Part shown: positions 1-64,000 of the stretch, one piece after another
Numbering within the stretch: position 1 is the stretch's first letter
Layout: each line of letters opens with the position of its first letter
NCBI GenBank assembly: GCA_947588705.1
Contig: CANPYT010000001.1
Span: 65,096 to 129,095, forward strand
DNA: 64,000 nt
Direction of reading: 5' to 3'
Source: an uncultured Acetatifactor sp.
GTDB taxonomy: Bacteria > Bacillota > Clostridia > Lachnospirales > Lachnospiraceae
The notes under the pieces: generated by a model
Seen by the model: only the letters and a program-made list of their open reading frames with translations
The model's database searches: none
Told to the model about the DNA's origin: nothing
Program-made: the position numbers and the translations under genes

Positions 1-128
1 AGTATTACAGGAATGTAAAAAGGGGCTGCTGCCTTGTGCGGCGGCCCTGTTTTTCAGGGGAAAAAGGGGTGCCGGCCGCATGTGCGCCGGGCAGTATGTC
101 CGGGTACGGAAACGAAGAGGGAGAGTTT

Positions 129-1115
129 ATGACATTAGAGAAAATAGCGCAGGATCTGGGCGTTTCTAAGAGTACGGTGTCCCGGGCGCTGTCCGGGAAA
201 GGGCGGATCGGGGATGCCACGAGAAAAAGGATCCGGGAATACGCGACGGCTATGGGAGCCCATGAGGCAGGAAAGCCCGGGAAAAGGACATTTACGGGAA
301 ATCTGGGAGTGGTGCTGCCGGCGGATGTCTACGTGAGCGGCGCACCTTTCTTTCAGGAGTGTATCCTGGGTATCTGCGAGACCGCAAGCTTTCTGGACTA
401 TAACGTGTTAATCACCACTGCCACGCCGGAGAATGTGGACGGCATCAGGAGCCTGGTGGAGAAGGAGAAGGTGGACGGGGTGATCCTCACCAGGAGCCTG
501 GAGAACGACAGGGCTCTGCAATACCTGACGGAGGCCGGGTTCCCGACGGGGCTTACGGGACAGACGCCAAGGCCGGGGATTATCCGTGTGGATACGGACA
601 ATGAGATGGCGGCCGAGAACCTTGTCTCTTTGCTGCTGGGGAGGGGATACCGGCATTTTGCGCTGGTGCTGGACGATATGGAGTATATGGTGAACAAAAG
701 CCGTTATCGTGGCTTTTGCAACGCACTGGCCAGACACGGCCTGGATCCGGAAAAGCAGATGCTCCTGTTTGGGCCGTTAAAGGTGGATATGCTGGACTCC
801 GTCATTGGAAGTATGCTCTCCCGGCGGGTCCAGTGTGTGATCTGCGGGGATGACATTATCTGCACCCGGTTCATGTCCTGCCTGCAGGCGGAAGGGTATC
901 GGATCCCTAGGGATATCGGGGTGGCTTCGCTGTTTGACAGCCCGAACCTGGACTGCTTTACGCCCTCTGTCACGACGGTCAGGGTATCCGCCAGGCAGGT
1001 GGGGAATGTGATCAGCCGCCAGATGATCCATTCCCTCACGGGAAAGGAATATCAGGAGGAGACCATCGTGGATTATGAGATCCTGATGCGCAGATCTACA
1101 AATGTGACACTTTAG
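129..1115 (+). CDS. LacI-family transcriptional regulator
   Basis: N-terminal HTH MTLEKIAQDLGVSKSTVSRALSG followed by a sugar-binding-like domain. ATG at 129 follows a purine-rich SD (GAAGAGGGAG). The track start at 36 is an unsupported extension. Confidence 0.85.
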   Translation: MTLEKIAQDLGVSKSTVSRALSGKGRIGDATRKRIREYATAMGAHEAGKPGKRTFTGNLGVVLPADVYVSGAPFFQECILGICETASFLDYNVLITTATPENVDGIRSLVEKEKVDGVILTRSLENDRALQYLTEAGFPTGLTGQTPRPGIIRVDTDNEMAAENLVSLLLGRGYRHFALVLDDMEYMVNKSRYRGFCNALARHGLDPEKQMLLFGPLKVDMLDSVIGSMLSRRVQCVICGDDIICTRFMSCLQAEGYRIPRDIGVASLFDSPNLDCFTPSVTTVRVSARQVGNVISRQMIHSLTGKEYQEETIVDYEILMRRSTNVTL

Positions 1116-1212
1116 GGGAAAGAGGACAGTATCAGCCTGACCCTTGCAAGGAGCGCCGGATGTACCGGGCTGGAAAGGGAGAAGGATGGACTTTTAGGGA
1201 GAGACGCAGGAT

Positions 1213-2760
1213 ATGGGGGAATATCATTTTGAATTTTATCACGGTATGGATATATCGTTCCTGCCCCAGCAGCTGGATCAGGGGATGCGGGTGTACGACA
1301 GGGACGGAAAGGAGACGGAAGTCTTTGCGCTTTTAAAAAAGTACGGTGTGAACGCGGCGCGTCTGCGCCTTTGGCACACGCCGGAGAACGTGAAGGAATC
1401 CGGGGGATACTGTAACCTGAAGCACACGCTTCAGATGGCGGAAAAGATCCGGGAAAGCGGCATGAGTTTCCTGCTGGATTTTCATTACTCGGATTTCTGG
1501 GCGGATCCCGCCAACCAGAAAAAGCCGGCGGCCTGGGCGGGGCTTAACCGCCATGAGCTGGAGGAGGCGGTGTACACGTACACCAGGGATACCCTGAGGG
1601 CCTTTGACGCCCAGGGAACTTTGCCGGACATGGTGCAGATTGGAAATGAGATCCGCAGCGGCCTGTTGTTCCCGGAGGGGGAACTGCCGGATTTTCAAGG
1701 AATGACGGCCCTTGTAAACGCGGGGATCCAGGGAGCCAGGGATGCGGCGGGGCCGGAACGGATGAAGGTGATGATTCATCTGGATCAGGGAGGCAGGTAT
1801 GACTGGCTTAAAGGATGGTTCCAAGGGGCCATGGAGCAGGGGCTTCTGGACTTTGACCTGATCGGCCTGTCCTATTATCCTTTCTGGCACGGCACATATA
1901 TGGATCTGAAGAATTCCATGACCCGGCTGCTTGCGGATTATGGGAAGCCTATTTTCATCGTGGAGAACGCATACGCCTGGCGCAGCAGCGAAAGAGGCTT
2001 TATCGATGAGCAGCAGATCCGGCTCAGCGGCCTGCCCGCTTCCCCGGAGGGCCAGCGCAGGGAGCTGGAGGCAGTGATGCACCTGATCGCGTCGCTGCCG
2101 GATCATATGGGGAAGGGGCTCTACTACTGGGAGCCGCTGTGCGTTCCCGTGCCGGGACAGGGCGGCTGGGCGGAAAACATGGGGCTTTTGGATGAAAAGG
2201 GGAGGATTCTGGAGGGGATCCTGGCCTTTGGACGGAGCAGGGAGGAGATGGAGCGGGAGCCGGAGGGCTTCCGGGAACTGACCGGCATCCAGGAGACGGA
2301 GGAGACGCTTCCCGTAGAGCGGCAGGGAGAAAACCTGTTGGAAAACGGAGATTTTTCCAGAGGAATGGCGTGCTGGCGGACGGAGACGCAAGAGGAGACG
2401 GCCCAGGCGGAGCTCACGCCTGCGTGGGAAGAGGGGAAGCGCCAGCCCCGGACACTGCGGATCCAGGCCCGGCGGAATTTCCGGTTCACATTAAGCTGCA
2501 GGGCAGAAATCCCGGAGGATGGCTGTTACAGCCTGTTTGTGGAACTTAAGGGCGTGGACACTACGGGGGTGGACGTGAGGCTCTTTGTGGAGAGCGGCGG
2601 AAAGCGATGGGAGACGGTGATCCACCCGGCGGAACATGCCTGGCTTGTGTATGAGGTCCGGGATGCGGTCTGCAGCGGGGGAGAAGCCGTTGTGGGTATT
2701 CAGATCCTGGCGCCGCCCCTTTACGTAGCAGTCAGGAACTTCTGCCTTGTCAGAAGGTAA
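1213..2760 (+). CDS. GH53 arabinogalactan endo-beta-1,4-galactanase with C-terminal CBM-like domain, no signal peptide
   Basis: GH53 hallmarks: FLLDFHYSDFWADPANQKKP, VQIGNEIRSG and FIVENAYAW. The C-terminal ~150 aa look like a beta-sandwich (ENGDFSRG...). The N-terminus has no hydrophobic leader. Confidence 0.8.
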   Translation: MGEYHFEFYHGMDISFLPQQLDQGMRVYDRDGKETEVFALLKKYGVNAARLRLWHTPENVKESGGYCNLKHTLQMAEKIRESGMSFLLDFHYSDFWADPANQKKPAAWAGLNRHELEEAVYTYTRDTLRAFDAQGTLPDMVQIGNEIRSGLLFPEGELPDFQGMTALVNAGIQGARDAAGPERMKVMIHLDQGGRYDWLKGWFQGAMEQGLLDFDLIGLSYYPFWHGTYMDLKNSMTRLLADYGKPIFIVENAYAWRSSERGFIDEQQIRLSGLPASPEGQRRELEAVMHLIASLPDHMGKGLYYWEPLCVPVPGQGGWAENMGLLDEKGRILEGILAFGRSREEMEREPEGFRELTGIQETEETLPVERQGENLLENGDFSRGMACWRTETQEETAQAELTPAWEEGKRQPRTLRIQARRNFRFTLSCRAEIPEDGCYSLFVELKGVDTTGVDVRLFVESGGKRWETVIHPAEHAWLVYEVRDAVCSGGEAVVGIQILAPPLYVAVRNFCLVRR

Positions 2761-2860
2761 GGGAACAAAACGCTTTTTTCGCTGACGGGATGAGATGGCG
2801 AAAGGGCTGCTACGCCGCAAAAACGCAAAGCGAATACGTTCGCTTGGAATGGAGGTCTGT

Positions 2861-5002
2861 ATGGGAACAGAGTACACTTATGACAGTCAATGTCTTTATA
2901 GGGACGGAAAGCCTTGGTTTCCGGTGATGGGAGAAATGCATTTTACCAGGTACAGAAAAGAGCTGTGGGAGGAATCCCTGCGGAAAATGAAAGCGGGCGG
3001 CGTCAGCATTGTGTCCACTTATCTGATCTGGATCCACCATGAGGAGGAGCAGGGAAACTTTGATTTTACCGGCTGCAGGGATCTGAGGTCCTTTTTGGAG
3101 CTGTGTAAAAAGGTGGAACTGAAGGTGTTTCTGCGGCTGGGCCCCTGGGTTCACGGGGAAGTGCGAAACGGGGGATTTCCGGACTGGCTGGTGAAGCTGG
3201 AGCGGGAGGGGATTGCCGTCCGCAGCAACGACGAGACATATCTGGGTTATGTAAGGAGATTCTGGAGCCGGGTCTACGAGCAGGCAAAAGGGATGATGCA
3301 CGAAGACGGAGGCCCCGTTATCGGCGTACAGATCGAGAACGAATACGGCCATGTGGGCGGACTGCGGGGAGAGGAGGGAGAAGCTCATATGAGGACCCTG
3401 CAGGCATTGGCGGAGGAATTGGGCTTTCGGGTTCCTCTGTACACTGCCACAGGCTGGGGCGGGGCTGTGATCGGAGATGCGCTGCCGGTGATGGGAGGTT
3501 ACTGCGATGCACCCTGGGATCAAAGCGTAAAGGAGCTATCCGCCAGCACAAACTATATTATCAGCCATGAGCGCAACGACGCGCTGATCGCCTGCGACCA
3601 TCATGTGGAGGGCGCGGTGACCTTTGACGAGTCTAAATTCCCGTATCTCACGGCGGAACTGGGGGGAGGCATTCAGGTCACGGCCCACAGGAGACCTGTG
3701 GGAACGGGAAAGGATATCGGCGCCATGTCAACCGTAAAGCTGGCCAGCGGAGCCGCCCTCCTGGGTTATTACATGTATCACGGCGGCAGCAACCCCGAGG
3801 GAAAACTTTCCACCCTGCAGGAGAGCCGCGCCACAGGATATGCCAATGATCTGCCTGAGATCAACTATGATTTCAACGCTCCCATCAGGCAGTATGGCTC
3901 TATTTCGGACAGCTATAGGGAGGTCAGGCTGCTGGCACAGTTTTTGGAGGATTTTGGCGAGGATTTGGCGGCGTTGCCCGCCAGCATCGACCCGGATGGT
4001 GTGAAGCCGGAGGATATGCACACGCTTCGGAAATCCGTAAGGCATGATGGCCGGCACGGGTATGTGTTTTACAATAATTATGTGCGGAACCGGACTATGG
4101 ACGCCCATGAGGGGGTGGTCTTTACCGGCCCCTGCGAGGATGGGGATGTGGTGTTTCCCAAGACGGATATTCCCGGCGGCACATTCGGATTCTTTCCTTA
4201 CCATATGCGCCTTGGGGAAGCGGAACTGGTGTCTGCCCTTGCCACCCCGCTGTGCCGGATCCATGATAAGGACGGGGAGGTGTTTGTCTTTTACGGGGAT
4301 CAGGAGCCATGCTTTTCCTGGAAGGGAGGGAAGGCAGCACGAGTGCTGCATCTGACCCGACAGCAGGCATTGAACGCCTGCAAACTCATGCTGGACAGGG
4401 AATACCTGGTATTGGCGGATAACTTTGTCTGGGAAGAGGACGGAAAGCTGAAAGCCGTGGGAGGGGAAGAGACCAGGATTTTGTCCTATCCGGCATTTAC
4501 CGAAACGCCGGAAGGGTTTTCGCCTGCGGGTACGGAGGGCAGCTTCGCGGCATATGTGAGAAAACGCGGCGAAAGAGCCGCCGTAACCTTTCGGGAGTCT
4601 GGACGCGGCGTCAGGCCGGCGGGCGAAAAGGCGGATTCCTCCGTGCCGGGGGAGGCGCTTATGGAGAAAGAGAGAGCGTGGACGGAATACCGGGTGAAGA
4701 TTTCCTATCCTGAAAAGCTGCGGGGGCAGGACCGCATTGAGGGGCGCGATACCTGGCTGTGGATCAGCTACAGCGGATTCGGCATGGAGATCCTGGCCCA
4801 GGGACAAAAGCTGAACGATCATTTTTACACAGGACAGAAGGTGCCGGTGAGCCTCGGATATTTTGACTTTCCGGAGGAACTTGTGATCCGGGTGTACGCA
4901 CTGTATGAGGAGGATTGGGTCTATCTGGAAAAATGGCCCCCTCTGACGGACGGCAAGGTGTGCAGCCTGGACGGCCTGGACTTGACGGAAGAATATAGAT
5001 AG
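2861..5002 (+). CDS. GH35 beta-galactosidase
   Basis: GH35 motifs: VSTYLIWIHHEEEQGNFDF, LRLGPWVHGEVRNGGFPDWL and GVQIENEYG. ATG at 2861 follows GGAGG. The track start at 2795 is probably too long. Confidence 0.8.
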   Translation: MGTEYTYDSQCLYRDGKPWFPVMGEMHFTRYRKELWEESLRKMKAGGVSIVSTYLIWIHHEEEQGNFDFTGCRDLRSFLELCKKVELKVFLRLGPWVHGEVRNGGFPDWLVKLEREGIAVRSNDETYLGYVRRFWSRVYEQAKGMMHEDGGPVIGVQIENEYGHVGGLRGEEGEAHMRTLQALAEELGFRVPLYTATGWGGAVIGDALPVMGGYCDAPWDQSVKELSASTNYIISHERNDALIACDHHVEGAVTFDESKFPYLTAELGGGIQVTAHRRPVGTGKDIGAMSTVKLASGAALLGYYMYHGGSNPEGKLSTLQESRATGYANDLPEINYDFNAPIRQYGSISDSYREVRLLAQFLEDFGEDLAALPASIDPDGVKPEDMHTLRKSVRHDGRHGYVFYNNYVRNRTMDAHEGVVFTGPCEDGDVVFPKTDIPGGTFGFFPYHMRLGEAELVSALATPLCRIHDKDGEVFVFYGDQEPCFSWKGGKAARVLHLTRQQALNACKLMLDREYLVLADNFVWEEDGKLKAVGGEETRILSYPAFTETPEGFSPAGTEGSFAAYVRKRGERAAVTFRESGRGVRPAGEKADSSVPGEALMEKERAWTEYRVKISYPEKLRGQDRIEGRDTWLWISYSGFGMEILAQGQKLNDHFYTGQKVPVSLGYFDFPEELVIRVYALYEEDWVYLEKWPPLTDGKVCSLDGLDLTEEYR

Positions 5003-5109
5003 GGTGTTTAGGGCGGGGGCAGCTTCCCGGGCAAATGACCGGCTTGCTGATTGCTTTTGGCAGCTTTGTTATAGCGTTGCTTGCCTTTCTCGACAGAGAC
5101 AAGGATCAC

Positions 5110-5180
5110 AAGCCTTTTGTATTTGCGAATGGCGCGGAATGAGCTGTTATCATAAAATGGCGCTTCGCCGGCTGCGGCTC
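5110..5180. repeat. Intergenic palindromic repeat family, degenerate copy A
   Basis: TTTGCGAATGGCGCGGAATGAGCTGTT followed by ATCATAAAATGGCGCTTCGCCGGCTGCGGC. Confidence 0.6.
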
Positions 5181-5238
5181 TTTCTTTTTTTCTCGATCCA
5201 TGTTACACTGTATAAAACATAAGTTGCAGGAGGCGTTT

Positions 5239-6510
5239 ATGCTGCTGATCAAAAATGGTTATATGATGGATCCGAAATCCGGGAAAGACGGCAACTATGA
5301 TATATTGACGGAGAAAGACCGTATCCAGAGGATTGGGAAAAGCCTCGTTCCGCCTGCCGGCTGTAAGGTGATCGACGCGGAGGGCCTGCTGGTGGCGCCG
5401 GGCCTGGTGGATGTGCATGTGCACTTCCGGGAGCCGGGATTTCCCGAGAAGGAGGACATTACCACAGGGGCGGCCGCCGCGGCAAGGGGCGGTTATACCA
5501 CGGTTGTGATGATGGCAAATACAAAGCCTGCCGTAGATAATAGCGAGACCCTTCATTATGTGCTGAAACGGGGAAAGGAGACAGGGATCCATGTATATGC
5601 CTGCGCCAATGTGACCATGGGGATGGAGGGAAAGGAGCTCACGCCGATGAAAGAGCTGGCTGCTCTTGGCGCGGCCGGATTTACCGACGACGGGGTCCCG
5701 CTTCTGGATGAGGCCCTCGTCCGAAAGGCCATGGAGGAAGCGGCGGCGCTGGATCTGCCGGTCAGCTTTCATGAGGAAGATCCGAGGCTGATCTCGGAGA
5801 ACGGCATCAACAGGGGAGAAGCAAGCAGGCTGCTGGGAATCGGAGGCTCGCCGAGAGAGGCCGAGATCACGCTGGTGGAGCGGGATCTGAAGATGGCCCT
5901 GGAGACGGGGGCCAGCATCAATATTCAACACATCAGCACAGCGGAGAGTGTGGAGCTTGTGCGCCGTGCCAGGGAAAAGGGAACCAATATACATGCCGAG
6001 GCTACCCCGCACCATTTTACACTGACGGAGACGGCGGTGGCGGAGTACGGCTCCATGGCCAAGATGAATCCTCCGCTGCGCACAGAGGCGGATCGGATGG
6101 AGATCATAAAGGGATTGGTAGACGGCACTATCGATATGATCGCCACTGACCATGCGCCCCATACTGCGGAGGAGAAGGCAAAACCCATCACGCAGGCGCC
6201 CAGCGGCATCATCGGGCTTGAGACGGCGTTGGCGCTGGGGATCACGGAACTGGTGGACAAGGGATATCTGACGATGTGCCAGCTTTTACGCCTTATGAGC
6301 ACTAATCCGGCTGCGCTGTACCATCTGGATGCGGGATACCTGGAGGAGGGAGGCCCGGCGGATTTGGTGCTTATCGACACTTACGGCACGGTAGTTCCCG
6401 GTGGGTATGCCTCCAAAGCGTGTAACTCGCCCTTTACCGGCTGGAAGCTGAAGGGCAGGGTGGTAAAGACCATCGCCTCCGGCGTGGAAGTGTACGGTAC
6501 AAGGAAATAG
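5239..6510 (+). CDS. pyrC: Dihydroorotase
   Basis: MLLIKNG..., VDVHVHFREPG metal-binding motif and ATDHAPH. AGGAGG lies 6 nt upstream of ATG 5239. Confidence 0.9.
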   Translation: MLLIKNGYMMDPKSGKDGNYDILTEKDRIQRIGKSLVPPAGCKVIDAEGLLVAPGLVDVHVHFREPGFPEKEDITTGAAAAARGGYTTVVMMANTKPAVDNSETLHYVLKRGKETGIHVYACANVTMGMEGKELTPMKELAALGAAGFTDDGVPLLDEALVRKAMEEAAALDLPVSFHEEDPRLISENGINRGEASRLLGIGGSPREAEITLVERDLKMALETGASINIQHISTAESVELVRRAREKGTNIHAEATPHHFTLTETAVAEYGSMAKMNPPLRTEADRMEIIKGLVDGTIDMIATDHAPHTAEEKAKPITQAPSGIIGLETALALGITELVDKGYLTMCQLLRLMSTNPAALYHLDAGYLEEGGPADLVLIDTYGTVVPGGYASKACNSPFTGWKLKGRVVKTIASGVEVYGTRK

Positions 6511-6585
6511 GCGGAGGGAACAGATGCCGCCCGGGAACCGATCCGGGAAATGAGCAGGATAAATAATGAAGAAAGGATATGTTCG

Positions 6586-7356
6586 ATGAAACAGAAGCAG
6601 ACAGCAAGGGTGATCTCCCAGCGGGAGCTGGCTCCCGGAATCTTGGATATGTGGCTGGATACGGAGCTGGCCGTCCAGGCCCGGCCGGGCCAGTTCCTCA
6701 ATCTGTATACGAAGGATAAGAGCCTTCTGCTGCCACGGCCCATCAGTATTTGTGAGGTCAGGGAGGACGGAAGGGCTTTGCGCATGGTATACCGCATTGT
6801 GGGGAAGGGAACCGGAGAATTTTCGCGATATCGGGAAGGAGATCCCATAGAGATCCTCGGGCCCCTGGGAAACGGGTTCCCTTATGAGAAGTCCGTGGGA
6901 AAGAAGGTGTTTCTCATGGGAGGCGGCATCGGGATCCCGCCCATGCTGGAGCTGGCGAAGCGGCTGAAAGCGGAAAAGCAGATCGTATTGGGCTATCGGA
7001 ACGGCGATCTGTTTTTGGGAGAGGATCTGGAAAAATATGGAAGGGTATTTGTGGCGACTGAGGACGGCAGCGCGGGAACGAAGGGGAATGTCATGGATGC
7101 GGTCCGGGAGAATGGGCTGGAAGCGGAACTGATTTATGCCTGCGGCCCCCTGCCCATGCTCAGGGCGGTCAAGGCATTTGCGGCGGAGAGGGGCATCCCC
7201 GCCTATATTTCTCTGGAGGAGCGTATGGCCTGCGGCGTGGGAGCCTGCCTGGGCTGTGTGGTGAAGACGAGGGCGGTTCATCCCCATACCAATGTGAATA
7301 ATGCGAGGATCTGTACGGATGGACCGGTTTTTGAGGCCGGAGAAGTGGAGATATAA
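6586..7356 (+). CDS. pyrK: Dihydroorotate dehydrogenase electron-transfer subunit
   Basis: FAD/NAD-binding ferredoxin-reductase fold (RPISI, GGGIGIPP). C-terminal Cys cluster CGVGACLGCV. Sits between pyrC and pyrD. Confidence 0.85.
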   Translation: MKQKQTARVISQRELAPGILDMWLDTELAVQARPGQFLNLYTKDKSLLLPRPISICEVREDGRALRMVYRIVGKGTGEFSRYREGDPIEILGPLGNGFPYEKSVGKKVFLMGGGIGIPPMLELAKRLKAEKQIVLGYRNGDLFLGEDLEKYGRVFVATEDGSAGTKGNVMDAVRENGLEAELIYACGPLPMLRAVKAFAAERGIPAYISLEERMACGVGACLGCVVKTRAVHPHTNVNNARICTDGPVFEAGEVEI

Positions 7357-7404
7357 GAGGAGGAAAGGACGGAGTGTGCGCGGAGAGACACAGGGGGTAA
7401 GGGA

Positions 7405-8313
7405 ATGAACACACAGACAACGATAGCGGGAGTGACATTGAAAAATCCGGTGATGACAGCATCGGGCACCTTTGGATCCGGGATGGAATATTCGGAATAC
7501 CTGGATCTGAACCGTCTGGGCGCTGTAGTGACCAAGGGAGTGTCCAATGTGCCCTGGCCGGGGAATCCCACTCCGAGAGTGGCGGAAGTCTACGGAGGGA
7601 TGCTGAATGCCATCGGTCTTCAGAATCCAGGACTGGATGTTTTTCGAAAGCGGGATCTCCCTTTTCTGGAACAGTTTGATACCAAGGTGATCGTGAACGT
7701 CTGCGGAAAGACGGTGGAAGATTATGTGGCGGTAGTGGAACAGCTGGGGGAGGAAACCTCTGTGGCGATGCTGGAGATCAATGTCTCCTGCCCGAATGTT
7801 AAGGAGGGCGCTATTGCTTTCGGCCAGAAGACGGAGGCTTTGTATGGCATTACCAGAGAGATCAAGCGGTACGCGAAGCAACCTGTGATCATGAAGCTGA
7901 GCCCCAATGTCACGGACATCGGAGAGATGGCAAAGGCGGCGGAGGCGGCCGGAGCGGACGCGGTGTCTTTGATCAATACCATCACGGGAATGAAGATCGA
8001 TATTCACAGACGGAGGTTTGCGCTTGCCAATAGGACAGGCGGCCTGAGCGGGCCTGCCATCAAGCCTGTGGCGGTGCGTATGGTTTATCAGGCAGCCCAG
8101 GCGGTAAAGATACCTGTCATCGGGATGGGCGGGATCGCCACGGGGGAGGACGCGGTGGAATTCCTGCTGGCAGGAGCCAGTGCCGTCAGTGTCGGCGCGA
8201 TGAACTTTGTAGACCCGCTTACCACGATAAAGGTGATAGAAGGCATTGAAGCCTATATGGAACAATATCATATCGAAAACCTGAGCGACCTGATCGGGGC
8301 CGTGGAGGGATAA
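7405..8313 (+). CDS. pyrD: Dihydroorotate dehydrogenase catalytic subunit (class 1B)
   Basis: LKNPVMTASGTFG, NVSCPNV and GGLSGPAIKP motifs. Confidence 0.9.
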   Translation: MNTQTTIAGVTLKNPVMTASGTFGSGMEYSEYLDLNRLGAVVTKGVSNVPWPGNPTPRVAEVYGGMLNAIGLQNPGLDVFRKRDLPFLEQFDTKVIVNVCGKTVEDYVAVVEQLGEETSVAMLEINVSCPNVKEGAIAFGQKTEALYGITREIKRYAKQPVIMKLSPNVTDIGEMAKAAEAAGADAVSLINTITGMKIDIHRRRFALANRTGGLSGPAIKPVAVRMVYQAAQAVKIPVIGMGGIATGEDAVEFLLAGASAVSVGAMNFVDPLTTIKVIEGIEAYMEQYHIENLSDLIGAVEG

Positions 8314-8369
8314 AACGCGAAGTACCTTCATATATATACTTATATCAGTATATGTCTGGAGGTATTTTT

Positions 8370-9920
8370 GTGGAGCTGATCAAGAGAAACATACATATGG
8401 ATCGCGTCAGGACGGAAGCGGTCACGCAGTTTACCCTGGAGGACGATGCCAACCTGCCGGAAAACAAACCGGATGTGAGCAGCCTGAATCTGGAAAAAGG
8501 GGAGCTGGTGGTGGATGAGATCCGCCCCGGCACCGATTCTGTCATGGTGAGGGGCCGGCTGTGCTATGTGGTGCTGTATCACACTATGGAGGAGGGCAGC
8601 AGCCTTGTAGTGATAGAGGGAAAGCTCCCCTTTGAAGAAAAAATCAATGTGCAGGGAGTAAACCCGGCGGACACGGTGGCGGTGGAAGGGGAAGTGGAGG
8701 ATCTGACCATAGGAACGATCAACTCCCGGAAGCTGAGCGTACAGTCTCTGATCACCCTGACGGCAAGGGTGGAAGAGCTGTATGACGAGGAGGCGCCCAT
8801 AGCGATCCACGGGGAGGAGAAGGCGGAATATAGGCAGATGCCTTTGAATCTTGCCCAGATCGCCATCTGCAAAAACGATATCTACCGGCTCAAGGAAGAA
8901 GTGACGCTCCCCTCCAACTATCCCAATATCTTTCAGATCCTTTGGAGCAACCTTTCGCTGGGGGATGTGGAATTTAAGGCGCTGGAGGAAAAGCTCACTG
9001 TGTCAGGGGATATACATCTCTTTGTGTTGTATGAGGGAGAAGGAGAGGATCATCCCGTCCGCTCTTTTGAATCTACCCTGCCATTCAGCGGCGTCCTGGA
9101 GTGCCATGGGTGCCAGGAAGGGATGCTGCCGGATATCCGGTATCGCCTGGGGCAGCAGGAGCTGACGGTCCGGCCCGATTTTGACGGGGAGGAGCGAAGT
9201 ATCGGCCTGGAGCTGGTGATGGACATCTTTATTCGTGTCTACGAGGAGGAGAAGCTGGACATCATCTCTGACATTTACGGCGTATCCAGCGAGATCAGCA
9301 CAGTGTCCCACCGGGCCGACCTGAGACGGCTCCTGGCGCGTGTGACCGGAAAGACCAAGGTCACAGACCGGATCCATGTGGCTGGCGGAAGTGTACTGCA
9401 GCTTTTGCACAGCGAGGGAAGTGTGGAACTGGAACAGCAGAGCACGGTGGAGAATGGCATACTGCTGCAGGGAAGCCTGACCGTGAAGGTACTCTATATT
9501 ACCGGCGAAGATGACGCGCCTTACGGCTGTACGCAGGCGCAGATCCCTTACCGCTATACTCTGGAAGTGCCGGACATTTCCCCGGAGGATCTGGGGAAGG
9601 TGCGGTCGGAAGTGGAACAGCTTCAGGTGACTATGCTGGATGGGGAAGAAATGGACGTAAAAGCTGTGCTCAGCTTTTCCACAGTGGTATTTAAAAACAT
9701 TCCCGTGGATCTGATCAGCCAGGTGACGGTATCCGAGCTGGACAGCGGCAAGATGAGCAGCCTGCCGGGAATGGTGGTTTATGTGGTTAAACAGGGAGAT
9801 AACCTGTGGAATATTGGGAAAAAATATTACGTGCCCGTGGAAACGTTGCGGGAGCTGAATTCGCTGGACAGCGACGAGCTGATGCCGGGCCAGAAGCTTT
9901 TGATCGTGAAGGGCGGCTGA
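8370..9920 (+). CDS. SPOCS/DUF3794-type sporulation-associated protein with C-terminal LysM
   Basis: VELIKRNIHMDR N-terminus is typical of the family. C-terminal LysM: VVKQGDNLWNIGKKYYVPVETLRELNSL...GQKLLI. GTG at 8370 lies 7 nt after GGAGG. Confidence 0.65.
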   Translation: MELIKRNIHMDRVRTEAVTQFTLEDDANLPENKPDVSSLNLEKGELVVDEIRPGTDSVMVRGRLCYVVLYHTMEEGSSLVVIEGKLPFEEKINVQGVNPADTVAVEGEVEDLTIGTINSRKLSVQSLITLTARVEELYDEEAPIAIHGEEKAEYRQMPLNLAQIAICKNDIYRLKEEVTLPSNYPNIFQILWSNLSLGDVEFKALEEKLTVSGDIHLFVLYEGEGEDHPVRSFESTLPFSGVLECHGCQEGMLPDIRYRLGQQELTVRPDFDGEERSIGLELVMDIFIRVYEEEKLDIISDIYGVSSEISTVSHRADLRRLLARVTGKTKVTDRIHVAGGSVLQLLHSEGSVELEQQSTVENGILLQGSLTVKVLYITGEDDAPYGCTQAQIPYRYTLEVPDISPEDLGKVRSEVEQLQVTMLDGEEMDVKAVLSFSTVVFKNIPVDLISQVTVSELDSGKMSSLPGMVVYVVKQGDNLWNIGKKYYVPVETLRELNSLDSDELMPGQKLLIVKGG

Positions 9921-9991
9921 AAAAGGGTTGATTTTTTGTTAAAAGCATACAACGTATTCTGAGAAAAGAGCTGGAATAGCGGACATTTGGG

Positions 9992-10033
9992 CTGGAAAAT
10001 GTGTAATATGGTCATTTTCCAGTCTTTTCTTTT
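9992..10033 (+). terminator. Rho-independent terminator
   Basis: 10-bp stem CTGGAAAATG / CATTTTCCAG followed by TCTTTTCTTTT. Confidence 0.7.
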
Positions 10034-10215
10034 GCTCTGTGATGTCAATATGATGGAATAGTCAGTTATGCATATTTTCAGATAGACCGCCAACGCTGAA
10101 AAATTTCTGTTGGAATGAAACAGGGGATTAGGTATCGCGTTAGCTTTGGCAGGAAACCGATTTGCTATTTCTCTTGAAAATGTATGGAAAATAGAAGTGC
10201 TTTTTGATAAAATGA

Positions 10216-10416
10216 ATGACAGGGTCCGCATTCAAAAAAATGGGTATATTTGATGTAGAAAAGTTTACTGGTAAGATGATCGCTGTTGTTCATAGAAATG
10301 ATGATGTGGAAGATAAATGGATTGTTGCACCTGCAGGGATGGCTTTTGCAAACAATGAAATTATGGAGCAGATCCGTTTTCAGGAACGATATTTTGATAG
10401 TGAGATTGAGAAATAA
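10216..10416 (+). CDS. Small hypothetical protein (possible gene remnant) in AT-rich island
   Basis: ORF only. No motif recognised. Lies in a visibly AT-richer stretch. Confidence 0.3.
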   Translation: MTGSAFKKMGIFDVEKFTGKMIAVVHRNDDVEDKWIVAPAGMAFANNEIMEQIRFQERYFDSEIEK

Positions 10417-10434
10417 AGGTTGGTGGTATTAGGA

Positions 10435-10887
10435 ATGGCAAGGACAGAAATCGTAACCATAACCAATATGTGTATGGTGTTTGATGGCAACAAAGTATTG
10501 GTTCAGGACAAAAAAGACGACGATTATTCAGGAATAACCTTTCCGGGTGGCCATGTCGAGAAAGGCGAATCGTTGACCGATGCGGTGATTCGTGAGGTGT
10601 TGGAAGAAACGGGATTAAAAATAGTTTCGCCTCAGTTGTGTGGAATAAAGGACTGGATGAGGGAAGATGGCATAAGATACATAGTGCTGTTTTATAAAAC
10701 GGACAAGTTTGAGGGTACAGCCACATCCTCTGATGAAGGAGAAGTTTACTGGATTACGTTAGAGGACATGAAGAAAAAGAAACTTGCTTATGGTATGGAT
10801 AAAATGCTGGAAGTATTTTTAGATGATAATTTCAGTGAGTATTTCTTTTACAAGGAAGATGGGAAATGGGTAGAAGAACTGAAATAG
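10435..10887 (+). CDS. NUDIX hydrolase
   Basis: Nudix box GGHVEKGESLTDAVIREVLEETGL. Confidence 0.85.
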   Translation: MARTEIVTITNMCMVFDGNKVLVQDKKDDDYSGITFPGGHVEKGESLTDAVIREVLEETGLKIVSPQLCGIKDWMREDGIRYIVLFYKTDKFEGTATSSDEGEVYWITLEDMKKKKLAYGMDKMLEVFLDDNFSEYFFYKEDGKWVEELK

Positions 10888-10977
10888 ATTGATTCAGGCA
10901 GGCTTGGCGGTGAAGATGAATATTCCGATGCGGATTACCCGGGAAGCGCATGAGTAAAAACAGGAGCCGAAGAACTT

Positions 10978-11160
10978 TTGCGCAACGCATATTGGAAAAA
11001 GCGGAAGCAATTTCGGATACCCGACGACCAGTTTGTTCATTTTGATATTCCGCTGACCCTAGAGCACGAGAGCAGAATACTGCAGGATGCCGGATTTACC
11101 ATAGGAAAGATATTGGATGACACTGAGGGGGCGGCGATCATTATAGCTGAAAAGGAGTAA
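10978..11160 (+). pseudogene. Possible 3' remnant of a SAM-dependent methyltransferase-like gene
   Basis: No ATG (TTG only) and only 60 codons. The tail ...ILQDAGFTIGKILDDTEGAAIIIAEKE resembles methyltransferase C-termini. This is weak, by-eye evidence. Confidence 0.25.
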
Positions 11161-11220
11161 AAGTGCCGCCCGGCCATCGGATTTTGATGATCGGGCGGCG
11201 CCTCTTATTTTTGCTTTACG

Positions 11221-12204
11221 TCAGTTCGATGGATGAGAGTCATCAGCCCACACGGACGCGAAAACCTGTTTTAAGGAATTTGCCACGCCGTTTTTAGGAA
11301 CTGCCGGAATTTCCACATGGAAATCCTTTGGATTGAAATCGCCATTTTGAGGAGCAAAACTTCCCTCAAACGTGTTTTCAAAGGCATGGCGGGAAGCCTC
11401 TCTGGCGAGTTTTTCCGTGGAATACCAGTTGTTTGTCGGCCAACCGTCCTCAAATACGATATTATGCCTCTGGGGGCGCTGTTTTTCGTAAGGGTCAGTC
11501 ACATCCTCCAGGCCCTCATAGGCTTCCGGTTCCCTGGCGGGCATCAGTGCCATGGGAGCTTTATGTGCCACAAACTGAAATTCGGCGTACCGCGCGTCTG
11601 TGGTCACGAATGGGATATCATAATATTCCCAACCCTTATACTTTTTCAGCGGTTTGATATATCCCCGGTTCAGGCGATAGCACGATCCCTCTTCAAATTC
11701 TTTGCCGGAAGCGGTCACGTTGCAGTCGGTGAACAGGATCTGCAGCTGGCAGATCTCATCAGAACGGTCATTTTCGCCGCCGTTTAACCAGAACACCAAA
11801 TGATATTCTGTGTTTGGTTCCACCGTCAGAAAGCCGTTGGTGACTTTGCTGTAATGGTTCCAGTCCCAATCGCCTATTGACAATATTTCCACCAGGCTTC
11901 CCTCAGAAGGGTCAAACGCCGCCAGCGGGTTGCTGATCATGATGCGGTCAAATACTGTCTTGTGGCTTTCGTCAGGATTTTTGTGCCATTCCCTGGGGTT
12001 GATCGTAATATAGTTTCTGTTATCCATCTCTGTGTCCTCCATATCTTCATATGTCGGGCATCGCCTGTACAAACGGATACATTCGTCGGAAACAAACTCG
12101 GCCCGACGTTTTTTTACAAGTCCCTTTGCTCGGTTTGGATAAGTGTAACCAATCACGGCATCGTGTCCGTCCAGGACACATACCGTTTGTCCGTTTTTTG
12201 TCAT
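11221..12204 (-). CDS. Hypothetical protein with an RRXRR-like N-terminus and a beta-sandwich-like middle region
   Basis: GGAGGA SD before ATG at 12204. The N-terminus TVCVLDGHDAVIGYTYPNRAKGLVKKRRAEFVSDECIRL resembles the RRXRR module. No catalytic motif recognised. Confidence 0.6.
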   Translation of the reverse strand: MTKNGQTVCVLDGHDAVIGYTYPNRAKGLVKKRRAEFVSDECIRLYRRCPTYEDMEDTEMDNRNYITINPREWHKNPDESHKTVFDRIMISNPLAAFDPSEGSLVEILSIGDWDWNHYSKVTNGFLTVEPNTEYHLVFWLNGGENDRSDEICQLQILFTDCNVTASGKEFEEGSCYRLNRGYIKPLKKYKGWEYYDIPFVTTDARYAEFQFVAHKAPMALMPAREPEAYEGLEDVTDPYEKQRPQRHNIVFEDGWPTNNWYSTEKLAREASRHAFENTFEGSFAPQNGDFNPKDFHVEIPAVPKNGVANSLKQVFASVWADDSHPSN

Positions 12205-12263
12205 GGGTGTCCTCCCCGGATCGATTACCTGCATCTTCGTTTTTTGTCATGGGTTTCTTCCCC
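12192..12263 (-). repeat. Duplicated SD, ATG and first four codons of the 11221-12204 gene
   Basis: 26-mers at 12192-12217 and 12238-12263 match at 24 of 26 positions (CGTTTTTTGTCATGGGTgTCcTCCCC / ...tTCtTCCCC). Confidence 0.8.
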
Positions 12264-12333
12264 AGATACATTTTTATTATATAAGGTGGCGCGGTGAAAG
12301 TCAAGAACGGCTGACCCGCGTTCCGCCCAGGCC

Positions 12334-12432
12334 ATAACAGTTCAGCCCGCGCCATTCGCAAAGCCGCGCTGCCGCGCTTACCGGCGCTGTGCGCCTGCCT
12401 TTGCTCATCGAATGGCGTTCCTCAGCCGCTTT
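12334..12432 (-). repeat. Intergenic palindromic repeat family, full-length copy B
   Basis: The reverse complement reads GCGGCTGAGGAACGCCATTCGATGAGCAAAGGCAGGCGCACAGCGCCGGTAAGCGCGGCAGCGCGGCTTTGCGAATGGCGCGGGCTGAACTGTT. Confidence 0.85.
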
Positions 12433-12532
12433 GGGCACAGGGAAAACGCTGGTTAAAAATAAGGGCTGCAGCCTCACGGGATTTCGTCCGTTTATGCTGC
12501 AACCCTTATGCTTTTTGTTGGAGCCCTGAAAA

Positions 12533-13180
12533 TTACTTGGAAGGATCCGCTGTATCCTGCTCAGCCTGGGAAGCCTTTGCCGCCTTTTCAGCCATTTCGT
12601 CAAATTTCTTCATCACAGCGTCATAAGTACGCTTGGAAATGTCAGGAAGAGAACCGCCCCAGGTTTTTTCCGCCTGCTTATAACCCTTCTTGAAAGCGTC
12701 GCGCATCTCTTCGATCTTATCGGGATCGCCGCCGGTAAGCGCGTTTGCAAAATCGATGATCCTGTCGGAGGTCTGCTCTACGCCCCAGTATCCGTCTTCG
12801 GCGATATCAGCCTGTGCCTGAAGCTTGGTGGCAGGATCCACCGTATAGTTGCCGGAACGAAGGAACTGCCAGATATCATTGGCTTTTCCGTAGGTGTTGG
12901 CCTGTCCGCTCATCATCTTTTCTACCAGGCTGCGCAGCTGTGCTGTGCGGGCCTCAGCGTCGGCCTTCAGCTTATTGATGAGATTGGTGTCAGGCGTGTA
13001 TGTCTTCTTTGTGGAAGCCGCGGCCTGAGCCTCGGTGGAAGGTTCGTAGATTACGCCGGAATCCTCCTTTTCCTTCTCCGCCGCCTCGGTATTTTTTGTG
13101 TCTTCTGCGGCTTTGTTTTCCAAAGCGGAATAGCTGTAGGCAGCCGCGGCCTGTGTCGATGTAACTCCGTTTACACTCAT
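12533..13180 (-). CDS. Conserved hypothetical protein
   Basis: Good coding bias. Low-complexity Ala/Glu/Lys N-terminus, then a helical domain (DGYWGVEQTSDRIIDFANALTGGDPDKIEEMRDAFKKGY). Start taken at MSVNG. Confidence 0.6.
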   Translation of the reverse strand: MSVNGVTSTQAAAAYSYSALENKAAEDTKNTEAAEKEKEDSGVIYEPSTEAQAAASTKKTYTPDTNLINKLKADAEARTAQLRSLVEKMMSGQANTYGKANDIWQFLRSGNYTVDPATKLQAQADIAEDGYWGVEQTSDRIIDFANALTGGDPDKIEEMRDAFKKGYKQAEKTWGGSLPDISKRTYDAVMKKFDEMAEKAAKASQAEQDTADPSK

Positions 13181-13282
13181 CTGCTCTCTCTCTTTCTGGC
13201 GCCACACGCCTTTTCTACCCGTCTCCGGGCGCAACATCCTCCATGATTCTATCAATTATATCGGACGAAAGGGCCGTAAAGT

Positions 13283-13702
13283 TTACCTTCTCTCACAGAT
13301 TTTAATGGAGATCGTGTAATGAGAGAGAAGATTGCCGTTCTCCTCCAGGGAATAGTCTGCCGTCATCTCTAAAAATCCCGGGCCGCGCCTTGTGTCCACG
13401 GATCTTGTACAGATGTTGAGGCGAAGGGGGCCATAGGGAGTGAAGTAATCCGTCGCATGTTCTCTGCCCGGTTCAAAAACCATACAGGTGTTGACAGAGC
13501 CCTTTTTTGTCAGTTCGATCCGGTTCCCCCTTTGCTTTAAGATATTCCTGGTCGCAAGCCCGTCTTCCGTTTCCTGATAGAGAATATAACAGCTGCCGTT
13601 TCTCTCATAATATTCCGCTTCCGCGGTCAGCTCCGTCACGGTTTCGGCTCCGTCCGGGCCGAGCTGGCGCCCGGTCAGCGTAAGCAGTACCTGTCTGTCC
13701 AT
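13283..13702 (-). CDS. DUF1934 (YwiB-like) beta-barrel protein
   Basis: Size and pattern fit the family (LTLTGRQ...AEYYERNGSCYILYQE...IELTKKGSVNTCMVFEPG). Confidence 0.65.
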   Translation of the reverse strand: MDRQVLLTLTGRQLGPDGAETVTELTAEAEYYERNGSCYILYQETEDGLATRNILKQRGNRIELTKKGSVNTCMVFEPGREHATDYFTPYGPLRLNICTRSVDTRRGPGFLEMTADYSLEENGNLLSHYTISIKICERR

Positions 13703-13745
13703 TTTCCCGTTTTCCTCTGGTTTCCCGGAGAGCTCCGGCTTTCCG

Positions 13746-14582
13746 TCAGTATTCCTCAATGTTCACCGCTTTGGCGGATAAAATGCCGTATTTTATGATG
13801 GAATTGGCAAACCGCACAAATTTTTCCGCCTTGTCGCTTACATAAAAGCGATATTGGTTGCTGCCAAGTTCCGGCGGTTCATCGTTTAAGAGATCCAGCG
13901 ACTGGAGCATGCTCTTTAGCTCCAGGGCGGTTTCATAGGCGGGGTTTACGAGCGTGACTCCCTCCCCCATGATCCGGCCCAGGGTCGAGCGGATCAGGGG
14001 ATAGTGTGTACAGCCAAGGATCAGGGTGTCGATGTCGATATCGATGAGCTCCGCCAGGTAACGTCTGGCAATCTCATCCGTGACGGGATCCTCGAGGAGG
14101 CCCTCCTCCACCAGGGGAACAAACAGGGGGCAGGCTTTGCCGTAAACCGTTACGTTCAGCTTCAGCTCTTTTATGTACTCGGTATAGATCTGGCTGCCGA
14201 TGGTAGCCTCTGTGGCAATTACGCCGATGCGGCCGTTGCGGGTCACATCGGAGGCGGCTTTGGCTCCCGGCTTCACCACGTCGATGATCGGAATATCCGT
14301 GCTTGCCTCCAGGGCTTCCAGAGCGCAGGCGCTGGCCGTGTTGCAGGCAACGACGATGGTTTTGACATGAAAGGTGCGGAGAAACCGCACGATCTGTTCC
14401 GAATAGCGGGTAACCGTCTCTCGTGACTTGCTGCCATAGGGAACCCTGGCAGTGTCTCCGAAATAGATGATTCTTTCGTTAGGGATCTGGCGCATGATCT
14501 CCCGAAATACGGTGAGCCCGCCCACACCGGAGTCAAACACGCCGATAGGAGCGGTCTTCAGTAGATCTTTAGTTATCTCCAT
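13746..14582 (-). CDS. murI: Glutamate racemase
   Basis: GVFDSGVGGLTV, VVACNTAS and LGCTHYP catalytic Cys motifs. Confidence 0.92.
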   Translation of the reverse strand: MEITKDLLKTAPIGVFDSGVGGLTVFREIMRQIPNERIIYFGDTARVPYGSKSRETVTRYSEQIVRFLRTFHVKTIVVACNTASACALEALEASTDIPIIDVVKPGAKAASDVTRNGRIGVIATEATIGSQIYTEYIKELKLNVTVYGKACPLFVPLVEEGLLEDPVTDEIARRYLAELIDIDIDTLILGCTHYPLIRSTLGRIMGEGVTLVNPAYETALELKSMLQSLDLLNDEPPELGSNQYRFYVSDKAEKFVRFANSIIKYGILSAKAVNIEEY

Positions 14583-14850
14583 TATGAATTGCCTCCCAAA
14601 GTGAGCTCAGATCCGAAAAAAGCCGACTGCGAAAAGTGATCTTTTCCGGGCCGGCCTCCATAAGCATACGGTATAATGTACCGTCAAAATCCCATTCCAC
14701 AGAGGGCCCCGGTGTCGTGTCAATGTCACTTTTTTCTATAACGGCTACTGTGTCCGGAGTCAGCGCTAACGCCGGATAGAGCAGGCCCCACCAGCCGAGG
14801 GCGGCACACAGCCCAAGTACGATACGGATTCCAAGCAGTTTCTTTTTCAT
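14569..14850 (-). CDS. Small exported or membrane hypothetical protein
   Basis: MKKKLLGIRIVLGLCAALGWWGLL signal-like leader. GGAGG SD. Overlaps the murI start by 14 nt. Confidence 0.55.
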   Translation of the reverse strand: MKKKLLGIRIVLGLCAALGWWGLLYPALALTPDTVAVIEKSDIDTTPGPSVEWDFDGTLYRMLMEAGPEKITFRSRLFSDLSSLWEAIHNGDN

Positions 14851-14943
14851 GCAATAACCTCCACCAGGAAGAACCCTCCGGGGGTTCTTCTGTCAGGATT
14901 ATTGCCACGGTCTTTCCAGTTTATTCCGGACGAGAGGAGAAAA

Positions 14944-15648
14944 TTACTTCATTTCCGACAAATCGGCGTCACCGGCACGATCCAGGCGGATCTGACGGAT
15001 GATCGCCTTTTCCTGGTTGTCGATATGCGTTTTTGCCGCAGCCGCGGCGGTCTCCTTGTCCTTGCGCACAATGCTCTGATAAATGATCCTGTGCTCTTCC
15101 ACCAAAGTCTTGTGTTGGCTGCTGTCTTTAATATATTCGAAACGGTATCGGTACATCTGCTCGGAAAGATTGTTTACCAGCTGGATCAGGCGCTGATTGC
15201 CGGTTGCCTGCACGATAATGTCGTGGAGCGCCACATCCGCCTGGGCGATTTTTTTGCTGTCCCCGGTCTTGACACAGCGCTCAAATTCGCCGCAGGCGTT
15301 TTGCAGCGCAGCCAGACCCTCTTCCGTGATGCGGTCGCAGGCCAGCTCCGCGCAGAGGGCGTCCAGCGCCCGGCGGACTTCCAGAACATCGTTCATGCTC
15401 TTTTCCGTGATCTGAGCCACTTCTGCTCCCCGTCGGGGCACGATGGTGACCAGCCCCTCCCGTTCCAGCTTGTGGATCGCCTCGCGGATAGGGGTACGGC
15501 TCACGCCCAGCCGGTCCGCCAGGTGGATCTCCATCAGACGCTCGCCGGGTTTCAGCTCGCCGATCAGGATGGCCCGGCGCAGCGTGTTGAAAACCACATC
15601 CCGGAGGGGGAGAAATTCATCCATATCTGCATGAAACACGTCTTGCAT
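14944..15648 (-). CDS. GntR-family (FadR/FCD type) transcriptional regulator
   Basis: Winged HTH LKPGERLMEIHLADRLGVSRTPIREAIHKLEREGLV plus a helical FCD-like C-terminal domain. Confidence 0.85.
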   Translation of the reverse strand: MQDVFHADMDEFLPLRDVVFNTLRRAILIGELKPGERLMEIHLADRLGVSRTPIREAIHKLEREGLVTIVPRRGAEVAQITEKSMNDVLEVRRALDALCAELACDRITEEGLAALQNACGEFERCVKTGDSKKIAQADVALHDIIVQATGNQRLIQLVNNLSEQMYRYRFEYIKDSSQHKTLVEEHRIIYQSIVRKDKETAAAAAKTHIDNQEKAIIRQIRLDRAGDADLSEMK

Positions 15649-15661
15649 AGGCACCGCCTTT

Positions 15662-16519
15662 CTAAGTGGGAGTGGTCAGATAAACTTGATTTGCCAATCG
15701 TTCATTCTTTAACTGGCCGCAGGCAAACTCCGCAGCCTGTTCCGAGAGAAAAATGCCGAACACGGTAGGGCCGCTGCCGCTCATCAGGCTGTTTACCGCA
15801 CCCAGCTCCCGAAGCCTGTATTTCAGGTCGGCGATGATCGGATAGGCGGCCACGGTCACAGTCTCCAGGACATTCCCCATGCGGTCCAGGATCCCCTGAA
15901 GGCTTCCGGATTCGATGGCGCGGACCATGCCGGAAATGTCGGGGTGTTTTTGGATTCCCTCCGCGTCCAGGTGCTCATAGACATACTTAGTGGAAACGCT
16001 GATATCCGGCTTCGCGACCACGAGATAAAAATCGGGGGCGGGAGCCAGGGGAGTCAGCTTTTCGCCGATGCCCTCTGCGAGGGCTGTCCCGCCCAGGACA
16101 CAGTAAGGCACATCGGCGCCGAGGGAAACACCGAGTTCCATCAGACGGGAAAGAGGAAGATCCAGGTCGAACAGGCGGCTGATGCCTTTCATTGCTGCCG
16201 CCGCATCCGCGCTCCCGCCGGCCATACCGGCGGCAATAGGGATGTTTTTGTGCAGGTGGATATGTACGCCTCCCGGAAGACGCCAGGTGTCAAACATCAG
16301 CCTCGCGGCCCGGCAGACCAGATTGTCTTCCCCGCAGGAAAGCTCCGGATGGTCTGTGGTCAACGTAATGCCTTCCGGCGCCTTTGTCAGCTCCAGCTCA
16401 TCGCAGAGCCCGATGCTCTGCATGATCATTCTTACCTCATGATAACCGTTCGGCAGACGGCGGATCACGTCCAGCCCAAGATTAATCTTGGCATGCGCCT
16501 TAATACGATACTCGTTCAT
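15662..16519 (-). CDS. ispE: 4-diphosphocytidyl-2-C-methyl-D-erythritol kinase
   Basis: KINLGLDV..RLPNGYHEV and GHMP kinase motif PIAAGMAGGSADAAA. Confidence 0.9.
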   Translation of the reverse strand: MNEYRIKAHAKINLGLDVIRRLPNGYHEVRMIMQSIGLCDELELTKAPEGITLTTDHPELSCGEDNLVCRAARLMFDTWRLPGGVHIHLHKNIPIAAGMAGGSADAAAAMKGISRLFDLDLPLSRLMELGVSLGADVPYCVLGGTALAEGIGEKLTPLAPAPDFYLVVAKPDISVSTKYVYEHLDAEGIQKHPDISGMVRAIESGSLQGILDRMGNVLETVTVAAYPIIADLKYRLRELGAVNSLMSGSGPTVFGIFLSEQAAEFACGQLKNERLANQVYLTTPT

Positions 16520-16603
16520 GTGGACTTTCTGCTCCCGTTATATCTGAAATTTTACAGGATCCGTGTTTGGATATATTTCCCAAACGATTCTGATGTATAC
16601 AAA

Positions 16604-16632
16604 ATTATATACAATTAGAATCCTTTCGTCAA
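16604..16632 (-). promoter_or_regulatory. Sigma-A-type promoter for ispE
   Basis: Minus strand reads TTGACG, 17 nt, TATAAT. Confidence 0.55.
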
Positions 16633-16634
16633 CT

Positions 16635-16664
16635 AAAAAAGGGCATCTCGAGAAGAGATACCCC
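16635..16664 (-). terminator. Rho-independent terminator downstream of the 16688-17164 gene
   Basis: Minus strand reads GGGGTATCTCTTCTCGAGATGCCC followed by TTTTTT. Confidence 0.65.
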
Positions 16665-16687
16665 GGTTTGTCCCAAAGGCGGCAGGC

Positions 16688-17164
16688 TTATTTGATGGGT
16701 TTTGCGCCGGCTTTCTCCTGAGCGGCCTCGAGCGCCCGGCGAAAACGGCTCTTTTTCTTTGCGGGCGGAGCTTCGATCCTGCCGTGCAGCCCCTTTACAT
16801 CCAGCACGTAAAGTCCGCTGACAACAGCCTTCACTTCCTTTTTGACGGGCACGGATTCAAAAATCTTTTCATCACAGATCAGCGACAGGATCTGCGGGCC
16901 GACCTTTGCCTTGATGATGGGAAGCTTGGAACCGCGCATGGCCTTCGGAGTCTGATCGACCACTGCCTGCGGAAGCCCCGCGTCTTTGAGCTTCATGCGC
17001 TTTTTGTCGATGATCAGCATGGAGACGGTCTGCTTGTTGGCCTCCAAAATCTCCTGCTGTTCCGCCTGTTTCTTCTGCGCCTTCTTCCCGAGAAAATATA
17101 AAACCACAATCAAAGCGATGATGACGACTGCGACTACGATTAAAACAATCACCCATGGCTTCAT
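16688..17164 (-). CDS. N-terminally membrane-anchored hypothetical protein
   Basis: MKPWVIVLIVVAVVIIALIVVLYFL TM segment. Strong AGGAGG SD. Confidence 0.65.
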   Translation of the reverse strand: MKPWVIVLIVVAVVIIALIVVLYFLGKKAQKKQAEQQEILEANKQTVSMLIIDKKRMKLKDAGLPQAVVDQTPKAMRGSKLPIIKAKVGPQILSLICDEKIFESVPVKKEVKAVVSGLYVLDVKGLHGRIEAPPAKKKSRFRRALEAAQEKAGAKPIK

Positions 17165-17270
17165 AAAGGTAACCTCCTGTTGTGCGTTCTCGCAGCCAGC
17201 CCTGTCGGCGGCTACAAAAATATTCTATCACAAGTGCGGGCAGATAGGCAACAAGACATTTTTGTTTCTT

Positions 17271-17299
17271 TTGCAAAAATTGGTATTTTGTGGTATGAT
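17271..17299 (+). promoter_or_regulatory. Sigma-A promoter with extended -10, upstream of asnS
   Basis: TTGCAA (17271-17276), 17-nt spacer, TGgTATGAT (TG 17291-17292, -10 box 17294-17299). Confidence 0.65.
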
Positions 17300-17427
17300 T
17301 AATTTGTTTTATGCGGGGAATTGTAAAAAGTGTTTTCTGAGCGGAAAACCGCTTCCGAAAACGTCTTGTGCCTGCGCTGCTGACATGGGACGGAAAAAAC
17401 AAAGCGGCGCAGAAAAGAGGAAGAGAG

Positions 17428-18819
17428 ATGGAACTGACAGATATTCGAGAGCTTTACCGGAACAGGCAGGAATATATCGGGAAAGAGACAACCGTAGGAG
17501 GATGGGTCAGGAGCAACCGCGACTCCAGGAATTTTGGATTCCTGGTGATCAACGACGGAACCTTTTTTGAACCCTTGCAGGTGGTGTACGGGGACGGCCT
17601 TCCCAATTTTCAGGATCTGTGCAAAATAAATGTGGGAGCCGCGTTGATCGTGAGGGGAACCATTGTGGAGACGCCTGACGCCAAGCAGCCCTTTGAGATG
17701 CAGGCGGCGGAGGTGATGGTGGAGGGAGCGTCCACGGCGGAGTACCCCCTCCAAAAGAAACGGCATTCCTTTGAATATCTGCGCACCATTCCGCATCTGC
17801 GGCCCAGGACGAATACTTTCCAGGCGGTTTTCCGAGTGCGCTCGCTGATCGCCTTTGCCATTCACAGCTTTTTTATGGAGAGGGGATTTGTGTACGTGCA
17901 CACGCCTCTGATCACCGGCAGCGACTGTGAGGGGGCTGGCGAAATGTTTCAGGTGACCACGCTGGACCTGGAGAACGTTCCGCGGACAGAGGACGGCCAG
18001 GTCGATTACAGCAAGGATTTTTTTGGAAAACAGACCAACCTGACAGTGAGCGGCCAGCTGAACGTGGAGACTTATGCCTTTGCATTTAAAAACGTTTATA
18101 CCTTTGGCCCCACTTTCCGGGCGGAAAATTCGAACACTACCCGGCATGCGGCGGAATTTTGGATGATCGAGCCGGAGATGGCCTTTGCGGACCTGAAGGA
18201 TGACATGCTCCTGGCGGAGGGGATGCTGAAATATGTGATCCGCTATGTCCTGGAGAACGCCCCGGAGGAGATGGCGTTCTTTAACCAGTTTGTGGACAAG
18301 GGCCTGCTGGAAAGGCTGGAGCATGTGGTAAATTCGGATTTCGCCCATGTGACTTATACGGAAGCGGTGGAGATCCTGGAGAAGAACAACGAAAAATTTG
18401 ATTATAAGGTGTCCTGGGGCTGTGACCTGCAGACGGAGCACGAGCGGTACCTCACGGAGGAGGTCTTTAAGCGCCCTGTATTTGTGACGGATTATCCCAA
18501 GGAGATCAAGGCGTTTTATATGAAGCTGAATGAGGACGGAAAAACCGTGGCGGCCATGGACTGCCTTGTTCCGGGGATCGGGGAGATCATCGGCGGCAGC
18601 CAGCGGGAGGATAAGCTGGAAGTGCTTGAACAGAGGATGGAGGAGCTGGGCCTGAAAAAAGAGGACTATGACTTCTATCTCGACCTGCGCCGGTACGGCT
18701 CCGTGCGGCATGCGGGCTTTGGCCTTGGATTCGAGCGCTGTGTCATGTACCTGACAGGTATGGGGAATATCCGGGATGTAGTGCCGTTCCCCAGGACTGT
18801 GAACAATTGTGAACTGTAG
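17428..18819 (+). CDS. asnS: Asparagine--tRNA ligase
   Basis: Class IIb synthetase motifs [21 protein letters not shown] and [12 protein letters not shown]. Start at [10 protein letters not shown]. Confidence 0.92.
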
Positions 18820-18900
18820 GAGTCTTCCTTTTAGAAAATCTTAAGAAATCGGGAAGGCGTTTTTGGTGAAATGATGTCGAAAGTGTGATATGCTTTTCCT

Positions 18901-20154
18901 ATGAAAAAAAGAAGTACAAGAATTATCAGTATCATATTGTCGCTCGGCCTGGCAGTGGGGATCCTGCGCTGGGAAGGAAGCGGGCCGGTCACGGTACAGG
19001 CCACCACGGTCTCGGAGATCCAGAGTGAGATCGACAGGATCCAGCAGGAGCTGGAACAGGAATATGGAAAGATCTCGGACCTGGAGGCGGAGCAGGACCT
19101 GATCCTGGAAAAGATGGAAGATACCAATGCGGAGCTCATCAATACTATGGCCAGCATCAAGCTGAAAGAGGAGGAGATCGCGGCCAAAGAGGGGGAGATT
19201 TCCACCAAAGAAGGTGAGATCGCGGAAAAACAGGACCAGATAGCGCAGACCTCTGCAGAGTATGAGGAGGCAAAGAGCCGGGAAGAACAGCAGAAATTAG
19301 ACATGGCGGCCCGGACGAAAATGCTCTATGAGCAGGGAAATGAATCTTATCTGGATATCCTGCTTGCAGGGAGAGGGCTTTCCGATCTGCTGAACCGTCT
19401 GGATTACATTGAAAAAATATATAAGTACAGCAGGATGCAGCTGGACAGTTACATAGAGACGGGGGAGCAGCTTCAGGACCTGTGGGATCTGCTGGAGCAG
19501 GAAAAGGCGGATCTGGAGCAGGATATGGAGCGGCTGAAGGCGGACAAATCGGATCTGAAGAGCCAGGAGGCAGAGCTGGACGGGCAGAAGAACAGCCTGA
19601 ATTCCCTGCTGGCGGACATGAAGCGCCAGTCGGCCAACTATGAAGCCGAGATCGACAAAGCGCGGCAGGAAGCCGCTGTGGCACAGCAGCTGCTGAAGCA
19701 GAATCAGGACAGGCTGAAACAGCTTCAGAGCGCCCAGAACGCAGCCAACGGCAATTATTCTTCCAACTACGCATCCATCATCAACAATGCCTCCGGAAGC
19801 GAGCTGGGCAAGAAGATCGCAAATTTTGCCTGCCAGTATATCGGAGGGCCGTACAAGGCGGGGGGCATCAGCCTTACGAACGGGGCGGACTGTTCCGGCT
19901 TTACTTACTCGGTATACAGTAATTTTGGATATAGTATTCCGAGGACTTCATACGCGCAGCGCAGCGCCGGAACAGGTGTCTCCTATGAAAACGCGCAGCC
20001 GGGCGACCTGATCTGTTACGACGGACATGTGGCCATGTATATAGGAGGCGGACTGGTAGTCCACGCCAGCAACAGCAATCCCTACCCAAGAGGGGGCATC
20101 AAGGTAAGCAACGCCCAGTACCGGACGATTCTGGCCGTTAGGAGGATCATCTGA
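18901..20154 (+). CDS. NlpC/P60 (C40) peptidoglycan hydrolase with coiled-coil N-terminal domain (CwlO-like)
   Basis: Signal-like leader, long E/Q/L-rich coiled coil and C-terminal ADCSGFTYSVY...GHVAMYIG. Confidence 0.85.
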   Translation: MKKRSTRIISIILSLGLAVGILRWEGSGPVTVQATTVSEIQSEIDRIQQELEQEYGKISDLEAEQDLILEKMEDTNAELINTMASIKLKEEEIAAKEGEISTKEGEIAEKQDQIAQTSAEYEEAKSREEQQKLDMAARTKMLYEQGNESYLDILLAGRGLSDLLNRLDYIEKIYKYSRMQLDSYIETGEQLQDLWDLLEQEKADLEQDMERLKADKSDLKSQEAELDGQKNSLNSLLADMKRQSANYEAEIDKARQEAAVAQQLLKQNQDRLKQLQSAQNAANGNYSSNYASIINNASGSELGKKIANFACQYIGGPYKAGGISLTNGADCSGFTYSVYSNFGYSIPRTSYAQRSAGTGVSYENAQPGDLICYDGHVAMYIGGGLVVHASNSNPYPRGGIKVSNAQYRTILAVRRII

Positions 20155-20241
20155 GCAGAGGCATTTCCGCGTTTTTTTAGAATAGAAAGGGCGTTCATGC
20201 ACCCCTGGGCGGGGGGACATGGATGCCCTTTGTTTAGGCGG

Positions 20242-20676
20242 TCACAGGTATTTTTGGAGATCCTTGCACAGTTCTTCCTCAATGGAGATCAGGTCTTTGC
20301 AGAGACCTTTTGAGGTCTCGTTTGCGGCCTTGTACTGATTCAGGTATTTGTGCAGGGTCTTTACGCCCATGTTGCATCCGTCCGTGACCAGGTCGGCAAT
20401 TGTGGCGTCGCTGTTGTCCATGCCGATCTTCATGTTGGTCTTCATCCAGGACATGCTTTTTGCCATGATGCTGGGGTCCTTTTCTTCCGTGTGGTGCTCC
20501 ATAAGCTGGGAATGGATCTGGTTCCCAAGCTTTTCATGGTGCTCCCGGCTTTCCCGAAGCAGGTCTTTCATGCTGGAGTCGCTGATCTTTTCCATTACTT
20601 CGTCAATGGTGGAGACCGCCATCTTGGAGCCGGAGTCACATTCTTTGAGCAGGTGGATCGTATCGTTGTTTATCAT
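20242..20676 (-). CDS. Helical-bundle hypothetical protein
   Basis: GGAGG SD and an all-helical composition. No specific family assigned. Confidence 0.55.
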   Translation of the reverse strand: MINNDTIHLLKECDSGSKMAVSTIDEVMEKISDSSMKDLLRESREHHEKLGNQIHSQLMEHHTEEKDPSIMAKSMSWMKTNMKIGMDNSDATIADLVTDGCNMGVKTLHKYLNQYKAANETSKGLCKDLISIEEELCKDLQKYL

Positions 20677-20752
20677 AATTCAAACCTCCGTTTCTTTGTC
20701 CGGAAAGCTGCCGGATCTTCTTTTTAGTGTGGCCGGAAGCGAGAGGTTTTAT

Positions 20753-20848
20753 GCGGCTGAGGGAGCGCCATCTTATGAGCAAAGATAGGCGCAAGGCGCC
20801 GGAGAGCGCGTAAGCACGGCTTTGTGAATGGCGCGGGCCGAACTGCTT
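20753..20848 (+). repeat. Intergenic palindromic repeat family, full-length copy C
   Basis: GCGGCTGAGGGAGCGCCATCTTATGAGCAAAGATAGGCGCAAGGCGCCGGAGAGCGCGTAAGCACGGCTTTGTGAATGGCGCGGGCCGAACTGCT. Confidence 0.85.
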
Positions 20849-20885
20849 TCTATAGGTATAGGCCGAACTGCTTTCTATAGGTATA
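20836..20885 (+). repeat. Perfect 25-bp tandem duplication at the right edge of repeat copy C
   Basis: GGCCGAACTGCTTTCTATAGGTATA occurs twice (20836-20860 and 20861-20885). Confidence 0.9.
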
Positions 20886-20887
20886 GA

Positions 20888-20916
20888 TTGACTTTATTGC
20901 CAAAAACAGGTATTAT
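20888..20916 (+). promoter_or_regulatory. Sigma-A-type promoter upstream of the EAL gene
   Basis: TTGACT, 17 nt, TATTAT. Confidence 0.5.
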
Positions 20917-21035
20917 TATAAAGGATGAATAAATTTTTAACGGTATGAAGGAGATTGTTTAGCCTATTTTTATATTGTTGCGATGTGATTTTTGTTTATA
21001 CCGCCGGATAGAAACCGCGGGGTGGAGATGATCAT

Positions 21036-22961
21036 ATGGGGAAAGATATCGTTCTTGATTTAGCGGCTCTTATCATAATCGTTGTATTGCTTATTTCCTG
21101 TATTTTGCGCAAAATGACGGGCAGCAGGTCAAACCGTGTGTTTCTTCTGCTTGTTCTTACGGTCGCCGCCTCCACTGTCTTTGATATCGCGGCGGTTCTG
21201 CTTGACAGGAACGTAAACGCCAATATACACGCGCTATATGCTGCCCATTTCGGGTATTCGCTCACGCATTTTCTGACGGCGCCGCTTTATCTGGTCTTCT
21301 TTATCAGTCTCGCCGATACATGGCATGTGCTGAAAAAGAGCATATTGCTAAAGGTCATGATGTTCTCCCCAACCATAATAGTGGTGGCGCTTTTCCTTAT
21401 CAATACGCATACGGGAATCTTGTTTTCTGTTGACGGCGGGTATACCCGGGGCCCTTATTATTTCCTGCTGTATGTAAATGTCTTTCTCTACGTTGTTTTT
21501 GATATCATTTTTATTTCCTGGTTTCACAAGCTGTTCAGCCTCGGCGATCTGATGGCCATTCTTTTTGTGGTTGTATTCATCATTGGATCGATGGTCGTAC
21601 AGATGCTCAATCCGGAGAATCTGGTAGAGATGTTCGTAGGCTCTGTAAGCCTGTTCCTCCTCAGTACATTTATGCAGCGGCCGGAAGAGTATGTGGATTC
21701 CTTTACGGGGCTCATGAAGCACAGCGCGTATGCCCGCGATATGAAACGCAATTATTTCAATGGCAAGCATGTGACAGTGATCATGCTGAATATCAGCAAT
21801 TATGAGTCCGTGCAGGCCATGATAGGATTTGACTCTATCATGGAGCTTTTGAAGAAGGTGGCGGAGGAAATTCATGACAGCAATAAAAGGCTCCACGGCC
21901 ATGCGGATCTGTATTATCTTGACAATGGCAGATTCCGTATCATGTTCTCGGGCAAAGACAGAGCCAGAGCGGAGGCTGTGGCGGAGGATTTAAACCGGAA
22001 GCTGAAGCAGCCCATGCACTTCAGGGGTGTTGACATCACGCTTGCGCCTTTTATCGTGATCTCGCAGTGCCCGGAAGAAATGACGGACTTTAAGATGCTC
22101 ATGGCTTTCGGCGCGGATTTCCACAAAAAGAACTATTACACAGGACGCGTTATGCGGGCAAGCGAGATGTATGATAAAAATGAACTTGATATTCAGACAA
22201 ATATCGACCTGATCATTGAGCGGGCAATCGAAAATGACAGTTTCCAGGTGTACTATCAGCCGATATATTCCCTGACAAGAGGCAAGTTTATTTCCGCGGA
22301 AGCCCTTATCCGGCTGATCGATCCGCAGCATGGCTACATCTCGCCGGAAGCCCTTATTACCGCCGCGGAAAGGAGCGGCGCCATCCATAAGATCGGTGAG
22401 ATCGTATTCGACAAGGTATGCCAGTTTATCGCGAGTGAAGAATTTAACGACCTTGGGCTTGATTATATTGAGGTGAACCTGTCGGTGGCACAGATCATGG
22501 ACAGTGACCTTCCGGATATCATTACCTCTACCATGGAGAAATATAATATCGCCCCGGATAAGATCAATCTGGAGATCACGGAGACTGCGGCCTCGTATAC
22601 ACAGAGGGTTATGATGGAAAACCTCAATAAGCTTGTAAACGCCGGATTCAGTTTTTCCCTGGATGATTACGGCACGGGCTATTCCAATATGCAGCGGGTC
22701 ATCCAGATGCCGCTGAAGCTGATAAAGCTGGACAAGTCGTTTGTGGATGAAAATAACAATCCAAAAATGTGGATCTTCCTGGAAAATACGGTTAAGATGT
22801 TAAAAGACATGAACATGGAGATCGTTATCGAGGGAGTAGAAACACAGGAAATGCTGAATGCCTTTACCGATCTGAAGTGCGATTTTGTCCAGGGATATAT
22901 CTTTTCAAAGCCTATCCCTAAAAAGGACTTTGTGACGTTTATCGCGAATGCAAATAAATAA
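21036..22961 (+). CDS. Membrane sensor protein with degenerate GGDEF and intact EAL domain (c-di-GMP phosphodiesterase)
   Basis: About 6 N-terminal TM helices. The GGDEF position reads LDNGRF. EAL motifs: ISAEALIR, LEITE, DDYGTGYSN, KLDKSF, EGVET and QGYIFSKP. Confidence 0.85.
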   Translation: MGKDIVLDLAALIIIVVLLISCILRKMTGSRSNRVFLLLVLTVAASTVFDIAAVLLDRNVNANIHALYAAHFGYSLTHFLTAPLYLVFFISLADTWHVLKKSILLKVMMFSPTIIVVALFLINTHTGILFSVDGGYTRGPYYFLLYVNVFLYVVFDIIFISWFHKLFSLGDLMAILFVVVFIIGSMVVQMLNPENLVEMFVGSVSLFLLSTFMQRPEEYVDSFTGLMKHSAYARDMKRNYFNGKHVTVIMLNISNYESVQAMIGFDSIMELLKKVAEEIHDSNKRLHGHADLYYLDNGRFRIMFSGKDRARAEAVAEDLNRKLKQPMHFRGVDITLAPFIVISQCPEEMTDFKMLMAFGADFHKKNYYTGRVMRASEMYDKNELDIQTNIDLIIERAIENDSFQVYYQPIYSLTRGKFISAEALIRLIDPQHGYISPEALITAAERSGAIHKIGEIVFDKVCQFIASEEFNDLGLDYIEVNLSVAQIMDSDLPDIITSTMEKYNIAPDKINLEITETAASYTQRVMMENLNKLVNAGFSFSLDDYGTGYSNMQRVIQMPLKLIKLDKSFVDENNNPKMWIFLENTVKMLKDMNMEIVIEGVETQEMLNAFTDLKCDFVQGYIFSKPIPKKDFVTFIANANK

Positions 22962-22963
22962 GG

Positions 22964-23022
22964 GATTTTGGGAGAGTAAGGTACATACGGTTGTGATAAA
23001 ATAAAATAGAACGGTTGGAAAC
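22964..23022 (+). repeat. Junction repeat W, copy 1 (spoIIID-like stub plus AAAATAGAACGGTTGGAAA)
   Basis: ATTTTGGGAGAGTAAGGTACATACGGTTGTGATAAAATAAAATAGAACGGTTGGAAA resembles 27872-27930. Confidence 0.55.
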
Positions 23023-23109
23023 TGCGCAGGAGACTGGGAGAGAAATCCCACAACCCAAAGGCCGCCTGATGTATGCGTAATGTGAGCACCGTTATGATTG
23101 GAAAAAATT

Positions 23110-23185
23110 GAAATGGGATGCTAAATGAGAGATGATCTGTTATACTATAATGGCAGACAGGAGGTTCGTATGAGTACGCTTGAAG
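23110..23185 (+). repeat. Antitoxin leader and first codons, copy 1 (partner at 29105-29182)
   Basis: GAAATGGGATGCTAAATGAGAGATGATCTGTTATACTATAATGG...ATGAGTACGCTTGAAG compared with GAAAATGGGGTGCTAAATGAGAGATTATCTGTTATGCTATAATGG...ATGAGTACGCTTAAAG. Confidence 0.8.
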
Positions 23186-23400
23186 CAAATATGGCATTAT
23201 TATCAACAATTCCCGAAGAAAACCAGAAAGAGATCCAAAAATATCTTCTGGTTAATTTTTGCGAAAATAACCCGTACAGGCCCCTCGGCCGTGGCGAAAT
23301 CCTCGAAGAGCTTGCAGAATCAAGGAAGTGTTACGAGAACGGCGAAGGAGAATACCTTGATACGGTTATTGATGAAATCGAGATGAAGTATGGCTTATAA
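23170..23400 (+). CDS. Type II antitoxin (partner of RelE/ParE toxin)
   Basis: 76-aa acidic protein. Overlaps the toxin start by 11 nt. GGAGG SD. Confidence 0.65.
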   Translation: MSTLEANMALLSTIPEENQKEIQKYLLVNFCENNPYRPLGRGEILEELAESRKCYENGEGEYLDTVIDEIEMKYGL

Positions 23401-23722
23401 AGTAATTATCATGCCTCCGGCCAGAAGAAGGTTGGAGATGTATATATACTATACAATAGAAACACTGAAAAACAGACCAGCCGCCAAAGCAATTCTTGCG
23501 GATGCCAGAGATACTCGTAAGCGTTTATCTCTGACGGCTGATTCTTTGCGAGTTTGTGAGAATCCCTTATTGGCAAAGCATGGTTATCGAAAGATTTATT
23601 TTGCAAAACATAGATTCCTGATGATATATCGAATACAGGATAATACGGTTATTGTGGATGGTATGTTTCACGAATTACAGGATTATGAAGGGGTTTTTAT
23701 AAATGAACTCCATCTGCAGTAG
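23390..23722 (+). CDS. RelE/ParE-family type II toxin
   Basis: 110 aa. Pattern KVIIMPPARRRL...YRKIYFAKHRFLMIYRIQDNTVIVDGMFH is typical of the RelE/ParE fold. Confidence 0.7.
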   Translation: MAYKVIIMPPARRRLEMYIYYTIETLKNRPAAKAILADARDTRKRLSLTADSLRVCENPLLAKHGYRKIYFAKHRFLMIYRIQDNTVIVDGMFHELQDYEGVFINELHLQ

Positions 23723-23779
23723 AACGTTGAACTAATGATTTTCTTATGAAAATTAGAGAAGATTAAAAGTGGTGGCAAT

Positions 23780-24055
23780 ATGATTAGGGATATGATTGTA
23801 TATATCAAAGTGAATATTAAAGAAAATTACGACAAGAAGGATTTGAAAATGTTGGCAGAGAATATAAAAGAAGAGTTGATTCGGGGATTAACCGATATTG
23901 ATCTTTATGTGGAACCGATTGACCTCACTATGACATCAGGAAAGTTAGAAAAGGATAAAGCGTATAGAGAATTTCATTTTGGGAAGAGAAGGGGCTGCCG
24001 TGTGGCAGCCCCTTCTTTCTATGTGTCTTCTTTTGTGTCTTCTTTTTCAAAATAG
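23780..24055 (+). CDS. Doubtful small ORF containing a remnant of an MNT 5' end
   Basis: The ORF runs through a strong terminator hairpin. Internal MLAENIKEELIRGLTDI matches the N-terminus of the 28135 nucleotidyltransferase (MLSEEMREELVRGLTDI). Confidence 0.25.
   Translation: MIRDMIVYIKVNIKENYDKKDLKMLAENIKEELIRGLTDIDLYVEPIDLTMTSGKLEKDKAYREFHFGKRRGCRVAAPSFYVSSFVSSFSK
23987..24016. terminator. Hairpin terminator between convergent transcription units
   Basis: AGAAGGGGCTGCC gtgt GGCAGCCCCTTCT, with a T-rich tail on the + strand. Lies directly after the stop of the XRE gene on the - strand. Confidence 0.65.
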
Positions 24056-24366
24056 GAAAAGATTGTGCGCAGCACATTGATCGCCATTTGCTTGCGTTCC
24101 AGAGGCTGGCCGTCTGTAATCTGCCGGAACTGTTCCAGGATGTTGGAGTCAGTATCCGGCACGGAATCTGCCAACATGTAATCGACAGTCACGCCCAGCC
24201 GGTTGACCAGCCTCACAAGTGTATCCAGTGTGAGGCAGCGTTCCCCGCGTTCAATGGCTCCCATATAGGTATCGGATATGTCGATATCTTCTGCAAGCAT
24301 AGCCTGAGTAAGGTGCAGCCGCAGACGTTCTTCCCGGATTCGTTTTCCCAAGTGTTTATAGTCCAT
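24019..24366 (-). CDS. XRE-family HTH transcriptional regulator
   Basis: LGKRIREERLRLHLTQAMLAEDIDISDTYMGAIERGER. Confidence 0.85.
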   Translation of the reverse strand: MDYKHLGKRIREERLRLHLTQAMLAEDIDISDTYMGAIERGERCLTLDTLVRLVNRLGVTVDYMLADSVPDTDSNILEQFRQITDGQPLERKQMAINVLRTIFSYFEKEDTKEDT

Positions 24367-24550
24367 ATTTCCTCTTATTCTGCCGCATTGGCGGCCATTT
24401 CAAAAACTGGGGCTTTGTGTGTCGGCACAAATCCCGGATTGAAAGAATTGATTTTTGGTCTTCACCTCTCATTCCATTTTATATACGGGAAGTGTTTAGA
24501 AAAAATATCTGTGAGGGGTATCCATATTGACTTATAGGGGTTATCGTGAT

Positions 24551-25318
24551 ATGATAAATAAAATATCGGATCGAAAAAAAGGAGAAAACAGGGAATTTCG
24601 GGAAAGAAGGTGTTTTCCTATCAGGCAGTACAGAAATGAGTGGAAATATGTCTGTAAACAGGGAGAGCTGGTTCGGATCGCGGAAAAGCTTTCCGGTATT
24701 TTGGAAAAAGATACATATTGCGGCAGTGACGGCAGATACGAGGTACATAGCCTGTACTTTGACCGAATCGACGATTCGTGTATGATGGATACGGACGCAG
24801 GTCTCGGCGAGAGGTGCAAATGGCGGATCCGCTGTTACGGAAATGACCGCACTGTATTCAAACTGGAACGAAAAGAAAAAAAGAACGGAAAATGCTGCAA
24901 GCAAAGCTGCTTTTTATCCCTGGATACTTTTCAGGAGATCATGGGGAAAAGGGTCAATGAAGTATTTTGGAAGACAGAGGAAATCCTTCTGAAAAAATTT
25001 TGCGTGGACGCCATGACCGGCTTATTGGAGCCGAAGGTAATCATAGACTATGAGCGGACGGCATATGTTGAGCCAGCTACCAACCTTCGCATTACATTAG
25101 ACAGAAATATCTCGGCGGCGTATGCGGTAGAAGATTTTTCTGAGGGCGGTTATATCCGTTATCCTGTACAGGAAAAGGAGAAACACGTCCTGGAAGTTAA
25201 ATTTGACCATATCCTTCCGGGATACATTAAGAGCATTACAAATGACGGTTCGCTTATCCAAACATCCTTTTCGAAGTATTATCTTGGCAGGATGAGATTA
25301 AAAAATATGGGCAGATAA
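24551..25318 (+). CDS. VTC-domain (triphosphate-tunnel, polyphosphate-polymerase-like) protein
   Basis: Ordered tunnel signature: RNEWKY, KWRIRCY, KLERKEKK, ERTAYVE, LRITLDRN and VLEVKF. Confidence 0.7.
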   Translation: MINKISDRKKGENREFRERRCFPIRQYRNEWKYVCKQGELVRIAEKLSGILEKDTYCGSDGRYEVHSLYFDRIDDSCMMDTDAGLGERCKWRIRCYGNDRTVFKLERKEKKNGKCCKQSCFLSLDTFQEIMGKRVNEVFWKTEEILLKKFCVDAMTGLLEPKVIIDYERTAYVEPATNLRITLDRNISAAYAVEDFSEGGYIRYPVQEKEKHVLEVKFDHILPGYIKSITNDGSLIQTSFSKYYLGRMRLKNMGR

Positions 25319-25430
25319 GTCTGGCAGGCCCAACGGAAGGAGAAAAAGCTCGCCGCAGATCCTGCCATGCGCAAAAGCGGAGCGGAGGCAATTGTCATGT
25401 GCAGAGAACAGCGCAGAAATGGAGAGAAAA

Positions 25431-26102
25431 ATGAACATAATACCAAGAATTTTCAATAATATAGCCGGTACCTATGAAAATCCGATTATCGATGCGACAA
25501 CGACCGTCTCCGTATTGACGGTGGTGCTCCTTTTAGCGCTGTACGAATTTTTGATATACCGGATCGTGTCTCACCGATCCTTTTTCAATAAGTCTTTCAA
25601 CATCTGCATAGCGATCCTTCCGTTTTTTATCGCCACGATCATTCTTTGCCTGCAATCGAATGTTGTTATCACACTGGGCACGATTGGGGCGCTTGCCATC
25701 ATCCGATTCCGCACTGCCGTGAAAGATCCGGTGGACATGCTGTATATCCTGTGGTCGGTCTATATCGGAATCGTGTGCGGCTGCCAGCTCTATGAAGTGG
25801 CGGTTCTCACATCCCTTGTGGTCACAGTGTTTTTGATCCTTTTAAACAGGGTATCCCTCGGAAAAGCGCCGTTTCTGCTGGTACTGCACTGCAGGCCGGA
25901 GCAGGAGGATGAGGTCTTTCAGGAGATAAAGGCCCAATGTAGGAAATACCGTGTGAAAAGCAGAAATTATACGTCTCGGGGAATGGATTATGTCATAGAA
26001 TTTTCCGTGAAGGCGCCGGAAAAATTAGCGCAGGGGCTCAGGGAAAAAGAAGTGGAACGCTTTTCCATCATAAGCTATGACGGCGAGGATGTGATCGGAT
26101 GA
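25431..26102 (+). CDS. DUF4956-like multi-pass membrane protein
   Basis: 4-5 predicted TM helices followed by a charged soluble tail. The stop overlaps the next start (ATGA). Confidence 0.6.
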   Translation: MNIIPRIFNNIAGTYENPIIDATTTVSVLTVVLLLALYEFLIYRIVSHRSFFNKSFNICIAILPFFIATIILCLQSNVVITLGTIGALAIIRFRTAVKDPVDMLYILWSVYIGIVCGCQLYEVAVLTSLVVTVFLILLNRVSLGKAPFLLVLHCRPEQEDEVFQEIKAQCRKYRVKSRNYTSRGMDYVIEFSVKAPEKLAQGLREKEVERFSIISYDGEDVIG

Positions 26103-27745
26103 TGAATGCGAAAAAAAGATTGCGTATCCTTCTCCTGGCCGTCTCCGCGGGAGCCCTTTTCTGGCTGCTGTCCTTTCGGGGGTCTGCCGTGCAGTTCTCT
26201 GAACTGGCCGTTACGGCGGCGCAGTTTGATCAGCTCCGGTCGCAGTATGCGGATACGGAAAAGAACCTGATCAATGGGATCTGGTTTGGAGAGGAGGAAC
26301 TGTTTTTTGATCCTGTATCCGACACTTATTATTATTCCCTGCCGGAAGGAGATCCCGACGCTTTTGATCCGCAGGTAAGGATAAGGTCTCAATATCGTAA
26401 TGTGTCGATCGCTGTACTGGAGGGAAACATGACCAGGGATAGTATCGCGCAGGATGCGGTGACGGAGATGATAGCGTATGACGGGAGCGTCAGCAGAATC
26501 TATCATTTGAAATGCACAACGCTGCCTTTGCTGAACATTTCAACGGAAAATTCGGAGGAGATTTCAGAAAGTGCCGTGCCAATGGAACTGACGCTCTTTG
26601 ACAACCGCAGAGGTGCGCCAAACAGGGTTACCTGTTCCGACGGATATATCCATGTCAGGGGAGGTACGACGAAAGTCTTTCCAAAACTTGGCTATCGGAT
26701 TTCACTGACACAGGTGTCGCTTGGGGAGAATAAACGCCCCAACGATATTTCGCTGTTAGGGATGAGGAAGGACGATGACTGGATCTTATATGCCGGGTAT
26801 AACGATCAGGAAAAAATACGTAATGTCTTTTCTTCAAATCTGTGGCAGTATTCCTGTGCCGTGGATAACAAAAAGAAAGTCAATACGGGCATGGAGTACA
26901 GGTATCTGGAACTTTTTGTGAATAACCGATACTGGGGGCTGTATGCGATAGGATATCCGATAGATGAAAAACAGCTTAATTTTGATGCGGACAGTTATGA
27001 TACCGCACTCTTCAAGAAAGTGTCCTGGGCCCTCGAAAGTGATTTTGTGCCAGGCAGCGCGGTGATGCAGGGATATCGGCTGGCATCGGCAGCCGACCCG
27101 CAAAAGGAGGAGCTGATTACAAGAAAGTGGGATTTATTGATCGATTATTATGAAAATCTTACAGCCAACGTATATGACAATGAGATGCTGTATAAGGGAA
27201 TCGATATTGACAATGCTGTCGATGCCTATCTTTTCTTTAATTTGATCCAGGGGTCGGATAATGTTGACAATGCCAGGATAAAAAATGTATATCTTGCAGT
27301 GGAGCGGAGCGCGGATCGGATCATGGCCCTGTACTGCCCGTGGGATATGGACATGTCATGGGGCAACTACTGGTCCCATGGAGGGAAAAATCTGACAGTG
27401 CCGTATGGATGGAGCGCTGCGGAAAACTGTTACCTTGGGAGCGGTTATTTTGGGCAGCTGTGTTCCAATCAGGATCCCGAAATCTGGAACTATGTCTATG
27501 AAAAATATGAAGAACTGCGGAGGACCGCATGGTCGGATGAAAATATTGCAAAACTTTTGGACGAATATGAAGAAGATATTTTTTCTTCCGGGGCCTATTT
27601 GCGGGACAGTGAAAGATGGCCGGAAGGCACTTACGCCGACAACGCCCAGGGGCTGGACGTGTTCAGGAAATATGTGGCGGACAGATTAGCGGTGATGGAT
27701 TCCTATTACAAGAAATCTGTTCCCGCAACGCATATCTCCCCCTGA
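26099..27745 (+). CDS. CotH-family atypical kinase, N-terminally anchored or exported
   Basis: Leader KKRLRILLLAVSAGALFWLLSF. CotH-like blocks YLELFVNNRYWGLYAIGYP and ALYCPWDMDMSWG. Confidence 0.7.
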   Translation: MMNAKKRLRILLLAVSAGALFWLLSFRGSAVQFSELAVTAAQFDQLRSQYADTEKNLINGIWFGEEELFFDPVSDTYYYSLPEGDPDAFDPQVRIRSQYRNVSIAVLEGNMTRDSIAQDAVTEMIAYDGSVSRIYHLKCTTLPLLNISTENSEEISESAVPMELTLFDNRRGAPNRVTCSDGYIHVRGGTTKVFPKLGYRISLTQVSLGENKRPNDISLLGMRKDDDWILYAGYNDQEKIRNVFSSNLWQYSCAVDNKKKVNTGMEYRYLELFVNNRYWGLYAIGYPIDEKQLNFDADSYDTALFKKVSWALESDFVPGSAVMQGYRLASAADPQKEELITRKWDLLIDYYENLTANVYDNEMLYKGIDIDNAVDAYLFFNLIQGSDNVDNARIKNVYLAVERSADRIMALYCPWDMDMSWGNYWSHGGKNLTVPYGWSAAENCYLGSGYFGQLCSNQDPEIWNYVYEKYEELRRTAWSDENIAKLLDEYEEDIFSSGAYLRDSERWPEGTYADNAQGLDVFRKYVADRLAVMDSYYKKSVPATHISP

Positions 27746-27900
27746 CCCCTCATAAGATGTAAAAAACATTCTTAAGGGCATCCCTATGAAAGAATATATT
27801 GAGGAGCGGGCTATCAGTATTGCCAATTATATCATTGACAGTAATGCCACGGTTCGTCAGACGGCGAAAAATTTTGGAGTGAGTAAGAGTACGGTACATA
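27588..27900 (+). repeat. 313-bp direct repeat, copy 1 (cotH 3' end, 40-nt spacer, spoIIID codons 1-38)
   Basis: Aligns base-for-base with 29191-29503 at an offset of 1603. I see only 2 mismatches (27608 a/t; 27881 g/a). Confidence 0.9.
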
Positions 27901-27917
27901 TGGTCGTAACAAAATAG
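27786..27917 (+). pseudogene. spoIIID: Truncated spoIIID copy (38 native codons plus MVVTK and a stop)
   Basis: Matches the 5' end of the intact gene at 29389 (1 mismatch, 27881 g/a) up to ...GVSKSTVH, then diverges at 27901. Confidence 0.85.
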
Positions 27918-27930
27918 AACGGTTCGGAAA
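27872..27930 (+). repeat. Junction repeat W, copy 2 (end of truncated spoIIID plus AAAATAGAACGGTTCGGAAA)
   Basis: ATTTTGGAGTGAGTAAGAGTACGGTACATATGGTCGTAACAAAATAGAACGGTTCGGAAA. Confidence 0.55.
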
Positions 27931-27997
27931 GGGCGTATGGGTGGTAAGGTAAATATTGCAGATTGCAGGTGAAAGCGATTGCATCAGATGTGTAAGG

Positions 27998-28042
27998 GCA
28001 TCGGGAAAACGAAAGGGTTTCCCGGTGCTCTTTTTTGTTTTT
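27998..28042 (+). terminator. Rho-independent terminator
   Basis: GCATCGGGAAAAC gaaa GGGTTTCCCGGTGC followed by TCTTTTTTGTTTTT. Confidence 0.75.
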
Positions 28043-28046
28043 GATA

Positions 28047-28075
28047 TTGTGAAGCGGAAGGATTGAGGGTATAAT
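28047..28075 (+). promoter_or_regulatory. Sigma-A-type promoter of the MNT-HEPN cassette
   Basis: TTGTGA, 17 nt, TATAAT. Confidence 0.5.
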
Positions 28076-28134
28076 TTAATTAGTAATATATAGATTAATT
28101 CATGAAAAGAGACGGCTTCAGGAGGTATTCTGTA

Positions 28135-28464
28135 ATGTTATCCGAGGAAATGAGAGAAGAATTGGTGCGTGGATTGACAGATATCTTTCAAAATAATATT
28201 TCCATGATCATTTTATATGGTTCGGCGGCAAGGAATGAAGCAACGATCGAGAGCGATGTTGATGTTGCGATCATTGTGAAAGATTCGATGGACAATGACA
28301 CAAAAAGCCGCTTCGTTAGATGGGTTGCCAATATGGATCTACGTTATGAAAGAGTATTTTCCATTGTGGATATACAAGAAAGCAATCTGATGAAATGGGA
28401 AAAGGTACTGCCATTTTATCAGAATATTCGTAAGGAGGGAATCGTCCTGTGGAAGGCAGCTTAA
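28135..28464 (+). CDS. Nucleotidyltransferase-domain protein (MNT-type TA component)
   Basis: ILYGSAARNEAT..SDVDVAIIV minimal NTase motif. AGGAGG SD. Confidence 0.8.
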   Translation: MLSEEMREELVRGLTDIFQNNISMIILYGSAARNEATIESDVDVAIIVKDSMDNDTKSRFVRWVANMDLRYERVFSIVDIQESNLMKWEKVLPFYQNIRKEGIVLWKAA

Positions 28465-28841
28465 AAGAGTTATCAGAATATCGCATGGCAAGAGCGAAAG
28501 AAATGCTGATGGCCGCTGAAAGTAATTTGGAGATAGGACAATATAAAACATCTCTGAACAGGTCATATTATGCAGTTTTTCATGCGATGCGTGCAGTTAA
28601 TGCTTTGAAAAAGTATGATTCTTCCAAACATTCAGGTGTGATAGCTTTTTTTACAAAAGAATATTTGAAGACAGAGATTTTGGATAGAGGTTTGGCGGCT
28701 ATCATTAAAGAGAGTTCTCTGTGCAGGGAAAAATCGGACTATGATGATTTTTATGTAGCGGGAAAAGGAGAGGCAGAGGAGCAGCTTAAAAATGCAAAAT
28801 ATTTTGTGCAGAAGATTGAGGAATATATTATGAGTATTTGA
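28449..28841 (+). CDS. HEPN-domain protein (TA partner of MNT)
   Basis: 16-nt overlap with the MNT gene. Helical HEPN pattern (AKEMLMAAESNL, SLNRSYYAVFHAMRA, REKSDYDD). Confidence 0.75.
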   Translation: MEGSLKELSEYRMARAKEMLMAAESNLEIGQYKTSLNRSYYAVFHAMRAVNALKKYDSSKHSGVIAFFTKEYLKTEILDRGLAAIIKESSLCREKSDYDDFYVAGKGEAEEQLKNAKYFVQKIEEYIMSI

Positions 28842-28862
28842 ATGATTGAGGGTGCAGGTTGA

Positions 28863-29057
28863 ATGAGAATTGCAATAAAACGTAAAGGCGCATTTTGGGC
28901 GGTGTGGGGATCGACGATGAATGATTATATAGAATATCAGCGGTCTGTGGCGTTAGAATTTCAGGCATATAAAAATAGAGTCCGCAATATGGTTGGCAGC
29001 TGCCACTGGGGTGAAGATGGACGATACAAAGAATTAGAGATACGAATAGAGATATGA
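28863..29057 (+). CDS. Short ORF, probably a truncated gene fragment
   Basis: ORF only (64 aa). Ends abruptly before the duplicated antitoxin leader. Confidence 0.25.
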   Translation: MRIAIKRKGAFWAVWGSTMNDYIEYQRSVALEFQAYKNRVRNMVGSCHWGEDGRYKELEIRIEI

Positions 29058-29104
29058 AAGACTAAAAGGGATATTGATGCTGTTAAAAGGATAATATAAA
29101 GGAT

Positions 29105-29182
29105 GAAAATGGGGTGCTAAATGAGAGATTATCTGTTATGCTATAATGGTAGACGGGAAGGTGCGCATGAGTACGCTTAAAG
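29105..29182 (+). repeat. Antitoxin leader and first four codons, orphan copy 2, fused to the cotH 3' fragment
   Basis: See the partner at 23110. Here the ATG-AGT-ACG-CTT is followed directly by the 313-bp repeat. Confidence 0.8.
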
Positions 29183-29190
29183 TGTTTTTC

Positions 29191-29503
29191 CCGGGGCCTA
29201 TTTGCGGGACTGTGAAAGATGGCCGGAAGGCACTTACGCCGACAACGCCCAGGGGCTGGACGTGTTCAGGAAATATGTGGCGGACAGATTAGCGGTGATG
29301 GATTCCTATTACAAGAAATCTGTTCCCGCAACGCATATCTCCCCCTGACCCCTCATAAGATGTAAAAAACATTCTTAAGGGCATCCCTATGAAAGAATAT
29401 ATTGAGGAGCGGGCTATCAGTATTGCCAATTATATCATTGACAGTAATGCCACGGTTCGTCAGACGGCGAAAAATTTTGGAGTAAGTAAGAGTACGGTAC
29501 ATA
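29191..29503 (+). repeat. 313-bp direct repeat, copy 2 (orphan cotH 3' fragment plus the start of intact spoIIID)
   Basis: See copy 1. The cotH-derived part (29191-29348) has no upstream reading frame. Confidence 0.9.
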
Positions 29504-29652
29504 AGGATGTAACCGACCGGCTCATGCAGATCAATCCCGCTCTGGCAAAACAGGCCCGGCAGGTGCTGGATGTAAACAAATCGGAACGCCATATTCGAGG
29601 GGGCATGGCGACAAAAGAAAAATATCTGCACAGGCAGCACCCGGAAGAGTGA
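29389..29652 (+). CDS. spoIIID: Stage III sporulation protein D (mother-cell transcription factor)
   Basis: 87 aa. MKEYIEERAISIANYIIDSNATVRQTAKNFGVSKSTVHKDVTDRL... is the canonical SpoIIID HTH. Confidence 0.9.
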   Translation: MKEYIEERAISIANYIIDSNATVRQTAKNFGVSKSTVHKDVTDRLMQINPALAKQARQVLDVNKSERHIRGGMATKEKYLHRQHPEE

Positions 29653-29660
29653 AGAAAAAA

Positions 29661-29710
29661 AGACCAAAATACAGATATGGCCTCATATCTTTGTATCGAG
29701 GTCTTTTTTC
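29661..29710 (+). terminator. Rho-independent terminator after spoIIID
   Basis: Long imperfect hairpin AGACC...GGTCT followed by TTTTTT. Confidence 0.65.
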
Positions 29711-29819
29711 GTTGTATTCTGGTTTACATTTTCTTCTATTCGAGATAAAATAGAACAGAGCTGTGAGCGCACAGCGTCTCATGGCTTATACTCGAATAAA
29801 AACTGCGAAGGACAAGGAT

Positions 29820-31157
29820 ATGCTGTATTCAAATCAAGATCTGAAGAAACTGATCATTCCGCTGGTGTTTGAGCAGCTTTTGGCTCTCCTGGTGGGCCTG
29901 GCGGACACGTTGATGATTTCCGGCGTGGGCGAAGCTGCCGTGTCGGGGGTATCTCTGGTCGATACGATCAATGTACTGATCATCAACATTTTTACGGCTT
30001 TCGGCACCGGAGGCGCCGTTATTGCAGGCCATTATCTGGGGAAAAAGGATCGTGAGGATGCATGCAGGGCGGGATGGCAGATCCTGCTTTTCTCCCTGCT
30101 CAGCTCGCTGGTAGTGACAGTGATCTTTATCCTGTTCCACAACGGCCTGCTTGAGCTGATCATCGGGAGGGTGGAACCGGCGGTGATGGACAATGCCAAA
30201 TCTTATCTTGTTGTGACGGCGATCTCCTTTGTGCCATTGGCCGTATACAATGCCTGCGCCGGGCTGTTCCGCACGATGGGAGATTCCAAGACGACCCTGT
30301 ATATTTCGGTGTTTATGAACATCCTGAACGTGATCGGAAACGCCGTCCTGATCTATGGGGCCGGAAAGGGAACGCTGGGAGCCGCGATATCCACCACATT
30401 TTCGCGGACAGTGGCTGCGGTTATCATTTTGGCTTTATTATTTGACGATAAAAGGACGATCAGTTTTAAAGGCCAGGTGACATTACGGTTTCGGGTGGAT
30501 ATGCTGAAAAAGATTTTGTACATAGGACTTCCCAACAGCCTGGAGAACAGCCTGTTCCAGCTGGGCAAGATCCTGACGATCAGCATGATCTCCACGATGG
30601 GAACTTATGCTATTGCGGCAAATGCAGTGTGTAATACGCTGGCATCTTTCAATGTTTTGCCGGGTTCCGCCATAAACAGCGGCATCGTGGCGATCGTGTC
30701 CGTGTGCGTCGGGGCCGGGGAGACGGAGCAGGCCCGGTATTACACGAAGAAGCTGATGAAGCTGGCGGAGCTCTGCGTGATCCTTATGTCGGCGCTGATC
30801 ATTGCGGGGTCCGGCTGGGTGATCTCGTTTTACCACTTGAGCCCCGAGGCATCCAAGCTTGCCCGGGAAGTGCTCACTTATCACGCGGTGATGGTGATTC
30901 TGGCCTGGCTGTTGTCTTTTTCGCTTCCCAATACCTTCCGGGCGGCGGGAGACGTGGTCTTGCCAATGGCGGTCGCTATTGCGTCCATGTGGATTTTCCG
31001 GCTTGGCTTTGCCTATCTGTTGGGAATACATATGAAGATGGGGCTGATGGGAGTGTGGATCGCCATGACCATAGACTGGGTATTCCGGGCAATCTGTTTC
31101 GCAATACGTTTCAAGGGACATAAATGGGAGCGGAAAATGATAGGAGGAAAGGCATGA
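29820..31157 (+). CDS. MATE-family efflux transporter
   Basis: 12-TM profile. N-terminus LIIPLVFEQLLALLVGLADTLMIS is typical of MATE. Confidence 0.85.
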   Translation: MLYSNQDLKKLIIPLVFEQLLALLVGLADTLMISGVGEAAVSGVSLVDTINVLIINIFTAFGTGGAVIAGHYLGKKDREDACRAGWQILLFSLLSSLVVTVIFILFHNGLLELIIGRVEPAVMDNAKSYLVVTAISFVPLAVYNACAGLFRTMGDSKTTLYISVFMNILNVIGNAVLIYGAGKGTLGAAISTTFSRTVAAVIILALLFDDKRTISFKGQVTLRFRVDMLKKILYIGLPNSLENSLFQLGKILTISMISTMGTYAIAANAVCNTLASFNVLPGSAINSGIVAIVSVCVGAGETEQARYYTKKLMKLAELCVILMSALIIAGSGWVISFYHLSPEASKLAREVLTYHAVMVILAWLLSFSLPNTFRAAGDVVLPMAVAIASMWIFRLGFAYLLGIHMKMGLMGVWIAMTIDWVFRAICFAIRFKGHKWERKMIGGKA

Positions 31158-32479
31158 CGGAAGAGGGAAAAAAGCGCTCTGAGCTGGCGGCCCGGGTGCT
31201 TGCCCTGTCCAGGGATGCGCTTTTGGTGCGGCTGCGCTTTTTTGACGCGGCGCTGGCCCAGCTCGTGCCTGTGGAGAAAAAAGAACTGGAAGGTATGGCA
31301 ACGGACGGCGAGAGCTGCTTCTATGACCCGATTTATGTATTGAAACAATATCAGGAAGAGCCGAAGCTTGTGAACCGGCTGTATCTGCACATGTTGCTGC
31401 ACTGTATTTTTTCGCACAGTTTTCAGTATGAAAGGCTGGAGATAGACAAATGGGATCTGGCTGCGGACATAGCGGTGGAAAATGTGATCCTGGAGCTGGG
31501 GCTGGAGAGTACGGCGCTGGAAAGGGATGCGGAGGCGGCGGCAAAGCTGAAGATCCTGCGGGAAGATGTGGGGCCGCTGACGGCGGAGCGGATCTACCGT
31601 TATCTGGGCCGCACATCGCTGACAGAGGGAGAAATACGGGAGCTGCGCAGCCTTTTTGAAAAGGACAGGCATATCTACTGGAAAAAGGCCATGCAGCCGG
31701 AGGTGACTCTGGAACAGTGGAAGAAGATCAGCGAGCGGGTAAAGGCGGATCTGAAGTCCTTCACCAGGGCGGGAACAGGCACTGAGATCCTTGAAAAAAA
31801 TCTGGAGGAAACTACGCGGGATCGGTATGATTACAGTGAGATCCTGCGCCGGTTTACGGTCATGGGGGAGAACCTGGCTGTGAACGACGACGAGTTCGAT
31901 TATGTATATTATATGTACGGGCTGGGGCAATACGGCAATCTGCCTCTGATCGAGCCTTTGGAGTACCGGGAAGAGAACAAGGTGAGGGAGTTCGTTATTG
32001 CCATTGACACTTCCGCTTCCTGCAGGGGGCCGTTGGTAAAAGCTTTTTTGCGGAAGACCTATTCGATCCTGAAAAGCAGTGAAAACTATTTCCGCCGTGT
32101 GAATGTACACATCATCCAGTGTGACGATCGGGTGCAGAGCGATACGAAGATTACCGGCGAGCAGGATTTTGAAACCTTTATTCGATACGGAAAACTGACG
32201 GGATTTGGCGCTACGGATTTCCGGCCGGTGTTTGAGTATGTGGAGCAGCTAAGGGCCCAGGGCGAATTTGAAAATCTCAAGGGATTGATCTATTTTACGG
32301 ACGGATACGGTATTTACCCGGAGAAAATGCCGGATTATGAGGTGATCTTCGCCTTTTTGGATGAGGATGAAAACCGGGCTCCGGTTCCGGCCTGGAGCAT
32401 GAAGGTAGTGTTGGAGAGCGAAGAGCTGGAACAGGAGGAAAGGGAGAAAGAGGATATTCATGAACATCAGGCAGGCTAA
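31154..32479 (+). CDS. DUF2201-type protein: metallopeptidase-like N-domain plus VWA-like C-domain
   Basis: LYLHMLLHCIFSH (HxxxH-like). MIDAS-like IAIDTSASC and downstream YFTDGYG. The start overlaps the MATE stop (ATGA) and follows AGGAGG. Confidence 0.7.
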   Translation: MTEEGKKRSELAARVLALSRDALLVRLRFFDAALAQLVPVEKKELEGMATDGESCFYDPIYVLKQYQEEPKLVNRLYLHMLLHCIFSHSFQYERLEIDKWDLAADIAVENVILELGLESTALERDAEAAAKLKILREDVGPLTAERIYRYLGRTSLTEGEIRELRSLFEKDRHIYWKKAMQPEVTLEQWKKISERVKADLKSFTRAGTGTEILEKNLEETTRDRYDYSEILRRFTVMGENLAVNDDEFDYVYYMYGLGQYGNLPLIEPLEYREENKVREFVIAIDTSASCRGPLVKAFLRKTYSILKSSENYFRRVNVHIIQCDDRVQSDTKITGEQDFETFIRYGKLTGFGATDFRPVFEYVEQLRAQGEFENLKGLIYFTDGYGIYPEKMPDYEVIFAFLDEDENRAPVPAWSMKVVLESEELEQEEREKEDIHEHQAG

Positions 32480-33974
32480 GGAATACATTAAAAATTCCGT
32501 GAATCTTTATTTAAAAAAGGATGAGTATGGGGAATACAGGGTATCCGTAGTGCGGCAGCGCCCTATTTTCCTTTTGGGGGCGCCGGGTATCGGCAAGACG
32601 GCGATCATGGAGCAGATCGCCCAGGAGATGGGGATCGCGCTTGTCTCTTACTCGATGACACACCATACGAGGCAGTCGGCGCTGGGCCTTCCCTTCATCA
32701 CGGAAAAGGTCTACGGCGGTCAGCCGGTCCAGGTTTCTGAGTATACCATGAGCGAGATCATCGCTGCCGTGTATGACACCATGGAGGCCAGCGGGATCAG
32801 GGAAGGTATCTTGTTTCTGGATGAGATCAACTGCGTGTCGGAGACTTTGGCGCCGGCCATGCTGCAATTTCTGCAATATAAAGTGTTCGGGCGCCATAAA
32901 GTGCCGGAGGGATGGGTCATTGTCACCGCGGGGAACCCGCCGGAGTATAACCGCTCGGTGCGGGAATTTGACGTGGTGACATTGGACCGTATGAAAATTT
33001 TGGAGGTGGAGCCGGATCTTGCCGTGTGGAAGGAATATGCCGCCGGAAAACGCCTCCACGGGGCGGTAGTCAGTTATCTCGACCTGAAAAAGGATCAGTT
33101 TTACTGTATGGAGATGACGCCCAAGGGGCGCAGTTACGTAACTGCCAGGGGCTGGGAGGACCTGTCGGAGATCCTCAGCCTGTATGAGGAGGAACAGCTG
33201 CCGGTAGACGAGACCCTGGTAAGCCAGTATCTGCGAAATGATAGGATCGTCCGGGAGTTTACTGCCTATTATGATCTGTATAACAAGTACAAAAAGGACT
33301 ATCAGATCGCGGATATTTTGGAGGGCAGGCCGTCCGGACAGGCGATCGCCCGGGCGAGGGCCGCGGCTTTTGACGAGCGGCTTTCGCTTCTTGGCATGTT
33401 GCTGGACCGGGTGCAGGCGGATATGGCCCAGGTGATGGAGCAGGCGGATTTCCTGTCAGATCTGCGGGGGCCGCTGCGGGGGCTTGACCAAAAAGCGGCG
33501 GATATGGAGGCCGGACAGGTAACGGAGACCTTGGGGCAGCAGGCGGAGGGGCGGAGAAAGCTTTTGGGAAACCTGCAGACGGCAAATTCACTGTCCGATG
33601 CCGACCGAAAGCGGCACCAGGCTGTGATCCGTTTTTTGGAAGAGGGCCGGAAGGAACTTCTTTTGAAAGAAGCTGCCACAGGGGAAGAAGCCTGCGGGAT
33701 AGTGAAGAAGCGCTATACTGACCGTCTGAAGCGTCTGAAAGAAGAAGCGGCCAGGGTACAGGAGGAGCTTCACTCTCTGTTTTTGTTTGTAGAGGAGGCG
33801 TTTTCCCAGGGAAACGAGCTTTTGATCCTGGTGACTGAGCTGACAGTGAACGATGCGGGCGCCCGGTTCATCGCGGCTTTTGGAAGCGCGGATTATCAGA
33901 GGCACAACCAGGAACTGATGCTGAGCGAACGAGAGGATGAGATCCGCTCCAGCATCGCGGAGCTAGGGCTGTGA
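32460..33974 (+). CDS. MoxR-like AAA+ ATPase with long coiled-coil C-terminal region
   Basis: Walker A LLGAPGIGKTA and Walker B ILFLDEINC. 20-nt overlap with the preceding gene. Confidence 0.8.
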   Translation: MNIRQAKEYIKNSVNLYLKKDEYGEYRVSVVRQRPIFLLGAPGIGKTAIMEQIAQEMGIALVSYSMTHHTRQSALGLPFITEKVYGGQPVQVSEYTMSEIIAAVYDTMEASGIREGILFLDEINCVSETLAPAMLQFLQYKVFGRHKVPEGWVIVTAGNPPEYNRSVREFDVVTLDRMKILEVEPDLAVWKEYAAGKRLHGAVVSYLDLKKDQFYCMEMTPKGRSYVTARGWEDLSEILSLYEEEQLPVDETLVSQYLRNDRIVREFTAYYDLYNKYKKDYQIADILEGRPSGQAIARARAAAFDERLSLLGMLLDRVQADMAQVMEQADFLSDLRGPLRGLDQKAADMEAGQVTETLGQQAEGRRKLLGNLQTANSLSDADRKRHQAVIRFLEEGRKELLLKEAATGEEACGIVKKRYTDRLKRLKEEAARVQEELHSLFLFVEEAFSQGNELLILVTELTVNDAGARFIAAFGSADYQRHNQELMLSEREDEIRSSIAELGL

Positions 33975-33996
33975 AGCGAGGAAGAGGAACGGAAAG

Positions 33997-34881
33997 GTGC
34001 AGGAGAGGGAGCTGGCGATTCCGGGAGGAAGCCTATATTATATCACGGAACAAAATAAGGTGACGGTCACGCGGTTTCAGGGGAATGCCGCGGAAGTGCG
34101 TGTGCCGGAGCGCATAGAGGAGACGCCTGTGGCCGCCGTGGGAAAGAAAGCTTTTCTGAGCAGAAAGGACCTGCGCAGGGTCACGCTTCCGGAGACGCTG
34201 GAAGAACTGGGAGACTGGGCTTTTGCCTATTGTGACAATCTGCTGCAGGTGACGCTGCCGGGAAAGCGGATCCGTTTTGGCAGGGCGGTCTTTCTGGAAT
34301 GCGCGAAGCTTGAACAGCTGGAATGCGGGCGGGGGCGGCAGGTAGCGGAGCTGATGGCTGCGGCGGTGAGAAGCTTTGGCGCGTACTACCTGCTGGATCT
34401 GGCGGAGGCGGGAAGCGGGGAATGGCTGGAAAAATGGGATGCCAGGCTGCGGGATGTGCTTTATGCCCCGGACCGGGAGGGGTATTCCAGGCAGGTGCTT
34501 TGCGGCGAGGAAGATTATGGCAGCACGGACCTTGGGGCGTATGTAAATGGCCGGAGGAAGGAAAAGGTCCGGCTTGCGCTGCTTCGCTGCCTGCGGCCCA
34601 TGGGGCTCTCCGAAGGGTTCCGGAAGGAACTGGAAGGGTATCTGCTGGCCCATACGAAGGGCGGCGAGAGCGCTGAGACATGGCAGGTGATCCTGGAAGA
34701 GCACGGGGAGCACCGGGAGTATTATGAGCTTTTTGCCCGGCTTGGCTGTGTGCGGAAGGAAAACCTGGACGGGATCCTGACGGACATTGGCCAGGCCCAT
34801 CCGGAGATGAAGGCGTTTTTCCTTCGATGCCAGCAGGAACAGCCGGGAGGGAAAAATTTCCTGGACGACCTGGAATTATAG
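33997..34881 (+). CDS. Leucine-rich-repeat (BspA/LRR_5-type) protein without signal peptide
   Basis: Repeats VGKKAFLSRKDLRRVTLPETLEELGDWAFAYCDNLLQVTLPGKRIRFGRAVFLECAKLEQL. GTG start. The C-terminal half is helical. Confidence 0.65.
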   Translation: MQERELAIPGGSLYYITEQNKVTVTRFQGNAAEVRVPERIEETPVAAVGKKAFLSRKDLRRVTLPETLEELGDWAFAYCDNLLQVTLPGKRIRFGRAVFLECAKLEQLECGRGRQVAELMAAAVRSFGAYYLLDLAEAGSGEWLEKWDARLRDVLYAPDREGYSRQVLCGEEDYGSTDLGAYVNGRRKEKVRLALLRCLRPMGLSEGFRKELEGYLLAHTKGGESAETWQVILEEHGEHREYYELFARLGCVRKENLDGILTDIGQAHPEMKAFFLRCQQEQPGGKNFLDDLEL

Positions 34882-35018
34882 GGTATTTCTTGTTTTTTTT
34901 CTTAATTTATCCAGGCCAAAGTTGAAGAACCGGAAGAATTTTGCTATACTGGGCCTTGACGCAAAGAGCGTGAAGGATTAGTTGACAGGCTGTCTCGGAC
35001 AGCAGAAAAGAGGGGGAT

Positions 35019-36245
35019 ATGACATTTGCCCAGGCAAAGGAAAAGTTAGAGAAATACGGGCAGGAGCACCTGTTGAAGTATTATGACGAGCTTTCCGCAC
35101 AGGAACAGGATATGCTGCTCGCCCAGATCGCTGCCACGGACATGGAGATACTGGAAGCGTGCAGGCACAGGGAGGAGCTGTCGAAGAAAGGTGTGATCAC
35201 GCCCCTTGCGGCAATGCAGCTGCCGGAGATCGAGGCGAACCGGGAGGAGTTTACCGCTATAGGGCTGGATGCCATTCGCGCGGGGAAGGTGGGCGCGGTT
35301 TTGCTGGCGGGAGGCATGGGGACACGCCTTGGATCTGACGATCCCAAGGGAATGTTCAATGTGGGCATGACCAGGGAGCTGTATATTTTTGAATGTATCA
35401 TTCATAATCTGCTGGATGTGGTGACGCAGGCGGATACCTGGATCCATCTGTTTATCATGACAAGTGACAAGAATCACGAGGCCACTGTAAAATTCCTAAA
35501 GGAGCACCGTTTTTTCGGATACCGGGAATCGTTTGTCCATTTCTTTACTCAGGAGATGGCGGCTGCTACGGATTATGAGGGAAAGATCTTCCTGGAGGAA
35601 AAGGGAAAGCTCTCCACCTCTCCCAATGGAAACGGCGGCTGGTTTATATCGATGAAGAAGGCAGGGCTTCTGGAGATGGCGCATGAGGAAGGGATCCAGT
35701 GGATGAACGTGTTCGCGGTGGATAACGTGCTACAGCGGATCGCGGATCCCTGCTTTGTCGGCGCCACCATCCGGAAAAACTGTGTGGTGGGAGCCAAGGT
35801 GGTGAGGAAGAGTACGCCGGATGAAAAGGTCGGCGTCATGTGCCTGGAGGACGGCAGGCCCTCTATCGTGGAATATTATGAGCTTACCAGGGAACTTATG
35901 GAGGCAAAGGATGAGAACGGAGATCCTGCTTACAATTTTGGCGTGATACTGAATTACCTGTTCAGCGTGGCCGAGCTGGAGAGGATCCTGGAGCAGCGCC
36001 TGCCCCTGCACATTGTAGAAAAGAAGATCCCGTACCTGGACGAGGCGGGCGAACAGATAAAGCCTCAGGAGCCTAATGGCTATAAGTACGAGAATTTAGT
36101 GCTGGATATGATCCACCAGATGGAGAGCTGCCTTCCCTTTGAAGTGGTGCGGGAAAAAGAGTTTGCCCCGATCAAAAACAGGACGGGGGTGGATTCTGTG
36201 GAGAGTGCCAGGGCGCTGCTCCAAAAGAACGGCGTACAGCTTTAA
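35019..36245 (+). CDS. UDPGP type 1 family nucleotidyl-sugar pyrophosphorylase (UDP-GlcNAc/UDP-hexose)
   Basis: LLAGGMGTRLGSDDPKGMF signature. Confidence 0.8.
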   Translation: MTFAQAKEKLEKYGQEHLLKYYDELSAQEQDMLLAQIAATDMEILEACRHREELSKKGVITPLAAMQLPEIEANREEFTAIGLDAIRAGKVGAVLLAGGMGTRLGSDDPKGMFNVGMTRELYIFECIIHNLLDVVTQADTWIHLFIMTSDKNHEATVKFLKEHRFFGYRESFVHFFTQEMAAATDYEGKIFLEEKGKLSTSPNGNGGWFISMKKAGLLEMAHEEGIQWMNVFAVDNVLQRIADPCFVGATIRKNCVVGAKVVRKSTPDEKVGVMCLEDGRPSIVEYYELTRELMEAKDENGDPAYNFGVILNYLFSVAELERILEQRLPLHIVEKKIPYLDEAGEQIKPQEPNGYKYENLVLDMIHQMESCLPFEVVREKEFAPIKNRTGVDSVESARALLQKNGVQL

Positions 36246-36343
36246 AAGATTCAAAGATATAACATAACGACAGGTTTCACTAACAAAAGAGTATTGATAA
36301 ACCGGGAGTTTTTGAGTATCCTTTTATTCAACAGAAAACATAA

Positions 36344-37346
<1,003 letters not shown>

Positions 37347-37348
37347 TG

Positions 37349-37999
37349 TTAGGCGACATATACGTACATAAAGATAAAGTGGCAGATGCTTCCCGCCATG
37401 ACGAACAGATGAAACACTTCGTGGGAGCCGAAGCCTTTGTGCCTTGAGTTAAAGAGCGGGAGTTTCAGGGCGTAGATAATGCCGCCCGCCGTATAGATCA
37501 GGCCGCCGGCCAACAGCCACAGAAAAGCAGCCGTGGGAAGGGTGGAGAGGAGCTGGCCAAAGACCAGCAGGCACACCCATCCCATGGCGATATAGATCAC
37601 AGAGGAGAACCACTTGGGACAGGTGATCCAGCAGGCTTTGACCAGCATCCCCGCCAGGGCGATGCCCCAGACCAGGGCCAGCAGAGTATAGCCTGCGCTC
37701 CCTCCCAAAACGATAAGACAGACGGGAGTATAGGAACCGGCGATAAGCACAAAAATCATCATGTGGTCCAGTTTGCGGAAGACCGTCAGGGGCCGTCCGG
37801 AGAGATTCACCGAGTGGTAAGCGGCGCTGGCGCCGTAGAGCAGGATCATGCTTGTCATGAACACTGCCATGGAAGTGAAGTTCAGGCTTCCAGAGCGGAC
37901 GCCGGCCTTTACAAGCAGCGGCACCGCCGCAAAAACGGCCATCATCATTCCGATGAAATGTGTAATGGCGCTTCCGGGTTCACGGATCGTTATCTGCAT
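37349..37999 (-). CDS. Hemolysin III / PAQR-family membrane protein
   Basis: 7-TM profile. C-terminal HEVFHLFVMAGSICHF motif. GGAGGA SD before ATG 37999. The track start at 38167 is an extension. Confidence 0.85.
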   Translation of the reverse strand: MQITIREPGSAITHFIGMMMAVFAAVPLLVKAGVRSGSLNFTSMAVFMTSMILLYGASAAYHSVNLSGRPLTVFRKLDHMMIFVLIAGSYTPVCLIVLGGSAGYTLLALVWGIALAGMLVKACWITCPKWFSSVIYIAMGWVCLLVFGQLLSTLPTAAFLWLLAGGLIYTAGGIIYALKLPLFNSRHKGFGSHEVFHLFVMAGSICHFIFMYVYVA

Positions 38000-38258
38000 A
38001 AAATCTTCCTCCAGTCTAAAATACTTGCACGGGCATCTGGCGGATACAGCCAGGGGCGCTGTGTGCCGATGCCACGCATTATGCGCCGGCCAAAGCGGAT
38101 GCGGCCATGATGGCGATAGCATGTGCAGCTTTCCAAAAACTATACGACAAAGCAACAAAAAACACATGTTAAAAATAAAATACGCAAGATGTAGTTTTCA
38201 AAACTACATCCAGGCAAAATGATAGTACAACGGATCCGTGGAATTGTCAACAGGAAAA

Positions 38259-38525
38259 TCAATCTTCTTCTATAACCTGGATCTCCAGATAATCAAAATC
38301 GATGGACTCTATAAAATTATCCTGGGTAAATCGCGTCTTATTGTGGCGCTTGAATTCTGAGATGTTTTTATCCAGCCAGATAGGGCTGGACAGGTCAAAG
38401 CGGACACAGATCTCCTCCAGTGCCCGGAAAATTTTGTGAGTGCGCGTGTCGTCACTGTCGTTTCCCACGCAGAGATCCCGGAGCATGTGATTATTCTCAA
38501 ATACTTTAGCCCAAAGTCGAAACAT
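38259..38525 (-). CDS. Small conserved hypothetical protein
   Basis: GGGAGGG SD before MFRLWAKVFENNHM. No family assigned. Confidence 0.5.
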   Translation of the reverse strand: MFRLWAKVFENNHMLRDLCVGNDSDDTRTHKIFRALEEICVRFDLSSPIWLDKNISEFKRHNKTRFTQDNFIESIDFDYLEIQVIEED

Positions 38526-38848
38526 GATCCCTCCCATCCGGCCCCTGAACGGCCCCGGCAGATTTTCAGCTCTATGGTAATCGATTTTATCCAAAAGCGC
38601 AAGCCTTAAAAATCCGTGCGGCTTTAAAGCAGGGACAATGGTTCTGGATCGGGCCGGACGGTCATATATATAAAAGGTACGGCTTTCGCTGCAATAATAA
38701 ACAAAATAAATGAAAAAAGGATTAATTTTTTGTGAATAACATACATTTATATGACCTTTTATGGTATAATAATTACGATTTAGACGAAGCCTGGCTGACA
38801 GGGGGCCGGAGCAAGGGAAAAAAGGTCCGATCTTATGAAGGAGCAGTT

Positions 38849-39502
38849 ATGGAACTAAAGGCAGATAACGGAGAAGGAATCGACAGCTGGCGGGAAGTGA
38901 CATTGGTTTACAATGCCGCGCTGAGGCAGGTGGAGACAAAGATGGCGATCCTCAATGATGAGTTTCAGCATGTGCATCAATACAATCCCATAGAACATAT
39001 CAAATCCCGTATCAAGACGCCGGAAAGCATAGTGAAGAAACTGAAAAGAAACGGATATGAGTCCACTATTGACAATATGGTAAAATACATAAACGATATT
39101 GCGGGAATAAGGATCATCTGTTCTTTTACATCCGATATATACCGGATCGCGGACATGATCGCGGAGCAGCGGGATATCAGGGTGCTGGCTGTAAAGGATT
39201 ATATCACGTTCCCCAAGGCGAGCGGTTATAAGAGTTATCATATGATCGTCACGGTGCCGGTATATCTGTCTGACCGGACGGTGGACACCAAGGTGGAGAT
39301 CCAGATCCGGACGGTCGCGATGGATTTCTGGGCCAGCCTGGAGCATAAGATCCATTATAAGTTCGAGGGCGACGCCCCGGAGCATATCCGTAACGAGCTG
39401 GTGGAGTGCGCCAAGATGGTCTCTGATCTGGACGCCAGAATGCTGCAGCTGAATAATCAGATCCTGAATATCAGCCAGATGTCGAAGAAAAATCAGGAAT
39501 AG
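38849..39502 (+). CDS. Small alarmone synthetase (RelQ/RelP-type GTP pyrophosphokinase)
   Basis: RelA/SpoT synthetase motifs DIAGIRIICSF, GYKSYHMIV and EIQIRTVAMDFWASLEH. GAAGGAG SD. An extended -10 (TGgTATAAT) lies at 38762-38770. Confidence 0.85.
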   Translation: MELKADNGEGIDSWREVTLVYNAALRQVETKMAILNDEFQHVHQYNPIEHIKSRIKTPESIVKKLKRNGYESTIDNMVKYINDIAGIRIICSFTSDIYRIADMIAEQRDIRVLAVKDYITFPKASGYKSYHMIVTVPVYLSDRTVDTKVEIQIRTVAMDFWASLEHKIHYKFEGDAPEHIRNELVECAKMVSDLDARMLQLNNQILNISQMSKKNQE

Positions 39503-40136
39503 ATCGGCTTGGCCGGGCATGGCTCCGTATGGCCCGGGATCTGTGCCGACACGCGGAAGTTCCTGCCTATGAATTAAGAAGCGGCGGCGAATGCGTCAGC
39601 ACAACAGGATAAGAGAAGATATGCGCAAAGAGCAGCGCAGAAATGAGGTAAAAAATGGAAAGAAAACGCCACAAAGCCCTTCCCGGATGGGGAAGGGCTT
39701 TGTATATTGCAATATGGCGAGGGAAGAAAAAGAAAACATGTTGTGGCTGCTTCTCAGATGAGGAGTGCCCGGGCATCTTTCGACACCCGGGCTATTATGA
39801 AAAAATTTATCTTGTCTACTGTATCACAATACACCAAGTAAGACAGATGCCACTGGCTTTTCTTTAAAACAAGTGTAACAATGAAATATGAACAAAGTAT
39901 GAACACGATGTAAAAACTTGGTTAATGTTATAAAAAAACCGGGTATTTTTATGGGAAAGTATACGATTTGCACAAAAACAAACGCCGAATGGCGTGGCCG
40001 GATTCTGTTTGTCCGCCGCGGCCGCAAGTTTCCGCTTGAGAGTTGCCGTAAAAGATGATAGAATGAGCGTAAGCAGCGACGGTTTCAGGGGGAATACCGG
40101 CGGTATTTGCCGCAGGATAAACGTGGAGGAAAACAA

Positions 40137-41006
40137 ATGGATATGTTTATGGATAAGCTGGCACAGAAGCTGACAGCGCAGGAGATCATCAAAGCCAACA
40201 CGACGGCGGAGGAGGGGGAGCTGAAACGGCTCCGCGATCAGGTCGAGGAATATGACAAATGCTTAAGCCGGCTGCAGCAGATCCTGGAGGAGGGCGCCGA
40301 AAAGCTTCAGGGAAATTCCACTGTAAATGAGGAGATCCGGAACTTGTTGGATGAGAAAGGCAAACAGCTGGACAGTATGCTGAACACGGTTTCGCTTCAG
40401 AGTACGCAGCTTCAGAATCTCTTGGCCCAGCAGATGGAAAATGCCGATAAGAATCTGGAGACCCGCCTCAAGGAAACGGACAAGGGCCTTGCGGCCCGCT
40501 TTGAGGAGACAGAGAAAGGGCTTACGGCCCGCTTTGAGGAGACAGAAAAGGGCCTCACGGCTCGTTTTGAGGAGGCGGAGAAAGGGTTTGCCGCCCGCTT
40601 GGAGGAGTCGGACAAGAAGCTGGATGAGAGGCTGGAAGGTTTGGACAGCGGCATTACGGAGCGGCTTGCCGGAATGACGCGTTCTCTGAACGAGAAGATG
40701 GATCAGCTGGATGGGAAGCTGGACGAGCCGGCTGCAGGCGGCATGGGAGAGATGCTGGATGACCGTCTCAGCGCGGTCAGCGAGAGCATACATAAGGAAT
40801 GTGTGAAAGTATACAGAAATGTGCAGGCCGTGGTGGTAGAAGAGGGCGGAAAGCAGGCGGAGACCTTGACGGGCGCAGCCTCCGGAGTGCAGAAGATCGG
40901 AAAGAAGCTCAACATTGTTTTTGGCGTTTCCCTGGCGGCACTGCTGTTCTCTTTGGCCGGTGCGGTCCTTCAGGTCCTTGGCGCGATGGGGGTCAAACTC
41001 TTTTAG
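40137..41006 (+). CDS. Tail-anchored coiled-coil protein with 11-residue tandem repeats
   Basis: GGAGGA SD. Repeats ETEKGLTARFE. C-terminal TM segment IVFGVSLAALLFSLAGAVLQVLGAMGV. Confidence 0.7.
   Translation: MDMFMDKLAQKLTAQEIIKANTTAEEGELKRLRDQVEEYDKCLSRLQQILEEGAEKLQGNSTVNEEIRNLLDEKGKQLDSMLNTVSLQSTQLQNLLAQQMENADKNLETRLKETDKGLAARFEETEKGLTARFEETEKGLTARFEEAEKGFAARLEESDKKLDERLEGLDSGITERLAGMTRSLNEKMDQLDGKLDEPAAGGMGEMLDDRLSAVSESIHKECVKVYRNVQAVVVEEGGKQAETLTGAASGVQKIGKKLNIVFGVSLAALLFSLAGAVLQVLGAMGVKLF
40459..40640 (+). repeat. 33-nt in-frame tandem repeats (about 5 units)
   Basis: GAGGAGACAGAGAAAGGGCTTACGGCCCGCTTT and close variants recur head-to-tail. Confidence 0.8.
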
Positions 41007-41016
41007 TGAGGCGGAT

Positions 41017-41610
41017 ATGGCGAAGGAAATCTGGAAACCCGGCAATATGCTCTATCCCCTGCCGGTAGTCATGGTGAGCATGGCGGACAGGAACGGAAAA
41101 TATAATATCATTACGATTGCATGGGCGGGAACGGTCTGCACCGACCCGCCCATGGTCAGTATATCGGTTCGGCCGGAGCGCTACTCTTATCCCATACTCA
41201 GGGAGACGGGAGAATTTGTGGTGAATCTGACTACCAGGGATCTGGTCTTTGCGGCGGACTATTGCGGCGTAAAGAGCGGCCGGGAAACAGACAAATTTAA
41301 GGAGCTTGGCCTGACGCCTGCGGGGGCGTCCTGTGTGGGGGCGCCCCTGATCGGTGAGAGCCCGGTGAACTTGGAGTGCAGGGTGAAACAAGTGATCCCT
41401 CTCGGCTCACATGACATGTTTCTGGCGGAGGTGGCGGCGGTTCACGCGGAAGACCGGTTTATGGACCAGCAGCGCAAGTTCCATTTGGAACAGGCGGAGC
41501 CTGTGGTTTACTCCCACGGAGCGTATCTGCTCTGCGGGGAACAGCTGGGCACTTTTGGATACAGCGTCCGGCGAAAGGCAGAGAAGAAGCACGAAAGGAA
41601 GCGCGGGTGA
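41017..41610 (+). CDS. Flavin reductase-like (FMN-binding split-barrel) protein
   Basis: LYPLPVVMVSMADRNGKYNIITIAWAGTVCTDPPMVSISVRP. Confidence 0.8.
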   Translation: MAKEIWKPGNMLYPLPVVMVSMADRNGKYNIITIAWAGTVCTDPPMVSISVRPERYSYPILRETGEFVVNLTTRDLVFAADYCGVKSGRETDKFKELGLTPAGASCVGAPLIGESPVNLECRVKQVIPLGSHDMFLAEVAAVHAEDRFMDQQRKFHLEQAEPVVYSHGAYLLCGEQLGTFGYSVRRKAEKKHERKRG

Positions 41611-43265
41611 TGAGGGGGGCCTCCGGCAGCTGGAAAGAAAAGCGGGAGGCGTTTCTCTTCTGGGCGATCCTGGCGGTTGCCGCCGCGGTCCGGTGTTATC
41701 GGTTTGTGGCGGTTCCGGGAGGCGTAAACCAGGATGAGGCCATGGCCGGGGTGGACGCCTGGGCGTTGTCCCAATATGCGACGGATCGGTTCGGCACCTT
41801 TATGCCGGTGCATTTCACGGCCTGGCGGTACGGTCAGATGAGTGTGCTGCTGTCTTACTGCATGATCCCTTTCATAAAACTGCTGGGATTTGGAACCCTG
41901 GCAGTGCGAATGCCTATGCTTCTGGTGAGCTGCGGTTCCGTCGCGGTCGTGTATCTGGTGGGGAAGCGGCTTTCCGGCCGGAACTTTGGACTGCTGGCCA
42001 TGGCGCTGACAGCTGTCAACCCCTGGCATTTTATGCAAAGCCGCTGGTCACTGGACTGCAATCTCTTTCCTCATGTGTTCCTGTTTGCGTTCTACCTGCT
42101 CCTTGTAGGTTTGGAAAAGCATTGGGCTCTGTATTGTTCTATGGTGTTTTTTGGATTGACCCTCTATTGTTACGGCATAGCGGTTTATTCTGTGGTTCCG
42201 TTCCTGCTGGCATATGGTGCGTGGTGCCTTTTAAAGGGCTGCCTGAAGCCCGGACAGCTGCTGCTCTGCGCGGCGGTGTTCACCGTGATAGCGATGCCGG
42301 AACTGCTTGTGATGGCGATCAATCTTTTTGGATGGCCTACAGTGGAAACGCCCTTTTTTACGCTGAGTTATTTCCCGGAGAGCGTGAGGAGCAGGGACAT
42401 ACTCTTTTTAAATTTTTCCGTCGGACAGATGGTGCGGAATGTGAAAGCTATGGCGGATACCTGTTTTCTCCAAAAGGACGGGGCGATCTATAACGCGCTT
42501 CCCGATTTCGGCCCCATGTACGTGATCTCCCTGCCATTCATGCTGTATGGCATAGGGAGCTTTGGAAGAAAACTGTTCCGGGTGTCCCGGGAGGATGACC
42601 CGGCAAAAAGGGCGGCGGGAACGGCTCTATGGGGATGGCTGTTGATGGGGCTCTGGGTTGGCGTTGTGACTTACCAGGTAAACGTAAACCGGATCAATAT
42701 CATTTTTTATCCTCTGATCTTTTTCTGCGGCTATGGGATCGCCGCGCTGGCAAAAAGGTTCAGGTCTTTGCGCTATGTGGTGGCGGGAGGGTATGCGGCC
42801 TGTTTCATCCTGTTTTTGGCGGCATATTTTACCACCTTTGCAGGGCAGATCCCTTTTTACTTCAATGAAAATTTCCTGCGCGTGGTGAAGACGGCGGATG
42901 GGATGGAGGGATACGACCGGCTGTATATTACGTCCAACGCGGACTGGCAGCAGGGATGGCAGATGACAGAGATCCTGACGCAGTATGCCTGCCGGATCGA
43001 CGCTGCATATTATCAGGGGAAAACGACGGTCACAGGCGGCAGGGACCTTCTTCCCTATTCGGAGCGCTATCACTTTGTGGACATGGAGGGCCTGGGCAAC
43101 TTTGATCCGTCGGGGCTTTATCTGGTCCATGTGACGGAGATGGAAAAACTGCCCTTTCCCTATGAGATCCTGGCGGCGGACGGAAACTATGTGATCCTGC
43201 GGGCCTCTTTGGAAGAGGTCTTCTCCGGCGGCTGTGCGCCTGCCTTTGCGAATGGCGCGGGCTGA
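41610..43265 (+). CDS. GT39/ArnT-like (PMT_2) membrane glycosyltransferase
   Basis: Multi-TM profile. N-terminal loop GGVNQDEAMAGVDAW is typical of the family. The last ~12 codons and the stop lie inside an intergenic-repeat copy. Confidence 0.7.
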   Translation: MRGASGSWKEKREAFLFWAILAVAAAVRCYRFVAVPGGVNQDEAMAGVDAWALSQYATDRFGTFMPVHFTAWRYGQMSVLLSYCMIPFIKLLGFGTLAVRMPMLLVSCGSVAVVYLVGKRLSGRNFGLLAMALTAVNPWHFMQSRWSLDCNLFPHVFLFAFYLLLVGLEKHWALYCSMVFFGLTLYCYGIAVYSVVPFLLAYGAWCLLKGCLKPGQLLLCAAVFTVIAMPELLVMAINLFGWPTVETPFFTLSYFPESVRSRDILFLNFSVGQMVRNVKAMADTCFLQKDGAIYNALPDFGPMYVISLPFMLYGIGSFGRKLFRVSREDDPAKRAAGTALWGWLLMGLWVGVVTYQVNVNRINIIFYPLIFFCGYGIAALAKRFRSLRYVVAGGYAACFILFLAAYFTTFAGQIPFYFNENFLRVVKTADGMEGYDRLYITSNADWQQGWQMTEILTQYACRIDAAYYQGKTTVTGGRDLLPYSERYHFVDMEGLGNFDPSGLYLVHVTEMEKLPFPYEILAADGNYVILRASLEEVFSGGCAPAFANGAG

Positions 43266-43272
43266 ACTGTTG
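43226..43272 (+). repeat. Intergenic palindromic repeat family, short copy D
   Basis: GGCGGCTGTGCGCCTGCCTTTGCGAATGGCGCGGGCTGAACTGTTGC. Overlaps the 3' end of the GT39 CDS. Confidence 0.8.
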
Positions 43273-43495
43273 CATGGATATAGTAACCGTTCAGCCGGTT
43301 GACGTGTTCAGAGGAAAATCATGCTCGCACGAATTTTACTCTGGATACGACAGAGATCTGACTGTTACTGTATATGGGGGAATAATCCAGGTAATGCTTT
43401 ACAAGCGCAGAAATTGCTGTTAGAATAAATTTGGCATAAATATTACAAAATTGTTAAATGATACCCGTTCGTATAAATCAAGTATTGGAAAAACT

Positions 43496-45070
43496 ATGAA
43501 AAAGAAAAAAAGGAATCATAAAAAGTACAAGTTTACATATATTATGACCACAGTGTTTACCCTTTTTTTCTGTACGCTGTTTTTGAAGGGATATACTCCG
43601 TTTGAAGAGACCGGGGATAACCTCTTTCACGTACAGGTAAACGGCCAGGCGGTGGGAACGCTGGGAGATCCGGAAGAGGCGGAGGAATTGCTGATCCAGG
43701 CGCGCAGGGATGTGGTTTCCTCCAGCCAGGAGCTTGTGTTCATGGAAGCGGAGCTGGAAGTGGAAGGTGAGGAGGTGCTCTGGGGCCGGGTGGATGAGAA
43801 GGAAACCGTGCTCGCGAATATGGAGGACGTTCTGCGGGGATGTATCCAGGAGACGATGCACCATTCCTACACCATGAAAGTGAACGAATATATTGTGAAT
43901 CTTGCCAGCGCGGAGGAGGTAAAGCAGCTCCTTCAGGCGGCGGTGGACAAGTATGACAGGGAGGGCAAGTTCCGGGTGGAACTGGTATATGATAACAGCA
44001 GGGAATTTAGTGTGCTGACGGCTGATGTGACGGATGCGGACCCGACGGCGGAAGAGGGAGAGAGCGCTGTTGTGGAAGGCGGGATCCAGAGCTTTTTTGA
44101 CCAGATCGGCACCAGGGAGATGCCGCAGGAGGAAAAGGATTTTGACGATTATGACCAGGGGATCCTGGAAATGGATTTCGCGGAGAAGGTGGAGATCGTG
44201 GAGTCTTATCTGCCCCTCAGCCAGCTGACGCTTCTGGACGAGGCCATCGAGCAGGTGACAAAAGATCAGGAAGTTCCCGGGGAGTACGAGGTGGTTGCCG
44301 GGGATACGCTGTCTGAGATCGCCATAAAGGTGGGGATCCCCATGGAAGAGATCGTGGAGATGAACGATAGCCTGGAGAGCATTTCCTCCACGCTGCAGAT
44401 TGGCCAGAAGCTTGTGATCGTGGAGCCTGAGCCGGAGATCTCCGTGACCAGGACGGAAGAGCGTTATTATGAGGAGAGTTACGACGCGGAAGTGATCTAT
44501 ATCGACAACGACGACTGGTTTACCACCCATACGGAGGTGCACCAGATGCCGTCTGCAGGATTCCGCAAGGTTATTGTAGATGTGTCCTATGTAAACGACA
44601 AAGAAGTCTCCAGGGAGATCCTGAAAGAGGAGATCGTGATGGAGGCGGTTGCCAAGATCGTGGAGCGGGGAACCAAGATCCCGCCCGATTATATCAAGCC
44701 TATTTCCGGCGGGCGGAAAACTTCCGGGTTTGGCCTCCGGAAGGCGCCTACAAAGGGAGCGAGCACCAACCACAAGGGGCAGGACTGGGCTATACCTGTG
44801 GGAACTCCTGTGTATGCTTCCTGCGGCGGTACGGTGGCGAAGGCCGGCTGGGGAAGCGGCTACGGATATGTGGTCTATATCAACCATATAGACGGCAGGC
44901 AGACCCGGTATGCCCACCTGAGCAAGATCCTGGTGAAGGCAGGCCAGACCGTAAAGCAGGGAGAGCGGATCGCGCTCAGCGGCAACACCGGAGTGACGAC
45001 CGGGCCTCATCTGCATTTTGAAATGCTTATCAATGGCAAGCAGGTAGATCCTTTGAAATATTTAAAATAG
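43496..45070 (+). CDS. M23 metallopeptidase with LysM and G5-like domains
   Basis: LysM: VVAGDTLSEIAIKVGIPMEEIVEMN. M23: HKGQDWAIPVGTPVYA...GPHLHFEM. Confidence 0.85.
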   Translation: MKKKKRNHKKYKFTYIMTTVFTLFFCTLFLKGYTPFEETGDNLFHVQVNGQAVGTLGDPEEAEELLIQARRDVVSSSQELVFMEAELEVEGEEVLWGRVDEKETVLANMEDVLRGCIQETMHHSYTMKVNEYIVNLASAEEVKQLLQAAVDKYDREGKFRVELVYDNSREFSVLTADVTDADPTAEEGESAVVEGGIQSFFDQIGTREMPQEEKDFDDYDQGILEMDFAEKVEIVESYLPLSQLTLLDEAIEQVTKDQEVPGEYEVVAGDTLSEIAIKVGIPMEEIVEMNDSLESISSTLQIGQKLVIVEPEPEISVTRTEERYYEESYDAEVIYIDNDDWFTTHTEVHQMPSAGFRKVIVDVSYVNDKEVSREILKEEIVMEAVAKIVERGTKIPPDYIKPISGGRKTSGFGLRKAPTKGASTNHKGQDWAIPVGTPVYASCGGTVAKAGWGSGYGYVVYINHIDGRQTRYAHLSKILVKAGQTVKQGERIALSGNTGVTTGPHLHFEMLINGKQVDPLKYLK

Positions 45071-45075
45071 CTGTT

Positions 45076-45246
45076 GGCTGAGCAGCGTTCGGCCCGCGCC
45101 ATTCCCGAAGCCGCGCTGCCGAGCTCTCCGGCGCTGTGCGCCTGCCTTTGCTCATTAAATGGGTAGCAATTCAGCCCGCGCCATTCCCGAAGCCGCGCTT
45201 ACGCGCTTTTCGTTGCTCATAAAATGGCGCTCCCTCGGTTGCGGCC
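45076..45246 (-). repeat. Intergenic palindromic repeat family, tandem dimer E1/E2
   Basis: Two head-to-tail copies, each containing (T/G)CAGCCCGCGCCATTCCCGAAGCCGCGCT...TTGCTCAT(T/A)AAATGG. Confidence 0.85.
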
Positions 45247-45365
45247 TGGCGATTGCGGTATTTACAAATAGGGAAAAATATGGTAGTATTTCTGTGATCT
45301 TTCATAAAAGGGACGGAAAAGTAAATTTTTTAAATAAAACTGACCTTAAACAGAGGTATCGATAG

Positions 45366-46658
45366 ATGGAACAATACGCAATCAAAGGCGGGAATCCCCT
45401 GGTGGGAGACGTTGAGATCGGGGGTGCGAAAAATGCGGCACTTCCTATTCTTGCTGCTTCCACAATGACGGATGAGACCGTATATATAGAAAATATGCCC
45501 GATGTGCGGGATACAAATGTGCTGCTGGACGCCATGCAGAGTATTGGCGTTATGGTGAAAAGGACGGATCGCCACAGCGTGGTGCTGAATTCCGGCAACG
45601 TCAGCAATCTGGTCGTGGACACAGATGGGATCAAAAAGATCAGGGCCTCCTATTATCTGTTGGGGGCGCTTCTGGGAAAATACAAATGTGCGGAGGTGGC
45701 GCTGCCGGGAGGCTGCGACATTGGAAGCCGCGCCATAGATCAGCACATCAAGGGTTTCCGTGCCCTGGGCGCGGAGGTGGTCATAGAGCATGGGCTGATC
45801 AAAGCCAGGGCGGAGCGCCTGAAGGGCAGCCATATATATATGGATGTGTCCAGCGTTGGGGCTACGATCAATGTAATGATGGCGGCCGCTATGGCGGAGG
45901 GGATGACCATCATCGAAAACTCGGCTAAGGAGCCCCATGTGGTGGATCTGGCCAATTTCCTGAACAGCATGGGCGCCAACATCAAGGGCGCCGGAACGGA
46001 TGTGATCCGCATCAAGGGGGTCACGAAGCTGCACGGTTCCGAGTACACGATCATTCCGGATCAGATCGAGGCGGGAACTTTTATGTTTGCCGCGGCTGTG
46101 ACAAAGGGCGACGTGACGGTGAAAAATGTGATCCCGAAGCACCTGGAGTCCATAACGGCAAAGCTTCTGGAGATCGGCTGCGAGGTGGAGGAGGCGGATG
46201 ACTGTATTCGCGTGGTAGCCTCAAAACCCTTGGACCACACCCAGGTAAAGACGCTGCCTTACCCGGGATTTCCTACGGATATGCAGCCGCAGATCACAGT
46301 GGCCCTGGCTCTTTCTAAGGGCACCAGCATTGTGACGGAGAGTATCTTTGAAAATCGTTTTAAATATGTAGATGAACTGACCAGGATGGGCGCCAATATA
46401 AAGGTGGAGGGAAATACCGCCATCATCGATGGCGTCAGCCGGTATACCGGGGCAAGCATTTCGGCGCCGGATCTGCGGGCGGGCGCCGCGCTGGTGATCG
46501 CCGCGCTGGCTGCGGTGGGTTATTCCACAGTGGACGATATCAAGTATATCGAGCGGGGATATGAGGATTTCCACCTGAAGCTCCAGGGGCTGGGCGCACA
46601 GATCGAGTTGGTCCAGACAGAGAAGGATTTCCAGAAATTCAAGCTCCAGGTGGGGTGA
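45366..46658 (+). CDS. murA: UDP-N-acetylglucosamine 1-carboxyvinyltransferase
   Basis: GGAKNAALPILAAS, catalytic LPGGCDIGSRAID and YPGFPTDMQ. Confidence 0.92.
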   Translation: MEQYAIKGGNPLVGDVEIGGAKNAALPILAASTMTDETVYIENMPDVRDTNVLLDAMQSIGVMVKRTDRHSVVLNSGNVSNLVVDTDGIKKIRASYYLLGALLGKYKCAEVALPGGCDIGSRAIDQHIKGFRALGAEVVIEHGLIKARAERLKGSHIYMDVSSVGATINVMMAAAMAEGMTIIENSAKEPHVVDLANFLNSMGANIKGAGTDVIRIKGVTKLHGSEYTIIPDQIEAGTFMFAAAVTKGDVTVKNVIPKHLESITAKLLEIGCEVEEADDCIRVVASKPLDHTQVKTLPYPGFPTDMQPQITVALALSKGTSIVTESIFENRFKYVDELTRMGANIKVEGNTAIIDGVSRYTGASISAPDLRAGAALVIAALAAVGYSTVDDIKYIERGYEDFHLKLQGLGAQIELVQTEKDFQKFKLQVG

Positions 46659-46705
46659 ACTGTTACCGATATTTGTGCTATTTTGTGCTATTTTTTAATT
46701 TCCTG

Positions 46706-46734
46706 TTGACAGAATAGCTGCTTCATTGTATGGT
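46706..46734 (+). promoter_or_regulatory. Sigma-A promoter of the metK leader
   Basis: TTGACA, 17 nt, TATGGT. Confidence 0.55.
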
Positions 46735-46763
46735 AGAAGAGCAACAAAAAGTGAATATGATTT

Positions 46764-46864
46764 CTCTTATTCAGAGCTGGCGGAGATACATAGGATCGAT
46801 GAAGCCACGGCAACCCCTGTTGAGGAAGGTGCCCACCTGAGCGAGTAAAATCGAGCAATAAGAG
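46764..46864 (+). promoter_or_regulatory. SAM-I (S-box) riboswitch aptamer
   Basis: P1 stem CTCTTAT / ATAAGAG. Conserved blocks TTCAGAGCTGGCGGAGATAC, GATGAAGCCACGGCAACC and AAGGTGCCCACCTGAGCG. Lies directly upstream of metK. Confidence 0.85.
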
Positions 46865-46888
46865 GATTGAAGATCGAAAGATTCAGGT

Positions 46889-46917
46889 CCGCTTATCGCA
46901 AGCGGGCTTTTCTTTTT
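46889..46917 (+). terminator. Riboswitch expression-platform terminator
   Basis: CCGCTT atcgc AAGCGG followed by GCTTTTCTTTTT. Confidence 0.7.
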
Positions 46918-47017
46918 GTCCGGGCATGTCTGACCGCGAGACATGCGGAGCCACAGAAATTGCGATGGGGAATCATTTCACGATGGAGATTTTCAAAGCA
47001 TAAGGAGGAAAAACATC

Positions 47018-48205
47018 ATGGAAAAACACTTATTTACCTCGGAATCTGTGACGGAGGGCCATCCCGACAAACTCTGTGACGCGGTTTCCGATGCGATCCT
47101 GGACGCCTGCATCGAGCAGGACCCTATGAGCCGGGTGGCATGTGAGACGGCCAGCTGCACCGGTTTCGTGCTGGTGACCGGCGAGATCACGACAAAGGCA
47201 AACCTGGACATCCCCGCCATCGTGCGCCATACGGTAAACGAGATCGGCTATAACGATTCCAAGGTGGGATTTGACGGCAATACCTGCGCCGTAATGGTGG
47301 CGCTGGACAAACAGTCGCCGGATATTGCCATGGGCGTGGACAAGGCGCTGGAGGCAAGAGAATCCCGCATGAGCGACGCGCAGATCGAGGCGATCGGAGC
47401 AGGCGACCAGGGTATGATGTTTGGCTACGCCACCAATGAGACGCCGGAGCTGATGCCCTACCCTATCTCCCTGGCACACAAACTCACAAGACAGCTGACG
47501 AAGGTGCGCAAGGAGGGAACTTTGCCCTATCTGCGGCCGGACGGAAAGAGCCAGGTCTCTGTGGAGTACGATGAGGCGGGAAAGCCCGTGCGCCTGGAAG
47601 CGGTGGTGCTTTCCACCCAGCACGACGAGAACGTGACGCAGGAAAAGATACATACCGACATCAAAAAATATGTGTTTGACCCGGTCCTGCCCAAAGAGAT
47701 GGTGGATGAAAATACCAAGTTCTTCATCAATCCCACCGGCCGATTTGTGATCGGCGGCCCTCAGGGAGATGCCGGGCTCACAGGACGGAAGATCATTGTG
47801 GATACCTACGGCGGCTATGCGCGTCACGGCGGCGGGGCTTTCTCCGGAAAGGACTGCACAAAGGTAGACAGAAGCGCCGCCTATGCCGCTCGTTATGTGG
47901 CGAAGAATATCGTGGCGGCGGGCCTGGCCGAAAAATGCGAGATCCAGCTTTCCTATGCCATCGGAGTGGCTCAGCCCACCTCTGTCATGGTAGACACCTT
48001 CGGCACCGGAAAGATTTCCGACGAGAAGCTGGTGGACATTGTGAGGGAGAATTTTGACCTGCGCCCCGCGGGTATCATCAAAATGCTGGATCTGCGCCGG
48101 CCTATTTACCGCCAGACCGCCGCGTATGGCCATTTCGGACGCGACGACCTGTCTCTTCCCTGGGAGGCGGTTGACAAGGCGGAAACGTTGAAAAAGTATT
48201 TGTAA
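47018..48205 (+). CDS. metK: S-adenosylmethionine synthetase
   Basis: [26 protein letters not shown] and [19 protein letters not shown]. Confidence 0.95.
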
Positions 48206-48367
48206 TAGGTTCCCAAAAACTGAATCAGAACATCATGGAGCTGCCGCCTGGGCGAAATGCGTGAGGCGGCGGCTCTTTTTGCTGTTTCCCGTCGGCGCAG
48301 GATCCGGCCGGAGGTTTTTCTAAATTTACAAACCGGCCGTTTTTCAGTATAATAGGTGTATCGGTTC

Positions 48368-48430
48368 AGGCGCACAGCGCCGGAGGGCACGGCAGCGCGG
48401 CTTTGCGGATGGCGCGGGCTGAACTGTTGC
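48368..48430 (+). repeat. Intergenic palindromic repeat family, 5'-truncated copy F
   Basis: AGGCGCACAGCGCCGGAGGGCACGGCAGCGCGGCTTTGCGGATGGCGCGGGCTGAACTGTTGC. Confidence 0.85.
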
Positions 48431-48465
48431 TAATGGGTGTTAGGTATTTGGGAGGAGTGACTGCT

Positions 48466-51400
48466 ATGGCATTTGCGCATCTGCATGTCCACACGGAATA
48501 TTCCCTGCTGGACGGTTCCAATAAAATAAAAGAGTATGTGGCCAAGGTGAAAGCGCTGGGAATGGACAGTGCGGCCATCACAGACCATGGCGTTATGTAC
48601 GGTGTCATCGATTTCTACAAGGCGGCCCGGGCGGCGGGGATCAAGCCGATCCTTGGCTGCGAAGTGTATGTGGCGCCGAACTCCCGATTTGACAAGGAAC
48701 TTACGGGAGGAGAGGACCGCTATTACCACCTGGTGCTGCTGGCGGAAAACAATACAGGCTACGCGAACCTTATGAAGATCGTCAGCCGCGGCTTCACGGA
48801 AGGGTACTACTATCGCCCAAGGGTAGATATGGAGATACTGAACCGTTACCATGAAGGGATCATCGCGCTTTCGGCCTGCCTTGCGGGAGAGGTGCAGAGA
48901 TGTATTATGAAAGGGCTTCCGGAAGAGGCGAGAAAAACCGCCAGAAAGTATGAGGACTGTTTTGGCAGGGGCAATTTCTTTTTAGAGCTGCAGGATCACG
49001 GTATGCCGGAACAGCGCATGGTGAATACGGAATTGCTGCGGATGAGCAAAGAGCTGGACATTCCTATGGTAGTTACCAACGATGTGCATTACACCTACGC
49101 GGAGGACGCCGACTCGCATGATGTTTTGCTCTGCCTCCAGACAAATAAGAAGCTGACGGACGAGGACAGGATGCGCTATGTGGGAGGCCAGTATTATGTA
49201 AAAAGCGAGGAAGAGATGAAGGGGCTGTTCCCTTACGCCTGGGAGGCGGTGGAGAACACACAGCGGATTGCTGACCGCTGTAACGTGGAGATCGAGTTCG
49301 GCGTCACGAAACTGCCGAAATATGAAGTTCCGGAGGGGTATGACTCCTGGAGCTACTTAAATAAGCTCTGTGACGAAGGGCTTGCGGAGCGTTACGGTGA
49401 CGGAAACCTGCCCGCCGGCGATACGGGGCAGACGCTGCGGGAGCGCCTGGATTACGAGCTCTCCGTGATCCATTCCATGGGATATGTGGATTACTTTTTG
49501 ATCGTGTGGGATTTCATCAATTACGCAAAGAGCAATCGTATCCCCGTGGGGCCGGGGCGGGGCTCCGCGGCTGGAAGCATTGTCTCCTACTGCCTGAAGA
49601 TCACCAATGTGGATCCGATCCGGTACAATCTTCTGTTTGAGCGGTTCCTGAATCCGGAACGGGTATCCATGCCGGATATTGATATCGATTTCTGCTTTGA
49701 GCGAAGGCAGGAGGTGATCGACTATGTAGAGGGGAAATACGGCTCCGACAAGGTGGTGCAGATCGTTACTTTTGGTACGCTGGCGGCCAAGGCGGTGGTC
49801 AGGGATGTGGGGCGCGTTTTGGATCTGCCGTATAGTTATGTGGATTCTATCGCGAAAATGATTCCCAAAGAATTGAATATCACCCTGGATCTGGCGCTGG
49901 AAAAGAACCCGGAACTGAACAAGATGTATCAGGAGGATGAACAGGTCCGCCATCTCATCGACATGTGCAGACGGCTGGAAGGGCTGCCGAGAAATACTTC
50001 CATGCATGCGGCGGGGGTGGTGATCTGCCAGAAGGCGGCGGACGAGTTTGTTCCCCTCTCCCGGGGCGGCGACGGCTCTATAGTCACTCAGTTTACGATG
50101 ACGACTCTGGAGGAGCTGGGCCTTTTGAAGATGGATTTCCTGGGCCTGCGGACGCTGACAGTGATAGACGATGCCGTAAAGTTTGTGGAAAAGAACAAAG
50201 GCGTACATATAGATGTGGATCATATCGATTACGACGACCCCAAGGTGCTGGCGGCTATCGGCACCGGGAAAACCGAGGGGGTGTTCCAGCTGGAAAGCGG
50301 CGGCATGAAAAGCTTTATGAAGGAACTGAAGCCGCGGAACCTGGAGGAGATCATCTCCGGTATTTCCCTGTACCGGCCCGGCCCTATGGAATTTATCCCC
50401 CAGTACATCGAGGGCAAAAACAACCCGGAGCGCGTGACATATGCGTGTCCCCAGCTGGAGAGCATCCTGGCGCCCACCTACGGCTGTATCGTCTATCAGG
50501 AGCAGGTGATGCAGATCGTCCGGGACCTGGGCGGGTATACCATGGGGCGCAGCGACCTGGTGCGGCGCGCCATGAGTAAAAAAAAGCAGTCCGTGATGGA
50601 AAAGGAGCGGGCCAACTTTATCTACGGGAACCAGGAAGAGGGCGTACCGGGCTGTGTCGCAAGGGGGATCGACGAGGAGACCGCCAGCGGCATTTATAAG
50701 AGCATGATGACGTTTGCCCAGTACGCGTTCAATAAATCTCACGCGGCCTGTTACGCGGTGGTGGCCTACCAGACGGCGTATCTAAAGTATTATTATCCGG
50801 TGGAATTTATGGCAGCCCTGATGACTTCCGTCATCAACAACTCCGGAAAGCTGTCGGAATATATCATGTTATGCCGGAGTATGGGGATCCCGCTTCTGCC
50901 GCCGGATGTCAACGAGGGCGAGGCCGGTTTTTTTGTGTCGGGCGACAAAATACGCTATGCCCTTACCGCCATCCGGGGCGTGGGGCGGCCTGTGATCGAA
51001 AGCCTTGTGGAAGAGCGGAATGCGGGAGGCCCCTTTACCAGCCTGAAGGATTTTATCGCCCGCATGTCAGAGCGGGATATGAATAAGCGGGTGATCGAGA
51101 ATTTTATCAAGGCAGGGGCGTTGGACAGCCTGGGGGGGACGAGAAAGCAGTTCATGAGCGTGTACGTGCAGATCGCGGACCATATTGCCAGGGACAAGAA
51201 AAGCAACCTTGCGGGGCAGCTCTCTCTCTTTGATATTGTGGACGATTCCCGGAAAGAGGAGTTTGACGTATATATGCCGGAGGTGGGAGAGTATTCCAAG
51301 GAGATGCTCCTGGCGTTTGAGAAGGAGGTCCTGGGCATTTACCTGAGCGGCCATCCGCTGGAGGAATATCAGGAGCTCTGGCGGAAATATATCACGAATA

Positions 51401-52131
51401 CCACAGGGGATTTTGCGTATGACGAGGAGGTGGGGAGCACCAAGGTAGAAGGGCAGGAAAATGTGGTCCTGGGCGGGATGATCGTGGATAAAACCGTTAA
51501 GTATACGAAGAACAACAGGGTCATGGCGTACCTGAGCCTGGAGGATCTGATGGGCAGCGTGGAAGTGCTTGTATTCCCGAACAGTTATGAAAAATACAAC
51601 GCCCTGCTTCAGGAGGAGACAAAGGTGTTTATCAAAGGACGTCCTTCGGAGGAAGAAGAGAAGGACAGCAAGCTGATCTGCGAGCAGATCGTCACTTTTG
51701 AGGAGGCGTCCCAGGCCGGGGACAGGCCGCTGTTTTCCGGGCGGCCCCGGGGCGGCTGGAACGGCCAGGGCGGCCAGGCAGCGTATGGCCCCCTGTCCGG
51801 CCACGGCGTTTCGTCTGGCCGCGGTTCCCGGACGGAGGAAACTGGGGGAAAGCAGAAGCTGCCGGAGGGCGTCTGGGTCCAGTTCCCGGATCAGGACAGC
51901 TATGAGGCGAGGGAGCGGGAGCTGTTAGAATTATTAGCGGATTCCGACGGGAATGACGATGTGGTGATCTATATAAAGACCTTGCGCCAGTTCAAAAAGC
52001 TGCCTCCCAACCGGCGGGTCTGCGCCGGCCAGCCGCTCTTGGAAAGGCTGGGGGCGGCGTTCGGGCCGGAAAACATAAAAATTGTGAAAACGCCAACGAA
52101 ACCTATTGAAAACAGTGGAAAAATGGATTAA
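48466..52131 (+). CDS. dnaE: DNA polymerase III alpha subunit (DnaE type)
   Basis: PHP N-terminus FAHLHVHTEYSLLDGS, PDIDIDF and the finger/OB regions. GGAGGA SD. The track start at 48403 lies inside a repeat element. Confidence 0.92.
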   Translation: MAFAHLHVHTEYSLLDGSNKIKEYVAKVKALGMDSAAITDHGVMYGVIDFYKAARAAGIKPILGCEVYVAPNSRFDKELTGGEDRYYHLVLLAENNTGYANLMKIVSRGFTEGYYYRPRVDMEILNRYHEGIIALSACLAGEVQRCIMKGLPEEARKTARKYEDCFGRGNFFLELQDHGMPEQRMVNTELLRMSKELDIPMVVTNDVHYTYAEDADSHDVLLCLQTNKKLTDEDRMRYVGGQYYVKSEEEMKGLFPYAWEAVENTQRIADRCNVEIEFGVTKLPKYEVPEGYDSWSYLNKLCDEGLAERYGDGNLPAGDTGQTLRERLDYELSVIHSMGYVDYFLIVWDFINYAKSNRIPVGPGRGSAAGSIVSYCLKITNVDPIRYNLLFERFLNPERVSMPDIDIDFCFERRQEVIDYVEGKYGSDKVVQIVTFGTLAAKAVVRDVGRVLDLPYSYVDSIAKMIPKELNITLDLALEKNPELNKMYQEDEQVRHLIDMCRRLEGLPRNTSMHAAGVVICQKAADEFVPLSRGGDGSIVTQFTMTTLEELGLLKMDFLGLRTLTVIDDAVKFVEKNKGVHIDVDHIDYDDPKVLAAIGTGKTEGVFQLESGGMKSFMKELKPRNLEEIISGISLYRPGPMEFIPQYIEGKNNPERVTYACPQLESILAPTYGCIVYQEQVMQIVRDLGGYTMGRSDLVRRAMSKKKQSVMEKERANFIYGNQEEGVPGCVARGIDEETASGIYKSMMTFAQYAFNKSHAACYAVVAYQTAYLKYYYPVEFMAALMTSVINNSGKLSEYIMLCRSMGIPLLPPDVNEGEAGFFVSGDKIRYALTAIRGVGRPVIESLVEERNAGGPFTSLKDFIARMSERDMNKRVIENFIKAGALDSLGGTRKQFMSVYVQIADHIARDKKSNLAGQLSLFDIVDDSRKEEFDVYMPEVGEYSKEMLLAFEKEVLGIYLSGHPLEEYQELWRKYITNTTGDFAYDEEVGSTKVEGQENVVLGGMIVDKTVKYTKNNRVMAYLSLEDLMGSVEVLVFPNSYEKYNALLQEETKVFIKGRPSEEEEKDSKLICEQIVTFEEASQAGDRPLFSGRPRGGWNGQGGQAAYGPLSGHGVSSGRGSRTEETGGKQKLPEGVWVQFPDQDSYEARERELLELLADSDGNDDVVIYIKTLRQFKKLPPNRRVCAGQPLLERLGAAFGPENIKIVKTPTKPIENSGKMD

Positions 52132-52185
52132 AATAAGGAATCGGGGTCTTATGAAATAAGACGGCTATCGGATCGGAGGTAAATT

Positions 52186-53160
52186 ATGGCTAATGAGATA
52201 AAGACGATCGCGGTCCTCACGAGCGGAGGCGATGCTCCGGGCATGAACGCGGCAATCCGCGCCGTTGTCCGCACCGCCATTTCCAGAGGGCTGAAGGTCA
52301 AGGGAATCAAGAGGGGCTACCTGGGGCTGCTGAATGAAGAGATCAACGATATGGAGGCGCGTAACGTGTCCGACATCATCCAGAGAGGCGGGACGATCCT
52401 TGGCACCGCCAGATGCCTGGAATTTAAAAAGCCGGAGGTACAGCAGCGGGGAGCCGATATCTGCAAAAAGCACGGGATCGACGGGATCGTAGTGATCGGA
52501 GGCGACGGTTCCTACAGGGGCGCACAGGCGCTTTCCAGGCTGGGGATCAACACGGTTGGGCTGCCGGGCACCATCGATCTGGATATCGCCTGCACCGATT
52601 ACACCATCGGCTTTGATACGGCGGTAAATACGGCCATGCAGGCGATCGATAAAGTAAAGGATACCTCCTCCTCCCATGAGAGGTGCAGCATCATTGAGGT
52701 AATGGGCAGGAATGCCGGCTATATTGCTCTCTGGTGCGGTATTTCCAACGGCGCTGAGGATATCTTGATCCCTGAGAAATATGATTACAACGAGCAGGAG
52801 ATCATCAACCATATTATTGCAAGCCGCAAGAAGGGAAAGACGCATCATCTGATCATCAACGCGGAGGGGATCGGCCATTCTGTCTCCATGGCGAGACGGA
52901 TCGAGGCGGCGACCGGTATCGAGACGAGGGCGACTATTCTGGGTTACATGCAGCGGGGCGGCAATCCCACGGCTATGGATCGTTTTTATGCGTCGATCAT
53001 GGGGGCCATGGCGGTGGACGTGATGCTGGCAGGCAAGACCAACCGCGTGATCGGCCACAGGAATGGCCAATTCGTGGATGTGGATATCGAGGAAGCGCTG
53101 CAGATGGAGAAGGGCATTGACGAATATCAGTTTGAAGTGGCGCAGATGCTGACTGTTTAA
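52186..53160 (+). CDS. pfkA: ATP-dependent 6-phosphofructokinase
   Basis: IAVLTSGGDAPGMNAAIR, GGDGSYRGA, PGTIDLD and MGR. Confidence 0.92.
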   Translation: MANEIKTIAVLTSGGDAPGMNAAIRAVVRTAISRGLKVKGIKRGYLGLLNEEINDMEARNVSDIIQRGGTILGTARCLEFKKPEVQQRGADICKKHGIDGIVVIGGDGSYRGAQALSRLGINTVGLPGTIDLDIACTDYTIGFDTAVNTAMQAIDKVKDTSSSHERCSIIEVMGRNAGYIALWCGISNGAEDILIPEKYDYNEQEIINHIIASRKKGKTHHLIINAEGIGHSVSMARRIEAATGIETRATILGYMQRGGNPTAMDRFYASIMGAMAVDVMLAGKTNRVIGHRNGQFVDVDIEEALQMEKGIDEYQFEVAQMLTV

Positions 53161-53221
53161 AAGCGGAAAGAAAACGGCTCTCCCTTGTTGGGAGGGCTGT
53201 CTTTGTAAAGGAGACCATTCA

Positions 53222-54007
53222 ATGATCACCAGCAGCTCAAACGCGAAGGTAAAACAGGTGGTGCAGTGGCAGAACAAGGCCAGGGAGCGGCGCGAAGCGG
53301 GGATCTTCCTGGCCGAGGGACGTAAGCTGTTCCGGGAAGCGCCTGAGGATAGGATCCGGGAGGTGTATCTTTCGGAACGGCTGTGGGAACCGGGCTGTCT
53401 GGAGCCGGACCTGCGGGAAAAGCTGAAGCGCACAGGGTATGAGACAGTTTCGGAAGAGGTTTTCCGCAAGATGTCGGACACCGGAACGCCCCAGGGGATC
53501 CTGTGTGTGGTAAAAAGGCCGGAATATCGGCTGGAGCGGCTTCTGGACGGCGAGGCGCCTCTGCTTGTGGTGCTGGAGAGCATTCAGGATCCGGGGAATC
53601 TGGGAACGGTCTTGAGGACCGGCGAGGGAGCCGGAGTGGCAGGAGTGATCCTGGGCGGGGATACGGTGGATGTATTCAGCCCGAAGGTCATCCGGGCTAC
53701 GATGGGTTCTATCTTTCGGGTTCCCTTTGTATTGTCGGAAAACCTTGTGGAGACGCTGGCGCTTCTGCGACAGAGGAATATCCGTATCTATGCGGCGCAT
53801 CTGTCCGGGGAAGCCTATTATGACAGCTTTTCCTTCCGGGAGGGGACGGCGTTCCTGATCGGAAACGAGGGAAACGGCCTGAGCCCGGAAGTGGCGGGGG
53901 CGGCGGACAGCCTGTTGAAGATCCCGATGAAGGGGCGGGTGGAGTCCCTGAACGCAGCGGTTGCGGCGGCGCTTTTGATGTACGAGGCCATGAGGCAGAG
54001 ACGATGA
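53222..54007 (+). CDS. TrmH/SpoU-family RNA 2'-O-methyltransferase
   Basis: DPGNLGTVLRTGEGAG, LIGNEGNGLS and ESLNAAVAAALLMYE. Confidence 0.85.
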   Translation: MITSSSNAKVKQVVQWQNKARERREAGIFLAEGRKLFREAPEDRIREVYLSERLWEPGCLEPDLREKLKRTGYETVSEEVFRKMSDTGTPQGILCVVKRPEYRLERLLDGEAPLLVVLESIQDPGNLGTVLRTGEGAGVAGVILGGDTVDVFSPKVIRATMGSIFRVPFVLSENLVETLALLRQRNIRIYAAHLSGEAYYDSFSFREGTAFLIGNEGNGLSPEVAGAADSLLKIPMKGRVESLNAAVAAALLMYEAMRQRR

Positions 54008-54040
54008 TGAAAATGCCCGCAGGGCGGGATGGAGGTATCT

Positions 54041-54847
54041 ATGAAAATAGGATTTATCGGATTGGGAAACATGGCGTCAGCCATGATCGGCGGTATGCTG
54101 GAAAAGGGAGTGGTGAAGCCGGAGGATGTGACGGGCTCCGCCAAAACGGAAGAGACGCTTGCAAGCGTGGGGAGCAGGTATGGCATCCGCACGGTAAAAG
54201 ACAACGCGCTGGTGGCCAGGGAGTCGGATGTCCTGTTTCTGGCGGTGAAACCCATCGTCTTTCCGGAGGTGATCGAAGAGATCAGGAATGAAGTGCGGGA
54301 GGAAACGATCGTGGTCAGCATAGCCGCAGGCCGGGATCTGGACTATCTGGAAAAGGCTTTTGGCCGCACGGGGATGAAGCTGATTCGCTGTATGCCGAAT
54401 ACGCCGGCCCTTGTGAGGGAAGGATGTACCGGCGTCTGCGCTGGGAACCGGGTCACCGGGGAAGAGCTGGAGCAGGTGCTGGTGCTGCTGCGGTCTTTTG
54501 GCATTGCCAGCATAGTCCCGGAGCGGCTGATGGATGTTGTGGTAAGCGTCAGCGGCAGTTCGCCCGCGTATGTGTTCCTGTTTATTGAAGCTATGGCCGA
54601 CGCGGCTGTGGCAGGGGGGATGCCCCGGAAGCAGGCATATGAATTTGCGGCGCAGTCGGTTCTGGGCAGCGCCAGGATGGTGTTGGAGACAGGGCTGCAT
54701 CCCGGCCAGCTGAAGGATATGGTCTGTTCGCCCGGAGGAACTACCATTGAGGCAGTGAAAGTGCTGGAGGAAAAAGGGCTGCGGGCCGCGGTGATGGATG
54801 CCATGGATGCCTGCCAAAAAAAGTCTGAGGAAATGGCCCGGAAATAG
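54041..54847 (+). CDS. proC: Pyrroline-5-carboxylate reductase
   Basis: MKIGFIGLGNMASAM Rossmann start and SPGGTTIEAVKVLE. Confidence 0.9.
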   Translation: MKIGFIGLGNMASAMIGGMLEKGVVKPEDVTGSAKTEETLASVGSRYGIRTVKDNALVARESDVLFLAVKPIVFPEVIEEIRNEVREETIVVSIAAGRDLDYLEKAFGRTGMKLIRCMPNTPALVREGCTGVCAGNRVTGEELEQVLVLLRSFGIASIVPERLMDVVVSVSGSSPAYVFLFIEAMADAAVAGGMPRKQAYEFAAQSVLGSARMVLETGLHPGQLKDMVCSPGGTTIEAVKVLEEKGLRAAVMDAMDACQKKSEEMARK

Positions 54848-54904
54848 GTCTGAGGAAATGACCCAGAAATAGGGGTGTCTGAGGAAATGACCCAGAAATA
54901 GGGG
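54824..54904 (+). repeat. Three tandem copies (25-29 nt) of the proC 3' end
   Basis: TCTGAGGAAATG(G/A)CCC(G/A)GAAATAGG occurs at 54824, 54849 and 54878. Confidence 0.85.
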
Positions 54905-55022
54905 TTGACAAACGGAACCGGTTCTGCTATGATACATCCCGTAACAAATTTAACAACTTTGTAACAAATTTATTAAGAAACGAAAGAAAAGTTTGTTAAA
55001 TTTGATTTTGGAGGTAACAATT

Positions 55023-56096
55023 ATGAAAAAAAGCAGAAGACGGTTCTCTTCTCTGGCAGGGCTTTTATTGAGCTGTTCCCTGGCTTTTCAGTCTGGCATG
55101 ACTGTTCAGGCCGGCAGCCTGGATGACCTGCGGGGAGGTGTAGCGGCAGTGCTGAATCCCGGAACTTCAAGTTCTTCGGAAGTCATCAGCGCCACAGCGG
55201 AAGAGCTGCAGCTGAATCTTCTGGCGGAAGAAGGCAGTGTGCAGGAAAATACTCTGGTCATGGCAAATGTAAAAAACGCGCTGAATGTCAGGAGCGATGC
55301 CAATGAGGAGGCTGACAAAGTCGGAAAGCTATACAAAGACTGCGGCGGAACCATCCTGGAGAGACGGAACGGATGGACAAAGCTCCAGTCCGGCAACATC
55401 GTAGGGTGGGCCTCGGACGAATATCTGCTGTTCGGCGACGATGCGCTGGCCCTGGCTAACGATGTGGGAAAGATGATCGCGACCATAGATACGGAGGCGG
55501 TGCGGGTCCGCCAGGAGCCCGGCATGGATGCGGCTGTTTTGGGCAACCTGCCCAGGGGCGAGATCGTAGAAGTGCTGGAACAGAATGAGGACGGCTGGGT
55601 CTGCGTGGACTATGACGGCGGGGACGGCTGGGTTTTATCCGACTTTGTGGCGCTGGATTTCCTGATCGACTCGGGCGAAACGGTGGAGGAGATCAAGGCG
55701 AGAGAAGAGGCGGAACGCGAGGCAAAGCGTCATGTAAATTACGGCGAGTACACTACGGACGCGGATACAACGCTGCTGCTTGCAGCTTTGATCTACAGCG
55801 AGGCAGGCGGAGAGAGCTATGAGGGCAAGCTGGCTGTGGGCGCGGTGGTGATGAACCGTGTGAGAAGCTCCGCATATCCCGATTCCATCCACGGTGTGAT
55901 CTATGCGTCCGGTCAGTTTACACCTGCCATGAGCGGCAAGGTAAACCGGATCTATGAATCGGGCAACATCCCTGACGCCTGCATCCAGGCGGCGGAAGAG
56001 GCGATCTCGGGCGTATCTAATGTGGGAGACCTGACTCACTTCAGAAGAAACAACGGAAGAGAAGGACTTGTGATCGGCAATCATGTGTTCTATTGA
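55023..56096 (+). CDS. SleB/CwlJ-type cell-wall hydrolase with SH3b domains
   Basis: Signal peptide, two SH3-like segments and a C-terminal Hydrolase_2 block LIYSEAGGESYEGKLAVGAVVMNRV...IYASGQF. Confidence 0.8.
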   Translation: MKKSRRRFSSLAGLLLSCSLAFQSGMTVQAGSLDDLRGGVAAVLNPGTSSSSEVISATAEELQLNLLAEEGSVQENTLVMANVKNALNVRSDANEEADKVGKLYKDCGGTILERRNGWTKLQSGNIVGWASDEYLLFGDDALALANDVGKMIATIDTEAVRVRQEPGMDAAVLGNLPRGEIVEVLEQNEDGWVCVDYDGGDGWVLSDFVALDFLIDSGETVEEIKAREEAEREAKRHVNYGEYTTDADTTLLLAALIYSEAGGESYEGKLAVGAVVMNRVRSSAYPDSIHGVIYASGQFTPAMSGKVNRIYESGNIPDACIQAAEEAISGVSNVGDLTHFRRNNGREGLVIGNHVFY

Positions 56097-56100
56097 CACC

Positions 56101-56138
56101 AAAAAACCGGCGCTGTGGAAAGCAGCGCCGGTTTTTTG
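56101..56138 (+). terminator. Rho-independent terminator
   Basis: CCGGCGCTG tggaaag CAGCGCCGG followed by TTTTTT. Confidence 0.8.
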
Positions 56139-56339
56139 GTGTGGCGGGCTGCGTATCCTATTCCATAGCTTCCATAGCGGGCAGGACAGACCGGGGGAGC
56201 GCCATTTTACGCAGCATGAACTGTTGCCTTTTAATGGCAGTTTTAAAGAAAGAGATTGCCCGAAAGGGATATTTGTAGTAAACTATGGGTATCAATGATA
56301 AGGATGGTTCTCCGTCAATCATACAAGAGGAGCAATATA

Positions 56340-56876
56340 ATGAGTGAAATGATGATATTCTGGCTTGTCCTTTTGATCGTTGCCATCATAGTGGAAGTCG
56401 CCACGATGGGGCTTACGTCGATCTGGTTTGCCGGCGGCGCGCTTGTGGCGATCCTGGCGGCCCTGCTTCACCTTCCTGTGTTTGTGCAGGTGCTTCTGTT
56501 CTTTCTGGTGTCGCTGCTGCTGCTGTTTTTTACGAGGCCCGTGGCGGTGCGGTATTTTAACAAGGAGCGGGTCAGGACCAACGTGGAGAGCATGGTGGGG
56601 CGGCAGGCTGTTGTCACCGGCGAGATCGACAATATACAGGGAACGGGCCAGGTGACGGTGTCCGGGCAGGAGTGGAGCGCCAGGAGCGTGGACGACAACC
56701 TGAGGATACCGGTGGGGAATGTGGTAAATATCGTATCGGTCAGCGGCGTAAAGCTGATCGTGAGAGTGGATGAACAAATGCAGCGGGTGGATCCGGACGG
56801 ACTGAATAAGCATATCCCGGAGCCCATGAGCGTATCCCAGATGGAAGAGCTGGAGTCCCGGTCCGACCTGCAGTAG
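56340..56876 (+). CDS. NfeD-family membrane protein
   Basis: Two or three TM helices, then an OB-like tail GRQAVVTGEI...GQVTVSGQEWSARS. Lies upstream of an SPFH gene. Confidence 0.8.
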   Translation: MSEMMIFWLVLLIVAIIVEVATMGLTSIWFAGGALVAILAALLHLPVFVQVLLFFLVSLLLLFFTRPVAVRYFNKERVRTNVESMVGRQAVVTGEIDNIQGTGQVTVSGQEWSARSVDDNLRIPVGNVVNIVSVSGVKLIVRVDEQMQRVDPDGLNKHIPEPMSVSQMEELESRSDLQ

Positions 56877-56938
56877 GCGGAGAAGGATGACATAAAAAGT
56901 GCGTACTGTCACGAAAACAGTACAGAAAGAGGTAAAAA

Positions 56939-57868
56939 ATGGGTCCTGTAATATTATTGCTTGTTTTAGTTGTGCTGGTCCTCTGGATCGCGGTATCCTG
57001 CCTGAAGATCGTGCCTCAGGCACAGGCGTATGTAATTGAGCGCCTCGGCGCTTATCAGGGTACCTGGTCGGTGGGGTTCCATCTGAGAATGCCCTTTATC
57101 GACAAGATCGCCAGAAAGGTGAACCTAAAGGAGCAGGTAGCGGATTTCCCGCCTCAGCCCGTGATCACCAAGGACAATGTCACCATGAGGATCGACACCG
57201 TAGTATTCTATCAGATCACGGATCCCAAGCTGTTTACTTACGGCGTGGAGAATCCTATGATGGCCATCGAAAACCTGACGGCCACCACGCTGAGGAATAT
57301 CATCGGCGACCTGGAGCTGGACCAGACGCTGACGTCCCGTGAGACGATCAATACAAAGATGCGGGCAAATCTGGACATCGCCACTGATCCCTGGGGCATC
57401 AAGGTGAACCGGGTGGAGCTGAAAAACATCATTCCTCCCGCGGAGATCCAGAATGCCATGGAGAAGCAGATGAAGGCGGAGCGCGAGAGGCGTGAGGCCG
57501 TGACCCGCGCGGAAGGTGAGAAAAAGGCAAAGATCCTGGAGGCGGAGGGCGCTAAGGAGTCAGCGATCCTCCGGGCGGAAGCGGACAAGGAATCTGCGAT
57601 CCTCCGGGCAGACGCAGAGAGGGAAAAGAGGATCCGTGAGGCTGACGGCGAAGCGCAGGCGATCCGGAAAGTGCAGCAGGCAAACGCCGACGGTATCAGG
57701 ATGCTGCGGGAAGCCGGCGCGGACGAGTCGGTGCTGAAGATCAAAAGCTTGGAGGCATTTGAAAAGGTGGCGGACGGTCAGGCTACTACCATCCTCCTGC
57801 CCGCAGAACTTGAAGGGATTGCAAGCCTTGGTGTCATGTTGAAGGAAGGAATGAAAGCGGCTCAGTAA
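56939..57868 (+). CDS. SPFH/Band-7 (stomatin-like) protein
   Basis: IVPQAQAYVIERLGAY, TKDNVTMRIDTVVFYQI and an E/A/R-rich coiled-coil tail. Confidence 0.88.
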   Translation: MGPVILLLVLVVLVLWIAVSCLKIVPQAQAYVIERLGAYQGTWSVGFHLRMPFIDKIARKVNLKEQVADFPPQPVITKDNVTMRIDTVVFYQITDPKLFTYGVENPMMAIENLTATTLRNIIGDLELDQTLTSRETINTKMRANLDIATDPWGIKVNRVELKNIIPPAEIQNAMEKQMKAERERREAVTRAEGEKKAKILEAEGAKESAILRAEADKESAILRADAEREKRIREADGEAQAIRKVQQANADGIRMLREAGADESVLKIKSLEAFEKVADGQATTILLPAELEGIASLGVMLKEGMKAAQ

Positions 57869-58075
57869 GCCCGCCAGTTCGGAAACGTGAGCATTTATAA
57901 ACGTGATATCAGTGTTTGACGCTGGTATCACGTTTGTTTATGGCGCTGAATACAGCGAAAAGCCGCGATGATACAGAAGGATCCTCTCAGAACAGGATCA
58001 GGTTGCCATAAGATCGCAAATGGGGTACAATAAATCGTGAAAGAAGCGGAAAGACAAAAGAGAGATACGGACAAA

Positions 58076-59554
58076 ATGCTGAAACATATCACAAAAAAGG
58101 CAGCGGCGGCCTTTGGCAGCCTGTTTTTGCTTATACTGGTTATTATGCTCTGGCATTTTGCGGTCAGGGACTGGATGCTGAAAGAACGCGATATACGCCG
58201 CTTTGCGGGAAAAGAGTATGAGGGGGCTTTTCTGGGAACATATGACCTGAGTGATTTTAAGGAGGAAGATTTTATCACATATCGCGGGATTCCCGTCTTT
58301 ATAGCGGATTATACGTTGAAGGACTGGAAAGATATTTCCGATTACCTGTCGCGGATCTTTTCTTCCGGGAGTGAGGTCACGCATATTTATCTGGGGATGG
58401 ATCCGGAGGTTTTATGGGTAGAGTCGGGAAGGGCGGAAGAAAGATGGACGGAAGACTTTGAAAAATATTTGATGCCGTACCTGAGAGACCGGCAGGATGT
58501 CGCATATGAATTTCTGCTTCCCGCGCCGTCCCTGCAATATTGGGTAGATATTGATCCTGTGGTGTTACAGGAAAACCTGGCGGCTTACAGTCGCTTTATT
58601 GCGGACGCGGACCCATATGCGAATGTGACCGTGTATTTCATGGGCGGTGCGCAGTGGCTGAATGCAAATCCGGGAAATTATCAGAACGTGTTTCTCCCTA
58701 CGCCGCTCATTTTAAAGAAAATGTTCCTCTATACCTTTTGCGATCGGGAATTTCAGATCGAAGAAAGTAATGCCGCGGAGATATTGAGCGGGCTCCAGAG
58801 GCAGATAGAGCAGGAGAAAACATCTCCGGTCATTTATCCCGATCTGTCCCAATGGTGTATGATCTTCATTGGGGACAGTGTGGTGGCGTATAATGTGGGG
58901 AGCTCTTCCTGGCCCGGTGTGGTAGAGGGGTTATCCGGCGCTCAGGTCTATAATTGCGGCCAGGGGGGCGTGGCGGCTTCACAGGCTTCAGGTGCACAGT
59001 GGTCTTTTGTCCAGATGGTGACCTGTTTTTTGGAGCAGGATGTCTCTGGATTGCCTGAGGATTGTAACTTTTCGAATGGGCTGGCAAAATATGTAAAAGA
59101 GGAGCATCGGGGAAAAAAATATTGTTTTGTTCTGAATTATGGTTTTAACGATTATATCAATGGATATATGCCGGATGACCCGGATGATCCTTATGACATC
59201 GAAACATATGCGGGAGCCCTTCGTACCGGGATCCGGATGCTGCAGGAACGTTTCCCGGATGCGGTGATCCTGGTGACGACGCCTACATATATGATGAGCT
59301 TTGAGAGTGAAATAGAGGAACAGGGAAAGAAAGCCAATATGTTGACGGATTATGTGGATGCGGCGGTCAGGGTATCGGAAGAGATGGGGGTATGTATCCT
59401 CAACAATTATGAGAAAAGCGGGATAACCGAAGAAAATTGGAATCAGTATCTGGCGGATGGCGTGCATCCGAACGAGTCGGGGGCATTTCTTCTGGCGGAG
59501 CGGATCATAGACAAAATGGAAGAAATTATTGCGGAGGGAAGCCCTGTGCAGTAA
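58076..59554 (+). CDS. Membrane-anchored SGNH/GDSL-like hydrolase
   Basis: N-terminal TM segment. FIGDSVV, GFNDY and DGVHPNESG blocks. The start is uncertain (GTG 58037 or ATG 58076). Confidence 0.65.
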   Translation: MLKHITKKAAAAFGSLFLLILVIMLWHFAVRDWMLKERDIRRFAGKEYEGAFLGTYDLSDFKEEDFITYRGIPVFIADYTLKDWKDISDYLSRIFSSGSEVTHIYLGMDPEVLWVESGRAEERWTEDFEKYLMPYLRDRQDVAYEFLLPAPSLQYWVDIDPVVLQENLAAYSRFIADADPYANVTVYFMGGAQWLNANPGNYQNVFLPTPLILKKMFLYTFCDREFQIEESNAAEILSGLQRQIEQEKTSPVIYPDLSQWCMIFIGDSVVAYNVGSSSWPGVVEGLSGAQVYNCGQGGVAASQASGAQWSFVQMVTCFLEQDVSGLPEDCNFSNGLAKYVKEEHRGKKYCFVLNYGFNDYINGYMPDDPDDPYDIETYAGALRTGIRMLQERFPDAVILVTTPTYMMSFESEIEEQGKKANMLTDYVDAAVRVSEEMGVCILNNYEKSGITEENWNQYLADGVHPNESGAFLLAERIIDKMEEIIAEGSPVQ

Positions 59555-59581
59555 ATTTAACTGGGAAACGGAGGGATTACA

Positions 59582-60565
59582 ATGAATTTAAAGGGAAGAG
59601 ATTTTTTAAAACTGTTGGATTTTACACAGGAAGAGATCCTTTATCTGATAGATCTGGCAGCTGAACTGAAAGAGAAGAAAAAGAAAGGGATCCCTGTGGA
59701 TACCTTTCGGGGAAAAAATGTCGCGCTGATATTTGAGAAGACCAGTACCCGCACCAGATGTGCGTTTGAGGTGGCTGCCCATGACCTGGGGCTTGGAACC
59801 ACTTACCTGGATCCTGCCGGATCCCAGATCGGGAAGAAGGAGAGTATCGCGGACACGGCACGAGTGCTGGCCGGCATGTTTGAGGGAATTGAATACAGGG
59901 GCTTTGAACAGGAGATCGTGGAGGAACTTGCAAAGTATTCCTCCGTTCCCGTCTGGAATGGCCTGACCAATGAATTTCATCCCACACAGATGCTGGCGGA
60001 TCTTCTGACTATCCGGGAGCAGTTTGGTTATCTGAAAGGGATAAAACTGACTTATATGGGGGATGCCCGCTACAATATGGGAAATTCCCTGATGGTGGCC
60101 TGCGCAAAGATGGGGATGCATTTTACGGCCTGTACAACGGCCGCATATTTCCCGGCGGAAGAGCTGGTGGCGCAGTGCCGGGAAATTGCGGCTGAAACAG
60201 GGGGAAGCGTGACGCTGACCGAGGATGTCATGGACGGGACCAGGGATGTGGACGTGATCTATACAGATGTATGGGTATCCATGGGAGAACCGGACCAGGT
60301 ATGGGAGAAGAGGATCCGGGAGCTGTCTCCCTATCAGGTGAATGCGGACGTTATGGAAAATGCGGGGGAAAAAGCGATCTTCATGCATTGTCTGCCTGCG
60401 TTTCACGATCTGAAGACCAAGATCGGCGCGGAGATGGGGGAGCGTTTCGGCATTCAGGAGATGGAGGTTACGGATCAGGTCTTTGAGTCGAAACAATCCA
60501 AAGTGTTTGAGGAGGCGGAAAACCGTATGCACACCATAAAGGCTGTGATGGCGGCAACATTATGA
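59582..60565 (+). CDS. argF: Ornithine carbamoyltransferase
   Basis: [17 protein letters not shown] and HCLPA motifs. Confidence 0.88.
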
Positions 60566-61542
60566 AATCAAAAATTCTGGCGCTCCTCCGGCAGAGGGGA
60601 GATTATGTGTCCGGACAGGAGCTTTGCAGGTATTTTGGCGTGTCCCGCACAGCCGTCTGGAAAGCCATAGGGCAGTTAAAAAAAGAAGGATACCGGATCG
60701 AGGCGGTGCAGAACCGCGGATACCTTCTGGTAGAGGAAAGGGAGCTGTTCGGGCAGCATGAGCTGGAGAGCCGCATAGCTACCAAGTGGGCCGGGCATCC
60801 TGTCACCTGGTATCAGGTCCTGGATTCTACAAATTTACAGGCTAAGCTGGACGCGGAGAAGGGCGCGGCCCAGGGGGCGCTGGTGGTGGCGGATATGCAG
60901 ACCGCGGGAAGAGGGCGCAGGGGAAGGGCATGGAATAGCCCGCCGGGAGCCAATATATATTTTTCCCTGATCCTGAAACCGGAATTTGCCCCGGACAAAG
61001 CGGCCATGATCACACCGGTGATGGGGCTTGCAGTAGCCGAGAGCATCCGGAGCACCTGCGGCCTGGACGCAGGCATCAAATGGCCAAACGATGTGGTGAT
61101 AGACGGAAAGAAGGTCTGCGGCATGTTGGCAGAGATGAGTGTGGAGCGGGATTTCATTCACTATGTGGTCATCGGAGTGGGGATCAACGTGGGTCAGCAG
61201 GACTTCCCGGGAGAAATCGCGGCAACGGCGGTCTCCATCCAGCAGGCCGGAGGCTGCCAGGTATCCAGGGCGGAGCTGGTGGCCGGCATAATGAATAAGT
61301 TTGAGGAATATTATGAGGAATTTTCCGCCAAAGGAGACCTTTCCGGCCTGACGGAGCGGTACGGAAGCCTGCTGGTCAACAAAGGCAGGGAAGTGCGGGT
61401 GCTGGATCCCAAAGGGGAATTTCAGGGAAGGGCCCTTGGGATAAATCCCAGGGGGGAACTTTTGGTGGAACGGGAGGACGGCTCGGTGACGGAGGTCTAT
61501 GCCGGCGAGGTGTCGGTGAGAGGGGTGTACGGATATGTCTGA
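60562..61542 (+). CDS. birA: Bifunctional biotin-protein ligase / biotin operon repressor
   Basis: N-terminal wHTH and GRGRRGRAW biotin-binding loop. ATGA overlap with argF. Confidence 0.9.
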
Positions 61543-61894
61543 GACAAAGAACACGGTGCTCTGCGGGGCCAATGCCTATGAGATGAAGTATTATTTTAAC
61601 GAACAGTTCAGCGGCCTTCCGGAGTCGGTGAAAGACGAGCTGCACATACTCTGTGTGCTGTTTACGGAGGAAGTTGGCGGTGTGTTCACCGTGGCCTTCG
61701 AGGAGGACGGTACTGTGATCTTGGAGACAAACGCGGACGATGACGATATTTACTATGATGAGGTAAGCAGCGGCCTGATGGTTGCTGAGGTGCGGCGGAA
61801 AAGGCAGGAATTGTTTGAATCCCTGCGGCTGTATTATCGGGTGTTTGTGCGAAAAGAGAACATCGGGGAGATATTGGCGGAGGAGGAGAAATGA
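61535..61894 (+). CDS. Conserved hypothetical protein
   Basis: Overlaps the birA stop. Good coding bias. No motif recognised. Confidence 0.55.
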   Translation: MSETKNTVLCGANAYEMKYYFNEQFSGLPESVKDELHILCVLFTEEVGGVFTVAFEEDGTVILETNADDDDIYYDEVSSGLMVAEVRRKRQELFESLRLYYRVFVRKENIGEILAEEEK

Positions 61895-62277
61895 GCGGGA
61901 TCTTATATGATGCCAGGAAGGTCATGGCCTATGAGGGGCTGACACAACTGGGGGAGTATGCCGGAAAGAGCGGGGAGTTCGTGGAGGATCTTTGGAGGGA
62001 GCTGCTTCTGGATCCGGAACTGTTGAAGGAGTTTATGTACTATCTGGATCATCACACGCTGCTGGACCAGGCAAAATGCAGAGGTTATGCGTTGACGGAT
62101 CTCTATGTGTGGCAGATGGACCGCTATAACCTGATCCGGGAGATCGGGAAAAACACATCCTGCTGTAACAAAGAGGCCATGGTGCTGAACGCTTTTCGGA
62201 CGATGATAGATATGAAGAAGGATCCGGATACCTATGTGGAACGCCTGACCCGGGGAACGGGGATGGATGAGCTGTAG
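61891..62277 (+). CDS. Conserved hypothetical protein
   Basis: ATGA overlap with the preceding ORF. No motif recognised. Confidence 0.55.
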
Positions 62278-62359
62278 CAGGCGGTTGGACGGGAAGGCCA
62301 TGAGAGCGGAGGCGGGCCACCCAGGTCGGCGAAAGGGAGGCCGGAAGAAAAGAGGGCAT

Positions 62360-63139
62360 ATGATTTTAGTGACAGATGTAGGCAACACCAATATGACGCT
62401 GGGAGTGTATCAGGGAGAAGAGCTGAAAGCAACGTTCCGCCTGACGACAAAGACGCCCCGTACCTCAGACGAATATGGGATCATCCTCTCTCAGCTGCTG
62501 CACAATAATGGGATCGATCCCAAGGGGTTGGAGGGATCTATCGTAGCCAGTGTGGTGCCGGATGTGATGCATGCGCTTATCGGGGCGCTGGTGCGCTATA
62601 CCGGTACCAGACCCCTGAATGTGGGCCCCGGCATAAAGACCGGACTGCGGATCGTCACCGAGGATCCAAGGGCCATTGGCGCGGACCGGATCGTGGATGC
62701 GGTGGCGGCTTATGAAAAATATGGCGGCCCTGTGCTGGTGCTGGATTTTGGAACTGCCACTACCTATGACCTGATCAATGGCGCGGGAGAGTTCACCGCG
62801 GGGATCACTGCCCCCGGTATCCGTATCTGTTCGGAGGCGCTCTGGACACAGGCGGCAAAACTGCCCAATATTGAGATACGCAAGCCGAAGAGCATTTTGG
62901 CGCAGGAGACGATCTCCAGTATGCAGGCCGGCCTGGTATACGGCCAGATCGGCCAGACGGAATACATTATCCGAAAAGTGAAGGAAGAGAGTGGGCTGAA
63001 ACACTTGAAGGTGGTGGCGACAGGGGGCCTGGGGCGGCTCATAGCGGATGAAACGAAATCCATTGATGTCTATGACAGTTCCCTGACGCTGGATGGACTG
63101 CGGATCATTTATGATAAGAATGCGAGAAAAAACCGTTGA
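62360..63139 (+). CDS. coaX: Type III pantothenate kinase
   Basis: [18 protein letters not shown] and GGL motifs. Confidence 0.9.
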
Positions 63140-63186
63140 TAGGGAAGCTGCTGGAAAAGAGAGCGCAACGGGCTGAGGCGGAGGAT

Positions 63187-64000
63187 ATGAAACTGACTAT
63201 CGGAAGTGTGACCCTGGACAATAATGTGATACTGGCGCCCATGGCAGGTGTGACCGACCTGCCATTTCGTTTGCTCTGCCGGGAGCAGGGAGCGGGCCTG
63301 GTGTGTATGGAGATGGTAAGCGCCAAGGCGATCTATTACAACAACCGAAATACGAGAGAGCTGTTGGAGATCCACCCGCAGGAGAAGCCGGCTTCCCTGC
63401 AGCTGTTCGGGTCGGATCCGCAGATCGTAGCGGAAATGGCAAAACGTGTGGAAGAGAGGCCCTTTTCCATACTGGATTTTAATATGGGATGTCCGGTGCC
63501 GAAAGTGGTAAACAATGGGGAAGGCTCCGCGCTGATGCGGGAGCCGAAACTTGTGGAGCGGCTTTTGGGGGAGCTTGTGAAGGCAGTGAATAAGCCGGTT
63601 ACGGTAAAGATCCGCAAGGGCTTTGACGAAGAACACTGTAATGCGGTGGAGATCGCCAAAATCGCGGAAGCATGCGGCGTGGCGGCAGTGGCGGTGCATG
63701 GGCGAACCAGGGCCCAGTATTATAGCGGGAAAGCGGATTGGGATTGTATTCGAAAGGTAAAAGAGGCGGTGAAGATCCCTGTGATCGGGAATGGGGATGT
63801 GGACAGCCCTCAGGCCGCCGCAGCGCTGCTGGAGCAAACCGGCTGTGACGGAGTGATGATCGGCAGGGCGGCACAGGGAAACCCGTGGATCTTTCGGGAG
63901 GCGGCCGCGTTTTTGGACGGCGGCACGATTCCGGAAAGACCCGGCGGGGAGGAAAAGAAAGCCCTGATCCTGCGCCATGCCAGGCTGCTGGAGCAGTGCA
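63187..64000 (+). CDS. dusB: tRNA-dihydrouridine synthase (partial, runs off the window)
   Basis: LAPMAGVTDLPFR, DFNMGCPVPKV and AVHGRT. There is no stop before the window end. Confidence 0.88.
   Translation, partial: MKLTIGSVTLDNNVILAPMAGVTDLPFRLLCREQGAGLVCMEMVSAKAIYYNNRNTRELLEIHPQEKPASLQLFGSDPQIVAEMAKRVEERPFSILDFNMGCPVPKVVNNGEGSALMREPKLVERLLGELVKAVNKPVTVKIRKGFDEEHCNAVEIAKIAEACGVAAVAVHGRTRAQYYSGKADWDCIRKVKEAVKIPVIGNGDVDSPQAAAALLEQTGCDGVMIGRAAQGNPWIFREAAAFLDGGTIPERPGGEEKKALILRHARLLEQC

What the first reader, a model, noticed from the sequence alone, without database searches (positions are those of the whole stretch)
24019..27745. Candidate novel system: VTC-like polyphosphate polymerase, DUF4956 membrane protein and exported CotH kinase operon, divergent from an XRE regulator
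**Seen in sequence.**
- Three co-directional genes. The last two are fused by an ATGA overlap (26099-26102). All three diverge from an XRE HTH gene.
- Gene 1 keeps the ordered triphosphate-tunnel signature: RNEWKY, KWRIRCY, KLERKEKK, ERTAYVE, LRITLDRN, VLEVKF.
- Gene 2 is a multi-pass membrane protein with a charged soluble tail.
- Gene 3 has a single N-terminal anchor or signal (LRILLLAVSAGALFWLLSF) followed by CotH-type blocks, so its catalytic domain should face outward.

**Established knowledge.**
- The Vtc4 tunnel domain of the eukaryotic VTC complex polymerises polyphosphate from ATP and threads it through an associated membrane channel.
- CotH proteins are atypical protein kinases of spore coats.

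**Inference.**
- The trio may be a bacterial analogue of the VTC machine. A cytoplasmic polymerase would be docked on DUF4956 as the conduit, delivering polyP or another phosphoryl donor to an extracytoplasmic CotH enzyme that has no ATP outside the cell.
- As far as I know, no function has been demonstrated for this gene trio.
- It sits in an accessory block flanked by TA cassettes and immediately upstream of spoIIID. This suggests a link to spore or envelope maturation.
Basis: partly seen in the sequence, partly recalled or inferred. Interest (0 to 1): 0.72.

Follow-up and report, generated by a model that had tools for sequence, protein, structure and literature searches.

The report
Bacterial VTC-like polyphosphate / CotH operon
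A tightly packed three-gene operon encodes a cytoplasmic enzyme resembling the yeast polyphosphate polymerase, an MgtC-like membrane protein and an exported CotH-type kinase; it is real, widely conserved in gut bacteria and of unknown function, but the trio had already been noticed next to Pel biofilm genes.

Summary
**Observation: confirmed.**
- The three co-directional genes, the ATGA overlap and the divergent XRE gene are all present, and all three Pfam models hit above their curated cut-offs.
- The gene 1 model matches the yeast Vtc4 catalytic tunnel best. Eight of the nine published Vtc4 catalytic residues align identically, including the Ser-Lys pair that separates active Vtc4 from inactive Vtc2/3.
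- Gene 2 is MgtC-like: about five membrane helices plus an ACT-like tail.
- Gene 3 carries one N-terminal hydrophobic segment, as do 116 of 120 homologues, so it is probably exported.

**Conservation.**
- All three genes lie together in 73 of 80 species-level genomes, with median gaps of 5 and 9 nt.
- No fourth partner is conserved.
- The XRE gene, the TA cassettes and spoIIID are local context only.

**Interpretation: partly supported.**
- The trio is not unnoticed. It is described as cotH/PPP/DUF4956 accessory genes of Gram-positive Pel operons and occurs in C. perfringens NELoc-2.
- No biochemical function has been shown.
- Here it stands alone, contrary to a 2025 statement that the synteny is confined to Pel loci.
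- PolyP export through DUF4956 and polyP use by CotH remain untested. A VTC-gene deletion in S. intermedius had no phenotype.
- The sporulation link is not supported.

**Scores.** New variant of a known kind; interest 0.6.

The parts
24551..25318 (+). Gene 1: a soluble, stand-alone VTC-type triphosphate-tunnel protein, annotated elsewhere as 'polyphosphate polymerase domain-containing protein'. It is 255 aa from ATG 24551. The ORF is open from TTG 24527.
   Evidence: - Pfam VTC: E 1.2e-32, full length.
- AlphaFold2 model: pLDDT 88.7. Residues 1-21 are disordered, consistent with homologues of about 233 aa.
- Foldseek: top hits are Vtc4 3G3R/3G3Q at E 3e-13, TMq 0.69, ahead of YgiF (2e-8) and CYTH enzymes (about 1e-6).
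- Profile A4 against the PDB hits Vtc4 at E 5.5e-6. Residue mapping: R92=R264, R94=R266, K108=K281, Y167=Y359, R169=R361, E215=E426, S241=S457, K242=K458.
- No hydrophobic segment in the window protein or in 118 of 120 homologues.
25431..26102 (+). Gene 2: a DUF4956 membrane protein of 223 aa. It has about five hydrophobic helices followed by a cytoplasmic ACT-like domain (MgtC-like architecture). It is the best conserved of the three genes.
   Evidence: - Pfam DUF4956: E 3.2e-10, above the cut-off. The MgtC match is below its cut-off (E 8.3e-5).
- NCBIfam MgtC/SapB: weak match.
- 62-80% identity across Lachnospiraceae homologues, with a nearly invariant core ITLGTIGALAI(I/L)RFRTAVKDPVDM...GCQLYE.
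- AlphaFold2 model is poor overall (pLDDT 57). The C-terminal domain (146-215, pLDDT about 75) has beta-alpha-beta-beta-alpha-beta topology.
- Its best Foldseek hits are the MgtC C-terminal domains 7QA5 (E 1.9e-3) and 2LQJ (E 8e-3).
- Hydropathy shows 3-5 hydrophobic segments.
26099..27745 (+). Gene 3: a CotH-family kinase-like protein of 548 aa. It has a single N-terminal signal peptide or anchor (residues 8-26), an uncharacterised domain of about 155 aa, and then the CotH domain (184-533). Its start overlaps the stop of gene 2 (ATGA).
   Evidence: - Pfam CotH: E 7.3e-29, spanning 1-322 of 322.
- ATGA overlap confirmed.
- 116 of 120 homologues have exactly one hydrophobic segment, at the N-terminus. 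None has a C-terminal anchor or LPXTG motif.
- G188, Y278/G280/Y282, W415-D416 and R529 stay invariant across trio-linked CotH proteins only 16-21% identical.
- A distant trio-linked CotH (Planococcus) matches the solved B. cereus CotH 5JD9 at E 1.2e-4.
- Most homologues carry an extra C-terminal extension of about 270 aa with no Pfam match. This protein lacks it.
24019..24366 (-). A divergently transcribed XRE-family HTH gene (115 aa). It is a local neighbour and possibly a local regulator. It is not a conserved part of the module.
   Evidence: - Pfam HTH_3: E 7.6e-13.
- No XRE family recurs among the neighbours of 80 related loci.
- The closest relative, L002, has a dynamin-like GTPase at this position instead.
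24367..24550 (.). The 184-nt divergent intergenic region between the XRE gene and gene 1, presumed to hold the promoter.
   Evidence: - No Rfam family reaches its gathering score here. The only match touching this side (23958-24098) has E 0.32.
- Promoter-like matches are no more frequent than in shuffled sequence: 12 found against 12.7 expected.
- So no regulatory element is demonstrated.

Best explanation
The three genes form one self-contained, translationally coupled operon that links a cytoplasmic phosphoanhydride polymerase to an enzyme acting outside the membrane.

**Step 1 (well supported).** Gene 1 is a stand-alone Vtc4-type triphosphate-tunnel enzyme. It keeps the full catalytic residue set, so it most likely polymerises polyphosphate from ATP.

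**Step 2 (inferred).** Gene 1 works at the membrane together with the MgtC-like DUF4956 protein. That protein's cytoplasmic ACT-like domain docks or regulates the polymerase. Its highly conserved helical bundle either passes the product outward or couples synthesis to the envelope.

**Step 3 (location supported, chemistry inferred).** The CotH-family kinase-like protein is exported. It uses or processes this phosphate donor to phosphorylate a cell-surface substrate. The substrate is most likely a secreted glycopolymer or a matrix or wall component, because distant versions of the trio sit inside exopolysaccharide (Pel and other) gene clusters.

In this genome the operon stands alone, with a local XRE regulator.
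For: **Module integrity.**
- All three genes are present in 73 of 80 species-level loci. The order VTC-DUF4956-CotH holds in 54 of them, and VTC and DUF4956 are almost always adjacent.
- Median gaps are 5 and 9 nt, with many 4-nt and 1-nt overlaps.
- The flanking genes differ between lineages and no fourth family recurs.
- The trio persists at 25-31% identity on Pseudobutyrivibrio and Planococcus plasmids.

**Polymerase.**
- Pfam VTC match.
- Confident model whose best structural matches are Vtc4.
- Profile alignment places R92, R94, K108, Y167, R169, E215, S241 and K242 on Vtc4 R264, R266, K281, Y359, R361, E426, S457 and K458. K458 is the only residue that differs in the inactive Vtc2/3. All eight are invariant or nearly invariant in alignments A1 and A4.

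**Membrane partner.** MgtC-like helical domain plus ACT-like tail, with extreme conservation.

**Exported CotH.**
- One N-terminal hydrophobic segment in 116 of 120 homologues.
- A homologue is reported in the S. gordonii secretome.
- The WD motif stays invariant across very divergent members.

**Envelope or glycan link.**
- Pel association in streptococci, clostridia and bifidobacteria.
- The variant CotH carries carbohydrate-type CHB_HEX_C/Fn3_assoc domains and sits in clusters with GT11, GT2, GT4, MBOAT and ABC genes.
- Exopolysaccharide cluster on plasmid pNP95.
- Deleting CotH or DUF4956 changes Pel levels and aggregation in S. intermedius.
Against: - No biochemical activity has been shown for any member.
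- In S. intermedius, deleting the VTC-like gene gave no aggregation or Pel phenotype, while deleting the other two did. A strictly linear polyP-supply pathway does not predict this.
- DUF4956 has no detectable similarity to the Vtc1/DUF202 channel helices. The MgtC family is not known to form a pore. The model of its membrane part is unreliable (pLDDT about 50).
- The CotH ectodomain is net acidic (79 D+E against 55 K+R), which does not favour electrostatic polyP binding.
- The CotH catalytic aspartates could not be mapped rigorously onto a solved structure.
- The N-terminal segment could be a membrane anchor rather than a cleaved signal.
- The genome survey is biased towards close relatives, because two peptide patterns defined the search.
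Confidence: 0.4

Rival explanations
1. Matrix or exopolysaccharide regulation without polyP export. CotH is a secreted protein or glycan kinase using another donor, or it acts as a non-catalytic binding protein. The VTC-like and MgtC-like proteins form a cytoplasmic, membrane-associated phosphate- or energy-sensing unit that tunes polymer production. PolyP, if made, stays inside the cell, as the S. intermedius authors suggested.
For: - Pel association, and opposite effects of the CotH and DUF4956 deletions on Pel amount.
- The authors' view that polyP 'may remain in the cytoplasm' because no Vtc1-like partner is present.
- The ACT-like domain suggests ligand sensing.
- Salmonella MgtC acts on the F1Fo ATP synthase and PhoR rather than as a transporter (cited).
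- A c-di-GMP EAL protein lies 1.5 kb upstream here. A DGC/PDE gene accompanies the trio in bifidobacteria.
Against: - It does not explain why an exported kinase-like enzyme is so strictly coupled in translation to a cytoplasmic polymerase in 73 of 80 genomes, most of them without adjacent polysaccharide genes.
- It offers no phosphate donor for an extracytoplasmic kinase.
Confidence: 0.25
2. Intracellular polyphosphate storage or phosphate-magnesium homeostasis. The VTC-like enzyme is an alternative to PPK1/PPK2 that builds cytoplasmic polyP granules under the control of the MgtC-like protein. CotH is only loosely connected to this function.
For: - The Vtc4 catalytic set is intact.
- Orphan VTC-like genes exist without the two partners, and two of them lie next to an H+-pyrophosphatase and FeoB (L036 and L045).
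- The MgtC family has links to phosphate metabolism.
Against: - CotH travels with the pair in 73 of 80 loci, often with overlapping stop and start codons.
- The orphan forms are a small minority.
Confidence: 0.15
3. Spore coat or spore-envelope maturation module. The operon would be expressed during sporulation next to spoIIID, and CotH would phosphorylate spore-surface proteins as in Bacillus.
For: - The host is a spore former: SipL, a SleB-like hydrolase and SpoIIID are in the window.
- The trio lies just upstream of spoIIID here and in the closest relatives L001-L004.
- Bacillus CotH is a coat kinase.
Against: - The spoIIID adjacency is confined to the nearest relatives. Other lineages flank the trio with HflX, HtrA/MutS2, Mfd/Pth and others.
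- The trio occurs in streptococci and bifidobacteria and in contigs assigned to Saccharibacteria, Solobacterium and Flexilinea, none of which sporulate.
- Bacillus CotH works in the mother-cell cytoplasm without a signal peptide, whereas this CotH has one.
Confidence: 0.06
4. Anti-phage defence or toxin-linked accessory island, suggested by the flanking toxin-antitoxin cassettes and the lower G+C content.
For: - G+C falls to 42-48% across 20-30 kb, against 54-58% elsewhere.
- MNT/HEPN and ParE-type cassettes flank the operon.
- The XRE and MNT proteins match PADLOC accessory models.
Against: - None of the three trio proteins matches any PADLOC model.
- The TA cassettes are not conserved next to the trio.
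- The trio keeps its position between AsnS/NlpC-P60 and spoIIID in a related species, while the TA/XRE segment is replaced.
Confidence: 0.02

Closest known systems
Eukaryotic VTC complex (yeast Vtc4 catalytic tunnel domain with the Vtc1/2/3 membrane pore)
   Same: - Same TTM tunnel fold (Foldseek E 3e-13, TMq 0.69).
- Same triphosphate-binding residues, including E426, S457 and K458.
- Like VTC, the polymerase is genetically tied to a small multi-pass membrane protein.
   Different: - No SPX domain.
- No fused DUF202-type three-helix membrane domain and no Vtc1 homologue.
- The membrane partner is MgtC-like (DUF4956) with an ACT-like tail.
- An exported CotH-family enzyme is an obligatory third component.
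- About 18% sequence identity.
- Polymerase and translocase activities are untested.
cotH / PPP / DUF4956 (/DUF4832) accessory genes of Gram-positive pel operons (Whitfield et al. 2020; S. intermedius SIR_1594-SIR_1592, mBio 2025)
   Same: - The same three protein families are encoded side by side.
- CotH is predicted to be secreted, the VTC-like protein cytoplasmic, and DUF4956 a 4-5 TM protein with an ACT domain.
   Different: - No pel genes and no DUF4832 were found among about 50 ORFs scanned in this window or within +/-10 kb in related loci.
- The gene order differs: VTC-DUF4956-CotH here, against CotH-VTC-DUF4956 there.
- The CotH here lacks the FN3 domain.
- The 2025 paper states the synteny was not found outside Pel loci. 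The survey here finds it as an autonomous operon in most of 73 genomes.
Bacillus CotH spore-coat Ser/Thr kinase (B. subtilis CotH; B. cereus CotH, PDB 5JD9)
   Same: - Same Pfam family.
- A distant trio-linked member matches 5JD9 directly.
- The RG...K...Y N-lobe motif and the WD motif are conserved.
   Different: - This protein has a signal peptide or anchor and an extra N-terminal domain of about 155 aa.
- Bacillus CotH is cytoplasmic in the mother cell and phosphorylates CotB and CotG.
- No cotB or cotG-like partner is present here.
- This type of CotH occurs in non-sporulating bacteria.
MgtC/SapB/YhiD family membrane proteins
   Same: - N-terminal hydrophobic domain of about five helices plus a C-terminal ACT-like domain.
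- Weak Pfam and NCBIfam matches.
- The best structural hits for the tail are MgtC C-terminal domains.
   Different: - Scores are below the curated MgtC cut-offs, and Pfam keeps DUF4956 as a separate family.
- The genetic context is different.
- MgtC's known actions (inhibiting F1Fo, targeting PhoR) are not shown for this protein.
C. perfringens NELoc-2 (two VTC-domain proteins, CotH, HEAT-repeat protein, glycosyltransferase, polysaccharide deacetylase)
   Same: VTC-domain and CotH genes are linked in a Firmicute accessory locus. The Planococcus plasmid locus found here has a similar HEAT-repeat and glycosyltransferase context.
   Different: - NELoc-2 is a larger pathogenicity-associated locus with polysaccharide genes.
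- The window locus has only the three core genes.

Membership tests
Vtc4-type polyphosphate polymerase (VTC / TTM superfamily) | Eight-stranded beta-barrel tunnel fold of the VTC central domain | tested here: met
   - Pfam VTC spans 2-231 of 235 at E 1.2e-32.
- AlphaFold2 model: pLDDT 88.7.
- The top 13 Foldseek hits are all VTC-subunit tunnel domains (Vtc4, Vtc3, Vtc2), E 3e-13 to 4e-10. Generic TTM enzymes are at least 1000-fold weaker.
Vtc4-type polyphosphate polymerase (VTC / TTM superfamily) | Triphosphate and Mn-binding residues K200, R264, R266, K281, Y359, R361, E426, S457, K458 | tested here: met
   - The profile alignment to 3G3Q (E 5.5e-6) puts identical residues at eight of the nine positions: R92, R94, K108, Y167, R169, E215, S241, K242.
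- K200 lies outside the aligned stretch. Its equivalence to K32 (RNEWKY) is inferred from the R-x3-K spacing.
- The second aligned stretch (E215 to K242) is individually weak (3.1 bits) but fits the motifs and the fold match.
Vtc4-type polyphosphate polymerase (VTC / TTM superfamily) | Lys at the K458 position, which distinguishes active Vtc4 from inactive Vtc2/3 (Ile/Leu) | tested here: met
   S241-K242 is invariant in alignments A1 and A4 and aligns with S457-K458.
Vtc4-type polyphosphate polymerase (VTC / TTM superfamily) | N-terminal SPX domain and C-terminal DUF202-type transmembrane domain, assembled with Vtc1 | tested here: not met
   - The protein is 255 aa with only the tunnel domain.
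- No hydrophobic segment in the window protein or in 118 of 120 homologues.
- No other Pfam domain is detected.
Vtc4-type polyphosphate polymerase (VTC / TTM superfamily) | ATP-dependent polyP synthesis | not testable with these tools
   This needs expression and a polyP assay.
CotH kinase family (PF08757) | Full-length CotH atypical kinase domain | tested here: met
   - Pfam CotH at 101.7 bits against a 23.8-bit cut-off, spanning 1-322 of 322.
- A trio-linked relative matches B. cereus CotH 5JD9 at E 1.2e-4.
CotH kinase family (PF08757) | Catalytic aspartates equivalent to B. subtilis D228 and D251 | tested here: inconclusive
   - W415-D416 is invariant even at 16-21% identity. D387 and N396 are invariant within the close family.
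- Their equivalence to D251 and D228 rests on motif spacing and on my recollection of the CotH structure paper. That paper could not be read.
- No sequence search reached the C-lobe of a solved CotH.
CotH kinase family (PF08757) | Spore-coat location and CotB/CotG substrates (Bacillus paradigm) | tested here: not met
   - N-terminal signal or anchor in 116 of 120 homologues.
- The family occurs in non-sporulating taxa.
- No cotB or cotG-like gene is nearby.
MgtC/SapB family | MgtC transmembrane domain scoring above the curated threshold | tested here: not met
   - Pfam MgtC: 23.4 bits against a 31.4-bit cut-off.
- NCBIfam PRK09977: 21.6 bits against a 214-bit cut-off.
- DUF4956 itself is met: 40.5 bits against 30.6.
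MgtC/SapB family | C-terminal cytoplasmic ACT-like domain | tested here: inconclusive
   - Residues 146-215 show beta-alpha-beta-beta-alpha-beta topology at pLDDT about 75.
- The best Foldseek hits are MgtC C-terminal domains, but only at E 2e-3 to 8e-3, among many generic ACT/PII folds.
Pel-associated cotH/PPP/DUF4956 accessory gene set | The three families encoded contiguously | tested here: met
   The same three families are named.
Pel-associated cotH/PPP/DUF4956 accessory gene set | Contiguity with pelDEA(DA)FG, and presence of DUF4832 or a DGC/PDE gene | tested here: not met
   - No Pel-type or DUF4832 gene among about 50 window ORFs scanned.
- None within +/-10 kb in L002-L010.
- An EAL/degenerate-GGDEF gene does lie 1.5 kb upstream, but it is separated by a TA pair and the XRE gene, and it is absent from the related locus L002.

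The most novel reading that the evidence does not exclude
The trio is a bacterial counterpart of the VTC machine with a different membrane partner. A Vtc4-like polymerase docked on an oligomer of the MgtC-like DUF4956 protein would extrude polyphosphate across the cytoplasmic membrane. The exported CotH-family enzyme would then use that polymer, not ATP, as phosphoryl donor, or attach it, to modify surface glycopolymers or proteins.

That would be three things at once:
- a third route of bacterial polyP synthesis besides PPK1 and PPK2;
- the first defined bacterial polyP export pathway;
- the first ATP-independent extracytoplasmic kinase system.
Probability: 0.2. Interest if true: 0.9.

Novelty: new variant of a known kind. 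Interest (0 to 1): 0.6.

Why it matters
**Open questions it touches.**
- Bacterial polyphosphate is thought to be made by PPK1 and PPK2.
- How some bacteria place polyP outside the cell is not understood.
- How an enzyme outside the membrane could phosphorylate anything without ATP is also not understood.

**What this operon offers.**
- It pairs a protein carrying the complete catalytic signature of the eukaryotic polyP polymerase with a dedicated membrane protein and an exported kinase-like enzyme.
- The VTC-like family is large: about 8,900 sequence clusters.
- The trio is common in gut and rumen Lachnospiraceae and turns up in biofilm (Pel) and virulence-associated loci of streptococci and clostridia.

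**Why that is useful.**
- Showing that it also exists as an autonomous operon, contrary to a published statement, separates its function from Pel.
- It provides a compact three-gene target for expression and polyP assays.
- It bears on the evolutionary origin of the eukaryotic VTC catalytic domain.

Tried and rejected
**Sequence searches against the PDB.**
- Single-sequence and narrow-profile searches failed for all three proteins.
- Only a broadened VTC profile (A4) reached Vtc4.
- The variant CotH did not reach any CotH structure.
- The Planococcus CotH reached 5JD9, but only over the N-lobe. The CotH catalytic aspartates therefore remain unmapped.
- The CotH structure paper is not held.

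**Structure prediction.**
- The DUF4956 model was poor (pLDDT 57). The alignment was probably too shallow and too similar.
- Its Foldseek hits are weak, so the conduit idea could not be tested.
- No multimer prediction was available.

**An error of mine.**
- My first neighbourhood count was contaminated by two wrong seeds, a GH2 and an aconitase. I redid it cleanly.
- My first CotH HMM was too narrow and missed a divergent CotH subtype. Pfam recovered it.

**Negative results.**
- Promoter and terminator scans gave no more sites than shuffled sequence.
- The Rfam scan found nothing significant.
- PADLOC gave no hit for the trio, which rejects the defence-system reading.

**Ideas rejected.**
- XRE as a conserved regulator: rejected.
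- A functional link to spoIIID: rejected.
- Truncation of CotH by the 300-nt repeat: rejected. The repeat includes the native 3' end, and 529-560 aa forms occur in many lineages.

**Literature.** Searches for any functional study (DUF4956; CotH+polyphosphate; CotH+VTC; CotH+MgtC; VTC-like terms) found only the Pel papers and the NELoc-2 papers.

Full report
**1. Observation**

- An XRE gene lies at 24019-24366 on the minus strand.
- Three plus-strand genes follow: 24527-25318, 25392-26102 and 26099-27745.
- The stop of gene 2 and the start of gene 3 share ATGA at 26099-26102.
- All six quoted motifs are in the translation.

Homologue lengths and the disordered first 21 residues of the model suggest two start corrections. 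Gene 1 probably starts at ATG 24551 (255 aa). Gene 2 probably starts at ATG 25431 (223 aa), which is identical to a database protein.

Pfam places the three proteins in VTC (E 1.2e-32), DUF4956 (E 3.2e-10, plus a sub-threshold MgtC match) and CotH (E 7.3e-29, full length). The divergent gene falls in HTH_3. NCBIfam adds only a weak MgtC/SapB match.

**2. Gene 1: the VTC-like protein**

The AlphaFold2 model is confident (pLDDT 88.7, pTM 0.83).
- Its best PDB matches are the Vtc4 catalytic domain (3G3R/3G3Q, E about 3e-13, TMq 0.69), the VTC cryo-EM structures and Vtc2.
- Generic tunnel enzymes are much weaker: YgiF at 2e-8 and CYTH cyclases or triphosphatases at about 1e-6.

Narrow sequence profiles did not reach the PDB. 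A broader profile with paralogues and orphan forms (A4) hit Vtc4 at E 5.5e-6 with a residue alignment.

I read the 3G3Q chain index plus 185 as Vtc4 numbering. This offset puts every checked position on the expected residue type: R264, R266, R280, K281, Y359, R361, R373, E426, K428, S457 and K458.

| Window protein (from ATG 24551) | Vtc4 |
|---|---|
| R92, R94 | R264, R266 |
| K108 | K281 |
| Y167, R169 | Y359, R361 |
| E215 | E426 |
| S241, K242 | S457, K458 |

- These are the residues that coordinate the triphosphate and Mn2+ in Vtc4, and their mutation lowers cellular polyP.
- K458 is the only one that differs in the inactive Vtc2/3 subunits.
- All are invariant or nearly invariant in alignments A1 and A4.
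- K200 lies outside the aligned stretch. Its equivalence to K32 in RNEWKY is an inference from spacing.

The protein has no SPX domain and no membrane segment; 118 of 120 homologues also lack any hydrophobic segment. The stand-alone family of about 230 aa is large: 8,923 representative clusters at E<=1e-3 and 953 at E<=1e-30.

**3. Gene 2: DUF4956**

This is the best conserved of the three, at 62-80% identity across Lachnospiraceae. Its core ITLGTIGALAI(I/L)RFRTAVKDPVDM...GCQLYE is almost invariant.
- Hydropathy and the model give about five helices followed by a beta-alpha-beta-beta-alpha-beta domain.
- The model is poor overall (pLDDT 57). Only the C-terminal domain is moderately confident.
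- That domain's best structural hits are the MgtC C-terminal domains 7QA5 and 2LQJ, at E 2e-3 to 8e-3 among many generic ACT/PII folds.
- The architecture is therefore MgtC-like, as the S. intermedius authors also concluded.
- No similarity to the Vtc1-type channel helices was detected.
- Whether it forms a conduit could not be tested here.

**4. Gene 3: the CotH-like protein**

It has one hydrophobic segment at residues 8-26, a domain of about 155 aa with no Pfam match, and then the CotH domain.
- 116 of 120 homologues have exactly one hydrophobic segment, at the N-terminus. None has a C-terminal anchor or LPXTG motif.
- A homologue is reported in the S. gordonii secretome.
- Across trio-linked CotH proteins only 16-21% identical, G188, Y278/G280/Y282, W415-D416 and R529 stay invariant.
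- Within the close family D387, N396, P414, W415, D416 and D418 are invariant.
- B. subtilis CotH is inactivated by D228Q or D251A.
- I think D387 and D416 are the equivalents of those residues. That rests on spacing and memory, because no search reached the C-lobe of the solved CotH and the structure paper is not held.
- Most homologues are about 810 aa, with a C-terminal extension that has no Pfam match. This protein and its closest relatives are short forms.

**5. Co-conservation**

Pfam-annotated contigs of close and distant relatives show the same three genes in the same order within unrelated surroundings.

| Loci | Flanking genes |
|---|---|
| L002-L004 | dynamin-like GTPase upstream; truncated spoIIID downstream |
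| L005-L008 | HflX and a second CotH upstream; GH53 downstream |
| L009-L010 | HtrA upstream; MutS2 downstream |

A scan of one genome per species returned 80 loci anchored on the VTC gene. I used local HMMs, and corrected for a divergent CotH subtype that my first HMM missed.
- 73 of the 80 loci contain all three genes.
- The orders are: 54 VTC-DUF4956-CotH, 7 CotH-VTC-DUF4956, 5 VTC-CotH-DUF4956, and 7 with extra copies.
- Of the seven exceptions, two are cut off by contig ends and four are true orphan VTC genes.
- Median intergenic distances are 5 nt (VTC to DUF4956) and 9 nt (DUF4956 to CotH), with many 4-nt and 1-nt overlaps.
- No other family recurs in more than 14 loci. The recurrent neighbours are housekeeping genes reflecting shared synteny.

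Most loci are Lachnospiraceae. Contigs labelled Saccharibacteria, Solobacterium/Erysipelotrichaceae, Flexilinea and Gastranaerophilales also carry the trio. MAG labels should be read with caution.

The survey is biased to close relatives, because two peptide patterns defined it. Even so, the trio reappears at 25-31% identity on RefSeq plasmids of Pseudobutyrivibrio and Planococcus.

**6. What is and is not part of the module**

- The window is core chromosome of a spore former (SipL, a SleB-like hydrolase, SpoIIID, DnaE, MetK and others). G+C dips at 20-30 kb.
- Compared with the Acetatifactor MAG L002, the order GHMP kinase, AsnS, NlpC/P60, then the trio, then spoIIID is shared.
- The segment just upstream of the trio differs. 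Here it holds an EAL protein, a ParE-type TA pair and the XRE gene. In L002 it holds an AP endonuclease and a dynamin-like GTPase.
- The XRE gene and the TA cassettes are therefore local additions, not partners.
- The spoIIID adjacency is limited to the nearest relatives.
- PADLOC does not recognise the trio.

**7. Link to surface glycans**

- The divergent CotH subtype carries CHB_HEX_C and Fn3_assoc domains. It sits in clusters with GT11, GT2, GT4, MBOAT/acyltransferase and ABC-transporter genes.
- The Pseudobutyrivibrio plasmid copy lies inside a large exopolysaccharide cluster.
- The Planococcus copy lies next to HEAT-repeat and glycosyltransferase genes, much like C. perfringens NELoc-2.

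**8. Literature**

- The trio is not new as an observation. Whitfield et al. described cotH, a polyphosphate polymerase gene (PPP), DUF4956 and DUF4832 as accessory genes contiguous with pelDEA(DA)FG in streptococci and clostridia. In bifidobacteria a DGC/PDE gene replaces DUF4832.
- The S. intermedius study deleted each gene.
  - Loss of CotH-FN3 (SIR_1594) lowered Pel. Loss of the MgtC/ACT protein (SIR_1592) raised it. Both reduced aggregation.
  - Loss of the VTC-like gene (SIR_1593) had no phenotype.
- Those authors state that they could not find the three-gene synteny outside Pel loci. The loci collected here contradict that.
- No paper in the library reports a biochemical activity for any member.

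**9. Mechanism**

*Shown here.*
- A conserved, translationally coupled operon.
- A Vtc4-like fold with the catalytic residue set.
- A soluble polymerase-like protein, a membrane protein and an N-terminally anchored or secreted CotH.
- Recurrent association with surface-glycan loci at greater evolutionary distance.

*Inferred.*
- Gene 1 makes polyP.
- It acts on or with DUF4956.
- The product or its phosphoryl groups reach the outside.
- CotH uses them on a surface polymer.

I rate this envelope-directed phosphoryl-transfer reading at 0.4. The rivals:

| Rival | Confidence |
|---|---|
| Regulatory or sensing role in matrix production without export | 0.25 |
| Intracellular polyP or phosphate homeostasis | 0.15 |
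| Spore maturation | 0.06 |
| Defence | 0.02 |

The silent VTC deletion in S. intermedius, the acidic CotH ectodomain and the lack of any channel evidence for DUF4956 are the main points against the preferred model.

**10. Verdict**

- The system is best described as an autonomous, Pel-independent variant of an already reported but functionally uncharacterised gene trio.
- It works most like the eukaryotic VTC polymerase at the catalytic step. It is not a member of the VTC complex family in architecture: no SPX domain, no Vtc1-type pore.
- Interest is 0.6. The strongest reading (polyP export feeding an extracytoplasmic kinase) has a probability of about 0.2 and would be highly interesting if true.

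Noticed in passing
window 27582-27881 and 29185-29484: A 300-nt direct repeat at 99% identity brackets an MNT (28102-28464) / HEPN (28449-28841) toxin-antitoxin pair. Copy 1 holds the last 164 nt of the CotH gene plus a truncated 43-codon spoIIID 5' end (27786-27917). Copy 2 runs into the intact spoIIID (29389-29652). It looks like a cassette insertion with target duplication just upstream of spoIIID. The same layout is in the independent contig L001, and a similar one is in the Acetatifactor MAG L002.
   Followed up: partly
window 23102-23162 and 29098-29158: A 61-nt repeat (85% identical) containing a TATAAT-like box lies in front of the ParE-type TA pair and again just before copy 2 of the 300-nt repeat. 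It may be a shared promoter or cassette boundary of mobile TA modules.
   Followed up: no
window 20836-20885: A perfect tandem duplication of a 25-nt unit (GGCCGAACTGCTTTCTATAGGTATA) lies about 150 nt upstream of the EAL-domain gene.
   Followed up: no
window 21036-22961: A membrane protein with an EAL domain and a degenerate GGDEF domain (c-di-GMP phosphodiesterase type) lies 1.5 kb upstream of the trio. In bifidobacteria a DGC/PDE gene accompanies the Pel-linked trio. This gene is absent from the related locus L002, so the proximity may be coincidental.
   Followed up: partly
L036 7036-12547; L045 7391-12724: Orphan VTC-like genes without DUF4956 or CotH lie between a membrane H+-pyrophosphatase and FeoB. 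They may form a separate subfamily tied to pyrophosphate or metal metabolism.
   Followed up: partly
L082 and L083 (3.5-16.2 kb); L019; L088: Some Lachnospiraceae carry two or three VTC-DUF4956 pairs interleaved with several CotH genes in one locus. This points to paralogous expansion of the module.
   Followed up: partly
L053, L055, L057, L061, L062, L069, L076: A divergent CotH subtype with N-terminal CHB_HEX_C_1 and Fn3_assoc domains is sometimes placed between VTC and DUF4956. It sits in glycan clusters with GT11, GT2, GT4, MBOAT, Acyl_transf_3 and ABC-transporter genes.
   Followed up: partly
phage collection hits H4-H7 (MT838813.1, MT837266.1, MT836222.1, MT835527.1): Four unannotated 'Bacteriophage sp.' contigs from human faeces encode VTC-like proteins at 27-29% identity. 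They may be misclassified bacterial fragments or real phage cargo.
   Followed up: no
window 10001-12000, 20001-30000, 38001-40000: Three stretches have markedly lower G+C (42-48% against 54-58% elsewhere). The middle one contains the EAL gene, both TA cassettes, the XRE gene, the trio and spoIIID.
   Followed up: partly
PMC12345266 (mBio 2025), discussion: The published statement that the CotH/VTC/DUF4956 synteny is not found outside Pel loci is contradicted by the window and by most of the 73 complete loci collected here.
   Followed up: yes

What the first reader, a model, noticed from the sequence alone, without database searches (positions are those of the whole stretch)
27588..29503. 313-bp near-perfect direct repeat brackets a 1.29-kb TA cassette and creates a truncated spoIIID next to the intact gene
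**Seen in sequence.**
- 27588-27900 and 29191-29503 are identical except for two positions, at a constant offset of 1603.
- Each copy holds the last ~158 nt of cotH, the 40-nt spacer and spoIIID codons 1-38.
- Copy 1 diverges at 27901, in the middle of the HTH-coding region, giving a 43-codon stub (…STVH-MVVTK-stop).
- Copy 2 continues into a full 87-codon spoIIID.
- Between the copies lies a self-contained unit:
  - strong terminator (27998-28042)
  - promoter
  - MNT-HEPN pair
  - a 64-codon fragment
  - an orphan copy of the RelB-like antitoxin leader with its first four codons (29105-29182), fused directly to the orphan cotH fragment

**Inference.**
- The near identity suggests a recent event. 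It could be Campbell-type insertion of a circular DNA through the 313-bp homology, or a tandem duplication followed by internal deletion.
- The repeats are long enough for RecA-mediated excision. That could switch the locus back and forth.
- SpoIIID is the key mother-cell regulator. A stub encoding only helix 1-2 of its HTH, driven by the same upstream sequence, could be expressed at the same time as the real gene.
Basis: partly seen in the sequence, partly recalled or inferred. Interest (0 to 1): 0.7.

Follow-up and report, generated by a model that had tools for sequence, protein, structure and literature searches.

The report
Fossil of a spoIIID-splitting mobile element
The 313-bp repeat is real, but the truncated spoIIID is the left junction (attL) of a mobile element that splits this sporulation gene in many gut Lachnospiraceae; here the element has lost its recombinase and the gene was rebuilt by duplicating its front end.

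Summary
**Observation confirmed.** 27588-27900 and 29191-29503 differ at 2 of 313 positions. The structure recurs in independent assemblies and in at least 6 metagenome runs.

**Interpretation partly right.** The break at 27900/27901 is not random.
- The stub tail (CAT|ATGGTYGTAACAAAATAGAACGG, …STVH-MVVTK*) is nucleotide-conserved behind spoIIID codon 38 in 19 species-level genomes.
- It also lies in about 43 metagenome contigs and all 120 listed stub-sized proteins.
- In five species spoIIID is truly split by a 4.9-8.5-kb element.
- That element encodes a large serine recombinase (512-553 aa).
- Joining the halves at a TACATA core gives an in-frame SpoIIID that passes TIGR02844.
- A sister species (L109) holds the complete element with the window's MNT block (92% nt).

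**The window keeps only a remnant.**
- It has attL, a terminator and the MNT-HEPN cargo.
- It has no recombinase and no attR.
- A blunt joint of a broken relB-like gene to a broken cotH precedes a second promoter plus 5' copy, so spoIIID is whole again with an empty attB.

**Most likely route.** Tandem duplication, then site-specific excision from the distal copy.

**Age and novelty.**
- The event predates strain divergence.
- The regenerated state recurs in about 12 other lineages.
- An older relic lies at 22962-23021.
- The element kind is known (skin-like); spoIIID as a target has one prior passing mention.

The parts
26099..27745 (+). Intact cotH. Its last 158 nt lie inside repeat copy 1.
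   Evidence: Pfam CotH, 7e-29.
27588..27900 (+). Repeat copy 1: cotH 3' end, 40-nt spacer with a putative sigma-E-type promoter and RBS, and spoIIID codons 1-38.
   Evidence: It extends to about 27582 in other strains.
27786..27917 (+). 43-codon spoIIID stub (…STVH-MVVTK*). It consists of the host 5' half fused to the element's P' arm.
   Evidence: Matches SpoIIID positions 1-41 only. The same tail occurs in all 120 listed homologues.
27895..27922 (+). attL: core TACATA (27895-27900) plus the P' arm ATGGTCGTAACAAAATAGAACGG (27900-27922).
   Evidence: Conserved at nucleotide level in 60 independent attL sites: 1.7 bits per position for 24 nt (+0 to +23) with no codon periodicity, then 0.5 bits. 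It is the reverse-complement partner of the P arm seen at attR sites.
27994..28043 (+). Intrinsic terminator just inside the element.
   Evidence: Fold of -24 kcal/mol, z = -5.9, followed by a U-tract. Conserved in L016 and L109.
28047..28075 (+). Sigma-70-like promoter of the cargo operon (TTGTGA-17-TATAAT).
   Evidence: This is a consensus match only.
28135..28464 (+). MNT-type nucleotidyltransferase, the putative antitoxin. An upstream start at 28102 is also possible.
   Evidence: Pfam Polbeta/NTP_transf_2. MntA model 39.8 bits, below the cutoff of 60. PADLOC PDC-S09, 5e-23. 96% aa identity to the MNT in the complete element of L109.
28449..28841 (+). HEPN-domain protein, the putative toxin. 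It overlaps the MNT gene by 16 nt.
   Evidence: Pfam HEPN PF05168, 3e-18.
28863..29057 (+). 64-codon ORF with no family match, probably a gene remnant.
   Evidence: No Pfam, NCBIfam or PADLOC hit. Other strains carry frameshifting indels here: +5 nt after 28868 and -1 nt at 29023.
29107..29184 (+). Orphan promoter and leader plus the first 5 codons of a RelB-like antitoxin gene. It ends in a blunt illegitimate joint to the cotH fragment.
   Evidence: 88% identical to 23111-23185. The joint reads AAAG(C/T)G|TTTCTTCC in L001.
29191..29503 (+). Repeat copy 2: orphan cotH 3' fragment, spacer with promoter, and spoIIID codons 1-38.
29389..29652 (+). Intact spoIIID (87 aa).
   Evidence: TIGR02844, 133 bits against a cutoff of 111.5.
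29498..29525 (+). Unoccupied attB inside spoIIID: core TACATA plus the B' arm AAGGATGTAACCGACCGGCTC.
   Evidence: Matches the B' side of attR in L017, L023, L028, L034 and L109.
22962..23021 (+). Older, degenerate attL relic: about 25 nt of spoIIID-like sequence plus a P' arm with a 5-nt insertion. It lies directly after the stop codon of the GGDEF-EAL gene.
23016..23080 (+). 3' end of a HicB-like antitoxin gene, a cargo remnant fused to the relic.
   Evidence: Aligns with the C-terminus of the HicB-like ORF inside the element of L011.
23170..23722 (+). RelB-like antitoxin (23170-23400) and ParE-family toxin (23390-23722). The leader of this pair is the one duplicated at 29107.
   Evidence: ParE_toxin, 4.6e-4. 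The antitoxin is 93% identical to one inside the element of L011.

Best explanation
**What it is.** The locus is the immobilised remnant of a skin-like intervening element that targets spoIIID.

**The complete element, as seen in related Lachnospiraceae.**
- It is 4.9-8.5 kb long.
- It sits at a TACATA core in spoIIID codons 37-39, inside the recognition helix of the HTH.
- The host 5' half then reads into the element's P' arm. That produces the conserved stub …STVH-MVVTK*.
- A large serine recombinase is encoded in the element, and the 3' half of spoIIID follows attR.
- By analogy with skin/SpoIVCA and SPbeta/SprA-SprB, the recombinase would join attL and attR in the mother cell. That would release a circle and rebuild spoIIID, while the spore keeps the element. 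This step is inferred, not shown.

**The state of the window.**
- It retains attL, the terminator and the MNT-HEPN cargo operon.
- The recombinase and attR are gone.
- A second copy of the cotH 3' end, promoter and spoIIID codons 1-38 precedes the 3' half. spoIIID is therefore intact, carries an empty attB, and needs no rearrangement.

**Most likely route (inferred).**
1. An illegitimate sister-strand exchange joined a relB-like cargo gene to cotH. This made a 1.6-kb tandem duplication that included attL.
2. The recombinase then excised the complete distal element precisely. The proximal attL and its cargo were left stranded.

**Present consequences (inferred).**
- The stub is probably transcribed together with spoIIID, and transcription stops at the terminator.
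- The stub peptide lacks the rest of the recognition helix and the C-terminal region, so it is probably inert.
- The TA cargo is now a fixed chromosomal gene pair.
- The empty attB can accept a new element.
For: **The junction is a conserved attL.**
- It is found behind spoIIID codon 38 in 19 of 19 genome hits, with synonymous variation upstream.
- It is found in about 43 metagenome contigs.
- The stub search returned 691 proteins; the best 120 are listed and all are stub-sized (43-76 aa) with the tail. One cluster is indexed in 347 blocks of the assembly collection.
- Conservation runs about 23 nt past the core with no codon periodicity, then collapses.

**The gene is truly split in relatives.**
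- L017, L023, L028, L034 and L109 have only the 3' half downstream.
- Each holds a recombinase with Resolvase, Recombinase and Zn_ribbon_recom domains. The recombinases of L023, L028 and L109 are 73-76% identical to that of L017.
- The attR P arms are the reverse-complement partners of the stub tail.
- Joined ORFs are in frame, and the four scanned (L017, L023, L028, L034) score 131-136 bits against TIGR02844; the L109 join is in frame (87 aa) but was not scanned.

**A sister species shows the earlier state.**
- L109 has the complete 5,574-bp element.
- Its terminator-promoter-MNT block is 92% identical to the window's, and MatE lies downstream as in the window.

**The window is a remnant.**
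- There is no serine recombinase anywhere in the 64 kb.
- A broken relB-like gene is joined to a broken cotH.
- The attB is intact.
- The insert is low in GC.

**The event is old and fixed.** Junctions are identical in all strains. Six variable sites among the four repeat copies are all singletons.
Against: - No excision product (attP) or empty joint was found for any member of the family. Activity during sporulation rests on analogy alone.
- The route is not uniquely determined. Two other routes give the same end product: Campbell insertion of a looped-out circle, and homology-facilitated illegitimate recombination with an empty-site allele.
- In four other species the duplicated segment starts exactly at the promoter -35 (58-70 nt upstream of the ATG). 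In three lineages the two copies differ mostly at synonymous sites. This hints that some elements carry their own promoter plus 5' module, which the duplication model does not predict.
- A recombinase of this family could lie elsewhere in the genome, outside the window.
Confidence: 0.8

Rival explanations
1. A 1.6-kb circle carrying the TA cassette recently inserted by RecA-dependent Campbell recombination through the 313-bp homology. The locus still flips between filled and empty states.
For: - The end product is formally identical to a tandem duplication.
- The repeats are 99.4% identical and long enough for RecA.
- Position 27881/29484 is G or A in either copy in different strains, which hints at exchange between the copies.
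Against: - The stub junction is an ancient, conserved attL, so the circle could not have created it.
- The same junctions occur in every sampled strain, and divergence between copies equals divergence between strains.
- No empty form was seen, although unitigs cannot reveal one.
- This model needs an extra illegitimate excision and a transfer step.
Confidence: 0.1
2. A gene-restoring cassette. Some elements of this family carry their own promoter plus spoIIID codons 1-38 at the right end. Insertion displaces the host 5' half, which becomes the stub, and never inactivates the gene. Such cassettes lack a recombinase and would be moved in trans or by homology.
For: - In L031, L040, L089 and L046 the repeat begins 58-70 nt upstream of the ATG, at the sigma-E-like -35 and directly after the last cargo gene.
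- In L040, L089 and L046 the stub and the full copy differ at 13:2, 14:2 and 6:2 synonymous to non-synonymous codons. That is the pattern expected if one copy came from another lineage.
- The regenerated state is about as common as the split state.
Against: - In the window the right end is a broken relB-like gene fused to a broken host cotH. That is the signature of an accident, not a designed end.
- Both window copies are 99% identical to host sequence.
- From general knowledge of serine integrases, they are not known to recombine an attL-type site with attB.
- Deletion bias plus selection for a working promoter could also trim repeats to the -35 boundary.
Confidence: 0.12
3. The stub is a selected micro-protein, an N-terminal SpoIIID fragment made at the same time as SpoIIID. 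The duplication is maintained for that function.
For: - The stub ORF, promoter and RBS are intact in the window and in several regenerated loci.
- Differences between stub and full copy are mostly synonymous in L040 and L089.
Against: - Stubs decay elsewhere. L037 reads RQMA and SRNTVH, L054 reads ATGKQ, and L094 is frameshifted. L054 and L083 have lost the promoter. L066 and window 22962 are reduced to about 30 nt.
- Tail conservation shows no codon periodicity, and the tail peptide varies (MVVTK, TVVTK, MVVTI and others).
- The stub lacks half of the recognition helix and all of the C-terminal region.
Confidence: 0.04
4. Assembly artefact: a collapsed or chimeric join of two strain haplotypes.
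For: The source is a low-coverage metagenomic organism, and repeats longer than the k-mer size are error-prone.
Against: - Independent assemblies from at least 8 samples, made with different assemblers, give the same order and junctions.
- Unitigs cross each junction in 6 runs from at least 3 studies.
Confidence: 0.01

Closest known systems
skin element in sigK (B. subtilis SpoIVCA; C. difficile skinCd CD1231/CD1234)
   Same: - An element splits a mother-cell sporulation regulator gene.
- It encodes a large serine recombinase with Resolvase, Recombinase and Zn-ribbon domains; in L017 and L028 it sits at the element's edge, next to the 3' gene half.
- Cargo is variable.
- Joining at the core restores the ORF (PMC5025042; bioRxiv 10.1101/2022.02.25.481979).
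   Different: - The target is spoIIID. In B. subtilis this gene acts upstream of sigK and of spoIVCA itself.
- The elements are small (4.9-8.5 kb) and carry defence or TA cargo, not phage genes.
- The window copy has no recombinase and no attR, and the gene is not interrupted.
Skin-like element interrupting spoIIID of Ruminiclostridium cellulolyticum (Galperin et al. 2022, one sentence plus Table S3)
   Same: The same target gene and the same general kind of element.
   Different: - It is only mentioned there. No att sites, distribution or decay products are described.
- I could not compare sequences, so membership in the same recombinase/att lineage is untested.
SPbeta in spsM (SprA/SprB); vfbin in spoVFB; vrin in spoVR; gin in gerE; yin in yabG
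   Same: Site-specific elements in sporulation genes that are excised to reconstitute the gene. gin shows that such elements need not be prophages (PMC4191935, PMC5595907, PMC10747680).
   Different: - The targets and recombinases differ.
- None of these papers reports a recurrent state of stub plus regenerated gene.
XisF / fdxN element of Anabaena, and CcrB/CcrC of SCCmec
   Same: These are the nearest curated recombinase models: 161, 127 and 126 bits. XisF performs developmental excision in a terminal cell. Ccr elements accrete in tandem at one chromosomal site.
   Different: Scores are far below the family cutoffs (900, 900, 375). The recombinase is therefore a relative, not a member.
CIMEs: decayed integrative elements that keep att sites but lack an integrase (streptococcal ICESt family). 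This comparison rests on my own knowledge.
   Same: A recombinase-less remnant with cargo sits beside a still usable attachment site. This allows accretion and possibly mobilisation in trans.
   Different: - CIMEs keep both attL and attR and use tyrosine recombinases.
- Here only attL survives, beside a regenerated attB.

Membership tests
Sporulation-gene intervening element (skin type) | It interrupts a mother-cell sporulation gene, so neither fragment encodes the whole protein. | tested here: not met
   The window has an intact 87-aa spoIIID. The feature is met in relatives L017, L023, L028, L034 and L109.
Sporulation-gene intervening element (skin type) | It encodes its own site-specific (large serine) recombinase. 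| tested here: not met
   No hit in the 64-kb window (tblastn, best E = 0.2). The feature is met in relatives, with recombinases of 512-553 aa and the right Pfam architecture.
Sporulation-gene intervening element (skin type) | It is bounded by attL and attR that share a core, and joining them restores the ORF in frame. | tested here: inconclusive
   The window has an intact attL but no attR; attB stands in its place. In five relatives both sites are present and joining gives an in-frame SpoIIID; the four scanned pass TIGR02844 and the L109 join was not scanned.
Sporulation-gene intervening element (skin type) | It is excised during sporulation, producing attB and a circle with attP. | not testable with these tools
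   No attP in the viral or metagenome collections, and no joints in contig-level runs. No raw reads or cultures are available.
Sporulation-gene intervening element (skin type) | A recombination directionality factor is present. | not tested
   Small ORFs lie next to the recombinase: 74 aa in L023, 59 and 119 aa in L028, 43 aa in L109. None was analysed.
SpoIIID (TIGR02844) | A full-length match above the equivalog cutoff. | tested here: met
   29389-29652 scores 133 bits against a cutoff of 111.5. The stub scores 59 bits and fails.
Type VII MntA/HepT toxin-antitoxin | An MntA-family nucleotidyltransferase above the curated cutoff, paired with a HepT (PF01934) toxin. | tested here: not met
   MntA model 39.8 bits against a cutoff of 60. 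The partner matches HEPN PF05168, not HepT. The gene pair overlaps as TA pairs do, and the MNT matches PADLOC candidate PDC-S09. It therefore looks like an MNT-HEPN module but is not a shown member of MntA/HepT.
SCCmec Ccr / XisF recombinases | A score above the equivalog cutoff. | tested here: not met
   161, 127 and 126 bits against cutoffs of 900, 900 and 375.

The most novel reading that the evidence does not exclude
The spoIIID attB of gut Lachnospiraceae may work as a capture-and-fossilise platform.

- Small serine-recombinase elements deliver TA, restriction-modification, SIR2, OLD-like or tetracycline-resistance-like cargo.
- The host repeatedly escapes dependence on excision by regenerating spoIIID from a duplicated or imported promoter plus 5' module.
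- The orphan attL with its cargo stays behind, next to a fresh attB that can accept the next element.
- Arrays build up in this way. The window has two attL relics, and L047 and L063 have tandem stubs.
- Orphan attL cargo could be re-mobilised together with a newcomer's attR.
- In the many species that still have the split gene, sporulation would need a DNA rearrangement one step earlier in the mother-cell cascade than the classic sigK case.
Probability: 0.3. Interest if true: 0.8.

Novelty: new variant of a known kind. Interest (0 to 1): 0.6.

Why it matters
- **A duplication explained.** An odd-looking repeat is the remnant of a specific element. This exposes a large and, as far as the searched literature shows, uncharacterised family of elements that split spoIIID, the key early mother-cell regulator, across gut Lachnospiraceae. 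One stub cluster alone is indexed in 347 blocks of the assembly collection.
- **Sporulation biology.** If excision is developmental, many gut commensals gate sporulation by a DNA rearrangement upstream of sigma-K.
- **Genome annotation.** Split or stub-bearing loci can be scored as "spoIIID missing" or "spoIIID truncated". That would distort genome-based predictions of sporulation ability.
- **Evolution of mobile elements.** The locus shows a repeatable route by which mobile cargo (TA, defence and possibly resistance genes) becomes fixed in the chromosome.
- **Tools.** The family offers a set of natural large serine recombinases with a well-defined att site of about 50 bp.

Tried and rejected
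1. **attL motif in viral contigs:** 0 hits. There is no sign that the element is phage-borne.
2. **attP junction (P arm + core + P' arm):** 0 hits in viral and metagenome contigs. A looser core-plus-P' scan found about 43 attL sites and no attP. About 16 further hits were unrelated chance contexts.
3. **Joined (empty or excised) form:** I laid chicken-gut runs on the split locus L017 and found no joints. Unitigs simply break at the att sites. Contig-level data cannot show rare or repeat-spanning forms.
4. **Low-share rabbit and other gut runs (X10-X16), searched for an empty-site strain:** too fragmentary.
6. **RNA evidence for stub expression:** only host-animal libraries were offered.
7. **Sigma-E-type promoter upstream of four recombinase genes:** a regex search found nothing. 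The test is too crude to count as negative evidence.
8. **Microhomology TTCC(C)G at the relB::cotH joint, suggested:** rejected after seeing L001. The apparent match comes from later substitutions in the window strain, and the original joint is essentially blunt.
9. **Diversity-generating retroelement, intron or IS explanations:** considered and dropped. There is no reverse transcriptase, the mismatches are not adenine-specific, an intact gene copy is present, and a recombinase with att sites explains the junction.

Full report
**1.
- 27588-27900 and 29191-29503 are direct repeats at a constant offset of 1603. They have two mismatches: 27608 A/T and 27881 G/A.
- Each copy holds 158 nt of the cotH 3' end, the 40-nt spacer and spoIIID codons 1-38.
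- Copy 1 runs on into a 43-codon ORF (…STVHMVVTK*). It matches only the first half of the SpoIIID models.
- Copy 2 runs on into an 87-aa SpoIIID that passes the curated equivalog cutoff (133 against 111.5 bits).
- Between the copies lie five features:
  - a strong terminator (-24 kcal/mol, z = -5.9);
  - a sigma-70-like promoter;
  - an overlapping MNT/HEPN pair;
  - a 64-codon ORF with no family match;
  - an 88% copy of the leader and first five codons of the RelB-like gene at 23170.
- The insert is 38% GC in a 47% GC neighbourhood.

**2. It is not an artefact, and it is not new to this genome.**
- ENA assemblies from other samples (L001, L002, L103-L108) show the same order and junctions.
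- Unitigs from six rabbit or other gut runs cross both junctions.
- I compared the two copies in the window with the two in strain L001, which is 98.7% identical overall. There are six variable sites, all singletons.
- Divergence between copies is 2/313 and 4/313. Divergence between strains is 3/313 for each copy.
- The duplication therefore predates the split of the sampled strains.
- In L001, X5 and X6 the right-hand joint reads AAAGCG|TTTCTTCCGGGG. The unit originally began near 27582, and the joint between the relB-like gene and cotH is essentially blunt.

**3. The stub end is a conserved recombination site.**
- Depth rose 4- to 10-fold over 27884-27924 in the metagenomes. Other contigs shared those 41 nt but had different flanks.
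- A scan of one genome per species for GTACATAYGGTYGTRAYAAAATA gave 19 loci, mostly Lachnospiraceae.
  - Where the upstream sequence is held (17 of 19 loci), it encodes the complete first 38 codons of spoIIID with synonymous variation. The other two are cut by the locus end.
  - The tail CAT|ATGGTTGTAACAAAATAGAACGG is nearly invariant at the nucleotide level.
- A protein search with the stub returned 691 hits. The 120 listed are all 43-76 aa and end in STVH plus MVVTK or a close variant.
- A metagenome scan added about 43 more attL sites.
- Across 60 distinct sites:
  - information content stays near 1.7 bits for 24 nt (+0 to +23) past the core with no codon periodicity, then falls to 0.5 bits;
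  - the coding part upstream shows ordinary third-position wobble.
- Part of the tail was fixed by my search patterns. Positions +17 to +22 and the loci found through proteins are free of that bias.

**4. The complete element.**
- In L017, L023, L028, L034 and L109, only the 3' half of spoIIID (from about residue 35) lies downstream, 4.9-8.5 kb from the stub.
- Each insert encodes a 512-553-aa protein with Resolvase, Recombinase and Zn_ribbon_recom domains. The recombinases of L023, L028 and L109 are 73-76% identical to that of L017. In L017 and L028 the gene ends next to the 3' half.
- The sequence left of attR (…CGTTCTAAnTAAnGAYAACCAT-ACAT) is the imperfect reverse complement of the stub tail.
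  - attP is therefore a palindrome-like site of about 50 bp around a TACATA core.
  - That layout is typical of large serine integrases.
- Joining the halves at the core gives in-frame proteins of 83-87 aa; the four scanned (L017, L023, L028, L034) score 131-136 bits against TIGR02844, and the L109 join was not scanned.
- The nearest curated recombinase models are CcrB, CcrC and XisF, all far below their cutoffs.
- Cargo differs between species and even between strains:
  - AAA-ATPase/PDDEXK proteins;
  - AAA_15-RloB;
  - type I restriction-modification;
  - SIR2;
  - BrnT/A, Phd-ParE, HicB and MNT-HEPN/HepT toxin-antitoxin pairs;
  - a Tet(M)/EF-G-like GTPase.
- That the element is excised during sporulation is an inference from the skin, SPbeta, gin and yin precedents. 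I found no attP and no joined form.

**5. A sister species shows what the window lost.**
- L109 (GCA_947586055.1) shares the host backbone at 75-84% nucleotide identity. MatE and further genes follow spoIIID in the same order.
- It carries a complete 5,574-bp element.
- The element's terminator-promoter-MNT block is 92% identical to window 27962-28504, and the MNT protein is 96% identical.
- The cargo is closer than the backbone, so it has moved between lineages.

**6. What the window is.**
- It has an intact attL (one common variant base in the P' arm), the terminator and the MNT-HEPN operon.
- No serine recombinase lies anywhere in the 64 kb, and there is no attR.
- In their place, a relB-like gene cut after codon 5 is joined bluntly to cotH cut 158 nt before its stop. 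The promoter and codons 1-38 follow, continuous with the 3' half.
- spoIIID is thus whole and contains an unoccupied attB.
- The simplest history has two steps:
  1. An illegitimate exchange joins relB to cotH. This duplicates the 1.6-kb segment that contains attL.
  2. The recombinase precisely excises the full distal element.
- That history yields exactly this structure and removes the recombinase.
- Two other routes give the same product and cannot be excluded:
  - Campbell insertion of a looped-out circle;
  - one-sided homologous capture of an empty-site allele.

**7. The regenerated state recurs.**
- A stub, cargo and a full spoIIID, with no family-type serine recombinase detected (tblastn; looked for within the sequence held), also occur in L031, L037, L040/L070, L022, L004, L046, L054, L066/L093, L083/L087, L089, L094 and L097.
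- The repeat's left edge varies. It is 206 nt upstream of the ATG in the window, but 58, 58, 59 and 70 nt in four species, right at a sigma-E-like -35.
- Some stubs are decaying:
  - changes at invariant residues in L037 and L054;
  - a frameshift in L094;
  - loss of the promoter in L054 and L083;
  - a 33-nt relic in L066.
- Others (L040, L089, L046) differ from the full copy almost only at synonymous sites. That suggests one copy was imported.
- This leaves room for a rival in which some elements carry their own promoter plus 5' module.

**8. A second, older relic.**
- 22962-23021 lies directly after the GGDEF-EAL gene. It holds about 25 nt of spoIIID-like sequence plus a degenerate P' arm with a 5-nt insertion.
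- It is fused to the last 20 codons of a HicB-like gene. The intact RelB-like/ParE pair follows.
- In L011 the same HicB and RelB genes sit inside a TA-array element.
- In relatives, the NlpC/P60 gene lies 3-5 kb upstream of the stub. In the window it lies 2.8 kb upstream of this relic.
- The locus has therefore been through more than one round of insertion and decay.

**9. Literature.**
- Known interrupted sporulation genes are sigK, spsM, spoVFB, spoVR, gerE and yabG (PMC4191935, PMC5595907, PMC10747680, PMC5025042).
- The only mention of spoIIID that I found is one sentence in Galperin et al. [quoted passage not shown]
- I found no description of the att site, the spread in Lachnospiraceae or the regenerated remnants.

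**10. Verdict.**
It is wrong on the origin, the age and the nature of the break.
- The feature is a fixed fossil of a known kind of element in a barely documented target, and it recurs.
- Shown:
  - the conserved attL;
  - split genes with a recombinase in relatives;
  - in-frame reconstitution;
  - absence of the recombinase and attR here;
  - fixation across strains.
- Inferred:
  - developmental excision;
  - the two-step route;
  - the inertness of the stub.

Noticed in passing
window 22962-24055: A second, degenerate attL relic with a 5-nt insertion in the P' arm. It is fused to a hicB-like 3' fragment. An intact RelB-like/ParE pair follows, then a 91-aa ORF whose N-terminus resembles the MNT (EELIRGLTDI). 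By synteny with relatives, this is roughly where the stub normally sits relative to NlpC/P60.
   Followed up: partly
window 12335-12421, 45087-45162 (+); 20759-20847, 48367-48430 (-); L109 13790-14166 (three tandem copies) and others: A dispersed GC-rich intergenic repeat of about 85-90 nt with internal palindromes (…GCGCCATTCGCAAAGCCGCGCTGCCGCGC…AATGGCGC…). It is shared with a related species and matches no Rfam family. It looks like a REP or MITE element.
   Followed up: partly
window 46764-46864 (+): A SAM riboswitch (RF00162), 65 bits against a gathering score of 44.
   Followed up: no
L069 about 400-440: spoIIID carries only a 28-nt footprint: the P' arm plus a repeated GTACAT. This introduces a stop codon and a frameshift. 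It looks like a deletion between the ACGGT in the tail and the ACGGT in the gene, which would leave an inactivated spoIIID.
   Followed up: partly
L047 (two stubs 938 nt apart, 94% identical); L063 (two stubs 4.2 kb apart): Tandem stubs, each with its own tail (and, in L047, its own promoter). This is consistent with repeated rounds of insertion and regeneration at the same site.
   Followed up: no
L037 10113-10185 and 12510-12582: The 73-nt tail region is duplicated (94.5%) on both sides of a Tet(M)/EF-G-like GTPase gene that lies between the stub and a full spoIIID.
   Followed up: no
L040/L070, L089, L046: The stub and the full-length 5' copy are only 84-95% identical, yet they differ almost only at synonymous sites. 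The repeat starts exactly at the promoter -35. This suggests import of a promoter plus 5' module from another lineage.
   Followed up: partly
L017 about 4190-4215 and L028 about 13290-13310 (just upstream of the recombinase start codons): A motif resembling the B' arm (ATGTAACAGAACGAAT in L017, GATGTAACCGAATGAT in L028) lies in front of the recombinase gene. It could be a binding site for autoregulation.
   Followed up: no
L109 8206-9126; L113 6654-7574: A 306-aa tyrosine recombinase gene on the opposite strand sits inside the serine-recombinase element of two related species. This looks like an element nested within an element.
   Followed up: no
window 28868 and 29023: The 64-codon ORF carries frameshifting indels in other strains: +ATTAG in X1 and X5, and -1 nt in X1 and X4. 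This fits a pseudogene remnant.
   Followed up: partly
L036 compared with L034; L113-L115; X30 and X32 compared with L017: Strains that share an identical stub or recombinase module carry different cargo (methyltransferase, TetR-ABC and IS66 against AAA_15-RloB; SIR2 present, absent or inverted). The cargo is mosaic and turns over quickly.
   Followed up: no
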